A stretch of 60,490 nucleotides of DNA, the filler included, from Dugesia japonica (lineage: Eukaryota): NCBI GenBank assembly GCA_001938525.1. It is 6 parts of 6 records of this genome, joined end to end, with 100 filler letters (N's around TTAATTAATTAA, not from the genome) between each part and the next. Parts side by side here need not be neighbours in the genome. Positions count along the whole stretch, not along the records: positions 18,414 to 27,617 come from MQRL01611635.1; positions 27,718 to 36,455 come from MQRL01193815.1; 4 more parts are not named here. The stretch is one strand, 5' to 3'. Shown here in pieces: positions 1 to 60,490 of this stretch. Position numbers and translations under genes: made by a program. The stretch's first letter is position 1. The number at the start of each line of letters is the position of its first letter. A model generated the notes under the pieces. The model saw nothing but the letters and a program-made list of their open reading frames with translations. It searched no databases and was not told where the DNA came from.

Positions 1-337
1 ATGGTAATAGTTTCAAGTCCATATCTCAAAATATATTTTTAAAATTTAAATTCAAATTCAAATATTTTATTGATTTGATCATATTTTTTAAAAGATAATT
101 ACAGAACATTGCGACGCATACTAGCGCACATCTTTTCCACTTTTCAAAACATCGATAGCATACACACATTAACCTAGAAATACTTTTGAAAGAATTTTTA
201 AATTTTGAAAAAAAAAATTTTCTTTAAGATATTTTCTTAACAAAAAAAAAATTTTGTCGCGAAAAAAATTTGACGAAAAAAATTTTTCTGGCTGGTGGGG
301 GGAGGGGGGTGCGGTAGTGCGGACATATCTCACTACT
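1..337 (-). repeat. Putative Maverick/Polinton terminal (TIR) fragment
   Basis: The reverse complement from 337 reads AGTAGTGAGATATGTCCGCAC, then a C-rich tract and T-tracts. Polinton TIRs start 5'-AGTAGT or AGAGAG. It abuts a broken Gypsy integrase. Confidence 0.45.
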
Positions 338-344
338 GATGATT

Positions 345-1080
345 ACTTTGCAAAGTGGTTAGAAGCCCCATTGCAAAATATAAAACAGAAGAGACAGTGG
401 CAAAGCTACTGGTTGAAAAGATAATACATAAATATGAAGCACAAAAGCTATTATCTGATAGATGGAAAAGTTTTCTCAATGAAGTTATACAAAGGGTAAC
501 CAACATGTTTGACATTCAAAAAATAAATATGACAGCCTCTCATCGATAAGCTGATCGATTAGTGGAAAAATTCAATAGCACTATATGTAACAGATTAGCA
601 ATATTCGTACATAAATATTAAAATGACTGAGACTTATTTACCAAACCTATACAGTTCATACACAACATAACCGAGAATGAAACAACAGTATACTCATCTT
701 TATATTTAATGTATCTTTGGCAAAATCATATGCCAATCGACGTAACGTTTGAATCAGTTGTGTCACAATACATGGATAATCCAGAATATATTACAAAAAT
801 GTAAGAAAGACTTCAGGAAGTTTGTAAACAGGCAAATTTAAAAGTTAAATTCAAGGAAGAACAATATAAAGATTACTATGACAGAAATGTCATGGAACAT
901 AACTTCAAAGTTGGAGACAAAATAAGAATAAAAACTTCAGTCACTCAAAAATAGTAAGCAAACAAATTGGCGAGACTTTACAAGGGTCCACATGAAGTGA
1001 TAAAAGTAACTCCAACTAATTTAGATGTCATAAAACCAAATGGAAAATCCAATAGTAGATGCAGTAAATCAATGTAAAAT
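345..1080 (+). pseudogene. Ty3/Gypsy integrase remnant (core plus GPY/F region)
   Basis: Reading through stops gives ETVAKLLVEKII, LLSDRWKSF, LVEKFNSTI, YYDRN, FKVGD and KLARLYKGPHEV. Confidence 0.85.
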
Positions 1081-1156
1081 AACAGAATCAGAGATCGAAC
1101 CAAAAAAGCAACATTAATATAACCTCAGATCAGATTCTCAGAGTATACTACCAATC

Positions 1157-1850
1157 ATGTTTTTCGTATTACTTTTAATTATCACCAGCTGTTCAACTTT
1201 AGCTCTTCAAACTGAAAGCATATTACAGATCATTGCACAAAAATTAATATACATTGATATATTACCAAAACTATCAGTAGTTCAAGTAAACACAGTATCT
1301 TATTTGAACTTATACTTCACAACACTACATCTTCAACCTTCTGCATAGAGATATAACTAAATCAACAAAATAAAATTGAATTTGAGACTCAATTTGACGA
1401 TTTTAAGGCCAACACAAAATAACGGGCAATAGTTAAGTGGTATAATGAAAGGACATTATATTCCACCACAGAAGAAGATCTAATTACTTTACAATTAATA
1501 AACCAACTCCAAAGAAAAACGAAAAGCTAATGGTTTCAACTTAATTATCAATACAAAGAACAGAGAAATCTGATAATATCTCAACAACGAGTACAAAGAA
1601 ATCCTAAATAACTACGAATCAGCAAAAAATAACGTCATTAAAAAGGGACAAATCTATATCTAGTTAAAGCCTCAAAGGAGAAAAAACACTCCCGGTAAAA
1701 TTAAAAAATTACAGACTAAAATTATCAATATTATAGAGAAAAAATCTTGAGATTATGGATTATTACAACAAAATAAACATTTGATCCGTGAATACTATAT
1801 CATCCTTTCTCTATATTTGGAATAAGTTCATTACTCTTCTTCCCCCGCCT
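1157..1850 (+). pseudogene. Possible degraded env-like third ORF of the same Gypsy element
   Basis: Starts just after pol with a signal-peptide-like N-terminus (MFFVLLLIITSCSTLA). The rest is broken by stops. Confidence 0.3.
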
Positions 1851-2008
1851 TTGTAATAATGATAATCCAAATAAATAAGCGATACAGGTGAAAAATGTAG
1901 CGTTATTGGCGTCGCAATACTACACAATTTCCGAGTTATGTCCAATGGATATTGAAATGAACACCTTGCACAAAATTTTAAAAAATTAATTATCAAAATT
2001 TATATATA

Positions 2009-3188
2009 TAATACGCAAAGAAATCCGTTCACTTCCAAAATGAGACAAAAATCTTGAAACAATTTATTAAAAATAAATTAAAATATTTGGTTGGCATTCC
2101 ATGTTAATAACAGCTAGGCATCTGCATGACATGCTTTCAATAAGGTTAGTGAAAAAAGTTGTTGATAATTTTTTCCACACAATTTCTAAAATTTTAAATA
2201 ATTCATTTTCTTTTTGTGGATTTCTGTCTGTCACTGGTTTATCCAGAAAACTCCTACGTTTTCAATAGGATTTAAATTTGGACTTTGAAATGGCCATTCC
2301 AAACTTTTAATATTTTTCCCAAACCAAATATTTTTGAATAGTTTACGCTTTGTTTTTCGGATCGTTGTCATGCTGGAAAATTTAATTAACATCTGAGAAA
2401 AATAATTTTGCTGAAGGTACCATTTGTCTAATTAATACTTGACGATATTGTTCTTTCTCTATAGTTCCTTTTAATCTACAAAGGCTTCCAACATCATGTG
2501 AGGCAAAGTATTCCCATACCATTATTCTTATATCTTGTTTGACAGTACCTGTCATGCATGATTTGGAATAACACTCATTTTGAAGTCTGCAAACGCGTTT
2601 TGAGTGCTGAAACCGTAACACATATGGTGATTCATCTAACCATATTTACTTTTCTATTCTTCTATACTCTAACTTAGATGCTCATTTGTTCATGTCAATC
2701 GTCTTTATTGATTAATAATGGACACAAATGGTTTACTTACTTGAAAATGCGAATCATATCCAATTTTGTGTAATCTGTTGTGGACAGTTTGCAGAGAAGT
2801 ATTCATATTTAGATTCTTTTTGATTTGTTTCACTGAAATGGTCAGGGCATTTATTGCTACCGATACAATATATTGATCATCAGCATTGGTTGTTTTTCGT
2901 TTCTTCCCCTACCAACTTAACGTTCATAGTTCGAAGTCGACTTGTAATCTTGAAGAAATTTAGTGACTGCCGATTGAGCTCTTACATTAAAAAATTAGGA
3001 AAGTGATTACTTATTTAAATTATTTAATTCACTCGATTTAAAAATTGAATCAGATAAACAAACAGATTATTCATTAAACAAAAAACATAAAAACGAAACT
3101 CATATTTGGATAATGGAATGAAATAAACCATCCTAAATTTATATAATTCTATATGAAATTTTAAGTGGTCGGATTTTGTTGAGTATTG
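2009..3188 (-). mobile_element. Tc1-family DNA transposon, decayed
   Basis: Imperfect ~27-bp TIRs (TAATACGCAAAGAAATCCGTTCAC versus CAATACTCAACAAAATCCGACCAC) flanked by TA. Transposase motifs MVW..F, FQHDNDPK and LEWPFQSPNLNPIEN. Confidence 0.85.
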
Positions 3189-3485
3189 TATATTTATATA
3201 ATGAGCTACTAGTATATGCTGTGGCAGTATATAAGACTAATCAGCCCATAAATTATCATTTAATATTTTATTTATTTTAGAAATCAATACATTTAAGAAA
3301 TCAATAATTACAACGAACAAATGAAAAATATGCAAATACATACAACAAACAAGATGCAGACACAAACAAACATCGCAAAAACACAATACAAATAACAATC
3401 ACAATAAATACAATAACTCACCAAGTCACGGCATACCTTCATCCTCCTTATTCTTGATCATAAGCGCCCATATGTTTTACCGTTA

Positions 3486-6400
3486 TGAGGAAATAATTAT
3501 TATTTAAAAATTTTGAGGCAATAGAAATTAAGTTAATTCTGGATAAAGATTTTTAAGCTACTATTCAATTATCATTTCTCTTATTAAATTTAGAGTTAAA
3601 ATAGAAAAATAAATAATGTCTAAAAAAATTAGTTCTGATTTGAATAACCAATTAACAATTGAAGATTTAACTAACATGGTTGCAGCTATAAATACTGATT
3701 CTATTACAGAGAGGTTATCGCCAAAAGTGTTCTGCAGAGGAGATGATATTGAGAAATTTATCAAGCGATGTGAATTGTATTTTGGAGCTAAAAACATCAC
3801 CCATGTGAAACAACAGGAGAGATTAGTTTCTTGTTTGTTAGATGACGATTTGTGGGAAGAATATATAAAGACGTTTAAAAAAGTTAAAAGTTTTTAGTCT
3901 CGCTTACGTATGGCATTTGAGAAAGAAAAAGATCTTATCAAAGATTTTCAAAATTTGATTAACTACAGATCTGGAAATGAANNNNNNNNNNNNNNNNNNN
4001 NNNNNNNNNNNNNNNNNNNNNNNNNNNNNNNNNNNNNNNNNNNNNACAGAGAAAAAATGGTAGCAAAGATGCTAGTTTGTTGTTCAAATAACAAAAAAAT
4101 GAAGAAGAAGTGACTTTGCGGAAAAGAGAGAATATAGAAGAAATGGAAGAAACATTAACGTTAGTAGATCGAGTAGAGAAAAACAGAGATCAAGTCAATG
4201 CAGTTAGAAATTATGCGAGAGTTACAAGTCAAAATTATTAGAAACCTGTAAATCATACCGAGAATAGACATGTTGATCAAAGAAAGGAAAAACAAAATAC
4301 CGAATGTTGGTTATGTCATAAGATCGGTCATAATAAAGCAAATTGTCCGACAAAAAAGTGGTAGAGTGCTGGAGTTGTCATAAAACAGGACATATAAGTC
4401 GAGATTGTCTAAATAAAAAACCCACAAAATATTTTGGCTGTGAAAAGGTTGGCCATAGTGAGGTGTAAAAGATGTCGTAATGGTAAACATAGAGCAGAAG
4501 AGTGCTACACAAATTTAAAAATGAAAAGAAACAGTGAGAAATTTATGACTGCAGAAAGATCAAGAAACTGATATAATCGAGTACACGCGATTGAAGATGA
4601 AGATGTCAGTACAAACGATAAATATAAGGAAGTGTATGAAAGTGATTACGAAAGGCAATACCCAAAAGACAGGGCTCCACCAGTAGAGGAGTTTGTTGGA
4701 GCCATTCATTGTTAAATGAAGTTATTAATTATCCTCAAGGGTTCAAAAAGTGGGATGATATAGGAAAAGATACAGAAAAAGTATACAGGTTCTTAAAGGG
4801 GGAAAATTTTGTGGAGGATAGAAAAGTAGAATGGGTTGGAACAATTGAAGCAGGAAAGAAAACAAATATTTCGTACCATATATTGCAAGGCAGACTAAGT
4901 GTTACGGTATCAATTCAAGAAAGAAAGTAGAATGTCTATTAGTTACAGTGGCTAGAATTAACGTGATGAGTTTGAGTTGTTTTAATAAATTACAAGTAGT
5001 AAATTTAGAAATGAGTGATGAAAGATTGCGTTGTGCAAATAATAGTACACTTGAAATTGTTGGGAAAGGTAGAACCAGAGAGATAATTGATGAAGTTTGC
5101 AAAAAGATTACTTTCTTAGTTGCTGAAAGAGTAACACTAGATCTGATAGAAATAATAGATATGCAGAAGATATTTGGATACCAGCTTATGCAAAAGGTCG
5201 ATAGCAAAATGTATGAAAAAGTCGAAAACTACATTTGTAATATTGAAGCGAAATTCGGAAGACAAGTTAAAAAAGGAGAGCGATTGACAAGAGCTTTAAA
5301 TATCTTGAAGATTAAAGAGGATCAACGGTTATTGAACATAATTGAAAGTAAAGAAGTTTTTAAGACAGATAAATGGGATGTAGGACGTACACATCTGACC
5401 AGACACAAAATAATCACAAGGAGTGAACCAATCAATGTAAAACCGTAAAGACAACCAATGAGCTTAGAATCTAAAATCGAAGAAGCTATCCAAAACCTTT
5501 TCGAGAATAATATTATCCGAAAATGCAACTCTTCATGGAATATCCCACTGATATGTGTTTGATAAAAAGAAAAGAGAGACATAATAATATGCTTAGATTT
5601 TAGACAATTGAATGCAGTAATAAAAAGACAAGCCTTTCCTATGCCTAATGTCGATGAAATGCTGGACAAGTTAGATAAAGCCAAATATTTCAATTCAATA
5701 GATTTGGGAAATGCATACTATCAGGTAGAGCTCGAAAGAGAATCTCAAGAAAAAACGGCGTTTTCAACGAAGCACGGACAATATTTTTTTAATTGAATGC
5801 CATTTAGAATTGCAGCAGCACCAGGGACATTTCAAGAGATGATGACAAAAGTGGTAGGCGGAATCAATGGAGCCATGGTTTATCTTGATGACATACTGAT
5901 ATTTACGAANAATAAAGATCAACACTATGAAGTAATTGACAGAGTATTGATGGAAATATTGAAGTCTGGTTTAAGAATTGATCCAGAAAAGTGTAAGTTT
6001 CTACAAATAAAAATCTAATTTCTTGGTCACATAATCAGCAGAGATGGTGTTAGAACTGGTCAGTGTAAAATAGAAGGAATACAAACATTTGACAAACCTA
6101 ACTGTGTGAAGAAGCTGCGAAGTTTTTTAGGAATTCGTAATTATTACTGAAAGTTTATAGAAAACTACGCAAGAAAATCAAGGATCTTAAAACAATTGTG
6201 TAGTGTACCAATTAACAAGAAATTAGAATGAACATATGAAATAATCGATACTTTTGAGGATCTGAAGAAATTTCTAATGACTGCAATAATATTGTGTTTT
6301 CCAGGCATAAACATAGAATTTATATTAGATACAGATGCCAGTTTCGATACAATAGGGCAGTATTGTCACAGAGAGATAAGGAAGGAAGAGAAAGAGCTGG

Positions 6401-7885
6401 TGCCTATGGATCACACTTTATGACGAGTCATGAAAAAGGATATTACATCACGCAAAAAGAGTTATTGGCTATTTATTATTTCTGTATGCATTTTAAACAT
6501 TACTTGTATATGTAGAAGATTTGTTTCTTAGTAACAGATCGTAAAGCTCTAACTTCCATGATAACGACGAAGAAACGAATTACGTTTCAATTCCAGACAT
6601 GAATTAATTATCTGAGTAGTTTAGACATGGTTTTGAAATATAGAAAAGGAATTCAACATGCTAATGCAGATATGTTATCTAGACCATGATGCGAGGTATG
6701 TGTACAATTTCAAATGTATCATGAAGATGCCAAGAAAGGGAAGAATAAAACGAGAATATTGAACATAATTGAAAAGAAAAAAGAAGATCATTTAAATATT
6801 TATGAGGAAACAGATTTGATCAAAAAAATTAAAATTCCGGATGATAAAATACATGAGACAATAAAAGAAATACATAAATTATTATGCCATGCTGGAGTTG
6901 AAAAGGTGTGCAAATATATGAGAAACAAATATATTGCAAAGAATTTGTGTAGCCAAATACAGAAGATAGTTCGTAGTTGTGAAATTTGTCAGAAGACCAA
7001 AGTAGTGACAAACAGCAAGTAGAGAAAAGACAAAGAAATTAGAAGCTACCAATTTATTTGAAGTGATATTCACAGATATATGTGAGCCAATGCGGGAAAC
7101 AAGTGGACGAAAAAAATACATTCTTGGAATAATCGACCAGTACAGTAAATATATGGTTCTTAAACCATTGCCTAGACAAGACGAGGAAACAATACGGAAA
7201 GCTATTTTTGAAAAGCAGATAATGAGATTTTGATGTTTAAGAGAGATAAGAATAGATTTTGGAAAAGCTTTAGAATCCAGAGATATGAGAGAGTTTGCAC
7301 TGAAGCTAGATTTTATTTTGCTTTTCAAGTCCCTATTTGTATAATGCAAACGGACAAATTGAAAAACAGTTCAAGAAAATCTGAGATTTAATTAATGCAA
7401 CACTTCAATAAAGAAAGACAGCCGGTTGGGCAGATCTTTTACCGGAAATAGAATTTAAAATGAACGCAACAAAACAGAAGACGACTGGAAAGAGTCCGGT
7501 TAAGATCGTTTTTGGAAAGAAAATTAGCAGAGAAAAGTGGTACAAGTCAGAAATTTCAGATAGAACTAAAGAAAATATTTCTGACGTGATTACTAAATGA
7601 GTATTTAAAGTGGGCGATTTAGTACTCATCAAAGTGGAAACTAGAAATAAAAGTCAAGACAGATTTAAAGGAGCTTATCACATTATTGAGAAAATCCATG
7701 AAAGGCCGTATGCGGTATAAAGAGAAAATGGACAGTGATTAGAAAGAAATGTGGAAAAACTTAGAAAGTTTATTAAGAAGGGGGAGTTTAGGAAATAATT
7801 ATTATTTAATAATTCCATACCATAGAAATCGAGTTAACTTAATATTAATATTGAAATCATTATAATCATTTATATTTATTTTATC
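3486..7885 (+). mobile_element. Near-full-length Ty3/Gypsy LTR retrotransposon, pseudogenised (gag-PR-RT-RH-IN)
   Basis: gag 3616-4700 has several CX2CX4HX4C knuckles. RT has CLDFRQLN, IDLGNAYYQ and YLDD. RH has DASF and QKELLAI. IN has H..LCH..CEICQ and IIDQYSK. PPT AAGAAGGGGGAG at 7775-7786. AGGAAATAATTATTATTT is shared by both ends (near 3488 and 7790). LTR 3' limits are uncertain. Confidence 0.92.
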
Positions 7886-8719
7886 CAGCAGGTTTTGTAG
7901 TAGTGTTGGGATTCCACCTGAGTTGGTGTTAGAGAAAATGATGGCTGGGGAAAAATCAGCCGTCAGGGGACCCCTTTAAGAATTTATCTAGTGTCTCTCA
8001 ACTAGATTATTGGTATAGAGTGGTTGACTCCCAACGCTTACTTGGGAGTACTCACTCATATACCTTTGGTTTGGGTTCCTTAATTTTCCCTATTATACAG
8101 TTAGTAAATAAATCAACAATATTCTAAAATTAACATTTATTTGGTAGTAATATACATGTAGTCAAGAGCACCCGGGTCTAACTACTGAGTAGGCTCTTCA
8201 GGTAAAAAATTAAACGTGGAATCATCATCGTTGTCGTCCCAACGAATTCATGCCTCATTTCCTAATTGGCTAGATAAATCCGATATGTACCGTTGTAGGA
8301 AGTCGATTTTATGGAGGAGTACCTGTTTTGTCTGCTCCGCCAACTCCCATTGCTTTTTCACTATAAGATCAAGTTTCTTAATAAGCTGATTTGTCTGGGT
8401 TAAGTGACGTAATAACGCTCTTTCGTTTTGTCGCTTAACGTGGCTTTCTAGAAGCAACTTTTGGATCAGACAATGAAACCTACGCAAACTGGCGGGTAAC
8501 TGGATGCGTGGCACTAAAACAAATTAGAATTAAAACATGGCCCGATCACCATTAATTTTTATTAAAAAGAAAACAATTAAAATCAACATAAACGACTGGA
8601 AAGCAAGTTAATATAAATCAAAAAATCATTTATTTACAAACTAAAAGCTCACAGTGAAGTTTGCGTGCCATTATCGATCATCAACGGCTCGAGTAACATG
8701 GCCTTCTGTACAGTCAAAA

Positions 8720-8868
8720 TGTTGGGTATTCAAACTCAACAAAAGATTTTATGGTTCGTATAAAATATAATTAAGATTTTATGGGTGTTAATTCCTTTAT
8801 CTTTATATGTGTGTTGATACGGTATTATATAAATGATATATGACACTGTAAATAAACTGATATAGTGT
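8720..8868 (-). repeat. LTR fragment of the family at 31636 and 27718
   Basis: Shares GGGTATTCAAACTCAACAAA, TTTTATGGTTCGT and GGGTGTTAATT with those copies. No PBS follows it. Confidence 0.75.
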
Positions 8869-8968
8869 NNNNNNNNNNNNNNNNNNNNNNNNNNNNNNNN
8901 NNNNNNNNNNNNTTAATTAATTAANNNNNNNNNNNNNNNNNNNNNNNNNNNNNNNNNNNNNNNNNNNN
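8869..8968. other. Artificial contig spacer (same at 18314-18413, 27618-27717, 36456-36555, 45807-45906)
   Basis: Exactly 44 N + TTAATTAATTAA (stops in all six frames) + 44 N, seen five times. Confidence 0.97.
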
Positions 8969-10892
8969 TATGATAGTGAATAATAAAATTGAGATACATT
9001 TATTTATATTGAGGAGAAGAAAGTGTACATCTCGTTTGATTTATGGGGTTCAAAGATTCAATGCAATAATTTCGCAATTCAATGATAATAGGGACATCTT
9101 TTGAATTCCGAAGAATGGAGAACGGGAAAGGATGGTGGTTTCTGACTGTCATCTTCTCTGGTTCTCTTTCTAGGAATGGGGACGAAACAATAATAGGGCG
9201 CAGGCCGAAAAATCGTGATGAATTATGTTATTTTCGAATTTATTTCATGCATTGCTTTATTTCTATTGAAATCTGATTCTAATTACTAAAATTGATCATA
9301 ATTTATTAGATGCATAAAACTAGACGCGCAAGCAGAAGGCCCCGTTATATCTGGCCATATATAGACGACAGCGGGCGATATTACATCGAATGGTTAGAGG
9401 TCTAGGAGATGTTGAGGAAAGAAAAAAGGTGAAATATTCAGCTTGAGGGCAGATCTCGATGTTGCAAATCTGCGAATCGCAATTATGGAAGCAAACCTGC
9501 ATCTGCTTACAACTCAACGGGATCGACTAATGGCGATTATCGAGGAGACAGTGCAGGCAACAACTACGAAGGATAATCGTCAGTCCGAAGCAGAGATGGA
9601 ACATAGTACTACCCCGGATGAAATTCTGGAATCGCAGGCTGAGGAGGAGCTAGCGATTATGAGGGATTTGATGGGCCCGAGCGGTGCTATCACGTCTCTG
9701 GTTGTAAATAAAAATAAAAATTGGCTAATTAAGAGATTTTGTTGATTTTATTTTTTTTTATTGATGGAATAAGAGAAAGTGATATGTATGTCACGACNNN
9801 NNNNNNNNNNNNNNNNNNNNNNNNNNNNNNNNNNNNNNNNNNNNNNNNNNNNNNNNNNNNNNNNNNNNNNNNNNNNNNNNNNNNNNNNNNNNNTTTTAGT
9901 AAAGTGAAATGAGTGATAGTTGTGGGATCTCGATGTGAAAAAATAACAAATATGAATTTCTGAATTCGAGTGTTCTTATATTGCCGTTTTAATCTTATGA
10001 ATGGCATTGGTTAAAAGATTAATTATATGGTTTTGACTACCTATTTAGTTCGGTTATAATATTAAAAGAATTTACACTGTCATTATACTTTAGTGAATAA
10101 ATCTCAGGAGAATCGAATATCTACAAAAGATGTTATGGATATCCAGAAGAAAGACGCGAACTGCGAAATGAGATACCAAAAACGAAGGAAAGTACGCGCA
10201 ATTGAAAGAAAAAGAACTCGCCCTCCAATAGGCCAACAGATTGATGGCGGAGGTGATAAAAATGTATGCAGATCGGGAATTCACAATGTTTCACACGCTA
10301 CGAACCTTGTGGTTAAATTATCAGCCGTCGAAAGAAGGCTGATGGTGGATTCGAGGAGAGGAGGCGACTGTCGCTGGAAATTTTAATGTTAAAGCTGTTA
10401 AATGACGAGTTATTTAAGTATTAGCGGTTATGTATGATCATTTTTATTAATTATGATTTATTAGGAACAAATACTGAGCAAACGAGAGAAATTGTAGCTG
10501 GGGTTCATTAATAAGAATGACAAGACGGGATTCCACAAAGTCGCGCAGAACCAGAAAAATGAGGAGCATGTCACAGAGGTGACGCAAATGCTTGTGGTTT
10601 TTAGGTATGCCCCTAGACGAGATAGGTCAGATTCATTTATTTACAAAAATGAGCGGTTGTGAAAAGTGCAGAGATTAAATTCGAATTATTCAAAATCCTA
10701 AAAACCCAACAATTATAAAAATTCAATAATTATAATCAATAATTATAATCAATAATAATAATAATAATCAATAATAATTGTAATTATAAAAATTCAATAA
10801 ATTAAATATTTTNNNNNNNNNNNNNNNNNNNNNNNNNNNNNNNNNNNNNNNNNNNNNNNNNNATATATTTATTAAACTAAATTTAAATAAAT

Positions 10893-11061
10893 TCATTTTG
10901 CAGATGGATCCCAAGCTTCGATCTTTGGTCTGGTAGTCGAATAAGGTACATATTCCTTAGAAGTTCCGCTCATATTATCTTGATGATCTATCATCCACTT
11001 TTTACTATCCAATGGTTTGACTGTTGGAGGTTCATCGCACATGTAATGCATCCAGCGATGC
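10893..11061 (-). CDS. NDUFA12: Last coding exon of NADH:ubiquinone oxidoreductase subunit A12
   Basis: After an AG acceptor it reads (W)HRWMHYMCDEPPTVKPLDSKKWMIDHQDNMSGTSKEYVPYSTTRPKIEAWDPSAK*. This matches the NDUFA12 C-terminus (WHRWLH..D.PP, N.SGT..YVPYSTT..KI..W.P). Upstream exons were not found. Confidence 0.9.
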
Positions 11062-11859
11062 CTTTAAATGAGAAATAAGAAAAATTGTGAAAATATTTAA
11101 TATACGGTTAAAATAATAATTATTGATAAAATATTATATAAAATAATAACGTGGGATTTCTATAGTTTCTATCAAATTTTAGTCACGATTCACTGGTCAA
11201 TTTAAACATGTCAAAGTCACTTCATATTTTTTTATCATTATAAAATTATAATTGTTAGATGAATCAGTAACATTCATCTTTGCATTAAAACAATTAACAC
11301 TTTTCATTCCAATATTTATTCAAGACAACACAAAAACACAAACTATCATCTTGTTTTTTTAAACAAATTTTTAAAACAAGCTAACGTTTTTATTTAATTC
11401 TGACCGAAGTTATTTAAAAATATTCAAAACAATAAATTTAAAAAATTAATCATTTTACAAAATTTTATGTTTAACAAAAANNNNNNNNNNNNNNNNNNNN
11501 NNNNNNNNNNNNNNNNNNNNNNNNNNNNNNNNNNNNNNNNNNNNNNNNNNNNNNNNNNNNNNNNNNNNNNNNNNNNNNNNNNNNNNNNNNNAAACTATTT
11601 TCGTTAACAACTTCGGTCGAACTATCAAAAAATTTAACTCTCTAAAACCATACTCAAAATAATTATACTAAGTTAATACAAAAAATTTCGATTTTTGTTA
11701 TTCTAAATTTTGGTTAAACTAGAGCAGCCTACTATACACAACCTATAAAGAATAAAATTGAAAGCGTAAACAAAACCCCAGGAAAATATAGAACAAATTA
11801 AGAAACATTGAAATAAGAACAATCTATCATATTTAAGGAAACGGATAAAATAATAAAGA

Positions 11860-12020
11860 ATTCATTTAAAATAAAAGCTTCGATAAAAATTTGTTTTTCT
11901 GGATTTTGAAAACAATTCTTTACTTCGAATTTGTATTCTTCAAGAATTGAATTTTATAAATTCTGCAAAACGATCAATGTTTACGTCCAACAATTATTCT
12001 CGCAATAATTGAAATTGTAA
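11860..12020. repeat. Penelope pLTR-derived repeat with a degenerate inverted hammerhead (11914-11948)
   Basis: Similar to 40800-41030. Contains the hairpin CAATTATT-CTCGC-AATAATTG at 11991-12011. Confidence 0.65.
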
Positions 12021-13849
12021 AAAATAGAAAAGAATTAATAAAAATAAAAAGGAATAAGAAAAGTTAGAAAAAATACAAAAATTTAATACAAATAATAGTT
12101 GATTCTTAATGAATAATAACAATAAATTATGTTACAAGAAGCATTAAACATGAAAAATAACAATAAACCAAAATCAATAATTTGGAAAAAAATAGTATAA
12201 TGCATTTCTGCATTAATACTATTAATAATTCNAGATTAAAATAATATTGATATTAAATTTTCCAAATATGGGAAAAGCCGACAGCGATCAAGAATATAAA
12301 CAATATGAAAAACAAATGAGAAAATAATTAACAAAACAAAAAACCCAAATTCAAAATCGGAAAAGAAATTGTCGATTCGGAAAAAACAAGAAGATTACCT
12401 GAAATTCTGAAGAAAACAATTTTAACACCTTCACGAGTAATGGTAAAGGAATTTGGACTAATCGACCAATCAAGTGTTGCATTTAAAATTTACTAACCAA
12501 AAAATTATGCCAAAGATGTAACCAAAAATAACCCTATAAAGGGTATAAGAAAATGCAACCTGTAATGAAATCAGTTTTTACCCATTTCATTGCAATTTGN
12601 NNNNNNNNNNNNNNNNNNNNNNNNNNNNNNNNNNNNNNNNNNNNNNNNNNNNNNNAGCTTCTCTAATTCATTATAACATGCAAACCAACCGAATTTCACA
12701 TTTAATTTTAATTATTTCAACGGCTAAAAAGTGGAATTTATAATTTTAACTAAGGTTTTCAAAATTTTAAACAAATATTATTAGGTATTTTTAAAAAAGC
12801 GTAAATTTTTTAATGTTTTAAAATATTTCTAAAATTTTAATTATGAAGGTTTTTTTAAAATTCAATGTTTATTAGCGAACGTTTTTAAAAGAAAATTTTT
12901 AGTTAAAACTTTTTATACAAATTTTTAAATTAGAAATGTTTAAGTGCAAAAGTTTTTAAATGATAATGCTTAGTTTAACATTTTATACAAATTTTTTATT
13001 TGAAAATTTCTGCAATGTAAATGTAAAATTCAATTAAAGGGTTTTAAATATAAATGTTTATTGTAAAAATTATTTCATTTTTTAATAAATATAATATAAT
13101 AAATATAATAATAAATCAGATAAAATATCAATTGCAAAATGTAATTTTGGGAGCATACGTCAGAAAGTCAAGAATAATTTTAAAGAAACTAATTATCTGT
13201 ATTTTAATAAAGTTTTGAATTGAAATTGTTTATTGTAATTTAATTAAATGAAGAAACCAAATGGAAATAGTCTTGATTTAAATAAATTGTTTATTGAATA
13301 AGTCTCGGTTGTAATTCTCATTAATTAAAAAATTAATACTTTACGTATACGGAACAAATTTTAGTTTTATGTGATCATAATATCCAACGACGTATTTTAA
13401 GAACAATATTTTGTATTAAGGGATTGTCTTACAACCTTGACCATGATTTCATTTTAATGATCCGGGATTTTACCCCAATAACAATTTTTTACATTTCATT
13501 AACAAATTTTTATTTTTATATGTCGAAAATTAATATTAAATTTTATAAATGTAAGTAAAGTGTTAGTGGTGCACGGGCACCATACCCCCCAGGATTACAT
13601 AAGAGGATTAACTATTCCATGTACATTTAGTTGGGACTTTTATTACGTCATATTAAATAATGATTACGTGATTGCTCCCATTTTTTAATGTATATTAGTT
13701 GGGACGATATTTTTTACGTAATATGTGGTAATTAATTATGTAAGTGTTCCCATTGTTTCATACAGTTTTATATAATCGGTTGAATTTTCACGAAAGTCCG
13801 GTAGAAAAGCCCATTTTNTTTAAATTTTTAAAAATAATTCAATTTTTCA

Positions 13850-14122
13850 CGGGAATTTGACTGTTGTTTTTGAAGAAGGCAAAGAATCAGCAAGCATTAC
13901 TGAAATTAATGAAAGTTCAGCGAAATCAATTATTATCAAATTTTAAAAGGATAATAATGTTTTGATCGAAAAAAAACGTGGTTGTTCAAGAAAAATGAAA
14001 ATCAGTGAAAGAATATTATATAAAATTGAACAAATAATTGCAGAAAATCCAGCAACATTGAAAATGATTTGAAAAAGTTTAAAAACGGAACAAGTATATT
14101 TATGTTTAGCAACTATTAACTG
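13850..14122 (+). pseudogene. IS630/Tc1-like transposase N-terminal HTH fragment
   Basis: Reads ASITEINESSAKSII, KKRG and KIEQIIAENPATLKMI..LCLATIN. Confidence 0.5.
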
Positions 14123-17068
14123 TTGGGATCATACAAATGCATAAGCACACACAAAGACAATATAAATAAAAGACACATATTCAGTCAAATCCTCAGTCAA
14201 TTATCTGCAAACAGGGCGTGCTCGAATCAGAAATCAACAATGTAATCCAACAATCAAATCGTGATCATTAAGACATTAATTTTGAAACAGTGAAATTCGA
14301 CAATCAACTTGTGAACATTTAGACATTAAATAATATTTGATTTTGAGCGTCTTTGGAGTTTTATGCGGGCAGATTGTATTATTATTGTTATTTATTTTAA
14401 GTACAATTGTAATCTGTAGATAATAATTATGTTCTATTTTAATGGCTATGATATTCGAAAATTATTTATTTTAAATTTAATTCAATGTTCTATTATAATT
14501 TTGTTAGAATGTTTACGATATTCGACCATTATTTATCTTAAATTTGATTCAATTCTGTAAATAATAAATCGGTTTTATTTTAACTTTATTAGAATATCTG
14601 TGCAATCCTACAAATTTTTATTAAATAATTATTAAATTTTATAAATATTTATTTGATTTTCACAAAGGACTGCAAAGGATGTTGAATATACATATGTATT
14701 GGTGTATGTAAAATCAGTATAAATACTGATTCATTGCTTTAGATTTTTGACTACTTTAAATTATTAGTAACTCCGAGCTCTAAGTGAGACAGTATCCTAT
14801 TTAATTTAATATTTGCTTATAAGGTTATTAGTGTTTAAGAATATTCATATACATCAAAAATAAAGTTTTTTAACAAGTGTTTATTTGATTATTTATATAA
14901 GGAAGGATTACATCATATAACCATATTTATACGTTTCAGTAGAATATCAAACATAATACAGTATTGACATAAAAACGCAAATTAAATTCAAACACCCTAA
15001 AATCATTTGCTCATATTTAGTCGACGATAGTTTTAATTACGAACCATAAAATCACTTTGTTGAGTAGAAATACCCAACATAGCAATGCATTAAAAATTGA
15101 AAATAACTTTAAAATGTGCATCAACGGAAGAATATTTATAATTATAATAAAAACAATTAAATGTAAAAAGTTGTTATTGGTATAAAACCCTGTATTCAGA
15201 TTGTGTGATGATACGATATTAATTGTTGTCAAATGAGAAAGTTTCAGCAAAATATATCATGTTATATAGTCAATATCTGCTGGTGTTATTCAGTGATGTG
15301 ATTCAAGAGAAGCATGAATCATTCAACTAATGGCAAAAAAGAAAAAGGATTACATAATTTTGACTTCAGATCATTATTTTCCCACGATAAATTGAAACAG
15401 TTCTTAATGTTAAAATGGATTTCCTTATGCCTTTTGACTTTTATATAAAATAAAATTAATTAGGTGTGACTTTGGTAAAACTACAAGCAAATATATGAGA
15501 ATAAGATTTATAGATTTGAGCATGTTATAAATCAGTTGTCATTTCTATTAACTCTCTCATGGATAAATTAATGGAATGATAAAAACTTTGGTATGGAAAT
15601 GAAACTCAAGTCCAACAGTAACTCTCTTGGTCACAAGATGGCAGCAGTGTGTGAAGTACGTCCATTTGAACATCTTAGGATTTGAATGATAAATTTCAAA
15701 TAACTGCTGATAGGTACTGTCCATTGTAGTAGATTAATAACAATGAACATGATTTAAATATGAATAAATTGAATTATGATATATATTTATGATATTAAAT
15801 GCGATTTCTAATTTTAAAAAAACGAGAAAAAATTTTTTGGCTAAAAAATGTACTTTAAATTTTAATAAAACCATAAACCTAAATGAACATCCCACCTGCT
15901 TAAGTAAATAGCAATATAAACATTGATGACAAGCAAAATTTATTTTTTGTTGTATAATAATGTTGGGATAATCCAACATTAACGAATACAAACGTGCGGG
16001 ACAGAAAGTAAAAAAAATTGAAAAATATTTTAAAAGAAAATAATGTAAAATCATACTTCATTCACTAAGAATTTATACAAACAGAAATACAGATTGAGAA
16101 TGAATCAATACAATGATCCATGATCAGCATGATTCAGTGTGAGATGAAATTTTTCCTATATTCATAATCTGATTCTGAATCCCGTGATATTAATATTTTG
16201 ATTTTAATTTGCGAATAGTTTTTATCCACGTTTTCACCCTATCCCAAATTGTGACATTAATATTTTGATATTTTACGATATGTACTTCTATTATTTATAT
16301 TTTGATACGATGTTTTGATGTTTTTTACCTGTTGTGAATTTTCTATTTTGATTTTGCCTTACCATAGTCTAATATAGAGTAATTTCGGTGATCAAATATA
16401 AATCAAAGCGTGGATCCCATTAATATACGAAGACCTAATGAAGAAGAGTCAGTGAGGGCTTGAAAGAATTTTATTCCAAAATGGTGCTGGGAAATCTACT
16501 CCTAAATAAATAGATTGTAGATTGTTACTGAGATAGTTTTAAGACAAATAAATTATTATGAAGATCTCTGATTTAATGAACAGATCTTCGTTAATGTCAT
16601 AATCAATTATAATATCTAAGAAAAATCAGAATTGAAAGACATGTTTTGTTACCACCATAATATTTTTCATAAATAAAATAAATTATAATGTCACATTTGT
16701 GACAATGGATCTCAAATGACATCAATATAAGATTTTAATAAACTAATTTACTATTCTGATTTATGCTAATGATTTTGTTTTTGCTGTTTATTCTTTTTTT
16801 ATTTTAGACTATCAAATTTATCAACGAAGAAAAAAATTCGAACAATTCTATTNNNNNNNNNNNNNNNNNNNNNNNNNNNNNNNNNNNNNNNNNNNNNNNN
16901 NNNNNNNNNNNNNNNNNNNNNNNNNNNNNNNNNNNNNNNNNNNNNNNNNNNNNNNNNNNNNNNNNNNNNNNTTAATTAATAGAATAATATTTTCCTATAT
17001 AGGCTCTATTATATCTTAATGTTTGCATTATATTTAATTAAAATTAATTTATATTAAGTATACAAGTA

Positions 17069-17601
17069 TTAGGTCATCCGGAAAGTTTGGATTTTTTAAG
17101 CATGATTTATTTTATTAATAAAACTTATAAAAGTAAAATTTGTTTTTCGTGATCAAAATTGCACTTTTTAAGTATTAATGAGTTACTTTTAAAGATTTAT
17201 TGATTGGTGTTTTTTTGAATTAGGAAATTTACCTACCACAGAATCATTTTTGTCATATAATGTTGTTCTAATTTATTGATTGTGCGGCAAGTCGTCCAGG
17301 AGTACGGCTGGGACATTATGGTTCATCCNAAATACTCATCTGATATTGTCCCTTCAGATTACCATTTATTCCGATCATTACAAAATTCCNTAAGTGGAAG
17401 AGAGTTTAATTATTTTGAAGCCATCAAAACGTACCCAGATGACTTTTTCGACCATGGGCCAAAGGATTTTTCAAATTCCAGACAGATGGGGAAGGATGAT
17501 TCAAAAGAATGGATCATATTTTGTTTAATAAGTGTTTAAATTTTTCGTAATTTTCACTTAAAATGTTTGTCAAAATCCACAGGACCTCCCGGATGACCCA
17601 A
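17069..17601 (+). mobile_element. Internally deleted mariner (533 bp)
   Basis: TIRs TTAGGTCATCCGGAAAG and CTCCCGGATGACCCAA with TA flanks. Retains the C-terminal YSSDIVPSDYHLFRSLQN (YSPDLAPSD motif). Confidence 0.88.
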
Positions 17602-18521
17602 TATATTAAAGGTATAATATAATAAATATAGAAGTGATAAAATAAAATATTTTATTTGTAGAATATATATCGAATGTTATAAAGATAAAAATACAAAATA
17701 TCTATAGAAATATAAAGTATGATAGAAATCATTAATCAATAATTTAGAAAATTATCAATTAGTAGGTTTTATTATTTATTAAAATTTTGTATAAATCAAA
17801 GTATTATTTATATGATTATTCCTGTATAAAGTTATTAAAGCAAATAATTATTAGAAGAGAGAATATTCGTCTAAATTTGGTATTATTATTGTGTATTAGA
17901 TAATATTATTTATTAATTATATTTATTTTTGTATTATTTAATATTATTTATATTTGATTATCCGGAAATTACGACTATAAAAGTATTATTTTTGCAATAA
18001 ATATTATTGTTGCTTATATTAAAACTTATCGCACATAAAATTTTAAGTTTGAGAAAAGCATTCAACCAGTTCAGTTTGAATTATAAATTTTAAAACCGCT
18101 CCAGTGGTACAATGATAGTGCTACTGGATAAAACATTGTTAACCTGCCTATTGTTTTTTTTGTTATCGGTACAATAATCAGATGACAGTAGTTTTCTACT
18201 ACCAGTAAAATTTTTGAAAGTTTGGGAATATTTATGAAAAATAGAAATTCAACAACATATTTATAAAGAACTTGGCAAACCGGATAAAATTTAATATTTT
18301 AACAGAGACAGATNNNNNNNNNNNNNNNNNNNNNNNNNNNNNNNNNNNNNNNNNNNNTTAATTAATTAANNNNNNNNNNNNNNNNNNNNNNNNNNNNNNN
18401 NNNNNNNNNNNNNAGGTTATAATTTTGTATTTTTCTGAATAAAAGTTTGTTTAAATATTTATTATTTTCTAATAAATAAAACAATATAAATTTTTATTTT
18501 ATATTTATGTAATTGATATTG

Positions 18522-19353
<832 letters not shown>

Positions 19354-20639
19354 TATCGAATGCTATATTTCTCGATATCAAAACTAATTAGTGATGAATA
19401 ATTACAGATTATCATAATGAATATTTGACTGTGTTAATATTGTGAATATAATTTTATTTTAATTTAATTTATTTAAATAAATTTCTTAACTAGCCACTTT
19501 TGAAATGAATATTGATTAATATAAATATTTTTTATGAATTGTACAAGGAATTTTAAATACAGAGAACCGTCAAAATGACCTACTCTCTATGCGAATCACT
19601 TTTTCAACTGCCCTTGAAATATTGTCTATTAATAGTGATATCTCTATGTGGACAGAAAGTACAAAAATCCCAGTAAAGAAATGAAGTTATCTCAAAAAAC
19701 AATATATTTGAACAAGGCAATAATTCAATCGAAATATAAGAAGTAATAAAGAACCAATATGAATATGCAAAATTTTGTTGCAATATGTTCCTCTTAAGAA
19801 AATTAACAAAAACGAATATTTAAAATATAAGAAAATTATTAATTTAATTTAATCAAAAAATGTTAAAAATCATTTATAAAATAGCCAGCATATTAAATAA
19901 TGAAGTCTCAATTTTTCTAAACTTTATTTGGTATATCTATTTAGTTCCAACAGCCAAATGTAAGGTAGGCGAAATTACGGAAGAATTAAGGATGACATTC
20001 TGATATTTACGAACAGTAAAGTTCAACATTATGAAGTAATTAACATTGACGAAAATAATGCTGTGTTGAGATGACCTACCCCGTGGTCCAGTATCCCGTC
20101 TTTGTATAAAGTCTAATGAATGTGGTTTGTTGATCAGATTTATTTTACTGCTCTCCATATTTTGATAGCAACAGCTATACATTTATTATTTTCAAACACA
20201 AGTCATGGCGAATCATAAATCGTTTCTTCCGTAATTACACAGTCTGACTCGGTGATCTTTCTCCCGCCGTAATCCTTCCATAATTCCTTGACATTAGCCA
20301 GTACTGAGGCTTCTATCTCTGTGTACGACTATACGATCTCGGTGAGCATTCGATTATTACAGATTAGAGAGTATTCTAGTTGGCGAATAACACTCAATCT
20401 CTCTCTGAGCACAAATGTTTTCTTATTTGCTATTTGGTTCTCATCCTGGATCTTTTTATTTTCCTTTCACAATCTCTTCAGTTTCATACGTGTGTTCTGT
20501 TATTCTACGAGTAGGTCTTCCCGCGTCGGTTTCGAGATTCTGGCGGACATTCTGTGGATTAGATAATCATTAGTTCATAATTCTTATGATATATTTCACA
20601 GTTATGAAAAGAAATCAATTTATCCAGTTTTAACATTAC

Positions 20640-22060
20640 TTACGACGGATAAAGAAGGAAGAGAAAGGGTTGTTACGTATGGATTACACTCAACTACGGG
20701 TCATAAAAAGGATAGTGCATGATACGAAAAGAGTTATTGGCTGTTTATTATTTCTGCATGCATTTCAAACATTACTTGTACGATAGAGGATTTACTCTTA
20801 GGTTAGATCATTAAGCTGTACCTTTTTTAAAGACGACAAAGATACCAATTACATCACAATTTCATTCATGAATTAATTATCTCAATAGTCAAAATATGGT
20901 ATTAGAATTTAGAAAAGAAATTTAATATGGTAATTCAGATATGTTATATAGACAAAGGTGTGAGTTATATGTACAATGTCAATTGTCACATGAAAAGGCC
21001 AAGACAGGGAAAATTTTAACAAGAGTATTGAACACAATTGAAAGGGGAAAAGAAGTGCAATTAACCATTTCTGAAGAAAAATGATATTCTGAAATTACCA
21101 TATCATACAGGAGTTGAAAAGGTTTGCAAATATAATAGAGAAAACACATTTAGAAGAATTTGTGGAGCCAAATACAGGAAATAGTTTGTGGTTCTGAAAT
21201 TTCTCAGAAGACCAAAGTAGTGACATCGGCAACTAAAAAGAAGACAAAAGATTGGAGCCTACCAATTTGTTTGTAATCATATTCCCAGATATATGTGGGC
21301 CAAGGGGGGAAACAAGAGGACAGAGAAAAAACATTTTTGAAATAATCAACCAGTTCAGTAAATATCGGGTTCTTATACACAAGTTGAGAAAACTATAGGA
21401 AAAGAGAAATGGATATTGAGATTTGAAGGCCCAAGAGAGATAAGATTAGGGTGTGAAAAACCTTTTAATCAAGAGTTATGAAGTAGTTTGCACAGAAACT
21501 AGATATTAGGATTCGTGTTTAGAGTTCCTATCATCACAATTAAAACGGAGAAATTGAAAGACGGTTCAGGACAATTTGAGATTTAATTCATGTCAAACTT
21601 CAGAAAAGAAGGTCAACAAATATAGTAGACATGTAAACCAGAAATAAAATTTTTGGTGAACCAGCAAAACAGAATATGAATGGAAAGATCCCAACTAAAA
21701 TCATATTTAGAAAGAAAATTAGCATATAAAAGAATCGAAATAAAGAATCGAAAGTAGAATTATATGCCTTCATCAAGGTAGAAACAAGAAATAAAAGTAA
21801 AGATATATATGACAGTTCTTTTCGTAATGTGGAAAGAATTAGAAAGGTTTTAAGTTGGGGTATATCAGGAACTAATTATGAAGAATAGAAAGAATAGAAA
21901 TGGATTAAAATAATTACTAGTTCTATTTGCTATAATTTTATTTTTAAATTGGTCTTCTTTGTTAATAGTGAATATAATTGTGTGAAAGTAATAGTTCTTA
22001 TTTGGAAAATAAATTATTTTACCTAAAATTTACCTAATATACACAAAGACTTATTTTCAA
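20640..22060 (+). pseudogene. Older, 5'-truncated relative (RH-IN-3'LTR) of the Gypsy family at 3486-7885
   Basis: Colinear DNA similarity to 6370-7800, for example GAGTTATTGGCT.TTTATTATTTCTG.ATGCATTT.AAACATTACTTGTA and AGAAGACCAAAGTAGTGACA. Confidence 0.85.
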
Positions 22061-22132
22061 ATATTTATATTACTGATTAAAGTTTTACTGTTGTCCGGGG
22101 AACACCCGGAGATACTAACATTATTATTAACA

Positions 22133-22352
22133 CAATGCAGTCCCGTTTAACTGCGCCTCGTTAATCCACGGTTCTACTTAAACCGCGGTTATGCCTTGGC
22201 TCCCGAATTTACACATACATAACAATTATCAGCATAGTAACAATATATAAACAATCTATCATCGATAAAATAACAAAAATAACTCGCGCTTCACTTAACC
22301 CCATGGGGCAGATCATGGACCCCAGTGACCGCGGGTTAACGGGATTGCACTG
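22133..22352. mobile_element. pogo/Tigger-like MITE (220 bp)
   Basis: TIRs CAATGCAGTCCCGTTTAACTGCG and CGCGGGTTAACGGGATTGCACTG, followed by TA at the right end. Confidence 0.75.
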
Positions 22353-23080
22353 TATCACGTTTGGTTGAGAGATATTTGTCAATTATTTAGGATTTAAATC
22401 TGACTTTGAGATGTCCAGTCCTAATTGGTAATATTTTTGAATAATTGTTGCTTTGTGATTTGGATATGAGCTACGAGAGAATAATTCAAAACGTGGAACG
22501 AGTCAGAACAGTTACTTAAAAAAACTTTTTGACCACAAAAAAAATTCAGGAAGCAATAAAAAAATGTAAACAACAAGAAGAAACCCCAGTACTATATGCC
22601 ATCAGATTCAGACAACTCTTCCCGACAATATTATGGTGCCCGGATAAAGATAACTCATGTAGCAATTTTTATATTGAAAGAATTTGGGATAAACGGTTAC
22701 AGCTAATAATAAAAAAATGACATGCTCAAACGTTAGAAGAGTCTATGAAAATACTTCGAGACTGGAATCAACACTTCAATCACTAGATTCACAATTTAAT
22801 TAATTAAAAATTAATTTTCTTAACCGCTGCTTTTACCTTAAGGGAAGCCTTCGTTGTCTTCTTGTAAATTAATTTCTTTTTATAATAAATCATTCTAATT
22901 TGCATGATTTATTTTATTTAATAAATATATTTTTTATTTTTTTCTCAATTAATTTATTAATTAAGCTACCATTTTTCGTCTCTAAATTAAAATTTAATTT
23001 AATTTAGTCATTTCTTTTTACAAATAATTCATTTTTTTATTTCTTCCATCGGTAATTATTAATTTCATTCAATTTCTTCA

Positions 23081-25096
23081 TTAAAACTGAAATAATTTAT
23101 TAAAAAAGATTAATATACAAGAAAAACTACGAATTTCTGCAAGAATTATTTCCAATGATTCAAAATCAGCTGCAGCATCTTTTAAATTCATAGTTGGATC
23201 CTGAAGTTGGTTCTGAATACGGTCTATTTTACCTAGAATGGTGTGCCTGAAGTACAATAGAGCGAGGAAATTAAAGTTTAGAACATTTGCCAACAAATTT
23301 TCTGCATCGCATCTTGTTTCGTGTGTTGCATTTACATAATCTGATAGTTTTTCTAGTAAACCAACCAATTCACCAAGCCCTTCATAAATGACATTAACAG
23401 CTCCTACTCTAGCACTCCAGCGTGTTTCAGATTCACGTTTAACCATGATAGGTACAGCAATTTTTTAGTTGTTCCCGTCGAACTGTTGAACGAGAGAAAA
23501 ACAGATAAATGCTTTCAATTGTGCCAAAGAACGCTACAACCAGTATATCCTGTTTGGCTGAGTGAACTCCAGCCAAGTGCAAACTGTGATTGTCACAATT
23601 AACAAACAGGGCTAAGTGGTTTCTAGCACAAATCGTCTGTTGAAGATCAGATATATGTCCAGTCATCAGGGCCGCATTGTTATAACATTGTGACCTACAA
23701 TCATCTAACCATATGTTGTCAGATCGCAAATTTCTCAATTAAGACTGTTTCAAGAGTGGCTGCATCTTTAGCATGTATCTCGATGAATCCAAGAAAGATT
23801 CTTTTATATTAATTGTTTTCTTTTCAAAATCAATATCTACAAATCGGATGACTTCAGACAATTGTTCCCGGTATCCGAGATAAGGATATGAATCTAGCAA
23901 TATTCCATAATATTTATTTCGTTTTATGTCTTTCAGTATCTTATTTCTTACATTACATGCCAACAAGCCGATAAATTTATTTTGGATTTCTGGCGATAAG
24001 TACGACACTGATCCTGGACTTTCTCTGGCAAGTTTTAGATGACTTTCCAAAAGTGGGTCATATTCTGCAATGAGCTTGAGTAGAGAGAGGAAGTTTCCGA
24101 CATTCGTTCCAGCTTCAGCTATTAAACTTTCGTTCTTTCCACGCAATGACAAGTTTTGAGAAGCGAGGAATTTAATGCAAGCAAGTATATTTTTCTCGCC
24201 ATCATTGTTTCTCTGTTTAAATTTGTGCTTAAATAGCAGCATTTATAGTTTTCCCAGCAATTATCCTTCGCTCATTTTCTTTCCATGTAGTAAAAGATTT
24301 GCGATGACTAGGGCTCTTATCAACTTTTTGGGTTTTTTCCACTTGCTAAATCGAGATGCCAATTCAAATGAAGACCGAGAAGTGAACAACAAACAGCAAA
24401 AACAATAAGCCGCTTTATTGGATGGCAAATAAAGTAACCACGATCTATTCAATTCTTCTCCGGTTACAAGTAGTCGTATAAACCATGCTTTGTTTCTTGA
24501 ACGTCCACGCGGTACTGAAAATTGAAAGTCTTCATTTTTAAACAGAATTGATCCATGAGATTTAAGTTAAATGCGAAGGGATTGCGATACGACCGAAAGT
24601 TGCGTCTCACGATCAAATTCTAGGTATGCAACATCATGGAACAACAATACCACTGGAATAACGTCTTGAGTAGCAACTAAGGTTTTATCATCGGATGAAT
24701 CTTTGATATTCTGAATTTCATCTATATAGTCAATTGGTTTGATAGCTCTGTCATTTGCCTTGGTAGCTACTGAGTTTTCGTCATCAGATGTATGATGCAC
24801 CTCGAAAGAATAATCGTTTTCTTGACTCTGACTCTCATGTTCAATTTGTTTAGCAGTATCGTCATCTATATCAATAGCAACCAACTAATTTGTGTTAAAT
24901 TCCTCGTGCAAAGAACTATCCCCTTGAGGTTGTTCAACAGTCTTGTTAGTAGCAGGGACATCGTCTTCTGACTCAGATTCGCCTGACTAAGCTTTTTAAA
25001 AATGTTTTTGAATAATTTACTGGATTTCTTTTCTGCTTGCTCAGCATTTTTCTTCCCCTTACGGCTTTGCGCCCCGCTCAGTTTTCTACCAGACAT
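23081..25096 (-). pseudogene. hAT transposase of the Tip100/ZMYM1-like type, frameshifted and 3'-truncated
   Basis: RSWLLY..AYCFCCLLF (TTF zinc finger), FLASQNLSLRG, GNFLSLL, YLSPEIQN, EQLSEVIRFV, CDNHSL, ETRWSAR. Confidence 0.9.
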
Positions 25097-25389
25097 GACT
25101 AATATGACTATTATTATTATATAAAAATTATTAAGTACTATTTTTTTTATCGGAAAATCAATACTATAATTAATTTTGAAAATTGTCAAACTCATCCAAT
25201 TATTAGGATAAAATAATTAATTAAATAAACTGTAAAGAAATTATAGCAACGAATTAAAGAAAAAGGGATCAAATCAAGATATCGGATATATAAAAAATAA
25301 AAGAGGCCTATGAAATAAAGAGAAAGTTTAATAATTAAGAAAATAATATTTTTTATCGTAATGCTCAAGGAATAAAAAGAAAATTAAAT

Positions 25390-26080
25390 AGTAGGTAGAT
25401 AGTGGCACACGGGCACAATTTGACAATGAGCTAAAATTCGGGCACAATTATTTTTAAGCAGTCATCGAGCCCCCTTCCTTCCTCCCCGGGGCGGGGACTC
25501 GGAAACACATTACGTTTGAGCTGCGTTTTTTTGACCATGATTTTTGTGATCGTTTATTTTTTCTAAGATTTTTGGGATCAAAAATTTTTTGATCGGATCA
25601 AGTTTTTTTTGATCTGATTAGTTTGTTTGATCCTGAAAGTGTGTGTGTATTTTTAAATTTTAAATTTTCTGTGTGTTTGGGTTGTTAAGGTAGTTTTTAA
25701 AAAGTAGGTCAAGTTGTGTTTGTGTGTGTGTGTAAAAGACTGGAAAAAACAAGGAGGAGTAGCTGGAGATCGTGGAGATACTTTTTTTTAGGATTTTGAA
25801 GATTTATTTGTTGTTGGACAAAATTTGGTCTCTATATTGTCTAAAGGACTTATGAGTTTGGATGGATGGTTTTCACTACAAGGGTAGTGGCACACGGGCA
25901 CANNNNNNNNNNNNNNNNNNNNNNNNNNNNNNNNNNNNNNNNNNNNNNNNNNNNNNNNNTGGAATTTGTTGGTTGATGGCTTGTTGGAGAGGTAATGTGA
26001 TGGTTAAGATGTTGGTTGTCGAATGTGCTTTGATTTTTTATTTTAAGGGTTACTATTTGATTGGTTTATTTTGTAAGTAG
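25390..26080 (+). repeat. Putative orphan Maverick-like terminus
   Basis: Starts AGTAGGTAGATA, the same 12-mer as 35224. TAGTGGCACACGGGCACA recurs near 25885. C-rich then T-tract layout resembles the reverse complement of 1-337. Confidence 0.35.
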
Positions 26081-29000
26081 TGTTGGGATAAAACACACCA
26101 CTAATGAGAAGACAAGGCTACCACATATCATAAAAATAATTAAAGAAGGAACATAATCCTAGTTATAGATGGAAAATACACCAAAGATGGTTAAAATAAG
26201 AAGTAGAATAAAACCAGGTTGGAAACCCCTTAGTGGATGAATAGAAACACAAAAAGCCAGTGAAAATAAAACCGGGCAATTAGAACCAGCATCCACCCAT
26301 TTTAATTAATTAGAAGAAATTATAATATATTATATTAAGAGAAAAAGAAAATATCTACTAAAATATTTAATTATGGAAAAAATATTAGTTGATTACGTAT
26401 TAAAATAAATAACAATTAAGTCCAAATCTGTTTTCTTCAAATAACCTTACTCCAGCAAATCACAGAGATTCGAAGAAAGAAAATTTGAATTGGGAATGTT
26501 ATCAGGCAACAAAATTTCTTAGCTAAAAACCTTGGCAACCATCAGGAGGCCCGCCACAATGGTTGAAAGTTTGAACCAATGAGAACCTGGAAAATAAACA
26601 TATAACAAAAGCTCACCTGATAATCCAAAAATAACTGCCAACGTAATCACAGAAAAATCCACAAAATTTCAGAAAAGTGGCATCAACGCCAATGGAAATG
26701 CATTATTTTAAATTAAAAATAACTAGCCAATGCCAAATAAGTCGGGGTGTCTCAGAAAATGGTATAAAACCCCCCCGAATTTTAGAAAAATATACACGAT
26801 AAGCACACCAAATTTGTATTAACATTTGTACGATATATTTGGAGAAGAAAACCATAACGAGAATACTCAATTTTAATACAACAATTGCGACGTGGTAAGA
26901 TCAAAGATACTGTTCAATGAATTAATCATAAATTGTCACAAAACAATCAGGAAAAGCCCACCGCTATTTACATCGTTATAAATGAGATTACCAGATTGAA
27001 TTCTACTGTGGTAAATTGTCATCATTATCATCCCCGGAGATTACTGTTGCAGAAGTCATATTTACTACGATAATTTAAAGTAAATTTTTGTTATTTTATG
27101 TGAAATAAATAATGTAATAACTATTTCTTATTAAATGTTACCATGCAATTCAATTTTCTTTGTAAATAATTCAGAAGTTGTTTTCACCATAAAATATTTC
27201 TTAGGATTTCCCTTCACCCTAATTTTAGTAACACTAATAAACGAGAAAATGTGTCAAGATTAAGTGGTTGAGTGTACAATATAGATCAGTAGCAGAATAA
27301 AATGTGTGTAAACAATTTTCTGCGCAACATCTAACGACACACACTAGTACGATTACCGTGATAATATACTACCTATGAGTTACAAATAGCTAGCAACATT
27401 CATCGCACACTACGTTATGAAATATAGCCGGGTTGCCAGGTAACCATGTCACGCAAATATTCAATTGTTCGATTTTATTGAATTGACAAAGGATTTAATT
27501 GAATAATTTCTAGTTGATAGGCGAAAATATTCGAACATCGTTATTATAAATCTTCACACTCTTAATTAATAAATTTCACAAAATATATTATAAACCAGTC
27601 ATTAATGGATGCATTACNNNNNNNNNNNNNNNNNNNNNNNNNNNNNNNNNNNNNNNNNNNNTTAATTAATTAANNNNNNNNNNNNNNNNNNNNNNNNNNN
27701 NNNNNNNNNNNNNNNNNTTAAACTCAACAAAGTGATTTTATGGTTCGTGTTTTATAACTCTAACAAATAATATACGTTTGTGATTTTACGGGTGTTAATT
27801 TTACCCATGTGTGTAGTAAGGAATCTCCGACTATTAAATCCTTGTAATTGCTGTACACTTTTTGGCACGGGAAAATCTTGAACAGCTTTCACTTTTTCTG
27901 GATTTGATTCTAATCCTTTTGATGACACAATATGTCCGAGAAATAAAATACTTTCCTCTGCCCATTAACATTTTGTGGGTTTTAATTTGATATTTGCTTT
28001 TCTGATTCTGGACAGTACATTTTCTATGTTAATTAAATGTTGTTCAAACGTTTCGGATACTATCAGTATATCATCCATATATACAACTACATGTTCTACA
28101 CCGGTGAGTACTGTGTTCATTAATCTTTGAAACGTAGATGGTGCATTGCATAATCCAAATGGTAATCTGATAAATTCATATAGTCAATCGTCGGTACAAA
28201 ATGCTGTTTTTTCTCTATCTTCCTCCTGCACTTGAATTACATTATAACCCTTATTGGCATCCAGACTTGCAAAATACTGCGCAATCATTAATTTATTAAA
28301 TTACTCGTGTATCTTTGGAAATGGACGTGTATCTTTTTTTACTGGTACTATCGTTGATGCCCACTGAGAAAAACTATCCTGTATAATTCCATTTGCATTT
28401 TGTTTCGCTACTTGTCTTTTTATCTCCGGTCTCAACACATATTGTGCTTCATATGGTCGCTGTTTTATTGGTCTAGCATCACCTATGTCAAATATATTTT
28501 TTATAATATTTGTTCCTCCCATATCAAATTCATGTTTAGCAAATGNATCCTCATATTTATCCAATAATTTCTGTAGCTGTTGTTTTTGACTCATTGTAAG
28601 ATTTTTATTGGTTATTTTTGGTTTTTGTAATACTTTGTTTGTTTTGGTTTCATTAACTCTTTGTCAGCTAGTTTTTAAGTTTTTCCCCGTTGACCCAGTA
28701 TAAGTTCGAGTAGTTCGTGATTATTTAACTGACTTGCTTTTCTTTCTGATTTCCTATTACTTTGATAGTCAGATGAGAGTTGTTTATTTTTCTCTGTAAA
28801 TTTATTTTCTTTGGCTTTTCCTCAGTTACAATTTCATATATTTTATATTCATTACCGTTTTCAAATAATCTACCTAATTTTGTATTTTTCTGGATAAGCA
28901 CATCATAATTATTATAATTTGCTACTCTCATTGGTATTATACCCCACTTTGGTTCTACACATCCAGGCATTATTGATAAATTATGTTTTTTTATTAATTT

Positions 29001-29685
29001 ATCATTTAGTTTAAAAATATATGAATTGTTATTTTGTAATTATGTATTTATAGGTATTATACATTCACTACAGCGTTCTACTGCTATTAATTCTGTTGTA
29101 CAAATTTCATTATACTCAGCTTGTACTGGCAATGGCGTTACCATTTTTAATGTGCTATCTTGTAAATCAATAACATAACCTTTTAACCTTGCAAGAAAAT
29201 CCATGCCCAAAATACAATTCTGTCTTCCTTTTTCGATAACTCTAAATGGATGTGTAACAATCTCATGTCCAATTGTGACCGTACACTCAATTATGCCGTT
29301 TGTTTTTATTATATGACTTGTAAATGATTTTATACCCTCTGGTTTATAATTTTTTATTTTTTGTCTTTGGGATTTACTTAACCATGATTCTTTTATTATT
29401 GAACATACTACTCCTGTATCTATTAATGGAAGTATACTGATTCCATTTATTATGATGTCTGTTGTTGGTCGATTATTGTCTGAAACTATAACTGATATTG
29501 GATATTTTTTTAATATTTGTTTTGTGTTGTATCATCTATTTTTGTTTGCTTTAATTTGATGTTTTCATGTTCATATGCTTTATATTCAATGTCTGATGAT
29601 TTTTATTTTTATCATTAATTAATTTGGTTAATTCTTGTTCATCGGATATATGCCTCTATGTTTCTCTAATTTTTTTATTTTTTCA

Positions 29686-31519
29686 CTATGGTTTTGCACA
29701 ATCATGTGCGATGAATGGACAGAAACATGCTCCTAGGTTCCAAGTGTAACCAAAAGCTGCATGTAATTGTCTTAGAGAAAGAATTTGATGACCTGCTAAT
29801 TTTAAGAATGTTAATACATACCACCCAAATAAAATACATGAGAATATATTGCCAAACCACTGTATTCCACCCAAAAATCTATCTACGAAATTACACATTG
29901 CCCTTTTAAAATGATCTGCGTGTAACAGTGATTCAAATTCACATAATCTCCATTAACTACTTTATCCACGATTACTGATATTATTTTCTCTCTTTGTATT
30001 GGAAAAAGCATATGCCTTCTTGCTTTTTCAATATCGTTAATTGTATAGATATCACGATTTTCNATATTATCAATTCTTTCCGTTTCGGTTATTCTGCTGA
30101 GTTTTATCATTTCCATCATCATCGGAGTTGGTGCTGTTTTCCTATCCAATACTGTTATCCATACTTCTTCAGTTAATTTATCCATAGGATCAAGAATGGT
30201 TATGCATTTTTCAATCACCTATGGTTGATAGTGCTTATCTGTTAGAATTCTTGTTATTGGAAGCAAAAATACTTTTTCTCCTTTATAAATTACTGGTAAT
30301 TCATTAGTANNNNNNNNNNNNNNNNNNNNNNNNNNNNNNNNNNNNNNNNNNNNNNNNNNNNNNNNNNNNNNNNNNNNNNNNNNNNNNNNNNNNNNNNNNN
30401 NNNNNNNNNNNNNNNNNNNNNNNNNNNNNNNNNNNNNNNNNNNNNNNNNNNNNNNNNNNNNNNNNNNNNNNNNNNNNNNNNNNNNNNNNNNNNNNNNNNN
30501 NNNNNNNNNNNNNNNNNNNNNNTGTCTCAATATTTCATGATATAGAAAGTCAATTTTATTATTGAAATAGGTAGCTATTCTTATATCTAATTTATCTACC
30601 TCTGGTCTGGCATCTTTAATTTCCGTTGTTGATAAATATAGACCATTGTAATTAGTTACTTTTACCGCCACATCACATTTAGTATCTGTTCCTTTTTCAA
30701 TAAGTCTTAATGCTTTTTGTGTTGAATTTTATATATACACTGTTGGTGTTGCCTTTTCATTAATTATTGTTATCTTCCTTTTTTATCTCGGATATTAGGT
30801 GGCTTATCAGTTGGTTGAGTTCCACTAACTACTCTCATTGCCACTGTTCTTAACTTTGTGAGTGTACATTCAAATGGATTTACTTTATATGTGATCATGA
30901 ATTCTCTGGTATCACAACTTGTATCTTTTAAGCTACAAAATGGGTATGTCATCATTTTCCCCGTAGCTGCGTTGAATGTTGCTTTTATGTTTTTCAATTC
31001 GACATGATATTATCTCCTGACCAAGATATCGGCTTTTACCTGTTCCCATACTCTATAATTTCCTCTTCCACAGTATCTACTTGCTGTAGACCAAACTACG
31101 ATGTCTATTCTTTGTTTCACTCTTGCACCAATTCTCACTTGTAGCTCATTACCATGTACTTTTAGAGTTTTTGTTTTAAATGCTGTTTCACAATCACTTG
31201 CATCTACTTTCACTATGTCTGGAGACCAGGCTGGAATTAGTGGTATGATTTGCGTAGTGGCATAATATGATACTTCTTCTTTGAATTTTACTCTACATTT
31301 ATAAGCATCTGCGTGTATGAAATTAGATTCCTGATATAAATGCATAATTATTGGATTTAATATTTCTATCTTTGAGGGATGCACTTCTGGACAATTTTCT
31401 TAATCCAATAGTGAATATTTTTTACCCCATTTTGGAGTATTATAATCATATGCTACTATAGCATTTGCTCCTCTTGTTAATTATAATAACATTATTATTA
31501 TTGTTATTATTGTACCCAT
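29686..31519 (-). pseudogene. env: Chuvirus/herpes gB-like (class III) envelope glycoprotein
   Basis: Signal peptide, then IVAYD..YSLLD..CP, YQ..AYKC, YFNNKIDFLY, NELPVIYKGEKVFLLPITRILT, IYT..DI...R..LFP.QRE and a C-terminal TM region (WFGNIFSCILFGWYVL). This is the motif order I recognise from chuviral glycoproteins. Has stops, frameshifts and an N gap. Confidence 0.8.
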
Positions 31520-31613
31520 TAGTGGCCGATTTGATTTTTTCGTTTAATTATTACTGAGTTTCTTTATTTCATCTTCCTGTTCTGTTGATTTTAATACTTT
31601 TAATTATTTTGAT

Positions 31614-31631
31614 TCCTGGTTCGCAGCACCA
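31614..31631 (-). promoter_or_regulatory. Primer-binding site, probably tRNA-His
   Basis: TGGTGCTGCGAACCAGGA, 4 nt after the LTR end. It resembles the complement of the tRNA-His 3' end (TGGTGCCGTGACCAGGA). Confidence 0.65.
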
Positions 31632-32479
31632 AATTTGTGGGGTATTCAAACTCAACAAAGTTATTTTATGGTTCGTGTTTTATAACTATAACAAATAATA
31701 TACGTTTGTGATTTTACGGGTGTTGATTTTACCCCTGTGTGTATGTGGATACAATATTATATATCGGTATACAAATATATTTCCTATTATTGACAATCTT
31801 ATACGCAGTAATTAAATTTACCTGAGTACAGCTTCCCTGAGAGGTCAATGTCTCTGTAAATAAAATGCTTGCCAATCTACTGAAATATATCAGTATTTAT
31901 AGTAGTTTGATTACAATACAACTGCCACTCAGGCATTNNTCAGTATCAGAATGATATTTAAAATTTTTACAAAACAAAAAGATTTTTTTTACAAAAACTA
32001 CTTAAAAATACTTATAAAATTATAATAACATTTCTTTATCAGACAAATTTTAACACATTTATTTCAACATATTCAAAACACCTGGATTTTCTCAAAATAT
32101 GGATTTTTATAAAATATTTCATAAAAATTTTCACCTGTCAATAATAATATTATCTATATTAAACTAGGTTAATTAAAAATAAAATAAATTCAACATCAAA
32201 ATGTTTAAATCATAAAATAAATAAATTCAGTTCGAATTAAGAATGAGATACATCGATAATATAAAATGTTCAGATTATCAATTAAATTGTCTAGATAAAA
32301 TTTGCATCCAAATTATAGTATTTGATTGCTCTGGATCTGTGTTGGTTGATGATTTAATGTTTTTTTGAGGCTCTGGATCTGTATTGATTATTCTGAGGCT
32401 TGATTGTTGATGATTTTATTTATGTATGTAATGCTGTCGAGTGTTATGTGATGTTGTTGTGTGTTATGTGATCACAACA

Positions 32480-32745
32480 CTTCCTTTGCTAATTTGCTAG
32501 CTTGATGTTATCAAGGTGATGTCACTTCTTGTGTAATTCCAAATCTTCTACAAAACTCATTCATTTTGCTACCTTCAAAAACTCTTCCCTATTAAATAAT
32601 ATTCTAGTTTTCCAAATAGGTAAATCCAATGGTTCTTTATAGCATCTGTTATTGCTGTTTTACTTTGTTTACCAAGAGATATTAAGTTGCATCTATTAAA
32701 ATATGCTCTAATAATAACACAGCACAGTATATAGGTTTTGGTGGC
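32480..32745 (-). pseudogene. Gypsy integrase core fragment
   Basis: Reads TAITDAIKNHWIYLFG and GKSFEGSKMNEFCRRFGITQEVTSP.HQA. Confidence 0.7.
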
Positions 32746-33033
32746 CTAGTGCAACATAAAAATTACATTAATAATTCTATTGTGACAATTTTTATTTATA
32801 TTTTAGATAAAACAATTTGAATACATTTAGTATGAACCAAAACTGAATGAGCTATATACTTATACTATATATTATACTTGCGAGATATGACTAAACATTG
32901 TATAATATTTTTATATAGAAAGACTAAATTAACAAGTGTTTGATTATTGGTGAATGCGTGATTGAATTTATAAGTGTGTGTGTAAAATTTAAAGTGCACA
33001 ATTATTATTACATAACCGATTCCTCAAAAGCTA

Positions 33034-34331
33034 TTAGGTCTACAAGTTGAAAAGGAGCCTATTTAGTAAACGGCTCCAAAGTCACAATCCAATCCTCAAT
33101 TTTTTTCTTATCGAGTAAATTTAGAATTAAAGAAAATCGGTAAAATATATATACATATAAAAATTTTTTTTGTTTTAAAATTCCAAAATAGTAGCGAAAA
33201 TTTAAATGACATCTTAAAAAATGCATATAAGGCATTGTTTATTATTTGCCTTTCAATTGAAGAAAACGGCATATGAGGCCACAGATATAGTTATTTCTGC
33301 TCTAGGTGAAGGCACTTTGACCTAAAAAACATCAATAAAATGGTTTAGCCAATTCAAAACAAAAATATTTTGATCTGTCAGATCTCGAATGTCCTGGCCA
33401 ATCAAAACAATTTAAGGATGAAGATCCTGAGAATTTGTTGGGTGAACATTCATGTAGGATGCAATCAGAGCTCGCTATACAACTCGGAATTACTCAGCAG
33501 GCGATATTCCTTCGACTAAAACGGCTAGGAAGATTTCAAAAACTTGTAGGTGGGTGCCTTCTCATCTTACTCCAGAGAACAAAGGAAAGCGATACAAAAC
33601 TGCAGTATCCCTTCTAATCAAATTTAAGAAGAAAGCGTTTTTGTACAAGATCGTTACGGGAGATGAAAAATGGATATATTACGATAACCATAAACGAAAA
33701 AATCTTGGGTTCTTCCAAGTAGAAGCAATATGGAAGTGTGAAGCGCAATATCCACGCAGACAAAGTTTTGCTGCACATTTGGTGGACTACTTGGGAGTGG
33801 TCTACTATGAATTTCTGAAACCAGGTGAAACAGTCCCATATGAAAAATACATAAGCCAAATGAGTCACCTGAAAGAAGCACTTGAAGTAAAAAGACCATT
33901 TAATGATGTTGGTAAGAGGCTTGTTATTCTTCTACATGACAATGCCAGACCACATAAATCATAAATCACTGTGCACCATCTTTCTTCTTTGGGTTAGGAA
34001 GTTCTCCCTCGTGCGGATTACTCCGCTAATATGGCACCATCAGATTATTATTTATTCAGGTCTCTTCAGCATCACCTGGCTGATTCGCAATTCAGAAAGT
34101 TTGATGATGTCCAAAAAATTAATATCCAATTTTAAAGATTCGAAATCGCCATCTTTTTCCGGACCGGAATCCGCGAGCTACCTGAAAATGGCTAAAATGC
34201 ATTGAAAATAATGAACATTTTTTCACAAAAATAATTTGTAGTTATATTTTGTATATATATATACTTATTTTTTTAACCTTCTGAATTATAATATTATTAA
34301 AAATAGGCATCTTTTCAACTTGTAGACATAA
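33034..34331 (+). mobile_element. Full-length mariner (1298 bp) with disrupted DD34D transposase
   Basis: ~31-bp TIRs TTAGGTCTACAAGTTGAAAAG..CCTATTT with TA flanks. Motifs WVPSHL, IVTGDEKWIYYDN, LLHDNARPH and YSANMAPSDYYLF. Confidence 0.95.
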
Positions 34332-34399
34332 TAAATATATTTGTTACAAGGTAATTTTTCTTGAATAACCACATTTTAGGCTTAACTCTATTTCCAAGT

Positions 34400-35200
34400 C
34401 TAAAATGGCTACCACGCGAATCTTGAATTCGTGGATTCCAATACCCAGTATTTTCGATATTTGAGAAAATATTGAAGAATTTATCGAAGGAAACAAATGA
34501 TGGAGTAGATCAAGGAGATGATCCGAGAAATTCCAAAGCTCTGGTGAGAGAGGATTCAGTTGGAGCAATAAATCTAGGCTAAATAATAATGTTTTGAGCA
34601 CTAATGTATGTGATATGAATGTTTAATTGATGTAAAAAATGAAAATTATAAAAAATTAAATAATTTATGTTACTTGAATGAATGTACATATTTGTTGATA
34701 GATGATTTATTTAACAAGATTATAGAATATAAAAATGAATATTTTATAGATAACATTTTAATTTCTAATGTGACAGTTTTAAATCAGGAAGCAAATAATG
34801 TAAATTTAATAAATAATTATGAAGATAAGATTTTATATCATAAAATATCAGGAAGGCCATGTTTAAAGTTAAAATTAAATAACGAATTAAATGTTGATTG
34901 CTTATTTGATACTGGTGCTAAGATTAATGTGATTGACTATGAAATGTTTTTAAAATTAATTATTACTAAAATTGAAAGTGAATATATTANTGTTACTTGT
35001 GCTAATGAAAGCCAGCTAAAAATAATAGGATTATATTAAAAATTACACTTAATAATCAAACAGAATTTACTACGTTTTGAGTAGAAGAAAATATATCTTT
35101 TGCAGGTATTGATTTTTTATCTAAATTTAATTTAAACTTAAAAATGTTGAATTATATTTATTAGTTAAATTCAAAGTCTCACAAGTCTCCATAAATTTTT
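34400..35200 (+). pseudogene. Gypsy gag-end and aspartic protease fragment
   Basis: Reads GRPCLKLKLN..CLFDTGAKINVI..VTCANESQLKIIG, then GIDFL. Confidence 0.75.
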
Positions 35201-35262
35201 TATTGATTATGACAAGTCTTTTAAGTAGGTAGATACCGGCCACTGAGAAAAAGAACATTTAT

Positions 35263-35735
35263 AACAAAGACGATGAGTCATAAATATGACTCATCAATAA
35301 CTATAACAAAGACAATGACTCATAAGTATGACTCGTCGATGACTAGAACAAAGACAATGACTCATAAGTATGACTCATCGAGGACTAGACCAAAGACAAT
35401 GACCCATACTGATGAGTCATCGATGACTAGAACAAAGACAATGACCCATACTGATGAGTCATCGATGACTAGAACAAAGACAATGACCCATACTGATGAG
35501 TCATCGTTTTTCTAGCTCAGGATGAGTCATCGGTGATGACTCATCGATATCTAAAACAAAGACCATGAGTCATAGGGATGAGTCAGCGCGATGGGAGAAC
35601 AAAGACCATGACTCATACATTTTCTCGATCATGACTCTTACTTTTTTCAAAAATTTTTCCAAGTCCAAACAAACGAAGCAAAAATTTTATTGATCAGGGT
35701 GACTCATCGTTTTTTCTAGATCAAGGTGACTCATC
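35263..35735. repeat. 42-bp tandem repeat rich in TGA(C/G)TCA palindromes
   Basis: Unit AACAAAGACAATGACCCATACTGATGAGTCATCGATGACTAG. About 6 regular units, then degenerate ones. Confidence 0.9.
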
Positions 35736-36066
35736 CCCAAATTGAAAGTGAATATAATAATGTTACTTGTGCTAATGAAACCCAGCTTAAAGTAATAGTA
35801 TTATATGTAATTTTTTTTAAAATTTTTTTTCTTAATTTATTTATTATTTAATTTTTTTTATTTAAATTTTTTTTTTGAAAATATTTATGTCTAAGAAAAT
35901 TTGTGAATCTTTTCTTTGTGTAACTTGCGGTTGTATAGCACTTTCCTTGTTAAACTTGCATCTGTATTGCATTACTCAACACGTATTACTCATGAAATTA
36001 ATAGATTTATTGAAACAAAGAGAAATAGTATTATAAACAATGCATTAAATTATTCATTTATTTAAA

Positions 36067-36455
36067 ATGGAGTTGAGAAATGATGCTGTTTAACAAATTG
36101 TTGGTCCTAGTGGTAGTGGAAAAACCTTGTTTGTATGCAAGTTACTAAAATCTAATTTATTTAAATCAAAATTTAACAAAATATATTGGCACAGAGGTGC
36201 AGATGAAGAGCATAAGTTGACACAATCATAATTTTGCAACATTAAAATGAAAATTATAAAAGGATTTGATTTTAATTGGAGCAAGAGATTGAAACCGGGC
36301 GATGTTATCGTGGTAGATTATCTGTATCAGGAAGCAAACAAAGAGAAAGACTTTAAAAATTTATTTACAAAAATAAACAGACATAATAGATAATAATAAT
36401 AGACAATTTCTTATTGAATCATTTCAAGATGCAACAATAAATCCCCATGGTTATA
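36067..36455 (+). pseudogene. Maverick/Polinton packaging ATPase, decayed
   Basis: Walker A IVGPSGSGKT, Walker B-like VIVVDYL, LFTK..RH and FQDAT.NPHGY. It has stops and an internal deletion, and is cut by the spacer. Confidence 0.8.
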
Positions 36456-36730
36456 NNNNNNNNNNNNNNNNNNNNNNNNNNNNNNNNNNNNNNNNNNNNT
36501 TAATTAATTAANNNNNNNNNNNNNNNNNNNNNNNNNNNNNNNNNNNNNNNNNNNNATTTCTTTATAGAATAATACATTTTAAAAATTAATTCAAATCTAA
36601 AATTTATTGATATTTTCGAGAAATTAACGTAAGTTAAAGTTAAACAAGATAGCTTAACATCATAAAAGTTATTTAAATTTATTACGTTAAGTTTTTTCGA
36701 TTCTAATTTTAAATTATCGATATAATAATA

Positions 36731-39593
36731 CTGTGGAACTTTTCTAAGGTGACCGTTTTTTTTCGACTGTGATCACTTTTTTGATGTTATGCTAAAATCA
36801 CTAAAAACAGAACAAAAACGAATATTAAAATATTTATTTGACAAATATCTAAGAATATTTTCTTTCAGTGGCTTTGCTAACTGAATCAGCTTATTTTCTA
36901 ACTGATATATCTCTCTTAACTGATCAGGGCAGTACTCGGCAGAGTATTCTTTTAAATCATACATAGTTTTATAAATATCATCCTATTCCAAATATATCAT
37001 TAGATTCGGAAATATCTAGTTCATCACCATTGCATATTTGCAGATCATAGATAACATAATTTAATTCATTATCAATAATTTATTTTTTATCTTCGTCTGT
37101 ATTATTTCTTATGATATCTTGTTCTATGTTCCGATGAAATTTCAATATTGTTTTAAAACAATTTGTAATTGTAGTCACCTTTATTTGATGTGACGCAAGT
37201 TTTCACCACATTATTGTATCTAATATCATTACGAATTTGAATATATATTCAATGTTGCAGTTCTTATAAAATATAAGTCTTTCCAGTAAAAGATTTTTTA
37301 AATTGTCTTTAAAATTTTAATGATTTCAGCATCCAGAAGATGAATAAGACTTGTAGTGTTGGAAGGTGAAAATATAATTTTGATATTAGATAAATCGGTG
37401 TCGATATGAACAGTGGAGTTATCCAGCACCATGATTATGTTTCTTTTTTCCTTTTCAAACCTTTGATTAAGTTTTAGCAACCAATTAACAAAAATTTCTT
37501 TTGTNNNNNNNNNNNNNNNNNNNNNNNNNNNNNNNNNNNNNNNNNNNNNNNNNNNNNNNNNNNNNNNNNNNNNNNNNNNNNNNNNNNNNNNNNNNNNNNN
37601 NNNNNNNNNNNNNNNNNNNNNNNNNNNNNNNNNNNNNNNNNNNNNNNNNNNNNNNNNNNNNNNNNNNNNNNNNNNNNNNNCGAGTTTCTTTGGACAAGAC
37701 TCTTTTTAGGTATTGCTTTATAAAATAAAGCAGTTTCATCTCAATTGAATGTGTTTAGAATCATATTTTTGATATATTTCATTAATAGGCTCTAAAAACT
37801 TAATCATATATATGTAATTTGCAGATGCATTATTTCCGTCAAATTTTCTGAAGACAAGATTGTTTCTAATTTTGAATTTAAGCAACTATCCAGAGGAAGC
37901 CTTAAAATTGTCAATATGTAGCTCTAGGGCTGTTTTGAAAGAAAAATCTTGTACCATAGGATCAGAAAAAGGAATGTTGTATTTTCTTAGTCCATCTAAC
38001 ATATCAAGAACTCTATTTTCTATTTATAAATGTGAAATTTTTATTTTAATTTTACTTTTATTTGCACATTAATCAAATCTTTATCGGCCTATAGCTTTTA
38101 GATGGCTGTTTTAGTGTCGCCATATTCTTCGGCCAATTTCCTGTGACAATTTTTTCGTCCAAAGTATTGAAATAATCTCTATCTGATTTTCTGATAATTT
38201 TGCCATTGAATTTTAAATTAAAAATACGCAGAAAATATATTTTGAAAAAAAACTTTCTACTTTTTAATTGTCAATTTCGACCGTGTATTTTTAATTTCAA
38301 CATTTTCAAAATTAAGTAAAATCTTTTTAAAATTTTTTTTTATCAGTGGTAACTTTTTTGCCAAATGTTGACCTTAAAACCTAAATATTCCCGTATTTTA
38401 CAAACAAAAATTAAAAGTGGTCACTTTCAGGAAAGTGGTCATTAGGGCATAGAGTACAGGAACCGGAGCTAAAAAAACCTTCGGTACTCCTGGTACTAGA
38501 ACACAAAAAACGAAATTTTGCAAAAATATTTGAATATATAAATTCCATAATATGTAGTAATTTAACTTTTTATTGATTAAAAAAAAATCAATATTTGTAT
38601 TATGCTTTTTTATTCATTTTGATTTCAATTACGTTTTGCTACGTAAAAATTAAAAATTTAGCTGTTAAATGTAAGTAATGTACATTTAATTAGTTTTATT
38701 AAATTAATAGTTAACTATTATTATTTTAGAAAAACTTTTCAATAAACAATAAAAATTCCTCACCTCAGCAGTACTTTAAGAAAGTGTATATTCTGATGTA
38801 ATAGAGTTTTTACATAATCCTAATAGAGAATCAGAGACTAAAATAACATGAATAAACTTAACAAAATGTATTGTGGAATTGGCAGATCTTTTATTAAACA
38901 CGATAAAATCATAGACGAAGTTATTGAACTAGCCAAAAATATACCCGAATTTAGCAGTAATTTAACATTAAAGGAGAAGTTAAATCTTATGATTCAAAAG
39001 AAAGTTTCTTCTAAATTCGAAACCAAACACACTAAGTGATGTTCAACTAGTTCTTTATCTCAAATTATAAAAAAGGAAATTAAACTGCTTATTGAACAAG
39101 GCACCAAGGGGAATAACTTAAAAGTTTTACTATCAATTCCTCAAACTAGTGTAGAATCAGAAAGAGCATTTTCAACAGCGGGACTATTTTGCACTAAGAT
39201 TCGGTCTAGTTTAAATGATACTACATTAGATTGTCTTTGTTTTTTAAGATCGTTTTTTCTAAGCAATAATTATAACCGTTTTAATAAAAAAAATTTTAAA
39301 AAAGCATCATTTTAAAGTCGACTATTTATATTTTCATAAGTTATTTTGAATAGCAGATTCAGATTGTGACCAAAAAAATTTGATGAAAAAATATTCAATT
39401 TTTGATAGATTAAAAAAAAATTGAAATCAATAAATATTTATAAAAAGCAATATTTTTTATATTTATTTTATGATTTAAAATTTTCTTATCGAGTACCGGT
39501 NNNNNNNNNNNNNNNNNNNNNNNNNNNNNNNNNNNNNNNNNCAAGCGCTAGTGGTCATCAATATCGGGTGGTCATGTTTGAAAGGTTCCACTG
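36731..39593 (-). mobile_element. pogo/Tigger transposon, decayed, interrupted by a hAT
   Basis: TIRs CTGTGGAACTTTTCTAAGGTGACC and GGTCATGTTTGAAAGGTTCCACTG with TA flanks. DDE-region motifs MVLDNSTVH and PSNTTSLIHLLDAEIIK. Confidence 0.8.
38443..39550 (+). mobile_element. Non-autonomous hAT element with 8-bp TSD
   Basis: GTGGTCAT is duplicated at 38435-38442 and 39551-39558. Ends TAGGGCAT and AAGCGCTA. Dimerisation domain LLSIPQTSVESERAFSTAG..RSSL...LDCLCFLR at ~39125-39260. Confidence 0.88.
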
Positions 39594-40856
39594 TATATTA
39601 CATATATAAAAAAATAATTACATTAAAATGTGATGAAAAACTATTCTTTTTAAAATTATCAATTTCCATTAGGTTTTATAGTGAAATATAAAACAGGCAT
39701 TTATATTAAATTTAATTAAATTCGAGACAATTGTAATCTTTTTGTAAAATTAATTGGAAAAGTTCTTGGTGTTTCTANNNNNNNNNNNNNNNNNNNNNNN
39801 NNNNNNNNNNNNNNNNNNNNNNNNNNNNNNNNNNNNNNNNNNAAAAAAAATTCTATAAAAGTAACAATTAAACAATTGACTCAGAAGTCATTCATCTTAA
39901 TCAACATCTCTAAAATAAAAGATGTTGAAAAGTGATGACAGAAATTAAATATGTTAAAAACGTTATCTTAACGTTATCTATATAAGAAAAATTATAAAAA
40001 TTAAATTTAAAATCTTAAATGATATTCATTTAAATTAACATATACATTTTTAAGCAAATGATTTTGTTCTAATTAGCTTTTTTTTTAAACTTAAATACTT
40101 TTTCAAGGATATCTTTAATAACATTCTTACGCTACAAATTAATTAAGGCAATCTTGTTAATAATTTATTCGAATTCTTATAAAAAATCAAAAATCCAAAT
40201 TTTCTTATGTACTTATTTTTTATAATAATTTTTATCTTGGTATTTTCATAAAAAATATTTGTTATGACTGTATTTCTAGTCCAATATTTCTAAATTTCAT
40301 AGTATTTACATAAAATTAATGAATCAAGCAAATCGTTTGCGTTTAAAGAACTGTATAAGAAAATCTCTTCTTTTTTATATTAACTAAAAGAATAATAAGA
40401 AAAAATAGTTTAACCATGACCCTAAAATTAAACTATTTAAAATTTTGTCCCTAGGCAATTTTTTAAATAAAAATGATCAATTTTCATAATAGAACACTCT
40501 TTTATATGAAATTAAATATTGTTTCTACAGTTAAAATGACGCTAAAATAAACAAATTTATTCAAAATTTTCCCATCCGGATACACACAAAATTTTAGTTT
40601 GAATAAAATTTCTCTAATTAAATTCAAAAATTTAGATGGTTCAATCAGTTAGTTCATAGATTAATTTTGAATTTTTTATTAATTGAAATCTTGACAATAA
40701 ATAAATAAATAAACATTTTTCTTCTTTCATTTAAATTATAAAATTCACATCAATTGTTAACATTAATGGTAAATTGAAAAAAAATAATCAAATTTTATAA
40801 ATTCATTCAAATAAAAGCTTCGATCAAAATTTGTTTTTTTTTTGGTTTTTGATATT

Positions 40857-40891
40857 AATTCTATATTTCAACTTTGTCTTCGTCAGGAATT
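40857..40891 (-). ncRNA. Minimal type I hammerhead ribozyme (Penelope-type), copy 2
   Basis: Minus strand reads AATTC-CTGACGA-A-GAC-AAA-GTT-GAAA-TA-TA-GAATT. Confidence 0.7.
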
Positions 40892-42674
40892 GACTTTTCA
40901 ATTATTATAGAATTATTATCAAAAACCAAAAATAACAAATTTGGATTGAACTTTTTATTTAAATGAATTCTGTAAAACGATCAATGGTTATGTCCAACAA
41001 TTATTCTCGCAATAATTGTAATTGCAAAATTTTATAAAGTTTGGATTTTGATATCATTTAATCAAGCAAATCGTTTGCGTTTAAAGAACTGTATAAGAAA
41101 ATCTATTCTTTTTTATATTAACTATTTTGTTATATTAACTTTTTTATATTGATTATTATCCCTAAAAAATTTATTAATTTTAAAAATCGATTAATCACGA
41201 TAACACTTATTCGAAATTGTTTTTCTATTTTTCTTTAGAAACTCCTGTTTTTTTTAAAAAAATACTTGATAATAAATGAATAAAAAGAATCATTAACAGT
41301 ATAAATTTATTTAAAATAAATCAATTAAATTAAATTAAATTAATTTACCATAAATCAATATTATTACTTTTGAAAATCAGGTCATAAAATCTTAGTTGAA
41401 ATTGAGTTTTTTTTACTATGATTATTTGTTTTAATGAAATCATTGTGTAAAATTTCATTCAATTGAATATTGACATTAAAATACAATTAAAATAAAAATT
41501 AATCATATATTTCAATTTTAATCTCTATCCGGAAGCTACCATACGATTTTGTTTCAATACATTCAATCTATGAAATTCTAAAAAATGATTTTTATTTCAG
41601 TAAAACAACGTTACCATTAATTCATTATTATGGTGGAAATTTCTATTTTATTTAAATAAGTAGAACAATTTTCCAGTTTTTTAAAATTCTAACTTATACT
41701 TAACAAATAATGTGTTTTTATTTGATAGTTTTGTTTAGATTTTGAATTAAAGAAAAATATTTGAATTTCCATGTAGTCAAATGAAAATATGTCATATTAA
41801 GCTGTTATGAAAGTTTTTAATAAAATATATACAATGCTGGGAATTCTCATAAATGTACTTGTTTTGAAATTTTATCATTTTATGCTAAATATTGGTCAAT
41901 GTATGATCATAGTAATTAGCCTTCTTATTCATATAGTTTAAAATTATGGTAGTATGTTTTGTGAGGTACACGGTAAATAATGGAGTGTACTTTATTAATG
42001 AAACAAATTCACTATGCCGAGAATTTATAAAATTCAATACCTTTATTATTTTTGAAGAAATTCAACATTCATTTAAATAATCCCTCATTATTAGCGATAA
42101 TAAAAAAATATAAGTTTTTTGTTCAAATGAAATCATACTTAATGTTTAATAACATCTTGTAATTTTGATGATCTTGATTTTTTATTTTCATATAATTAAT
42201 GATAACTTTTATAAATTGGTTTTCATTAGGAATAAAAATAATTAAAATCATTGAATTATGAAAAGCCTAAATGATAATCTTGACCTTAGGTTGGTCATTC
42301 AAATGTCTAAAAGTATTAATAATCAGCTTTCTGATTTTTTTAAATCGGGTGCTCATATTTTGAATTTTGAAAGTGAAATTCTTTGAAGGAAATTTCAATT
42401 AATCTATAAAATTTTACAATGTTTATTGAAAGCCATAATTTATTTTATTTTATCTGAAATTCTTTCCGTCATTAAGAATCGACTTATCATAAATTATGAT
42501 TACACTATAGTTTTTGCATCTTAAAATTATTTAAAGTAATTACAAAATAAACATTAAATTATTGACTTTAGAAAAAGTCTAATTACGAATTTAAAAATAA
42601 ACTTTGAACTTCTAGATTTCAATAATTTAATGAATTAATAATTTCAATAAATTAATAATTCCAATAATTTAATA

Positions 42675-42677
42675 ATC

Positions 42678-42740
<63 letters not shown>

Positions 42741-43263
42741 NNNNNNNNNNNNNNNNNNNNNNNNNNNNNNNNNNNNNNNNNNNNNNNNNNTAATATTTAA
42801 TAATATTACAAAAAGAATATTAAAATTTTGCTTAAAAATAAAACATTTGCCGGTTGAAATATTTCTTAATTAGCTTTTGTCATTTCTGTTAAATTATTTT
42901 TATTTCAATATTTTATTAAATAAATTATTTTATTAATATTGTTCTGAAATTTTCATTTCCACTCATTAATTAATCGAATCTCTAGTGAGCTTCTTATAAT
43001 AAAGTTACTGCCTTAATTCTAATTTATATTCCACAATATTATGTTGACAACCATTAGGTAAATAGCAAATTACTAACAGATTGTTATGATTTTTGGTTGA
43101 ATAACATTCTTCTCGAGGAGCACTTGAAAAATTATCTCATAATTTATTTACTCTCCAAATTTGAATAGTTAATCAAATTTTAAAACCAGATATTATTATT
43201 ATTATTATTATTANNNNNNNNNNNNNNNNNNNNNNNNNNNNNNNNNNNNNNNNNNNNNNNNNN

Positions 43264-43330
<67 letters not shown>
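42675..43330. repeat. (AAT)n and (ATT)n microsatellites in opposite orientation
   Basis: Tracts at ~42675-42740 and ~43190-43330, each running into an N gap. Confidence 0.9.
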
Positions 43331-43331
<1 letters not shown>

Positions 43332-43944
43332 TTCAATAAATTAAAAAACTTACATATGGTTAAGTCCAGCAATTATTCTCCCAATAATTGTAATTGTAAA
43401 ATTAGTAAATTAATTTATTTTTTCTTTTTTATGGTATAATTTTCATATTAATTTTGAAATTATTTGTTTAAGTTACTTCCAAACTTAAAAAATATTCAAG
43501 TAATTAGATTAAAATTATCTTTTCTACCTGAAAATTAAGATTAAATTTTTAAGAATAAAAAATAAAAATTGTTTTTGAGAAGTCATATTTATAAATTTCT
43601 TATTTCTATACTAATCTAAATATATCTCATGTTATTTTATGAAAATATTTACACGATTGAGACTAACAACAAATGAGTAGATAGGTTGAATTGATTAATA
43701 TTTCGAAAAATCTCTGATAATTTTGGATTTTTCTGTTAAAATAAAACACTAGATGAAGTGGAGACAATTAATAATTTGGAAATTTTCAATATTAGTTTTC
43801 TTTATTTTCATAAAAGTTTTGCGTGAGACCAGGTAGTTTATGGTATCAGATGGTGTTGAAATTAAGGTTATCAAATATTCAGTTGTTGTAATCTTTTGAT
43901 TATTGGATTTTTATTTAAAATAATTTTGGAGTATAATAAAAATC

Positions 43945-44095
43945 CGACTATTATAAAAACCATTCGTGTCGGGAGAACGCCATCTGACATCATAAATATT
44001 TTCGGGTATCCAAGATCGGTGCATGACATTGCTAAGAGAAATGCAACTTCAAAGGAATCATTCCTTTGTTTCATTCCGGCACATTTAAAGAATAG
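43945..44095 (+). pseudogene. Tc1/mariner-superfamily (maT-like) N-terminal HTH fragment
   Basis: Reads IIKTIRVGRTPSDIINIFGYPRSVHDIAKR. Confidence 0.5.
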
Positions 44096-44099
44096 TTAT

Positions 44100-44635
44100 C
44101 GAGTTTGTCAAACGAATTAAAAATTATGACTTGAAGAATGATGAGAAACATGTTACTTATAAAATAACATGCACCATTTAAAAAGAAACATATATAAGTG
44201 AAACATCCAGAACCGTCCGAACAAGAATTAATGAACATCTCAAGCAAAAAGAAAGTGAAGTCTTCAAACACTTTCAACACAAACATAAAATTTCACCAGA
44301 ACAACATCACATAACCTGAAAAACACTAGGAATAGGCTACATTTTCACACTTCACAGGAAAAAACATGAAGAATTACTAATTAAAGAAGATAGTCCTAAA
44401 ATCAATGTAATTAAACAAAATTAAAATTAATCAATTAAAATTCAGTAAAATAAATTAATTCTAAAATAAATTAATTCCAAAATAAATTGTAAAAATAAAT
44501 ATTGAATAAATCAAAAAAAGTCAATTCCTGACGAAGACAAAGTCGAAAATTAGAATTATTTTCAAAAACAAAAATTAATTTGACACTCAAAAACGTCTGA
44601 CAATTATTCTCGCAATAATTGTAATTGTATAAATA
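44100..44635 (+). mobile_element. Penelope-like retroelement 3' end: GIY-YIG endonuclease plus pLTR
   Basis: Reads VTYKITC..TYISETSRTVRTRINEH..SEVFKH..RKKHEELLIKEDSPKIN. A hammerhead and the dispersed hairpin repeat follow. Confidence 0.85.
44523..44557 (+). ncRNA. Minimal type I hammerhead ribozyme (Penelope-type), copy 1
   Basis: AATTC (stem I)-CTGACGA-A-GAC/AAA/GTC (stem II)-GAAA-AT-TA-GAATT (stem I'). Predicted cleavage after 44552. Confidence 0.8.
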
Positions 44636-44782
44636 AACATACTTTGATTTCAAATATTTTTATTAATAATATAGATAGGATGTCAATAATAGTTTATTTT
44701 TGAAGAACATTTTAATAAAATATAATTTTTGATTATTATAATGTGACCAAATTTTATAGTTTGATAATGTTTTAATCTTGCC

Positions 44783-45804
44783 ATGATTTTGGTATGCTCG
44801 CTGGCACATTTCATTTCAGATGCAAAAAACTTTGGATTCAATTTAATCAATATCAAAAATAAAAAGCCATTAGTTTCAGTTATTGAATCTAATGAGCAGT
44901 TGATTCTGGAAAGTATTCCATCAATATCTTTAAAATTAAAGTTTAATACTATTGAGGAAGGAAAGGCAAAAATAAAGGAAATTGAAGAAAATNNNNNNNN
45001 NNNNNNNNNNNNNNNNNNNNNNNNNNNNNNNNNNNNNNNNNNNNNNNNNNNNNNNNAAATCAGTATTAATGGTCAAAAGAAAATAATTATCAAATCTGAT
45101 TGCAATATGGAATTGGAGTTTAATTCATTGTGTGATGCTCGGTTACTGGGATTTAATTCGCAAAAGACGAAAAACAAACCGATGGATTCATTTATCGAAT
45201 CAGATANNNNNNNNNNNNNNNNNNNNNNNNNNNNNNNNNNNNNNNNNNNNNNNNNNNNNNNNNNNNNNNNNNNNNNNNNNNNNNNNNNNNNNNNNNNNNN
45301 NNNNNNNNNNNNNNNNNNNNNNNNNNNNNNNNNNNNNNNNNNNNNNNNNNNNNNNNNNNNNNNNNNNNNNNNNNNNNNNNNNNNNNNNNNNNNNNNNNNN
45401 NNNNNNNNNNNNNNNNNNNNNNNNNNNNNNNNNNNNNNNNNNNNNNNNNNNNNNNNNNNNNNNNNNCTTCTGCAAAATTCTACAAGTCTACAGAACAAGT
45501 AAAGGGTTTGCATAAACCGTTATTACATGGTGGTATCAGGAAACTATATATTTACTCATCTATAGTCGATCCAATCCTGGTTGGTGATGTACGTGTTCCA
45601 CTTTTGAGGAGTATATGGGTTGATTGTAACAAGCATTCATTTGGTGATGTTGTACATATAAGACTTCAAAATCCAATGTATTTACCTGTATCATCATCGT
45701 CCATCAACAAAATTGAAGTAAACATACGTGAGGATGCGGGAAGATTGATTGATTTTCCATATGGATCAAAAACAAGTTTAACTCTACATTTTCGACAAGT
45801 ATAA
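44783..45804 (+). pseudogene. Maverick minor capsid (PX/penton), partial
   Basis: C-terminus LYIYSSIVDPILVGDVRVPLLR..NPMYLPV...INKIEVNIREDAGRLIDF..KTSLTLHFR. Also LLGF upstream. Confidence 0.85.
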
Positions 45805-46634
45805 ACNNNNNNNNNNNNNNNNNNNNNNNNNNNNNNNNNNNNNNNNNNNNTTAATTAATTAANNNNNNNNNNNNNNNNNNNNNNNNNNNNNNNNNNNNNN
45901 NNNNNNTAAATGAAGATCTCCAGAAAGAAAGAGATGAAAATAATATAAATTTAAGAAAATTAAAAGAAAACCTAAAACCAGAAAAAGTTTAATCATTTTT
46001 AGTTAAAGGAAATTATAAAGGTAGTAAGAAAATAAAAATGACCCAAAGACGTTTCGATATTTTAACTCAAGATTTAAACAGTGATGATTTTTTAACAGAA
46101 AAATATACACGTGTATCAGCCAAAAAGGAAATTACTGGAGCAGATAGAGTATACGTTTAAAAAAATAATAATAAATGGATACAGTTTTCTATAAAATGTT
46201 AAAAGAATATAATTTTAAAAATAACTCTTTACAAAACTTTTGTAAAATTAATAGTGTTAATGAGAAAACAGTAAAAGAAATATTTAAAGAAATGGAATAT
46301 TGAATATAACACTAGATCATGGGACCCTTCTAGATATTTACAAAGAAATTCAAATGGAAGTTTTATTTCTGTAATTGATAGATTTGAAAAGAAAGTTACT
46401 GTTGTTAAAATTGATAGATTTGAAAAGAAAGCACTAACAATTAAAATTGATGTATTAAAAAATAAACTAGGAATTAATTATATTGATTTTGTTCGTGATA
46501 TGGAAAAATAGTCAAATATAATCATGCAGTAAAGTAATGTAATGTAATGTAACATAACGTAATGTAAGGTTTATAGTAAGGTTTATAGTAACGCAAAATA
46601 AAAAAACACACACCACTAAAAAAATTCTTTAAGA

Positions 46635-48084
46635 ATGATAGATTTAGATAATGATTTTGAATTTGCATATACGTTAATAAAAAATGACATACTTAAAATT
46701 TCACCTTCATCAGGTTCGATAAATAATTTAAATGCAAGTGGTGACGTTGTATTTCAATCTCTCTAATCTACAAACCCACTTGATATTTGCAATTCACTTT
46801 TATACTTTAAAATTAAAATTACAATTCCAGATGCATCAAAAGATAAAATAACATTAGAGAATAACATCTTTCCAAGTTTATTTAAATCAATGAGATTAAC
46901 ATTACGTTCAACAGATGTAGAAACAATAAATGATCTAGGTGTTATATCTACGATGTTAAATTTAATAACTACAAGTGAAACATGGAAAAAAGAATATGGA
47001 CAATTATCAGGATGGTTACCAGATATAAATAAAGGAGACACCGATGTAAAAACTTAGGATTGTAATATTGGTTATTATAACAGAAAAGAACTTTATAAAA
47101 ATAATAAATTTGAAGGTTACTTTCAATTAAGAAATCTATTTGGTTTCATGCAAAATTTTAATAGAGTTTTATGCAATACAATGATAGAGTTTACATGTAA
47201 CAGACAAATGAATGATAAATTATTATTTTATGGAGATGCCGCAGCTACAGCAACATTAAAACTTTTAACACTTGAATNACACATTCCAGAATATAGATTA
47301 TTACCAAAAACAGAATTAATTTTACTGGAAAGAATAGCAACAAATAAACGAATTCAAGTTTCATATTTAAATAGAATAACTGCTAAATCAAATTTAGATG
47401 CAGGTGGTTATTATTCAATCAAAATTAGTAGTCTAGCATATCAACCTAGATATATTTTTATTTGATTAAAAGATACAGAAATTTCATTTGAAAAAAATAA
47501 TAATCTATTCATTCAGAAAAGCACAACAATCACAAAAGGTGTTGCACCAGCAGCAGATGTACCCAAAATCATTATTTAAAAAGTATGCAGATACAATTAA
47601 ACAATTCTTATTACCCAATAAACGAATGTAAATTTAATATTNNNNNNNNNNNNNNNNNNNNNNNNNNNNNNNNNNNNNNNNNNNNNNNNNNAGCAACAAA
47701 TAAACGAATTCAAGTTTCATATTTAAATAGAATAACTGCTAAATCAAATTTAGATGCAGGTGGTTGTTATTCAATCAAAATTAGTAGTCTCTTAAATCAT
47801 GTGAAAAATTAGTAAAATGTTGTCATGATTTTTTAATAGAACCACAATTATCACTTTTAGATTTTGGAAATTTATATCCAATATTTTGTTTTCATGTAAG
47901 TGCTCATGATGATAAAATGAATATTAATAATGTTGATGTTACACTTCATTTAACAAAAGATCCAGATTTTAAAGGTGCAATTTACTGGTGTATACTTGAA
48001 GAGAAACATGTATAAATGAAATTGGCCAATAGTAAAATTGTTATGATAGAAAATTTAAGAGGAGTTGAATTTCGTGTTAAATAA
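46635..48084 (+). pseudogene. Maverick major capsid protein (double jelly-roll)
   Basis: NLNASGDVVF, ITLENNIFPSLF, ETINDLG..TM..L, GW.PD, N.GYYNR, QLRNLFGF and PRYIFI. Has frameshifts and stops. Confidence 0.8.
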
Positions 48085-48650
48085 ATGTCATCGAAGTTTA
48101 TATGTGAAGAATGTGGAAAAATAATCTTAAAGAAAAATAAGTCAAGACATTTAGATTTATGCATTAATAAAGTAAAATTTACTTCAGAGTCAAGACATTT
48201 AGATTTATGCATTAATATAGTAAATTTTAAAGGTAGCAACCTCGAGCTAATTAGAGCACAAACCGGAGGTGACTTACAAAATTCAAAAGTAATATCTACA
48301 TTATTAAAACCTTTCACTTGGGAAAAGTATCCTGGAGAAAGACATTTATTTCAACATAATTACACCGTTCCAGGAACTAGATTAGATATTAGAGAGGACA
48401 CCGAAGGTGTTACAAAACCTAGAGAAGAACCAATTAATAATGTTGATGCAGCGGCTTTAAAACATGACATTGCATACGCTTCAGAAGATCTCCGAGATCG
48501 ACATATTGCAGATGTTAATTTAATACATGATTTGAATAATATTAAAAATCCAACATTAACAGAAGAATTTCAAAGAGCTCTTGTAAAATTAGCAATGAAA
48601 GGTAAAATAATGATTGGTCAAGGTCAACATAAGAGAAAAATTATAAAAGA
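48085..48650 (+). CDS. Zn-finger-like N-terminus plus parvovirus-type phospholipase A2 domain
   Basis: CEECGK..RH, HNYTVPGT (YxGPG loop variant), PINNVDAAALKHDIAY and RHIAD. Confidence 0.85.
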
Positions 48651-49482
48651 NNNNNNNNNNNNNNNNNNNNNNNNNNNNNNNNNNNNNNNNNNNNNNNNNN
48701 NNNNNNNNNNNNNNNNNNNNNAACATTTTAGAAAAGTCATCATTCATGAGAAAGATGATATTTGGTCTGCAGATTTAATATTTCATGGTATTAAACGAAA
48801 AGGTAAAAATGTAATATTAAAAGTTATAGATCTTTATACAAAATATGCTTTTGTTGAACTTTAAAAAAATAAAACCGAACTAGAAACAAGAGATGCATTT
48901 AAAAGAATTCTAGATAAAAGTTTAAGAACTCCAAATAAATTATGGACTGATGAAGGTAAAGAATTTTAAAGTAAAGAATTTAAACCTTTCTGTAAAAAAA
49001 ATAAAATTGAAATGTATACAACTGAAAATCATGGTAAAGCAGTTGTAATTGAAAGATTTAACCAAACATTTAAAAACAAGCTCTTTCAACATTTTACTGT
49101 CGTTGGAAATCAAGATATAAGCCAAGCGCTTTTAAATAAAATTGTACATGAATACAATAACACAATACATTCTAGTATTAATGTTACATCTCAAGAAGCA
49201 ACAAAAAATCCAGAAAGTATTAACCTTAAATCTGTTAAACCTTACACTGAGACTCAAAAGTTTAAAATAGGAGATCGAGTACGAATTACTAAAATTGGAA
49301 AAACTTTTCCTAAAGGTTATACTTTTAAATGGTCAAAAAGAATTTATATTATTACTAAAATACATCGCGAAACTGGCCTACGGACAAATCATGAGCCATT
49401 TACTTATGAAATCTCAAATCATAACGGCAACAAATTTTTGGGGAGATTTTATAGTAATGAATTACAAAAAACTTTATTATAA
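48620..49482 (+). pseudogene. Maverick retroviral-like integrase
   Basis: DDIWSADL, VIDLYTKYA, LWTDEGKEF, IERFNQT, YNNTIHSSI, FKIGDRVRI, KGYT..W and FYSNELQK. Two in-frame stops. Confidence 0.93.
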
Positions 49483-49707
49483 ATTTAATATGTTAAGATC
49501 AAAAATGGAAAATATTAATATTTTTGATCTTCTTTTAGAATTAGAAAGGTCAGAAAGGAAAAATGATGAATCTCATATTGAAATTATTTTATGGAATATG
49601 GAAGATGAATTAATTAACATAGAAGAAGAAATAGAAAAAATTTATGATGAACTATTTGCGTTGAAATTAAAATATGACATGTTATGATTAAAAAATAAAA
49701 CCTTAAA

Positions 49708-51159
49708 ATGGATACTCTTATTGGAAATTTAACTAAGACTATTTCATCTTTAAATTATATTAATACAAAAGGTGATGAAGAAGTTTTTAAAACTTTAAAT
49801 AAAAATATGTTACATTTAAAAAAAGTGTTACAATATATAGTTGATAATAAATGTAAATCAAAAATTAGTATTGATCATTTTAAAATAGAAAATCTTAATC
49901 CTAAAATAGAAGAAAAAGGTGGAATGATACGTAAAATGTATATGGAGAAACTACTGCTTTTAGAAAAACAGAAAAAATGTGCGAAACCTACGCGAGAAGA
50001 GATACTTGAAAAGAAATATATAGAATATGAAAAGAAAAGAAAAATTACAATAGATGCGTTAATGGAAAATGTTAAACCAAAACCAGAAATTATTAAACCA
50101 GAGCCAGAAAGTGAAAGGGAAAGTGAAGAAGAAATTATTAAACCAGAACCAGAAATTATTAAACCAGAACCAGAAATTATCAAACCAGAGCCAGAAAGTG
50201 AAAGTGAAAGTGAAGAAGAAATTATTAAACCAGAACCAGAACTAGAAAGTGAAAGTGAAAGTGAAGAAGAAATTATTAAACCAGAGCCAGAAAGTGAAGA
50301 AGAAATTATTAAACCAGAACCAGAAATTATTAAACCAGAACCAGAAATTATTAAACCAAAACCAGAAATTATTAAACCAGAGCCAGAAAGTGAAAGTGAA
50401 AGTGAAGAAAAAATTATTAAACCAGAACTAGAAAGTGAAAGGGAAAGTGAAGAAGAAATTATTAAACCAGAACCAGAAATTATTAAACCAAAACCAGAAA
50501 TTATTAAACCAAAACCAGAAATTATTAAACCAGAGCCAGAAAGTGAAAGTGAAAGTGAAGAAGAAATTATTAAACCAGAACCAGAAATTATTAAATCAGA
50601 GCCAGAAAGTGAAAGTGAAAGTGAAGAAGAAATTATTAAACCAGAACCAGAACTAGAAAGTGAAAGGGAAAGTGAAGAAGAAATTATTAAACCAGAACCA
50701 GAAATTATTAAACCAGAACCAGAAATTATCAAACCAGAGCCAGAAAGTGAAAGTGAAAGTGAAGAAGAAATTATTAAACCAGAACCAGAACTAGAAAGTG
50801 AAAGTGAAAGTGAAGAAGAAATTATTAAATCAGAACCAAAACCAGAAAGTGAAAGTGAAATTGAAGAACAAAAGATGATAAGAAAAAAGAAAGAAAGACG
50901 CGAATTCTTATTAGGTGAAATAGAAAAGGCTAAACAAGAAAAATTAAAGATTGAATCTAAAATTCAAAATGAAAGTTCTGAATCTGAATCTGAATCTGAA
51001 AATAATGATATTGATAGAAGTGAAATCTTTTTTGATAAAATTGATCATTTAAGATATAAACCATTACCTTTATCACAATTAGAGAAAAATGTAATCAAGA
51101 GAGGTAAAAATAATAGAAAAGAATTAAGAAAGAAGAAGAATGATAAATTAACTTTTTAG
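49708..51159 (+). CDS. 483-aa acidic repeat protein of unknown function
   Basis: Intact ORF. 50075-50860 is a mosaic of EIIKPEP (21 bp) and ESESESEEE units. Confidence 0.75.
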   Translation: MDTLIGNLTKTISSLNYINTKGDEEVFKTLNKNMLHLKKVLQYIVDNKCKSKISIDHFKIENLNPKIEEKGGMIRKMYMEKLLLLEKQKKCAKPTREEILEKKYIEYEKKRKITIDALMENVKPKPEIIKPEPESERESEEEIIKPEPEIIKPEPEIIKPEPESESESEEEIIKPEPELESESESEEEIIKPEPESEEEIIKPEPEIIKPEPEIIKPKPEIIKPEPESESESEEKIIKPELESERESEEEIIKPEPEIIKPKPEIIKPKPEIIKPEPESESESEEEIIKPEPEIIKSEPESESESEEEIIKPEPELESERESEEEIIKPEPEIIKPEPEIIKPEPESESESEEEIIKPEPELESESESEEEIIKSEPKPESESEIEEQKMIRKKKERREFLLGEIEKAKQEKLKIESKIQNESSESESESENNDIDRSEIFFDKIDHLRYKPLPLSQLEKNVIKRGKNNRKELRKKKNDKLTF

Positions 51160-51634
51160 AAGAATTTTTAAAATCTATGCATTCAACATCTCTTTCCACA
51201 ACTATAAAAAAAGAAGATGGTTTAGAGAAATCTAATAAAACTTTATGTGTTACTGACATACTAGATGAAGTTTATATATCATTAGATAAAAAAACCATTA
51301 CAGGAATGATGTTGTAGATAAATGTAAACAAATTAGTTTAGTAGCTTACATGAAATTAGGAAAATTATTTATATTATTAAAAATGCATTTTAAAAAGAAT
51401 TCTGAATTTAAAAATTATTCAGCTGGAAAAGAAATTTATTTTTCAGATAGACATATTCAAAAGTTAATTCATTTTAGTAGATTAGCAGATAAATATCCAA
51501 AGATAATAAATAGTAAATTATCATTTTATAAAATTACACTTCATTTTAAAGAAATTGAAGAAATCATTAATTTTAATAATCAACAGATTTTTTAATGCGC
51601 TTTTTAGACCAACGGGATGCATAAATCTCAACAT

Positions 51635-52510
51635 TTAAAATAAATCATTTAACATTTCATCAGTTTCTTTGTTCAAATAAAAATAATTATATTTTGTTTT
51701 CCAGTGAAGATTTACTTCATAATCATATTCTAACTTGNNNNNNNNNNNNNNNNNNNNNNNNNNNNNNNNNNNNNNNNNNNNNNNNNNNNNNNNNNNNNNN
51801 NNNNNNNNNNNNNNNNNNNNNNNNNNNNNNNNNNNNNNNNNNNNNNNNNNNNNNNNNNNNNNNNNNNNNNNNNNNNNNNNNNNNNNNNNNNNNNNNNNNN
51901 NNNNNNNNNNNNTCTTGTGAAATAACTTTTTTGAATTTCTTGATTCTTTTCATTAACAACATCATCAAATATTATTAAGTTTTTCTATTTCTTAGAAAGT
52001 TTATCAAAAGAAATTATTTCATTAGGTTTATTACTAAAAGTTATAATAATAGATCTTGGTTTTTTAACTACTAATTTTTTCTCAAGATAATATTGAACAA
52101 CTTGATATGGAGTAATACAATTCTTTGGAACTATATTTTGCTTTTCAAACATTAAAATAATTTCTTCTTTAGTTAATCCATATTCAAAACCAAGATAAAG
52201 TAATTGAATTTCAAATTGAGTGATTGTTGTGGAATAAATAATTAAAACATTGTGATCTAAAAATCCTGGAGTTAATAACATTTTCATTAATAAAACATTT
52301 TTACCACAACCTGAAGATCCAATCATTANNNNNNNNNNNNNNNNNNNNNNNNNNNNNNNNNNNNNNNNNNNNNNNNNNTAATAACATTTTCATTAATAAA
52401 ACATTTTTACCACAACCTGAAGATCCAATCATTAAAAGTCTAAAATTATTAGCTAACACTTTATTATTAAAATGTGTAATATTATTATTCCAGATCAACG
52501 GAGACGTCAT
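51635..52510 (-). pseudogene. Maverick packaging ATPase (A32/FtsK-like)
   Basis: FRLLMIGSSGCGKN (Walker A), LIIFDDVV (Walker B), YFTR and C-terminal KYNYFYLN. Interrupted by N gaps. Confidence 0.9.
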
Positions 52511-52713
52511 TTTTTAAATATTTAATTTTAGTTATTACAATTTTCTCAAAACATTTTTTATATTTAATTTCAATTTCATCATCATCAGATTGTAAATGAT
52601 AAGTTTTACAATCAACATCTTTAACTTCTACTACTAATTCTTCTTCTTCCATTTGTCCGTAGGCCAAGCTTTGCTATTTCTATTATAACAATTTTAATCT
52701 CTCAAGAAACATA

Positions 52714-53309
52714 TTACATCCCAAGTTTAGATTTCATTTCATTAATAACTTTAGTTTGATTTTCTTCTAACATTTTTAAATTTTCATCATTCTTCTTAGT
52801 CTTTTCTTTTTTTGTTGCCGTTATCAACTCTTGAACTTCATTTACCATATTTTTACTAATACTAATTTCATCATCAGTTAAAATTTCATCATTAACAGCT
52901 TTCTGTTGAAATAAGAATAATTTATTTTTAACACATTCAAGTTTCTTAATTAACTTTTCATATCTTTCTTTTTTAGAACTTATTAAAGAAGAATTTAATG
53001 TTCCAATTACATGTAACACGGAAATTGCGCCAGTAATTATTTGGTATACCGATTTTTGTAAGCACAATTCCAACTGGAGTAATTAATATAATTCCACCAA
53101 TTCTAATTCTAACACTAACAAATATTTGTGTATAATTTATAGCCGAATCTATTCTTTCCCATCTTTTATGTATTTTTTTTATAATGTTTAATTTTATCTT
53201 TAATATAATAAAGGTCATTTTAAAAATCTCTAATTCTAGACATTGCAAGTTTATTTTTTAAATCTATAATTGTGTAATCGGACAAATCAGGATATAACTT
53301 TTCTTCCAT
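52714..53309 (-). pseudogene. Maverick membrane-associated helical protein
   Basis: MEEKLYPDL, a central hydrophobic hairpin (GGIILITPVGIVL..IITGAISVL) and KAVNDEILTDDE. Frameshifted. Confidence 0.5.
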
Positions 53310-53312
53310 TTC

Positions 53313-54016
53313 TTAAGTAATAAATTTTACATCTAAACTTTTTAAATAAATTTCTTCTGGTAAAATTATTACAATATTGTTTATAATTTTATCTTTATTA
53401 ATTTCAGTGCTTTCTCTATAAATTTTAATATTATTATCTTTAGGTTTAATATAAATAAATGATACTGTAGTTTCATTAATTCTAATGGCATATGTAAATT
53501 TCTGAATTTGTATTTCACAACTACCTTCTATATTTATACTAACTCTACTATTAATGTTTCCCCATAAAAATATTTCTTTTATAATTTTACCTTTTCTTCT
53601 AAAATCTAAACCGTTAACATATTTATCATTAACAGAAAAATTATAAGGATTAATTGAAAATAATATTTCTTTACTAGGTGGATTAACATGTGGTAAGTAA
53701 TTATCAATTAATTCTTTTATTTTTTCAATTGAATAAGTTTTAAATAATAAATTAATTTTATCAAAAAAAATTTTATGTAGTTTTGGTTTCATTAATTCAA
53801 ACGCTTTAACTAAATCATCATAAATTTTAAATCTATGCAATTTAATGATTACACTCTTTAAATTAATATTTTCTGGAAAAATTATTTCAATATAATTTAT
53901 ATTTGTGTCTCTATTAATTTCAGTGCTTTCTCTATAAACTTTAATAGTATTATCTTTAGGTTTGACATATGTTAAGTAATGTTTTTAAGAAGTCTAATAA
54001 GTTATAATCTGACATC
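53313..54016 (-). CDS. Unknown Maverick protein with an internally duplicated ~45-aa domain
   Basis: KPKDNTIKVYRESTEIN..IEIIFPENINLKS versus KPKDNNIKIYRESTEIN..IVIILPEEIYLKS. Probable frameshift near the 5' end. Confidence 0.5.
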
Positions 54017-54052
54017 TCTTTCTTAAATGTAAAATATCGGTCACGCCGTGGC

Positions 54053-54801
54053 CTATAATCGATATTTTCTTAAATGAACTAAAATAGCAATTGTCTCTTG
54101 GTTAAAATCTATTCTGTTAAAATTTTCATCCATAATGTTAAATCTTATACTGTCAATATATTTTTTATTAATTTTAGAATAAATTTTTGCAGATGGTCTT
54201 TCAAGAATTTTAAATTCAAAAGGAACTGAGTTAATTGGAAATGAATACAATAAATTTATTTGTTTAGTATTTCCATTCGCTGATTTTACATAACTACCTT
54301 TAACAATATTACAAGTTATATTTATCATGTTATTATGAGTAATGTCAAATTTATTTTCTGAATAATATTTTTCTGATGGATAAGTTTTTACATCAAAACC
54401 TAACATTTTATGAAAGAAAAATTTATCATCAAAAATTAAAATGTTTTCTGTTTTCATATTACATTTTACTGTTGAAGTGTCAGGTGTAACTTCTATTCCA
54501 TATTTTGCTAATTTATTTGATATTTCTTTTACTTCATATGCACCAGGTTCTAGTTTATTTTTTCCATGTTCGATTTTCTTTGGTTGCATTTTTTTTCCTT
54601 GAGCATCAACTTTAATTTCAACTTTTTTATTGAGATCTGGAGTGGTTTCAAATTTATTATTTAAATCTGTAATGTTAAAAATAATATTGTAACATGTAAA
54701 AAAATAATTCCAAGTTCATTTTCTGAATCTAATTCGATAGGAAATTTAAAATCTAATTTTAAATCTTGTTCTTTTCCAACTACTAAGAATTGATGTGACA
54801 T
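54053..54801 (-). pseudogene. Maverick minor capsid (penton)
   Basis: FPIELD, YNIIFNIT..NNKF, PGAYEVKEI, MLGF, INITCNIVKGSY, LYSF, ERPS..IY..IN...I and DEN...IDFNQE. Has frameshifts. Confidence 0.88.
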
Positions 54802-54990
54802 GTCCGTAGGCGCGTAGCTATTTCTTATAAATAAAATATTGACATCAGCTCACGCGTGAGCCGTTTATTATGTTTTCATGTTTTGTGTAAAATGTTTCAT
54901 GTTTTTATGTTTTTATGTTTCGTGTAAAATGTTTGAGAACATTTTTAAAAGCCCACTTCGTAAGCCGTTTATTTTTTTAAATATTTAGCT

Positions 54991-55866
54991 TTATATTTTT
55001 TTATAAATCTTGTCAGATATTAAACCCATCATCTTTAATTTTTTACATGTCTTTTGTATTTCTTCATCTACATTATCATTTCCAGATTTTGCTGCTGAAA
55101 TTAATAATGTTAACTTTACAAATAAAGCCAGAGGTGAAAAACCTTGTCCACTTTCATATTCTGATTTAGAATATTCTACAGGTGGANGTGTTATAACTGG
55201 TAATGATGTTGGTATAATTTTCTTTTTTCTTTTAGGTTTTACATTAACATCTACCTTTTTAAATTTTCTTTTTAAAATACTAACATAATCACAATTAGTT
55301 GGAATAGGAGCAATAAATTTATTTAAATAAATCTCAACATCTTCAGGTGTTTCTGTTCTATCTAGATTTCTTAAAATTATTCTAAATATTCCATCAGTGA
55401 ATGGTATAACTTCAGATTTCAATAAGAAATTTTTATTATTATCTGGTCCGGAGGCCGGCTCTGCTATTTCCTCAAATAAATAAATTTTGTTTTCTTTTAA
55501 AGTTATTTCCCTAAAACTTTTTTTTATCTTATCAACACCAACAATATCTAATCTAGAAAATTTAGGAATAATTGTTTGAGTAAATTTTCCGCAATTATTA
55601 ATATTATCAATTGAAAATTCAGGAATAAATGGAATTACTTTTTCATTTAAAAAGAATTTTGTTATATCTCTCGTTTCTAATGATGTTTCTGGTTTTATTG
55701 AAATTTTTTCTAATGCTGAAATTAATGGTTGTTGCATGAAAGATAATTCACTTTGTAAGTTTCTTGTTTGAATATTATTTTTACAGAAAAAATCATTATA
55801 TTCTTTTTGAGCTTTAATTTGTTTTTTTATTTCTATAATTCTTTTTTCAACTTCTTTTGTATTCAT
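54991..55866 (-). CDS. Maverick putative core protein (291 aa)
   Basis: Intact ORF with QPLISAL, FTDGIF..I, SGQG and a C-terminal KLTLLISAAKSGNDNV..EI....L...GLI helix motif typical of Maverick accessory proteins. Confidence 0.6.
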   Translation of the reverse strand: MNTKEVEKRIIEIKKQIKAQKEYNDFFCKNNIQTRNLQSELSFMQQPLISALEKISIKPETSLETRDITKFFLNEKVIPFIPEFSIDNINNCGKFTQTIIPKFSRLDIVGVDKIKKSFREITLKENKIYLFEEIAEPASGPDNNKNFLLKSEVIPFTDGIFRIILRNLDRTETPEDVEIYLNKFIAPIPTNCDYVSILKRKFKKVDVNVKPKRKKKIIPTSLPVITXPPVEYSKSEYESGQGFSPLALFVKLTLLISAAKSGNDNVDEEIQKTCKKLKMMGLISDKIYKKI

Positions 55867-55896
55867 GCTTCGCGTGTAGGCTATTTTCTATAAAAC

Positions 55897-56531
55897 TATT
55901 TTAGCTTTCATCTTCATCTGTTTCATCTTTATCTTCTTCAATTTTTATATATATTGTTTTGTCTACCACCTTTATTACCTTTGTGGGCTTTGCTCCACGG
56001 ATTTAAATATAAACCTTTTCTTTTATGAACTATACGTATTCCTTTTTTAAACTTTTTTGTTACATCTTTAAATTTAGGATCAATATTTTTTAAATATTTA
56101 TAAATTGCAGAACCTTGCCATGGACTTAAATATAAACCTTATCCAGTTTTGGTTTGTCCATCGGCCAGCTTCGCGGTTTCAGTTTCTGTAATAGTTTGTT
56201 CGGTTTTAGGTTTATCTAAAAGTTCAATCTCTTTTTGATTTTTAATGGCTTCTCTAGAATTTGCAACTGTTTTTGCAATTCCAGATGCAATACCTGTTGC
56301 ACCAGCTAATGCACCAATTATTGCAGGTATTGCAGCTAAAAATGCAAAACCGCTATCTTTAGATTTCTTGGCTTTGAGTTCATCTTTTACTTTTTTACTA
56401 ATATAATAATTTTTACCGTTTATCTTTACAGATTTACATTTCTTAAAATTTACTATCTTTTCTAATTCTTCTTCTGAAGGATTACCTGCATTCGTTACAC
56501 TCGTTGGGCTCGTTACACTCGCTTTGGTCAT
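55897..56531 (-). pseudogene. Adenovirus pX(mu)-like core protein
   Basis: SGFAFLAAIPAIIGALAGATGIASGIAKTV. After a frameshift come GLYLSPW and KGLYLNPW repeats. Confidence 0.65.
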
Positions 56532-56539
56532 TTCTTATA

Positions 56540-59500
56540 TTAACAATTTAATGTTTTATTTATAATGTCTAATCTAAAATGCCACATTATGCATTCTTCA
56601 CAATAACATTGATTTCCATGTGGCCATGTTTTTGTTGCATTATCTTTTATAATTCTTTTGTCGTCATATCCAATTAATGCAATCTTTTGTTGTTCTACAA
56701 TTTCAATTTCATGTAAGTTTGATTTTATTGTATAGTTTTTTCCATAAATTATTTTACTAGGATCTTTTAAAACTTCATCAAAATTTTTCATTAACAATTT
56801 ATTATTTTTCTTTACATCTTTTTTTCTCGAATCAAATGCTACGCGATCTTTTGTTTGATAACTATAAGCATAAGAATTTGCTTTTATAAAATCTCCTTGA
56901 ATTATTTCAGAATCAGGCATTTCGTCTTTCATCTGAAATAATTCATTTCTCAATAAACTTTCTAATTTTATTAAATTATCTCTACCTTTTATTTCTGTAA
57001 AGATACCATCCGTGTCTGAATAATGAATTTTATAATTATCTTCTCCAATTAAAGGTTGCATTTGTTCATATATAAAATCATACATTACTTGTTTTGCATG
57101 TTCAATTATTGTAAATTCAATATATTGAAATTTATTATATCTTAATTTTCCTTTTACCATATGCATTGCCGCAACATTGGCTTCATTTGAATCATTCATT
57201 GTGAAGATTTTACTTGATTTAAAATTTATTTTAGATGTAAACTTTTGATAATCTCTGTCTTTATCTACAATTTCTATGTTACACCTATTTCTGATATTTT
57301 CTAGTGTTTTTCCATAAAATACATTCAACATTAATTTATAAATGTAATCACCAAAAACATCTTTATTTTTTTAGATTTAATTTATAAACATGTTCTTTAA
57401 ACCATGGAGATGTTTTCATTAAAATTTTCTTGTGAATCATTTTTAGTTTCATTCCAAGTTTTAAATATAAATCTAATATACTTCCTAAAACTACATAATT
57501 TTTCTTGTTAAATTGATTAAGTGTAAGTTTAACATTTTTATGTGATATTTTCCTTTTAAAACTTTTTTGGTAATTACTTAACATGTCTTCTGTAATATTT
57601 ATTCTTTCTGGACATAATGGGAAATATTTTGTCTTATCATGAATTTCCGGTGGATAATCAAGATCAACTTCATAAACAAAATTAATGTTATCATTTGCCA
57701 TTTCATATGTTAAGTCTTCACATTCAAACATTTCACCTGTTGGTAATGGTCTAGTCATGCAACTTGCATATAAAGAGTTTTCATCAATATATTTTNNNNN
57801 NTATAAATGTATCTTCAAATAAATCATTAAGATAATCATCTGGAATGAACTCATGTGTGTTCATCATTTCTTTTAATTCTTCAAATTGTGCTTTATTCAT
57901 TTGTCTGGTATATGGATTTTTATTGTTATCATGACTAAATACTTAACTTTCACCTAAAACTCCAGAATATCCACCTCTAATTCCTTCTTCAATCATTAAG
58001 AAAATATCATAAGTTTCTTGTTTCGCATATTTCAATTTTACATTTGCATTTAACATTCCTGTTTCCCATGAATATCCTGGAGCCGAATATGAATAACATG
58101 GATCTAATTGAAGAAGATTGTTTAGACATGAATCTCTAAAGTTTTCTAAGAAAGCTGCTAGAATCAAAACATCTAACTTCATATAATGTAACACCACATA
58201 TTTTCATATTCTTCAAAGTCAATTAGAAATGCCGCATAATCTTCATCAGATATTTCTTTTTATGTTAATGTATTAAAGAAATCTTCTTTTGTTGGTGTTT
58301 AGTTTAATTTTAATAATTCTTCAACTTCTGTAATATTTTTTCCTTATACATATTTGTATGGAAATATAGCTTTCTTTGATCTTAAATTAAAAGAATTTAA
58401 TATTGGATAATTACCCGATTGTGTTAATAATTTTCCTATTGTTTCAATTGATGTAAATGGAAGTAATCGTGCCGAATCAAGAAATTTAATATTTTCATAT
58501 TGAAATGAAATATAATTATCTGATGAATGTGGAATTATTTTTTTAATTGTTGATGGAAAGTTTGTTAATAGTTCTCTAAAAAATAAATGGTTATCATAAC
58601 CTGATGCGTTATGAAAGTAAAATGGTATAAATAAATTTTTAACCCTTTTATCATTCATGTTACAATTATTACACGAATATCCACAAAATTCTCCATTAAA
58701 ATGGTTATGATCTTTAACTGGAGTGCCGCATATTTGTCCGTCACAATATCTACATTTTGTCTCAGATGTAAATTCTGGAACTTCGCTTGTGATTTCTTCT
58801 ATAAATTTATTTTCTTTAATATCTTTTAATTTATTATTAATGTCTTCTAAAAATTTAAAGAAGTCATCATAAATGTTTTCACCTGAGAATTCATAATATT
58901 TACTTTCTAATAATTCTTGATAATCTGATTTTAAATAAATACCTAATGATAAAGCTTTTTGTTTTTTAGTTAGAATGTTTGTGTATGCTTCGAAATCTCC
59001 AAGAAGTATAAATGGTATTTTATTTTTCTGATAATATTTATTAAAAGAATAATAATCTTCATATCGAAAAATAATATTATTTGGTTGATGGTTAATACAA
59101 AATTCTTGATGTTTCTTTAAAACGTCTTCATTTGAATAAAAATTCATACATCTGATACACGGATAACTTTTATTTCCATTTGTTGCAAAGAATACAGTTA
59201 GATCTCTACATAAAATGTAATGATCTTTATACACTAACAAATTACATTTATTTTCTTCTGAATTTGGTTTTGTTGTATAATGTGAAATGTGTAATGGTTC
59301 AAGTTTTTTATTAGAATTTACACCAAACACATTTATTTTAAAGTTATTTAATTTTTCAAATTTTTCTATATCGTCGATGTTCATTGGAAATTTAGAACAA
59401 TAATATCTTAATTCTATTTAATGTAAAATGTAATTTTCTACACGTATTGGATTTTCAACTGGATATTTATGAGCTAAGATTGAATACAAGAAACATTTAT

Positions 59501-60329
59501 TATCTTTATTTTCTATATTGATAACACCTTGTTTTTTAAATGGTAATTTGCAAAATGTTGCTCCAGCTAATGATTGATATTTACTTAAATCTATTTTATA
59601 ATCAATTATATGTGACATTGTCCATCCTGAGCCTTCTTTATCTTTGTCTTCAATCTTTCTTTGTAATTCATTAAATATTTCATTAACACCATTTTTAATT
59701 TTACTTTCAATTGTAAATCTTTTATTTAAAGAATCTGGTGGAAAATCTCTTTCAAGATATTCATTATTTGTTTCTTTTGTATATTTACAATTAACTGACA
59801 TACTTATAAGAATCTTTTTTACATATCTAAAATATTTAGTAACAATTTCTTCTACTTCATCTTGAAATAAATTAATATCTCTAACTGGTTCATATATTTC
59901 ATCTACATTTAATTTCATCACTGCTTTGCTTTCTTTGAAATATTCAATTTCATAATCTTTAAATTCTCTTAATAGATCTTTAATTTCTGGTTCATAATCA
60001 ATTGCTTCTTCACCAGGAAGTTGATCAAATAAAACTTTGTTTACAATTTCTTTATGTTTGTCAGAATTGAAATGTGCTCTTTCATTATTTTGTCTTTGAA
60101 ATTTTTTATCACAGAATTCACAGAATAATGGAAAAATATTTGGGTTTTCACATTTTGTTGAATTTAAATTTTCATGTAAACCATTTTCTGAATTAAATCT
60201 TTTATGACATTTTAAACATTAAAATTTTTTATTTTCTCTATAACAAGTTCTAGAATTAATATGTCCTTTTAACCCAGCTAGGTTTTTAAATGTTTTATTA
60301 CAATTAGAACATTTATTTATATTGCTCAT
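56540..60329 (-). pseudogene. Protein-primed family B DNA polymerase with N-terminal C2H2 fingers and an EndoVII-like insert
   Basis: GSGW, CFLYSILA, GDFEA (ExoI), KDHNHFNGEFCG..CNNCN, FHNASGYDNH (ExoII), DENSLY (A), MLNVFYGKT (B), YSDTDG (C), DDKR. Several frameshifts. Confidence 0.96.
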
Positions 60330-60490
60330 GTCTGTAGGTTGCTTTGCTATTTTCTAAAGAATTAATTTAATCATAGACACACTAAAAGGGGGACATATTT
60401 CCTCTTAAATTAATATTTTTTATATTTAAGAGGAAATGGTCAATACCTCTTTAAAAAGTCACTTCGTGTATCTGACATTTTACATATGAA

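Follow-up and report, generated by a model that had tools for sequence, protein, structure and literature searches.

A decayed Ty3/gypsy retroelement of Dugesia japonica with a gB-type envelope gene ahead of protease and reverse transcriptase

Structure of the element

A stretch of Dugesia japonica DNA of 60,490 nucleotides (the window; six parts of assembly GCA_001938525.1, joined end to end) contains a retroelement in which an envelope gene (env) lies directly behind the LTR and the PBS, in the place of gag. This raises the question whether gag was deleted from a copy of a gag-env-pol lineage, or whether the element is gag-less and supplies a fusogen while borrowing Gag. A preliminary description of the locus had offered both. 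The following features were assigned:

31636..31915, minus strand: 5' LTR; 3' end at 31636 firm, 5' boundary uncertain (about 31850-31915)
31611..31631, minus strand: PBS of 21 nt, separated from the LTR end by 4 nt; complementary to a tRNA-like 3' end
31520..31610, minus strand: leader, 91 nt, in frame with env; 2 stops
30782..31519, minus strand: env segment A, N-terminal ectodomain with a signal-like hydrophobic stretch; 3 stops; PF24664 E 3e-11
30523..30782, minus strand: env segment B, different frame; 1 stop; PF24664 E 0.001, under the cutoff alone; tblastn 32-48% to relatives
30310..30522, no strand: assembly gap of 213 N inside env
29940..30309, minus strand: env segment C; 1 stop; PF24664 E 5e-12; tblastn
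29581..29940, minus strand: env segment D, membrane-proximal and transmembrane region with tail; different frame; tblastn with relatives
28716..29489, minus strand: aspartic protease and PR-RT linker; 2 stops; PF13975 E 1e-6; colinear with P0011 and P0012
27833..28714, minus strand: Ty3/gypsy reverse transcriptase (RT), truncated end; 4 stops; RVT_1 E 5e-28
27720..27815, minus strand: second (3') LTR remnant, begins mid-LTR, joined to RT; ends at the contig end, 27718

Sequence and profile search confirmed the order LTR-PBS-env-PR-RT on one strand, which is the minus strand. The remnant measures 4.2 kb and its LTR is apparently short. The env-like segments reach to about 29581-29700, the protease starts at about 29489 and the RT runs from 28714 to 27833. 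The distance between the PBS and the ATG of env (31519) is 91 nt, close to the 95 bp or so estimated before. The element had also been placed on one contig; this has to be corrected, since the 213-N gap (30310-30522) lies inside env. RH and IN are both absent from this copy, as had been noticed, and the relatives show the full order PR-RT-RH-IN.

The 5' LTR has CA as its terminal dinucleotide (31636), and a 4-nt spacer separates it from the PBS. The latter is intact and presumably reflects the CCA, acceptor and T-arm pattern of a tRNA 3' end. The stretch 31648-31743 is repeated at 27720-27815 with 92 of 96 nt identical, and neither RH, IN nor a polypurine tract was found ahead of this 3' LTR piece at its join with RT. 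At 8720-8831 and 15027-15079 of the same window, related LTR ends terminate at the same point as the 5' LTR, with no PBS behind either. Around the outer boundary of the 5' LTR, contig depth is 670-1630 at 31823 and has dropped to 52-126 by 31869.

The protease scored 29.6 bits with PF13975 and the RT 98.6 bits with RVT_1. The RT has an internal deletion of 20 codons near 28333 (gap against P0012). Its top PDB match was Ty3 RT (E 2e-36), and among the 120 RT matches listed those with a specific name were gypsy-type polyproteins. Mosquito BEL/Pao elements with a Chuviridae glycoprotein, as outlined in the accessible part of Dezordi et al. 2020 (PMC7642597), share the broad glycoprotein class with our element but have a BEL/Pao backbone. 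Such an element is ruled out here by the Ty3/gypsy-type RT. With LTRs (the 3' one only partial), a PBS, this type of RT and an env found upstream of pol by profile search and tblastn, the element is, judged by its sequence, a Ty3/gypsy (Metaviridae) LTR retroelement with a gB-type env before protease and RT.

The envelope gene

PF24664 matched three colinear env segments with 42.4, 17.5 and 44.9 bits (profile positions 4-213, 241-321 and 398-510), two of them above the cutoff of 27 bits. Segment D was supported by tblastn of P0003, P0004, P0007, P0008, P0011, P0012 and P0013. The flanks of the N gap are 220 nt apart compared to 222-225 nt in all five relatives measured, corresponding to 73-74 missing residues. 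This agreement in length indicates that env is colinear across the gap.

With segment A, phmmer gave 50 matches, and identity to retroelement-borne env was 23-41% over most of the segment. Its AF2 model (pLDDT 82.7) had chu-like glycoproteins and herpes gB as top matches in Foldseek, and all PDB structural matches listed were class III fusogens. By homology, env is thus a class III fusogen of the HSV/gB type, and the chuvirus/gB-like glycoprotein recognized in the preliminary description is borne out by PF24664 and by structure prediction against this class. Searching PDB sequences with env yielded one weak, unrelated match, and word-based protein searches with segment A and the protease ORF found nothing, which is weak evidence. 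No relative was found in the viral-contig scans and no usable match in the Atlas search; a metagenome scan with alignment A4 returned 2 loci.

Among viral proteins, chu-like glycoproteins were the best structural matches (E 1e-11, TM-score by query 0.55-0.64), as would fit a recent capture of a chuvirus glycoprotein gene in replacement of gag. However, identity to the viral proteins is 11-18% in the top ten, compared to the values for retroelement-borne env given above and to about 46% (86 of 185 positions, hand count) between segment A and the env of the published Smed_errantivirus_3. Furthermore, the env-PR arrangement is common to intact relatives. Recent capture is therefore largely refuted and very improbable.

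Relatives and the missing gag

Env stands ahead of PR-RT in all five relatives in which both env and RT are present (P0011, P0012, P0020, P0026, L001), and the env-PR spacing of our element agrees with that of P0012. Of 29 phmmer matches covering the env start, 16 have at least 128 in-frame residues ahead of env. CCHC knuckles were detected in five of the seven long N-termini inspected (P0004, P0010, P0012, P0013, P0026), and none upstream of env in P0020 and P0022. In P0026 a single ORF encodes gag-env-PR-RT-RH-IN. Across the relatives, 1.6-3 kb are taken up by gag and accessory coding. With the upstream (gag or accessory) regions of 12 relatives, tblastn gave no match at E<=0.05 within 27718-32300, in line with the absence of a capsid gene reported before. 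Gag upstream of env and intact ORFs, which characterize a GAG-ENV-POL errantivirus of the gB type, are both lacking here, and the element is filed as a defective derivative of this type rather than as an intact member. It is a broken copy, probably ordinary in kind.

An RT phylogeny, proposed with the preliminary description, gave a divided answer. FastTree (127 sequences) clustered the window RT with exactly the five env-first relatives (SH-like 0.84), whereas IQ-TREE with 44 of the 127 placed it apart from them with low support, the UFBoot values near the window RT being 39 or less.

The leader shares the reading frame of env, and a C-terminal remnant of gag had been suggested for it previously. 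A linker before env is more likely than a Gag C-terminus, since the relatives have long accessory stretches between zinc knuckle and env. Compared with the pre-env linkers of 17 relatives, its best result was 2 in 300 shuffles, which is not significant after 17 tests. In each DNA run, 22-27 contigs cover position 31554 of the leader, with a summed depth of 5101-6579, and at this coverage by many contigs the leader is to be regarded as family sequence. It is likely a remnant of the polyprotein stretch preceding env, and we infer that the gag deletion lies within it or adjoins it. A drop in depth between leader and PBS, seen in bin depths, was set aside, as summed depth swings tenfold between neighbouring sites (in run X1, 479 at 31526 and 5101 at 31554).

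Decay and copies in the sequencing runs

The copy carries 11 stops and 4 frame changes. As it stands it is unable to make env or pol protein and would not be copied by reverse transcription. Between 4,623 and 5,137 contigs per DNA run match the element, which shows that the family is abundant in the host. Loose ends at 27829-27833 were found in four of four runs; past 27833, other copies (three DNA runs and one RNA run) continue into sequence unlike the LTR piece found here. No RNA dataset was listed as containing the stretch. In about a quarter of one RNA run, 187 reads matched, 137 of them less than 90% alike and one at 99% or more, indicating that the reads stem mostly from other copies.

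Given such a highly repeated family, the LTR-PBS of one copy might have been joined to the env of another during assembly, and the gag-less junction would be an artefact. The window consists of short gapped scaffolds with 41 N runs, and the best run contains a fraction of 0.38 of the words sampled from 30523-31936. Among the 24 of about 14,590 matching pieces that were listed, none spans the PBS-env junction, and among the 24 of 1,550 loose ends listed none lies at 31590-31640. Against a misjoin, the N gap in env is of the expected length, the junction itself contains no N and the two LTR pieces share 96% of their positions, a level that one aged insertion would show. In addition, a 276-nt contig of X1, possibly the source sample, shows 0 differences over 28541-28816. 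We consider an artefact unlikely.

Deletion of gag or a gag-less subfamily

The relatives' gag-env order, the published GAG-ENV-POL elements and the other deletions and decay of this copy lead us to regard it as a dead Ty3/gypsy copy descended from a gag-env-pol element, with gag deleted after insertion (probability roughly 0.78). Of the two branches of the original proposal, this one is best supported. In the intact lineage, as shown in relatives and presumed for this family, one long frame would begin with Gag carrying zinc knuckle(s), followed by accessory domains, by env starting from an internal hydrophobic signal, and by PR-RT-RH-IN. A Gag particle would enclose the tRNA-primed RNA, and the class III fusogen is predicted to permit entry from cell to cell. 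One deletion then likely fused PBS-proximal sequence to the last 60-90 nt or so before env. Another accounts for the loss of RH, IN and the polypurine tract along with the beginning of the 3' LTR. Stops, frameshifts and smaller deletions built up as well.

Gag upstream of env is known from the relatives, and no gag-bearing copy of this very family is among the pieces listed. Also counting against a deletion are the intact PBS, the lack of CCHC in P0020 and P0022, the lack of convincing similarity between leader and linkers, and the disagreement of the RT trees.

Alternatively, the copy might be a later-decayed member of a gag-less subfamily LTR-PBS-env-pol-LTR that once multiplied on the Gag of an intact partner while supplying fusogen and polymerase. 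The intact PBS, with an ATG and signal-like stretch 91 nt behind it, and the leader position shared by many contigs would fit, and plants offer a known case of gag-less elements relying on borrowed Gag (BARE-2; PMC13570524, accessible part). Moreover, 13 of the 29 matches covering the env start begin at or near the signal (within 40 residues; protein records). But in the relative L002 a 999-aa zf-CCHC ORF directly precedes env in the same frame with one stop between, which shows that gene prediction may begin at env even with gag directly upstream. No second copy with the PBS-env junction is among the pieces listed, and two or more further deletions are present in the copy. A BARE-2-like element would have intact cis ends, i.e. 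PBS, polypurine tract and two whole LTRs; here the polypurine tract is gone together with RH, IN and some of the 3' LTR, RT joins mid-LTR, and env and pol are broken by the stops. The gag-less fusogen supplier of the preliminary description thus found no positive support, and the subfamily reading is improbable. That the host carries amplified members trading fusogen and polymerase for the Gag of gag-env-pol partners is equally improbable. If true, this would be a split two-component invertebrate retrovirus, in which the gag deletion makes the internal env signal the first translated sequence.

Relation to known elements and significance

Env before pol is already published and not new. The premise that env normally follows pol was incomplete, as env between gag and pol has been described (PMC13524379; PMC6431247, accessible part). 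Ty3/gypsy elements of GAG-ENV-POL type with a gB-type env occur in Platyhelminthes, Nematoda and Bryozoa, and the group itself is not monophyletic (Chary and Hayashi, eLife 2026, PMC13524379). Six such elements, with 1-215 copies, are known from S. mediterranea (PMC13524379). Our element shares with Smed_errantivirus_3 of Schmidtea mediterranea the gB-type env upstream of pol, the Ty3/gypsy RT and the multi-copy family. At about 46% identity over env domains I-II (hand count) it represents a sister family and not that element itself. The errantiviruses of that study are intact, with gag, RH and IN, whereas our copy lacks all three and is full of stops. In the table of PMC13524379 no PBS is given for the six S. 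mediterranea elements, unlike in our copy, and a 9-mer of our PBS had 0 matches in the 7 supplements of that paper.

Burro (GYPSM1) of planarians, according to the accessible part of Arkhipova and Yushenova 2019 (PMC6431247), has an env with matches to mononegavirus-like fusion glycoproteins, in frame between gag/BCL2 and protease. It is a giant single ORF of about 4,900 aa with MATH, BIR, ankyrin and BCL2 domains, present in thousands of copies, with decaying fragments noted in Dugesia japonica. Compared by description, its more than 30 kb contrast with the 4.2 kb here. Non-canonical nematode ERVs (Sacco et al. 2022, as cited in PMC13524379) likewise have env before pol in Metaviridae, again compared by description.

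Our searches of open-access papers listed no envelope-supplying gag-less helper element of animals. As most likely read, the locus extends the published gag-env-pol gypsy group by one decayed sister family in which a PBS is visible, and this matters little. If the gag-less junction were common to many independent insertions, it would represent an envelope-supplying helper element in an animal, whose use of the fusogen could be tested genetically.

Layout of the element

The minus strand carries the element, whose scaffold terminates at 27718. Its 5' part contains the following features:

31636, minus strand: end of the LTR (CA), read from the sequence
31631-31611, minus strand: primer-binding site (PBS) of 21 nt, 4-nt spacer after the LTR end; complement patterned like a tRNA 3' end
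31519, minus strand: ATG of env, 91 nt past the PBS

By general tRNA anatomy, the complement of the PBS resembles a tRNA 3' end. Two other LTR ends of the window, related to this one, share its end point. These are the 3' ends of LTRs at 8720-8831 and 15027-15079 (70% and 83%, respectively, to the LTR of the element); no PBS follows either of them in the window, and they represent sister families, as solo LTRs or 3' LTRs.

Profile matches placed env first, followed by protease and RT. The positions of PBS, env, protease and RT thus bear out the order LTR-PBS-env-PR-RT given in the preliminary description, but its statement that the element lies on one contig does not hold, as a gap of 213 N is located inside env. 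The gap flanks are 220 nt apart compared to 222-225 nt in five relatives, indicating that the join is colinear. The short distance between env and protease is in line with that in the relative P0012. RT stops at about 27833 and directly borders a 96-nt piece, of which 92 nt are identical to the terminal part of the 5' LTR. With 12 upstream regions of relatives, gag regions among them, no tblastn match with E<=0.05 was obtained within the element.

Envelope

Pfam PF24664 (Monjiviricetes fusion glycoprotein) matched three env segments in order (profile positions 4-213, 241-321 and 398-510), two of them above the cutoff. The N-terminal segment A (30782-31519, minus strand) was modelled with X in place of stops and an alignment with 31 relatives, and the predicted fold reached a mean pLDDT of 82.7. 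Chu-like glycoproteins ranked first among its viral Foldseek matches (E about 1e-11; the top four had TM-scores by query of 0.55-0.64). All PDB matches listed were class III fusogens, namely herpesvirus gB, Dhori GP, GP64 and VSV G (best E 4e-4, low TM-scores), and the envelope is of this class.

Phmmer gave 50 matches to segment A; among those scanned, P0029, P0037 and P0038 were unrelated proteins. Judged by sequence, the relatives of this env are retroelement proteins, not viral ones. It is highly improbable that a chuvirus gene was recently captured and took the place of gag.

Architecture of the relatives

Env precedes RT in all five relatives having both, and the gag-env-pol architecture is present among the relatives. 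At least 128 in-frame residues lie ahead of the env start in 16 of the 29 matches covering it, one of which carries a fusion with an unrelated host domain (P0033); the remaining 13 begin at most 40 residues from the env start in their protein records. CCHC knuckles were detected in five of seven long N-termini inspected, and three of these carriers (P0010, P0013, P0026) have in common an N-terminal region resembling Gag (E 1e-12 to 1e-20). P0026 comprises gag, env, PR, RT, RH and IN in one ORF. Of two metagenome loci, L002 contains a 999-aa zf-CCHC ORF immediately ahead of env and L001 a 3,426-aa env-PR-RT-RH-IN frame with open 5' end. P0012 (HBK71150.1), a 2,627-aa gag-env-pol polyprotein, is annotated as a hypothetical protein in a MAG assigned to Flavobacteriaceae; it is likely eukaryotic contamination of the bin.

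A Bcl-2-like stretch was observed just upstream of env in P0003, P0008, P0010, P0022, P0032 and P0045. PF00452 matches P0003 and P0032 below its cutoff; by blastp the stretches are alike except for P0022, which has a short motif only. Planarian Burro elements are described as having an in-frame env that follows gag/BCL2 and precedes protease (Arkhipova and Yushenova, PMC6431247); here the motif occurs in smaller gag-env-pol elements on metagenome contigs. Two or three protease-like domains are present in the env-first polyproteins L001:2-10282, P0004, P0008 and P0011. L001 also has a separate DEDDh-type exonuclease ORF after the integrase (10617-12107; RNase_T, E 1e-5), and by eye P0020 carries a similar stretch ahead of env, without zinc knuckle.

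According to Chary and Hayashi (PMC13524379), errantiviruses of Nematoda, Bryozoa and Platyhelminthes have a gB-type env in GAG-ENV-POL layout, two mites show ENV-GAG-POL, and six S. mediterranea elements are tabulated with 1-215 copies. Between segment A and the aligned env of Smed_errantivirus_3 from this source, 86 of 185 positions agree (hand count). This similarity and the low G+C of the host would suit a planarian.

The RT is of the Ty3/gypsy type. FastTree on 127 RTs clustered it with exactly the five env-first relatives named by having both env and RT (support 0.84); IQ-TREE on 44 of these placed it outside that group, with weak support.

Further elements in the window

Decayed gypsy pol fragments at 391-7400 (integrase 391-1032, RT-RH-IN 5224-7338) and 20700-21600 are, judging from RT distances, unrelated to the env-bearing element, and there are no env matches near them. 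A Polinton/adintovirus-like element at 45907-60490 encodes a double jelly-roll capsid (47058-47465, PF21738), a PLA2-like domain (48085-48864, PF08398) and a long repeat-rich ORF (49699-51159); further ORFs resemble integrase, packaging ATPase and polB by eye, without Pfam match at 0.001. Transposase remnants are mariner-type (PF01359, 33458-34205), hAT-like (DUF4371, 23081-24884) and pogo-like (DDE_1, 37298-37705). N linkers with TTAATTAATTAA core at 8869, 18314, 27618, 36456 and 45807 join the six scaffolds, and adjoining pieces are not genomic neighbours.

Decay of the copy and absence of gag

The copy is decayed, with 11 stops across its six coding segments and four reading-frame changes (near 30780, 29940, 29580-29490 and 28715-28760). 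Conserved cysteines are missing at two sites of segment A, and 20 codons near 28333 that P0012 has are absent from the RT.

The stretch was matched by 4,623-5,137 contigs in each of three DNA runs (three studies), mostly below 95% identity and in env and pol alike, indicating an abundant family; summed contig depth is no copy number. In such a highly repeated family the gag-less junction could be a collapsed assembly, which we consider unlikely. The leader between PBS and env belongs to the family, since 22-27 contigs per run cover position 31554; at the PBS-leader junction no piece or loose end was found among the best rows of the contig tables. Loose contig ends at 27829-27833 in all four runs (three DNA, one RNA) showed that other copies run on into sequence unlike the LTR piece found here, so the 3' loss is not common to all copies.

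An unlikely alternative would be a gag-less subfamily amplified in trans, a lineage of envelope helpers that borrows Gag. Plants have such gag-less partners, e.g. BARE-2 (PMC13570524). This alternative would call for the same junction in many copies whose ends are intact, and the 3' end of the copy in the window is not intact. No invertebrate env-pol helper of this kind was found in the open-access literature. We consider it probable (about 78%) that the family has gag and that the copy in the window lost it by deletion, as other parts were lost. The element is a real but ordinary, defective member of a published kind.

What the first reader, a model, noticed from the sequence alone, without database searches (positions are those of the whole stretch)
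49366..60356. GC-rich micro-hairpin modules at Maverick start codons and in frame within genes
Seen on the coding strand of a very AT-rich element. Four starts share AGAAA(A)TAGC-module-ATG: GAAAT-AGCAAAGCTTGGCCTACGGAC-AAATG (ATG 52652), GAAAT-AGCTACGCGCCTACGGAC-ATG (54801, minor capsid), GAAAAT-AGCCTACACGCGAAGC-ATG (55866) and GAAAAT-AGCAAAGCAACCTACAGAC-ATG (60329, polB). Neighbouring genes have the plain form TAAGAAATG (53309, 56531). The same module occurs inside ORFs: CGCGAAACTGGCCTACGGACAAA in the integrase (49366-49388, apparently adding RETGLR) and CGCGAAGCTGGCCGATGGACAAA in the pX-like gene (56175-56153). Known: d(GCGAAGC) is an exceptionally stable DNA mini-hairpin, and strand-displacing pPolB replication exposes ssDNA. 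Inference: a tiny selfish insertion element, or a modular translation or transcription control system.
Basis: partly seen in the sequence, partly recalled or inferred. Interest (0 to 1): 0.8.

Follow-up and report, generated by a model that had tools for sequence, protein, structure and literature searches.

The report
Short GC-rich inserts in a Maverick
A decayed, very AT-rich Maverick (virus-like mobile element) carries about ten related GC-rich stretches of 12-23 bases, all on the coding strand: four sit just before start codons and six lie in frame inside genes, at least two of these are true insertions, and none folds as a hairpin.

Summary
Every quoted string is at its stated place. The 11-mer GGCCTACGGAC, allowing up to 2 mismatches, occurs 5 times against 0.06-0.15 expected. 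I found four more family members, giving ten, all on the coding strand.

Two in-ORF copies are demonstrable insertions.
- The integrase copy adds exactly 7 residues (21 nt) in a beta-hairpin loop. 84 of 87 relatives lack exactly these 7 residues.
- One PX-like copy adds 4 residues inside a conserved NPW/KGN motif.

The copies use at least three reading phases, so this is a nucleotide-level family and not a peptide motif. Related elements (90 loci, 440 kb) have plain A-rich starts and no modules.

The "micro-hairpin" label fails. The modules fold no better than shuffles as RNA or as DNA, and only two carry GCGAAGC.

The four start copies lie between a conserved start-proximal motif, T(W)AGAAA, and the ATG.

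Best reading: a lineage-specific family of tiny GC-rich insertions. They were copied while the genes were still under selection and were kept only in 5' leaders and surface loops. A regulatory role is untested.

The host is unknown, and no second copy of this element could be found, so filled and empty sites could not be compared.

The parts
49366..49386 (+). Module A, in frame in the integrase C-terminal SH3-like domain
   Evidence: Core 11-mer is an exact match. The window has 7 extra residues that 84 of 87 relatives lack. They lie in a loop between strands E126-132 and E144-149 of the model.
49981..49996 (+). Module B (loose member), in frame in the repeat-rich ORF
   Evidence: GC island with the GCGAAAC and CCTACG blocks. 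No homologue is available, so the insertion could not be tested.
52655..52675 (-). Module C, 5' leader of the ATPase gene (ATG at 52652)
   Evidence: Shares 16 identical bases with module A. Flanked by AAAT on both sides.
54802..54819 (-). Module D, 5' leader of the penton-like gene (ATG at 54801)
55445..55465 (-). Module E, in frame inside the 291-aa ORF, with the GAAATAGC prefix of the start modules
   Evidence: No homologues of this ORF were found, so the insertion is untested.
55867..55882 (-). Module F, 5' leader of the 291-aa ORF (ATG at 55866); its blocks are in permuted order
56156..56176 (-). Module G, in frame in the PX-like gene
   Evidence: Identical to A at 20 of 23 bases, but read in a different codon phase.
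55983..55994 (-). Module K (12 nt), in frame in the second GLYLxPW motif of the PX-like gene
   Evidence: The window reads NPW-SKAH-KGN where relative L007 reads NPWKGN. The window's own first motif copy lacks the four residues.
59919..59930 (-). Module L (12 nt, loose member), in frame in the polB N-terminal region, directly before an in-frame ATG
   Evidence: One of four AGCAAAGC copies, all on the coding strand. Relative P0001 is 3 residues shorter here, at only 26% identity, so this is weak evidence.
60330..60348 (-). Module H, 5' leader of polB (ATG at 60329)
   Evidence: Weak on its own in the leave-one-out test (E = 2.8), but shares AAATAGCAAAGC with C.
46635..48015 (+). Major capsid protein gene (double jelly roll), broken; contains an assembly gap
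   Evidence: PF21738 at 33.7 bits against a cut-off of 27. Plain start motif 5 nt before the ATG.
48085..49482 (+). PLA2-like domain followed by rve-type integrase, broken; an assembly gap lies between the two parts
   Evidence: PF08398 at 3.2e-8. 29 integrase relatives, most with PF00665. Same gene pair in L007.
49708..51159 (+). ORF rich in 21-nt tandem repeats
51636..52652 (-). Packaging-ATPase-like gene, broken; contains two assembly gaps
   Evidence: 35% identical to the L007 gene that carries a faint Pox_A32 hit. Walker A motif seen. Gap tests.
54053..54801 (-).
   Evidence: Homologue found in L007 and 15 other related loci. No named family hit.
54991..55866 (-). 291-aa ORF of unknown function; open, with one N
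   Evidence: no family, no relatives.
55938..56531 (-). PX-like gene, broken
   Evidence: 30% identical to the L007 gene that carries a weak Adeno_PX hit.
56540..60329 (-). [quoted passage not shown]
   Evidence: Exo and Pol motifs seen. 3094 relatives, the best at 39% identity. DNA_pol_B_2 annotated on relatives. Pfam zinc-finger hits.
54846..54863 (-). True GC hairpin in the intergenic region
   Evidence: -9.1 kcal/mol, z = -2.1.
54950..54966 (-). Second intergenic GC hairpin, followed by a U run
   Evidence: -6.1 kcal/mol, z = -1.9.

Best explanation
The modules are a lineage-specific family of very short (12-23 nt) GC-rich DNA insertions. They were copied repeatedly into this Maverick lineage while its genes were still under purifying selection. 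They survived only where they do no harm: between a conserved start-proximal motif, T(W)AGAAA, and the ATG (four genes), and in frame in surface loops or low-complexity stretches (integrase, PX-like gene twice, 291-aa ORF, repeat ORF, polB N-terminus).

Shown:
- The family is real.
- All copies are in sense orientation.
- Two copies are insertions.
- Relatives lack the family.
- The modules have no hairpin potential.

Inferred: the way they are copied. I favour template-directed copying of an existing module, started and ended at short microhomologies such as GAAAT or AAAY, during replication or break repair. I prefer this to transposition of a fixed unit for three reasons. Lengths vary. The sub-blocks (AGC, GCRAARC, CCTAC, GGAC) recur in different combinations and even in permuted order. 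Several copies are flanked by 2-4 nt direct repeats.

Once in place, the start copies lengthen an otherwise almost absent 5' leader. That may matter for expression, but it is not needed to explain them.
For: 1. Family and excess.
2. Insertion in the integrase. 17 of 19 aligned relatives, and 84 of 87 loci, lack exactly 7 residues where the window carries module A. The extra residues form a lower-confidence loop between two strands.
3. Insertion in the PX-like gene. There are four extra residues inside NPW/KGN compared with L007 and with the window's own first motif copy.
4. A and G are 20/23 identical but are read in different codon phases, and E, B and K differ again. Similarity is therefore at nucleotide level.
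5. Every in-ORF copy leaves its ORF open, although the element now carries many breaks elsewhere. So the insertions predate the decay.
6. All 12 gene starts of the syntenic relative L007 are plain A-rich starts. The module profile finds nothing in 90 related loci, 440 kb in total.
7. Copy-to-copy differences at the core CG are TG in G and CA in H. This is what CpG decay from one source sequence would produce.
8. AAAT...AAAT flanks C and AAAC...AAAC flanks G.
9. A precedent exists: yeast mitochondrial GC clusters make in-frame insertions, have short terminal repeats read as target duplications, and merge and shuffle (PMC8811140).
Against: - Only one copy of the element is available, so no filled and empty alleles were seen.
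- The flanking repeats are short, AT-rich and defined after the fact.
- Insertion status could not be tested for B, E and G, and L rests on a 26%-identity alignment.
- Ten of ten copies in sense orientation is not predicted by random insertion. Two of three frames are open in either orientation, so avoidance of stop codons does not explain it.
- Four copies ending exactly at an ATG looks more ordered than mere tolerance would predict.
- No donor sequence outside the modules was identified.
Confidence: 0.5

Rival explanations
1. The modules are a cis-acting signal read on the transcript, such as a leader element, a binding site for a protein or small RNA, or a stretch complementary to a structural RNA. 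Their sequence is held by function, and the in-ORF copies are internal signals or by-products.
For: - All ten copies are in sense orientation.
- Four end at or 2 nt before an ATG, behind a conserved start motif present at 9 of 12 starts. The stricter form T[AT]AGAA is at 7 of 12, against 0.07 expected per start.
- The modules are less structured than their shuffles, as an accessible binding site would be.
- Polinton-like viruses and virophages are known to use short conserved promoter motifs upstream of start codons (10.1101/2022.07.28.501842).
Against: - Six of ten copies are inside ORFs, far from any start.
- Block order is permuted in F and B.
- Five other genes have plain starts.
- No related element has the module.
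- No Rfam family matches.
- Sense orientation is confounded with replication direction, because genes converge from both ends of the piece.
Confidence: 0.2
2. The modules are a tiny non-autonomous transposon moved as a unit by an enzyme supplied in trans, for example the element's own integrase. It would make a short target-site duplication.
For: - 4-nt direct repeats flank C and G, and AT...AT flanks D, F and H.
- Most copies begin with AGC.
- rve integrases make short target duplications (general knowledge).
Against: - The modules have no inverted termini.
- Lengths range from 12 to 23 nt, with permuted blocks.
- The apparent duplications vary from 0 to 4 nt.
- 20 nt is far below any known integrase or transposase substrate (my own knowledge, not tested).
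Confidence: 0.1
3. One reading: the modules are GC-rich mini-hairpins that form on single-stranded DNA exposed by strand-displacing replication, or on RNA, and act through that structure.
For: - GCGAAGC is present in F and G, and 8 of the 12 GCNNNGC heptamers in the piece lie in modules.
- The sense strand of every module is the strand that replication from the nearer end would displace. This is an inference from the gene layout, and it assumes the element's ends lie just outside the piece.
Against: - RNA folds: z-scores of +0.45 to +1.6 for seven of nine modules.
- DNA folds: z-scores of -0.3 to +1.0.
- The exact heptamer is in only 2 of 10 copies, and two copies carry GCGAAAC, which cannot close.
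- Real hairpins do exist in this piece, but they are intergenic and unrelated in form.
- Caveat: nearest-neighbour parameters may underrate special triloops.
Confidence: 0.05
4. The pattern is due to chance, to codon-driven GC patches (Gly/Ala/Pro/Arg), or to an assembly or adapter artefact.
For: - Some other GC islands in the piece are plainly Ala/Gly-coding.
- The assembly is poor: seven N runs and duplicated gap flanks.
Against: - Excess of 30- to 80-fold over shuffles.
- The same bases appear in different codon phases and in untranslated leaders.
- The copies differ from one another.
- All in-ORF copies preserve the frame.
- None lies near a gap.
Confidence: 0.03

Closest known systems
GC clusters of yeast mitochondrial DNA, including the var1 in-frame insertions and the bypassed clusters of Magnusiomyces (PMC8811140)
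   Same: - Short GC-rich islands in a very AT-rich genome.
- Found both between genes and in frame inside coding regions.
- Short terminal repeats read as target duplications.
- Family members merge and shuffle blocks.
   Different: GC clusters are palindromic hairpins several times longer and sit in mitochondrial DNA. The modules here are 12-23 nt and not palindromic. They fold no better than shuffles, sit in a Maverick, and are all in sense orientation.
Rickettsia palindromic elements (my own knowledge, not checked here)
   Same: Repeated insertions that land in frame in protein-coding genes and are tolerated as extra surface peptide.
   Different: They are bacterial, about 100-150 bp, palindromic, and encode a recognisable peptide. 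None of that applies here.
Templated insertions made during microhomology-mediated end joining or replication template switching (general knowledge)
   Same: Inserts of about 5-25 nt that copy an existing sequence, with variable length and microhomology at the junctions.
   Different: These are normally single events copied from nearby sequence. They are not a family of ten related copies spread over 11 kb and all in sense orientation.
Short promoter motifs next to start codons in virophages and polinton-like viruses (10.1101/2022.07.28.501842)
   Same: A short conserved AT-rich motif lies directly upstream of many start codons: T(W)AGAAA here and ATAAAAATG in relative L007.
   Different: The likeness applies to the start motif, not to the GC modules. 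The motif here is not one of the described giant-virus motifs, and no helper virus is known.
The d(GCGAAGC) DNA mini-hairpin
   Same: The heptamer occurs in modules F and G.
   Different: It is absent from the other eight copies, and there is no fold advantage.

Membership tests
Maverick/Polinton element | [quoted passage not shown] | tested here: met
   Exo and Pol motifs are in the ORF pieces. 3094 relatives were found, and the nearest carry PF03175. The gene aligns with the 1249-aa polB of L007.
Maverick/Polinton element | Retrovirus-like (rve) integrase | tested here: met
   29 relatives at 31-50% identity, most with PF00665. The alignment has invariant catalytic-core and SH3-like columns.
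Maverick/Polinton element | Double jelly-roll major capsid protein | tested here: met
   PF21738 at 33.7 bits, above the cut-off of 27.
Maverick/Polinton element | Penton protein, packaging ATPase and maturation protease | tested here: inconclusive
   Penton-like and ATPase-like genes have homologues in related elements, but no family scores above cut-off. No protease was recognised.
Maverick/Polinton element | Terminal inverted repeats and a 5-6 bp target duplication | not testable with these tools
   The piece ends inside the element on both sides.
Mitochondrial-type GC clusters | GC-rich island in an AT-rich genome, with copies in frame in coding regions | tested here: met
Mitochondrial-type GC clusters | Palindromic hairpin structure | tested here: not met
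   Folds are no better than shuffles.
Mitochondrial-type GC clusters | Short terminal direct repeats (target duplication) | tested here: inconclusive
   AAAT/AAAT flanks C, AAAC/AAAC flanks G, and AT/AT flanks D, F and H. There are none at E, K or L. The flanks are AT-rich, so chance matches are common.
MITE-like tiny transposon | Inverted termini and a constant unit length | tested here: not met
   There are no inverted ends. Lengths are 12-23 nt, with permuted blocks.
MITE-like tiny transposon | Filled and empty sites among copies in one genome | not testable with these tools
   The source genome is in none of the collections searched.
d(GCGAAGC) mini-hairpin | The heptamer (or a closable GNA-type variant) in every module | tested here: not met
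   The exact heptamer is in 2 of 10 copies. Two copies have GCGAAAC, which cannot close.
Conserved cis-regulatory leader | Fixed position relative to start codons, and conservation in related elements | tested here: not met
   The position is fixed in 4 of 10 copies only, and the module is absent from 90 related loci.

The most novel reading that the evidence does not exclude
A previously undescribed class of ultra-short (12-23 nt), non-palindromic, GC-rich insertion sequence that spreads within a Maverick lineage in strict sense orientation. It would be copied by the element's own replication or integration machinery. Some copies would have been put to use as 5' leaders on four genes, leaving others as extra loop residues in proteins.
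Probability: 0.3. Interest if true: 0.75.

Novelty: new variant of a known kind. Interest (0 to 1): 0.55.

Why it matters
If the family is confirmed in more copies, it would extend the phenomenon of GC-cluster or palindromic-element insertions to a nuclear virus-like element. That phenomenon is so far known from mitochondria and reduced bacterial genomes. The unit here is also much smaller and has no hairpin.

It would provide a natural marker for dating and ordering events within a Maverick lineage. It would show that capsid-less steps such as replication template switching or integration can remodel gene starts and protein loops of such elements.

The conserved T(W)AGAAA motif at 9 of 12 starts is also a usable handle on how these elements are transcribed.

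Tried and rejected
Searches for another copy or close relative of the element all failed or found nothing module-like:
- Exact-protein look-ups of 11 window ORFs found nothing in the collection.
- A word-based protein search of the polB C-terminal piece and of the 291-aa ORF found no relatives.
- A viral-contig search with a polB piece and three module patterns gave only single hits, in phage-like contigs that are not AT-rich. I read these as chance matches.
- The nearest polB relatives (39% identity) and integrase relatives (up to about 50%) come from metagenomes. None has a module.
- One relative lies in a 1-Mb contig beside a Pao/BEL-type retrotransposon, which hints at animal-like hosts for the wider family. 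The host of this window remains unknown.

Ideas tested and dropped:
- Rfam found nothing relevant.
- A ciliate genetic code. I considered it because of in-frame TAA/TAG codons. I rejected it because genes end compactly at TAA and all three stop codons occur in frame, as expected of a decayed copy.
- Tiny introns. There are no GT...AG ends.
- Translational bypass. No in-ORF copy contains a stop.
- A peptide motif. The copies are read in different phases.
- The closest integrase relative has 4 extra residues in the same loop, but these are encoded by AT-rich DNA unlike the module.

- Early in my reasoning I also read ORF boundaries that coincide with breaks. I repeat none of them here.
- In one search, three query pieces were cut in the wrong frame and had their stops marked X. 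They gave no hits and were not used.
Full report
**What the piece is**

Positions 45907-60490 are 24.6% G+C and contain seven N runs. The genes are compact, end mostly at TAA, and converge: plus strand up to about 51600, minus strand from there on.

The piece is part of a Maverick/Polinton. It carries:
- a double jelly-roll capsid gene (PF21738, 33.7 bits);
- a PLA2-like domain (PF08398) followed by an rve-type integrase (29 relatives);
- a repeat-rich ORF;
- an ATPase-like gene;
- a penton-like gene;
- an unknown 291-aa ORF;
- a PX-like gene;
- a protein-primed polB with N-terminal C2H2 fingers.

A 13-kb metagenomic relative, L007/L008, has the same gene set.

**State of the genes**

The copy is decayed. 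Counts only (and reading):

| Gene | Breaks |
|---|---|
| polB | at least four in-frame stops and at least three frame changes |
| Integrase | two stops |
| PX-like | one stop |
| ATPase-like | one stop, plus two assembly gaps |
| Penton-like | at least one frame change |
| Gene starting at 53309 | at least one frame change |
| Capsid gene | at least four stops, plus a gap |
| 291-aa ORF | open |
| Repeat ORF | open |

**Assembly gaps**

- Gap 52329-52378 is flanked by an exact 56-nt duplicate, and gap 47642-47691 by a 95% duplicate. These look like overlapping or paralogous contig ends.
- For gap 51738-51912, neither continuity nor frame can be established.
- I filled nothing. No module is near a gap.

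**The observation**

All quoted strings are in place. The family is far beyond chance and passes leave-one-out detection for five of six core copies.

I add four members, E, B, K and L, which makes ten. All ten are on the coding strand of their gene.

The alignment shows a common plan:
- a left flank ending in GAAAT or AAAAT;
- AGC (or CGC in A and G);
- a GCRAARC-like block;
- 0-4 spacer bases;
- CCTAC;
- GGAC;
- then AAA or the ATG.

F and B carry the blocks in the other order. K and L are 12-nt short forms.

**Are they insertions?**

- Integrase: in the alignment of the C-terminal piece with 19 relatives, 17 lack exactly seven residues at module A. Across 87 loci, 84 lack exactly seven and the rest lack 6, 5 or 3. 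The model places the extra residues in a lower-confidence loop between two strands of the SH3-like barrel.
- PX-like gene: K adds four residues inside a motif that is uninterrupted in L007 and in the window's own first repeat.
- L may add three or four residues, but the alignment is at 26% identity.
- B, E and G could not be tested.
- All 12 gene starts of L007 are plain.

**Level of the similarity**

A and G share 20 of 23 bases but are translated in different phases, and E, B and K differ again. The family is therefore defined by nucleotides. Every in-ORF copy keeps its ORF open, so the insertions were made, or filtered, while the genes were still functional.

**Structure**

The modules fold no better than shuffles as RNA or as DNA. 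Only F and G contain GCGAAGC. The true hairpins in the piece are intergenic.

**Start architecture**

T[AT]AGAA lies within 36 nt of 7 of 12 starts, against 0.07 expected per start. Two more starts have TAGAAA. In plain genes the motif begins 5-13 nt before the ATG, and in module genes 26-28 nt before it.

The motif could be a promoter or initiator, as in polinton-like viruses, or a splice acceptor (AG|AAA). I could not test this.

**Orientation**

Ten of ten copies in sense orientation is not explained by stop avoidance. It fits either an RNA-level constraint or a replication-linked one. The genes point inward from both ends, so the sense strand would also be the strand displaced by replication from the nearer end (inference).

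**Distribution**

There are no modules in 90 related loci totalling 440 kb, and only chance-like single hits in viral contigs. The source genome is in none of the collections searched.

**Conclusion**

This is a real, lineage-specific family of tiny GC-rich insertions. The closest precedent is the mitochondrial GC cluster, but these modules are shorter, not palindromic, strictly sense-oriented, and located in a Maverick. The copying mechanism and any function are inferred, not shown.

Noticed in passing
48085-48648 (+): A parvovirus-type PLA2-like domain (PF08398, E = 3.2e-8) lies directly upstream of, and perhaps fused to, the integrase. The same pairing is present in relative L007. An assembly gap hides the junction.
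   Followed up: partly
54802-54990: This is an unusually long intergenic region for the element. It holds two GC hairpins that share the lead-in ATAAACGGCTYACG. They bracket a 33-nt tandem duplication (54865-54934, 91% identical). It could be a terminator pair, a small insertion or an unannotated RNA.
   Followed up: partly
60397-60437 (-): A near-perfect AT-rich hairpin (-14.8 kcal/mol, z = -4.5) lies about 50 nt upstream of the polB start motif.
   Followed up: partly
49708-51159 (+): An ORF made largely of 21-nt tandem units (23 or more copies) encoding KPEPEII-type and acidic Ser/Glu repeats. The unit length equals that of the 21-nt modules, which is probably coincidence.
   Followed up: no
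52273-52328 and 52379-52434; also 47336-47443 and 47692-47799: The sequence on the two sides of two assembly gaps is duplicated (100% and 95% identity). This suggests overlapping contig ends or collapsed paralogous copies, which would mean the genome holds more copies of this element.
   Followed up: partly
53323-53453 and 53839-53969: An internal 131-nt duplication (83% identity) lies inside the unknown gene between the penton-like gene and the gene starting at 53309.
   Followed up: no
58732-58741 (-): The 10-mer ACGGACAAAT, identical to the 3' part of modules A and C, also occurs in native coding sequence of the polB HNH-like Cys motif. It could be chance or a possible donor or microhomology site.
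   Followed up: no
59418-60329 (-) and 58344-59384 (-): polB carries N-terminal C2H2 (jaz-type) zinc fingers (PF12171, 26 bits) and a weak Endonuclease VII/HNH-like insert. Relatives L007 and P0001 also have this N-terminal extension.
   Followed up: partly
46530-46590 (+): Short tandem repeats (a GTAAT-type pentamer, then a 12-nt unit repeated twice) lie just upstream of the capsid gene.
   Followed up: no
L009/L010, positions 18985-20331: A related element sits in contigs of about 1 Mb next to a Pao/BEL-type retrotransposon. This suggests that the wider family lives in animal-like genomes.
   Followed up: no
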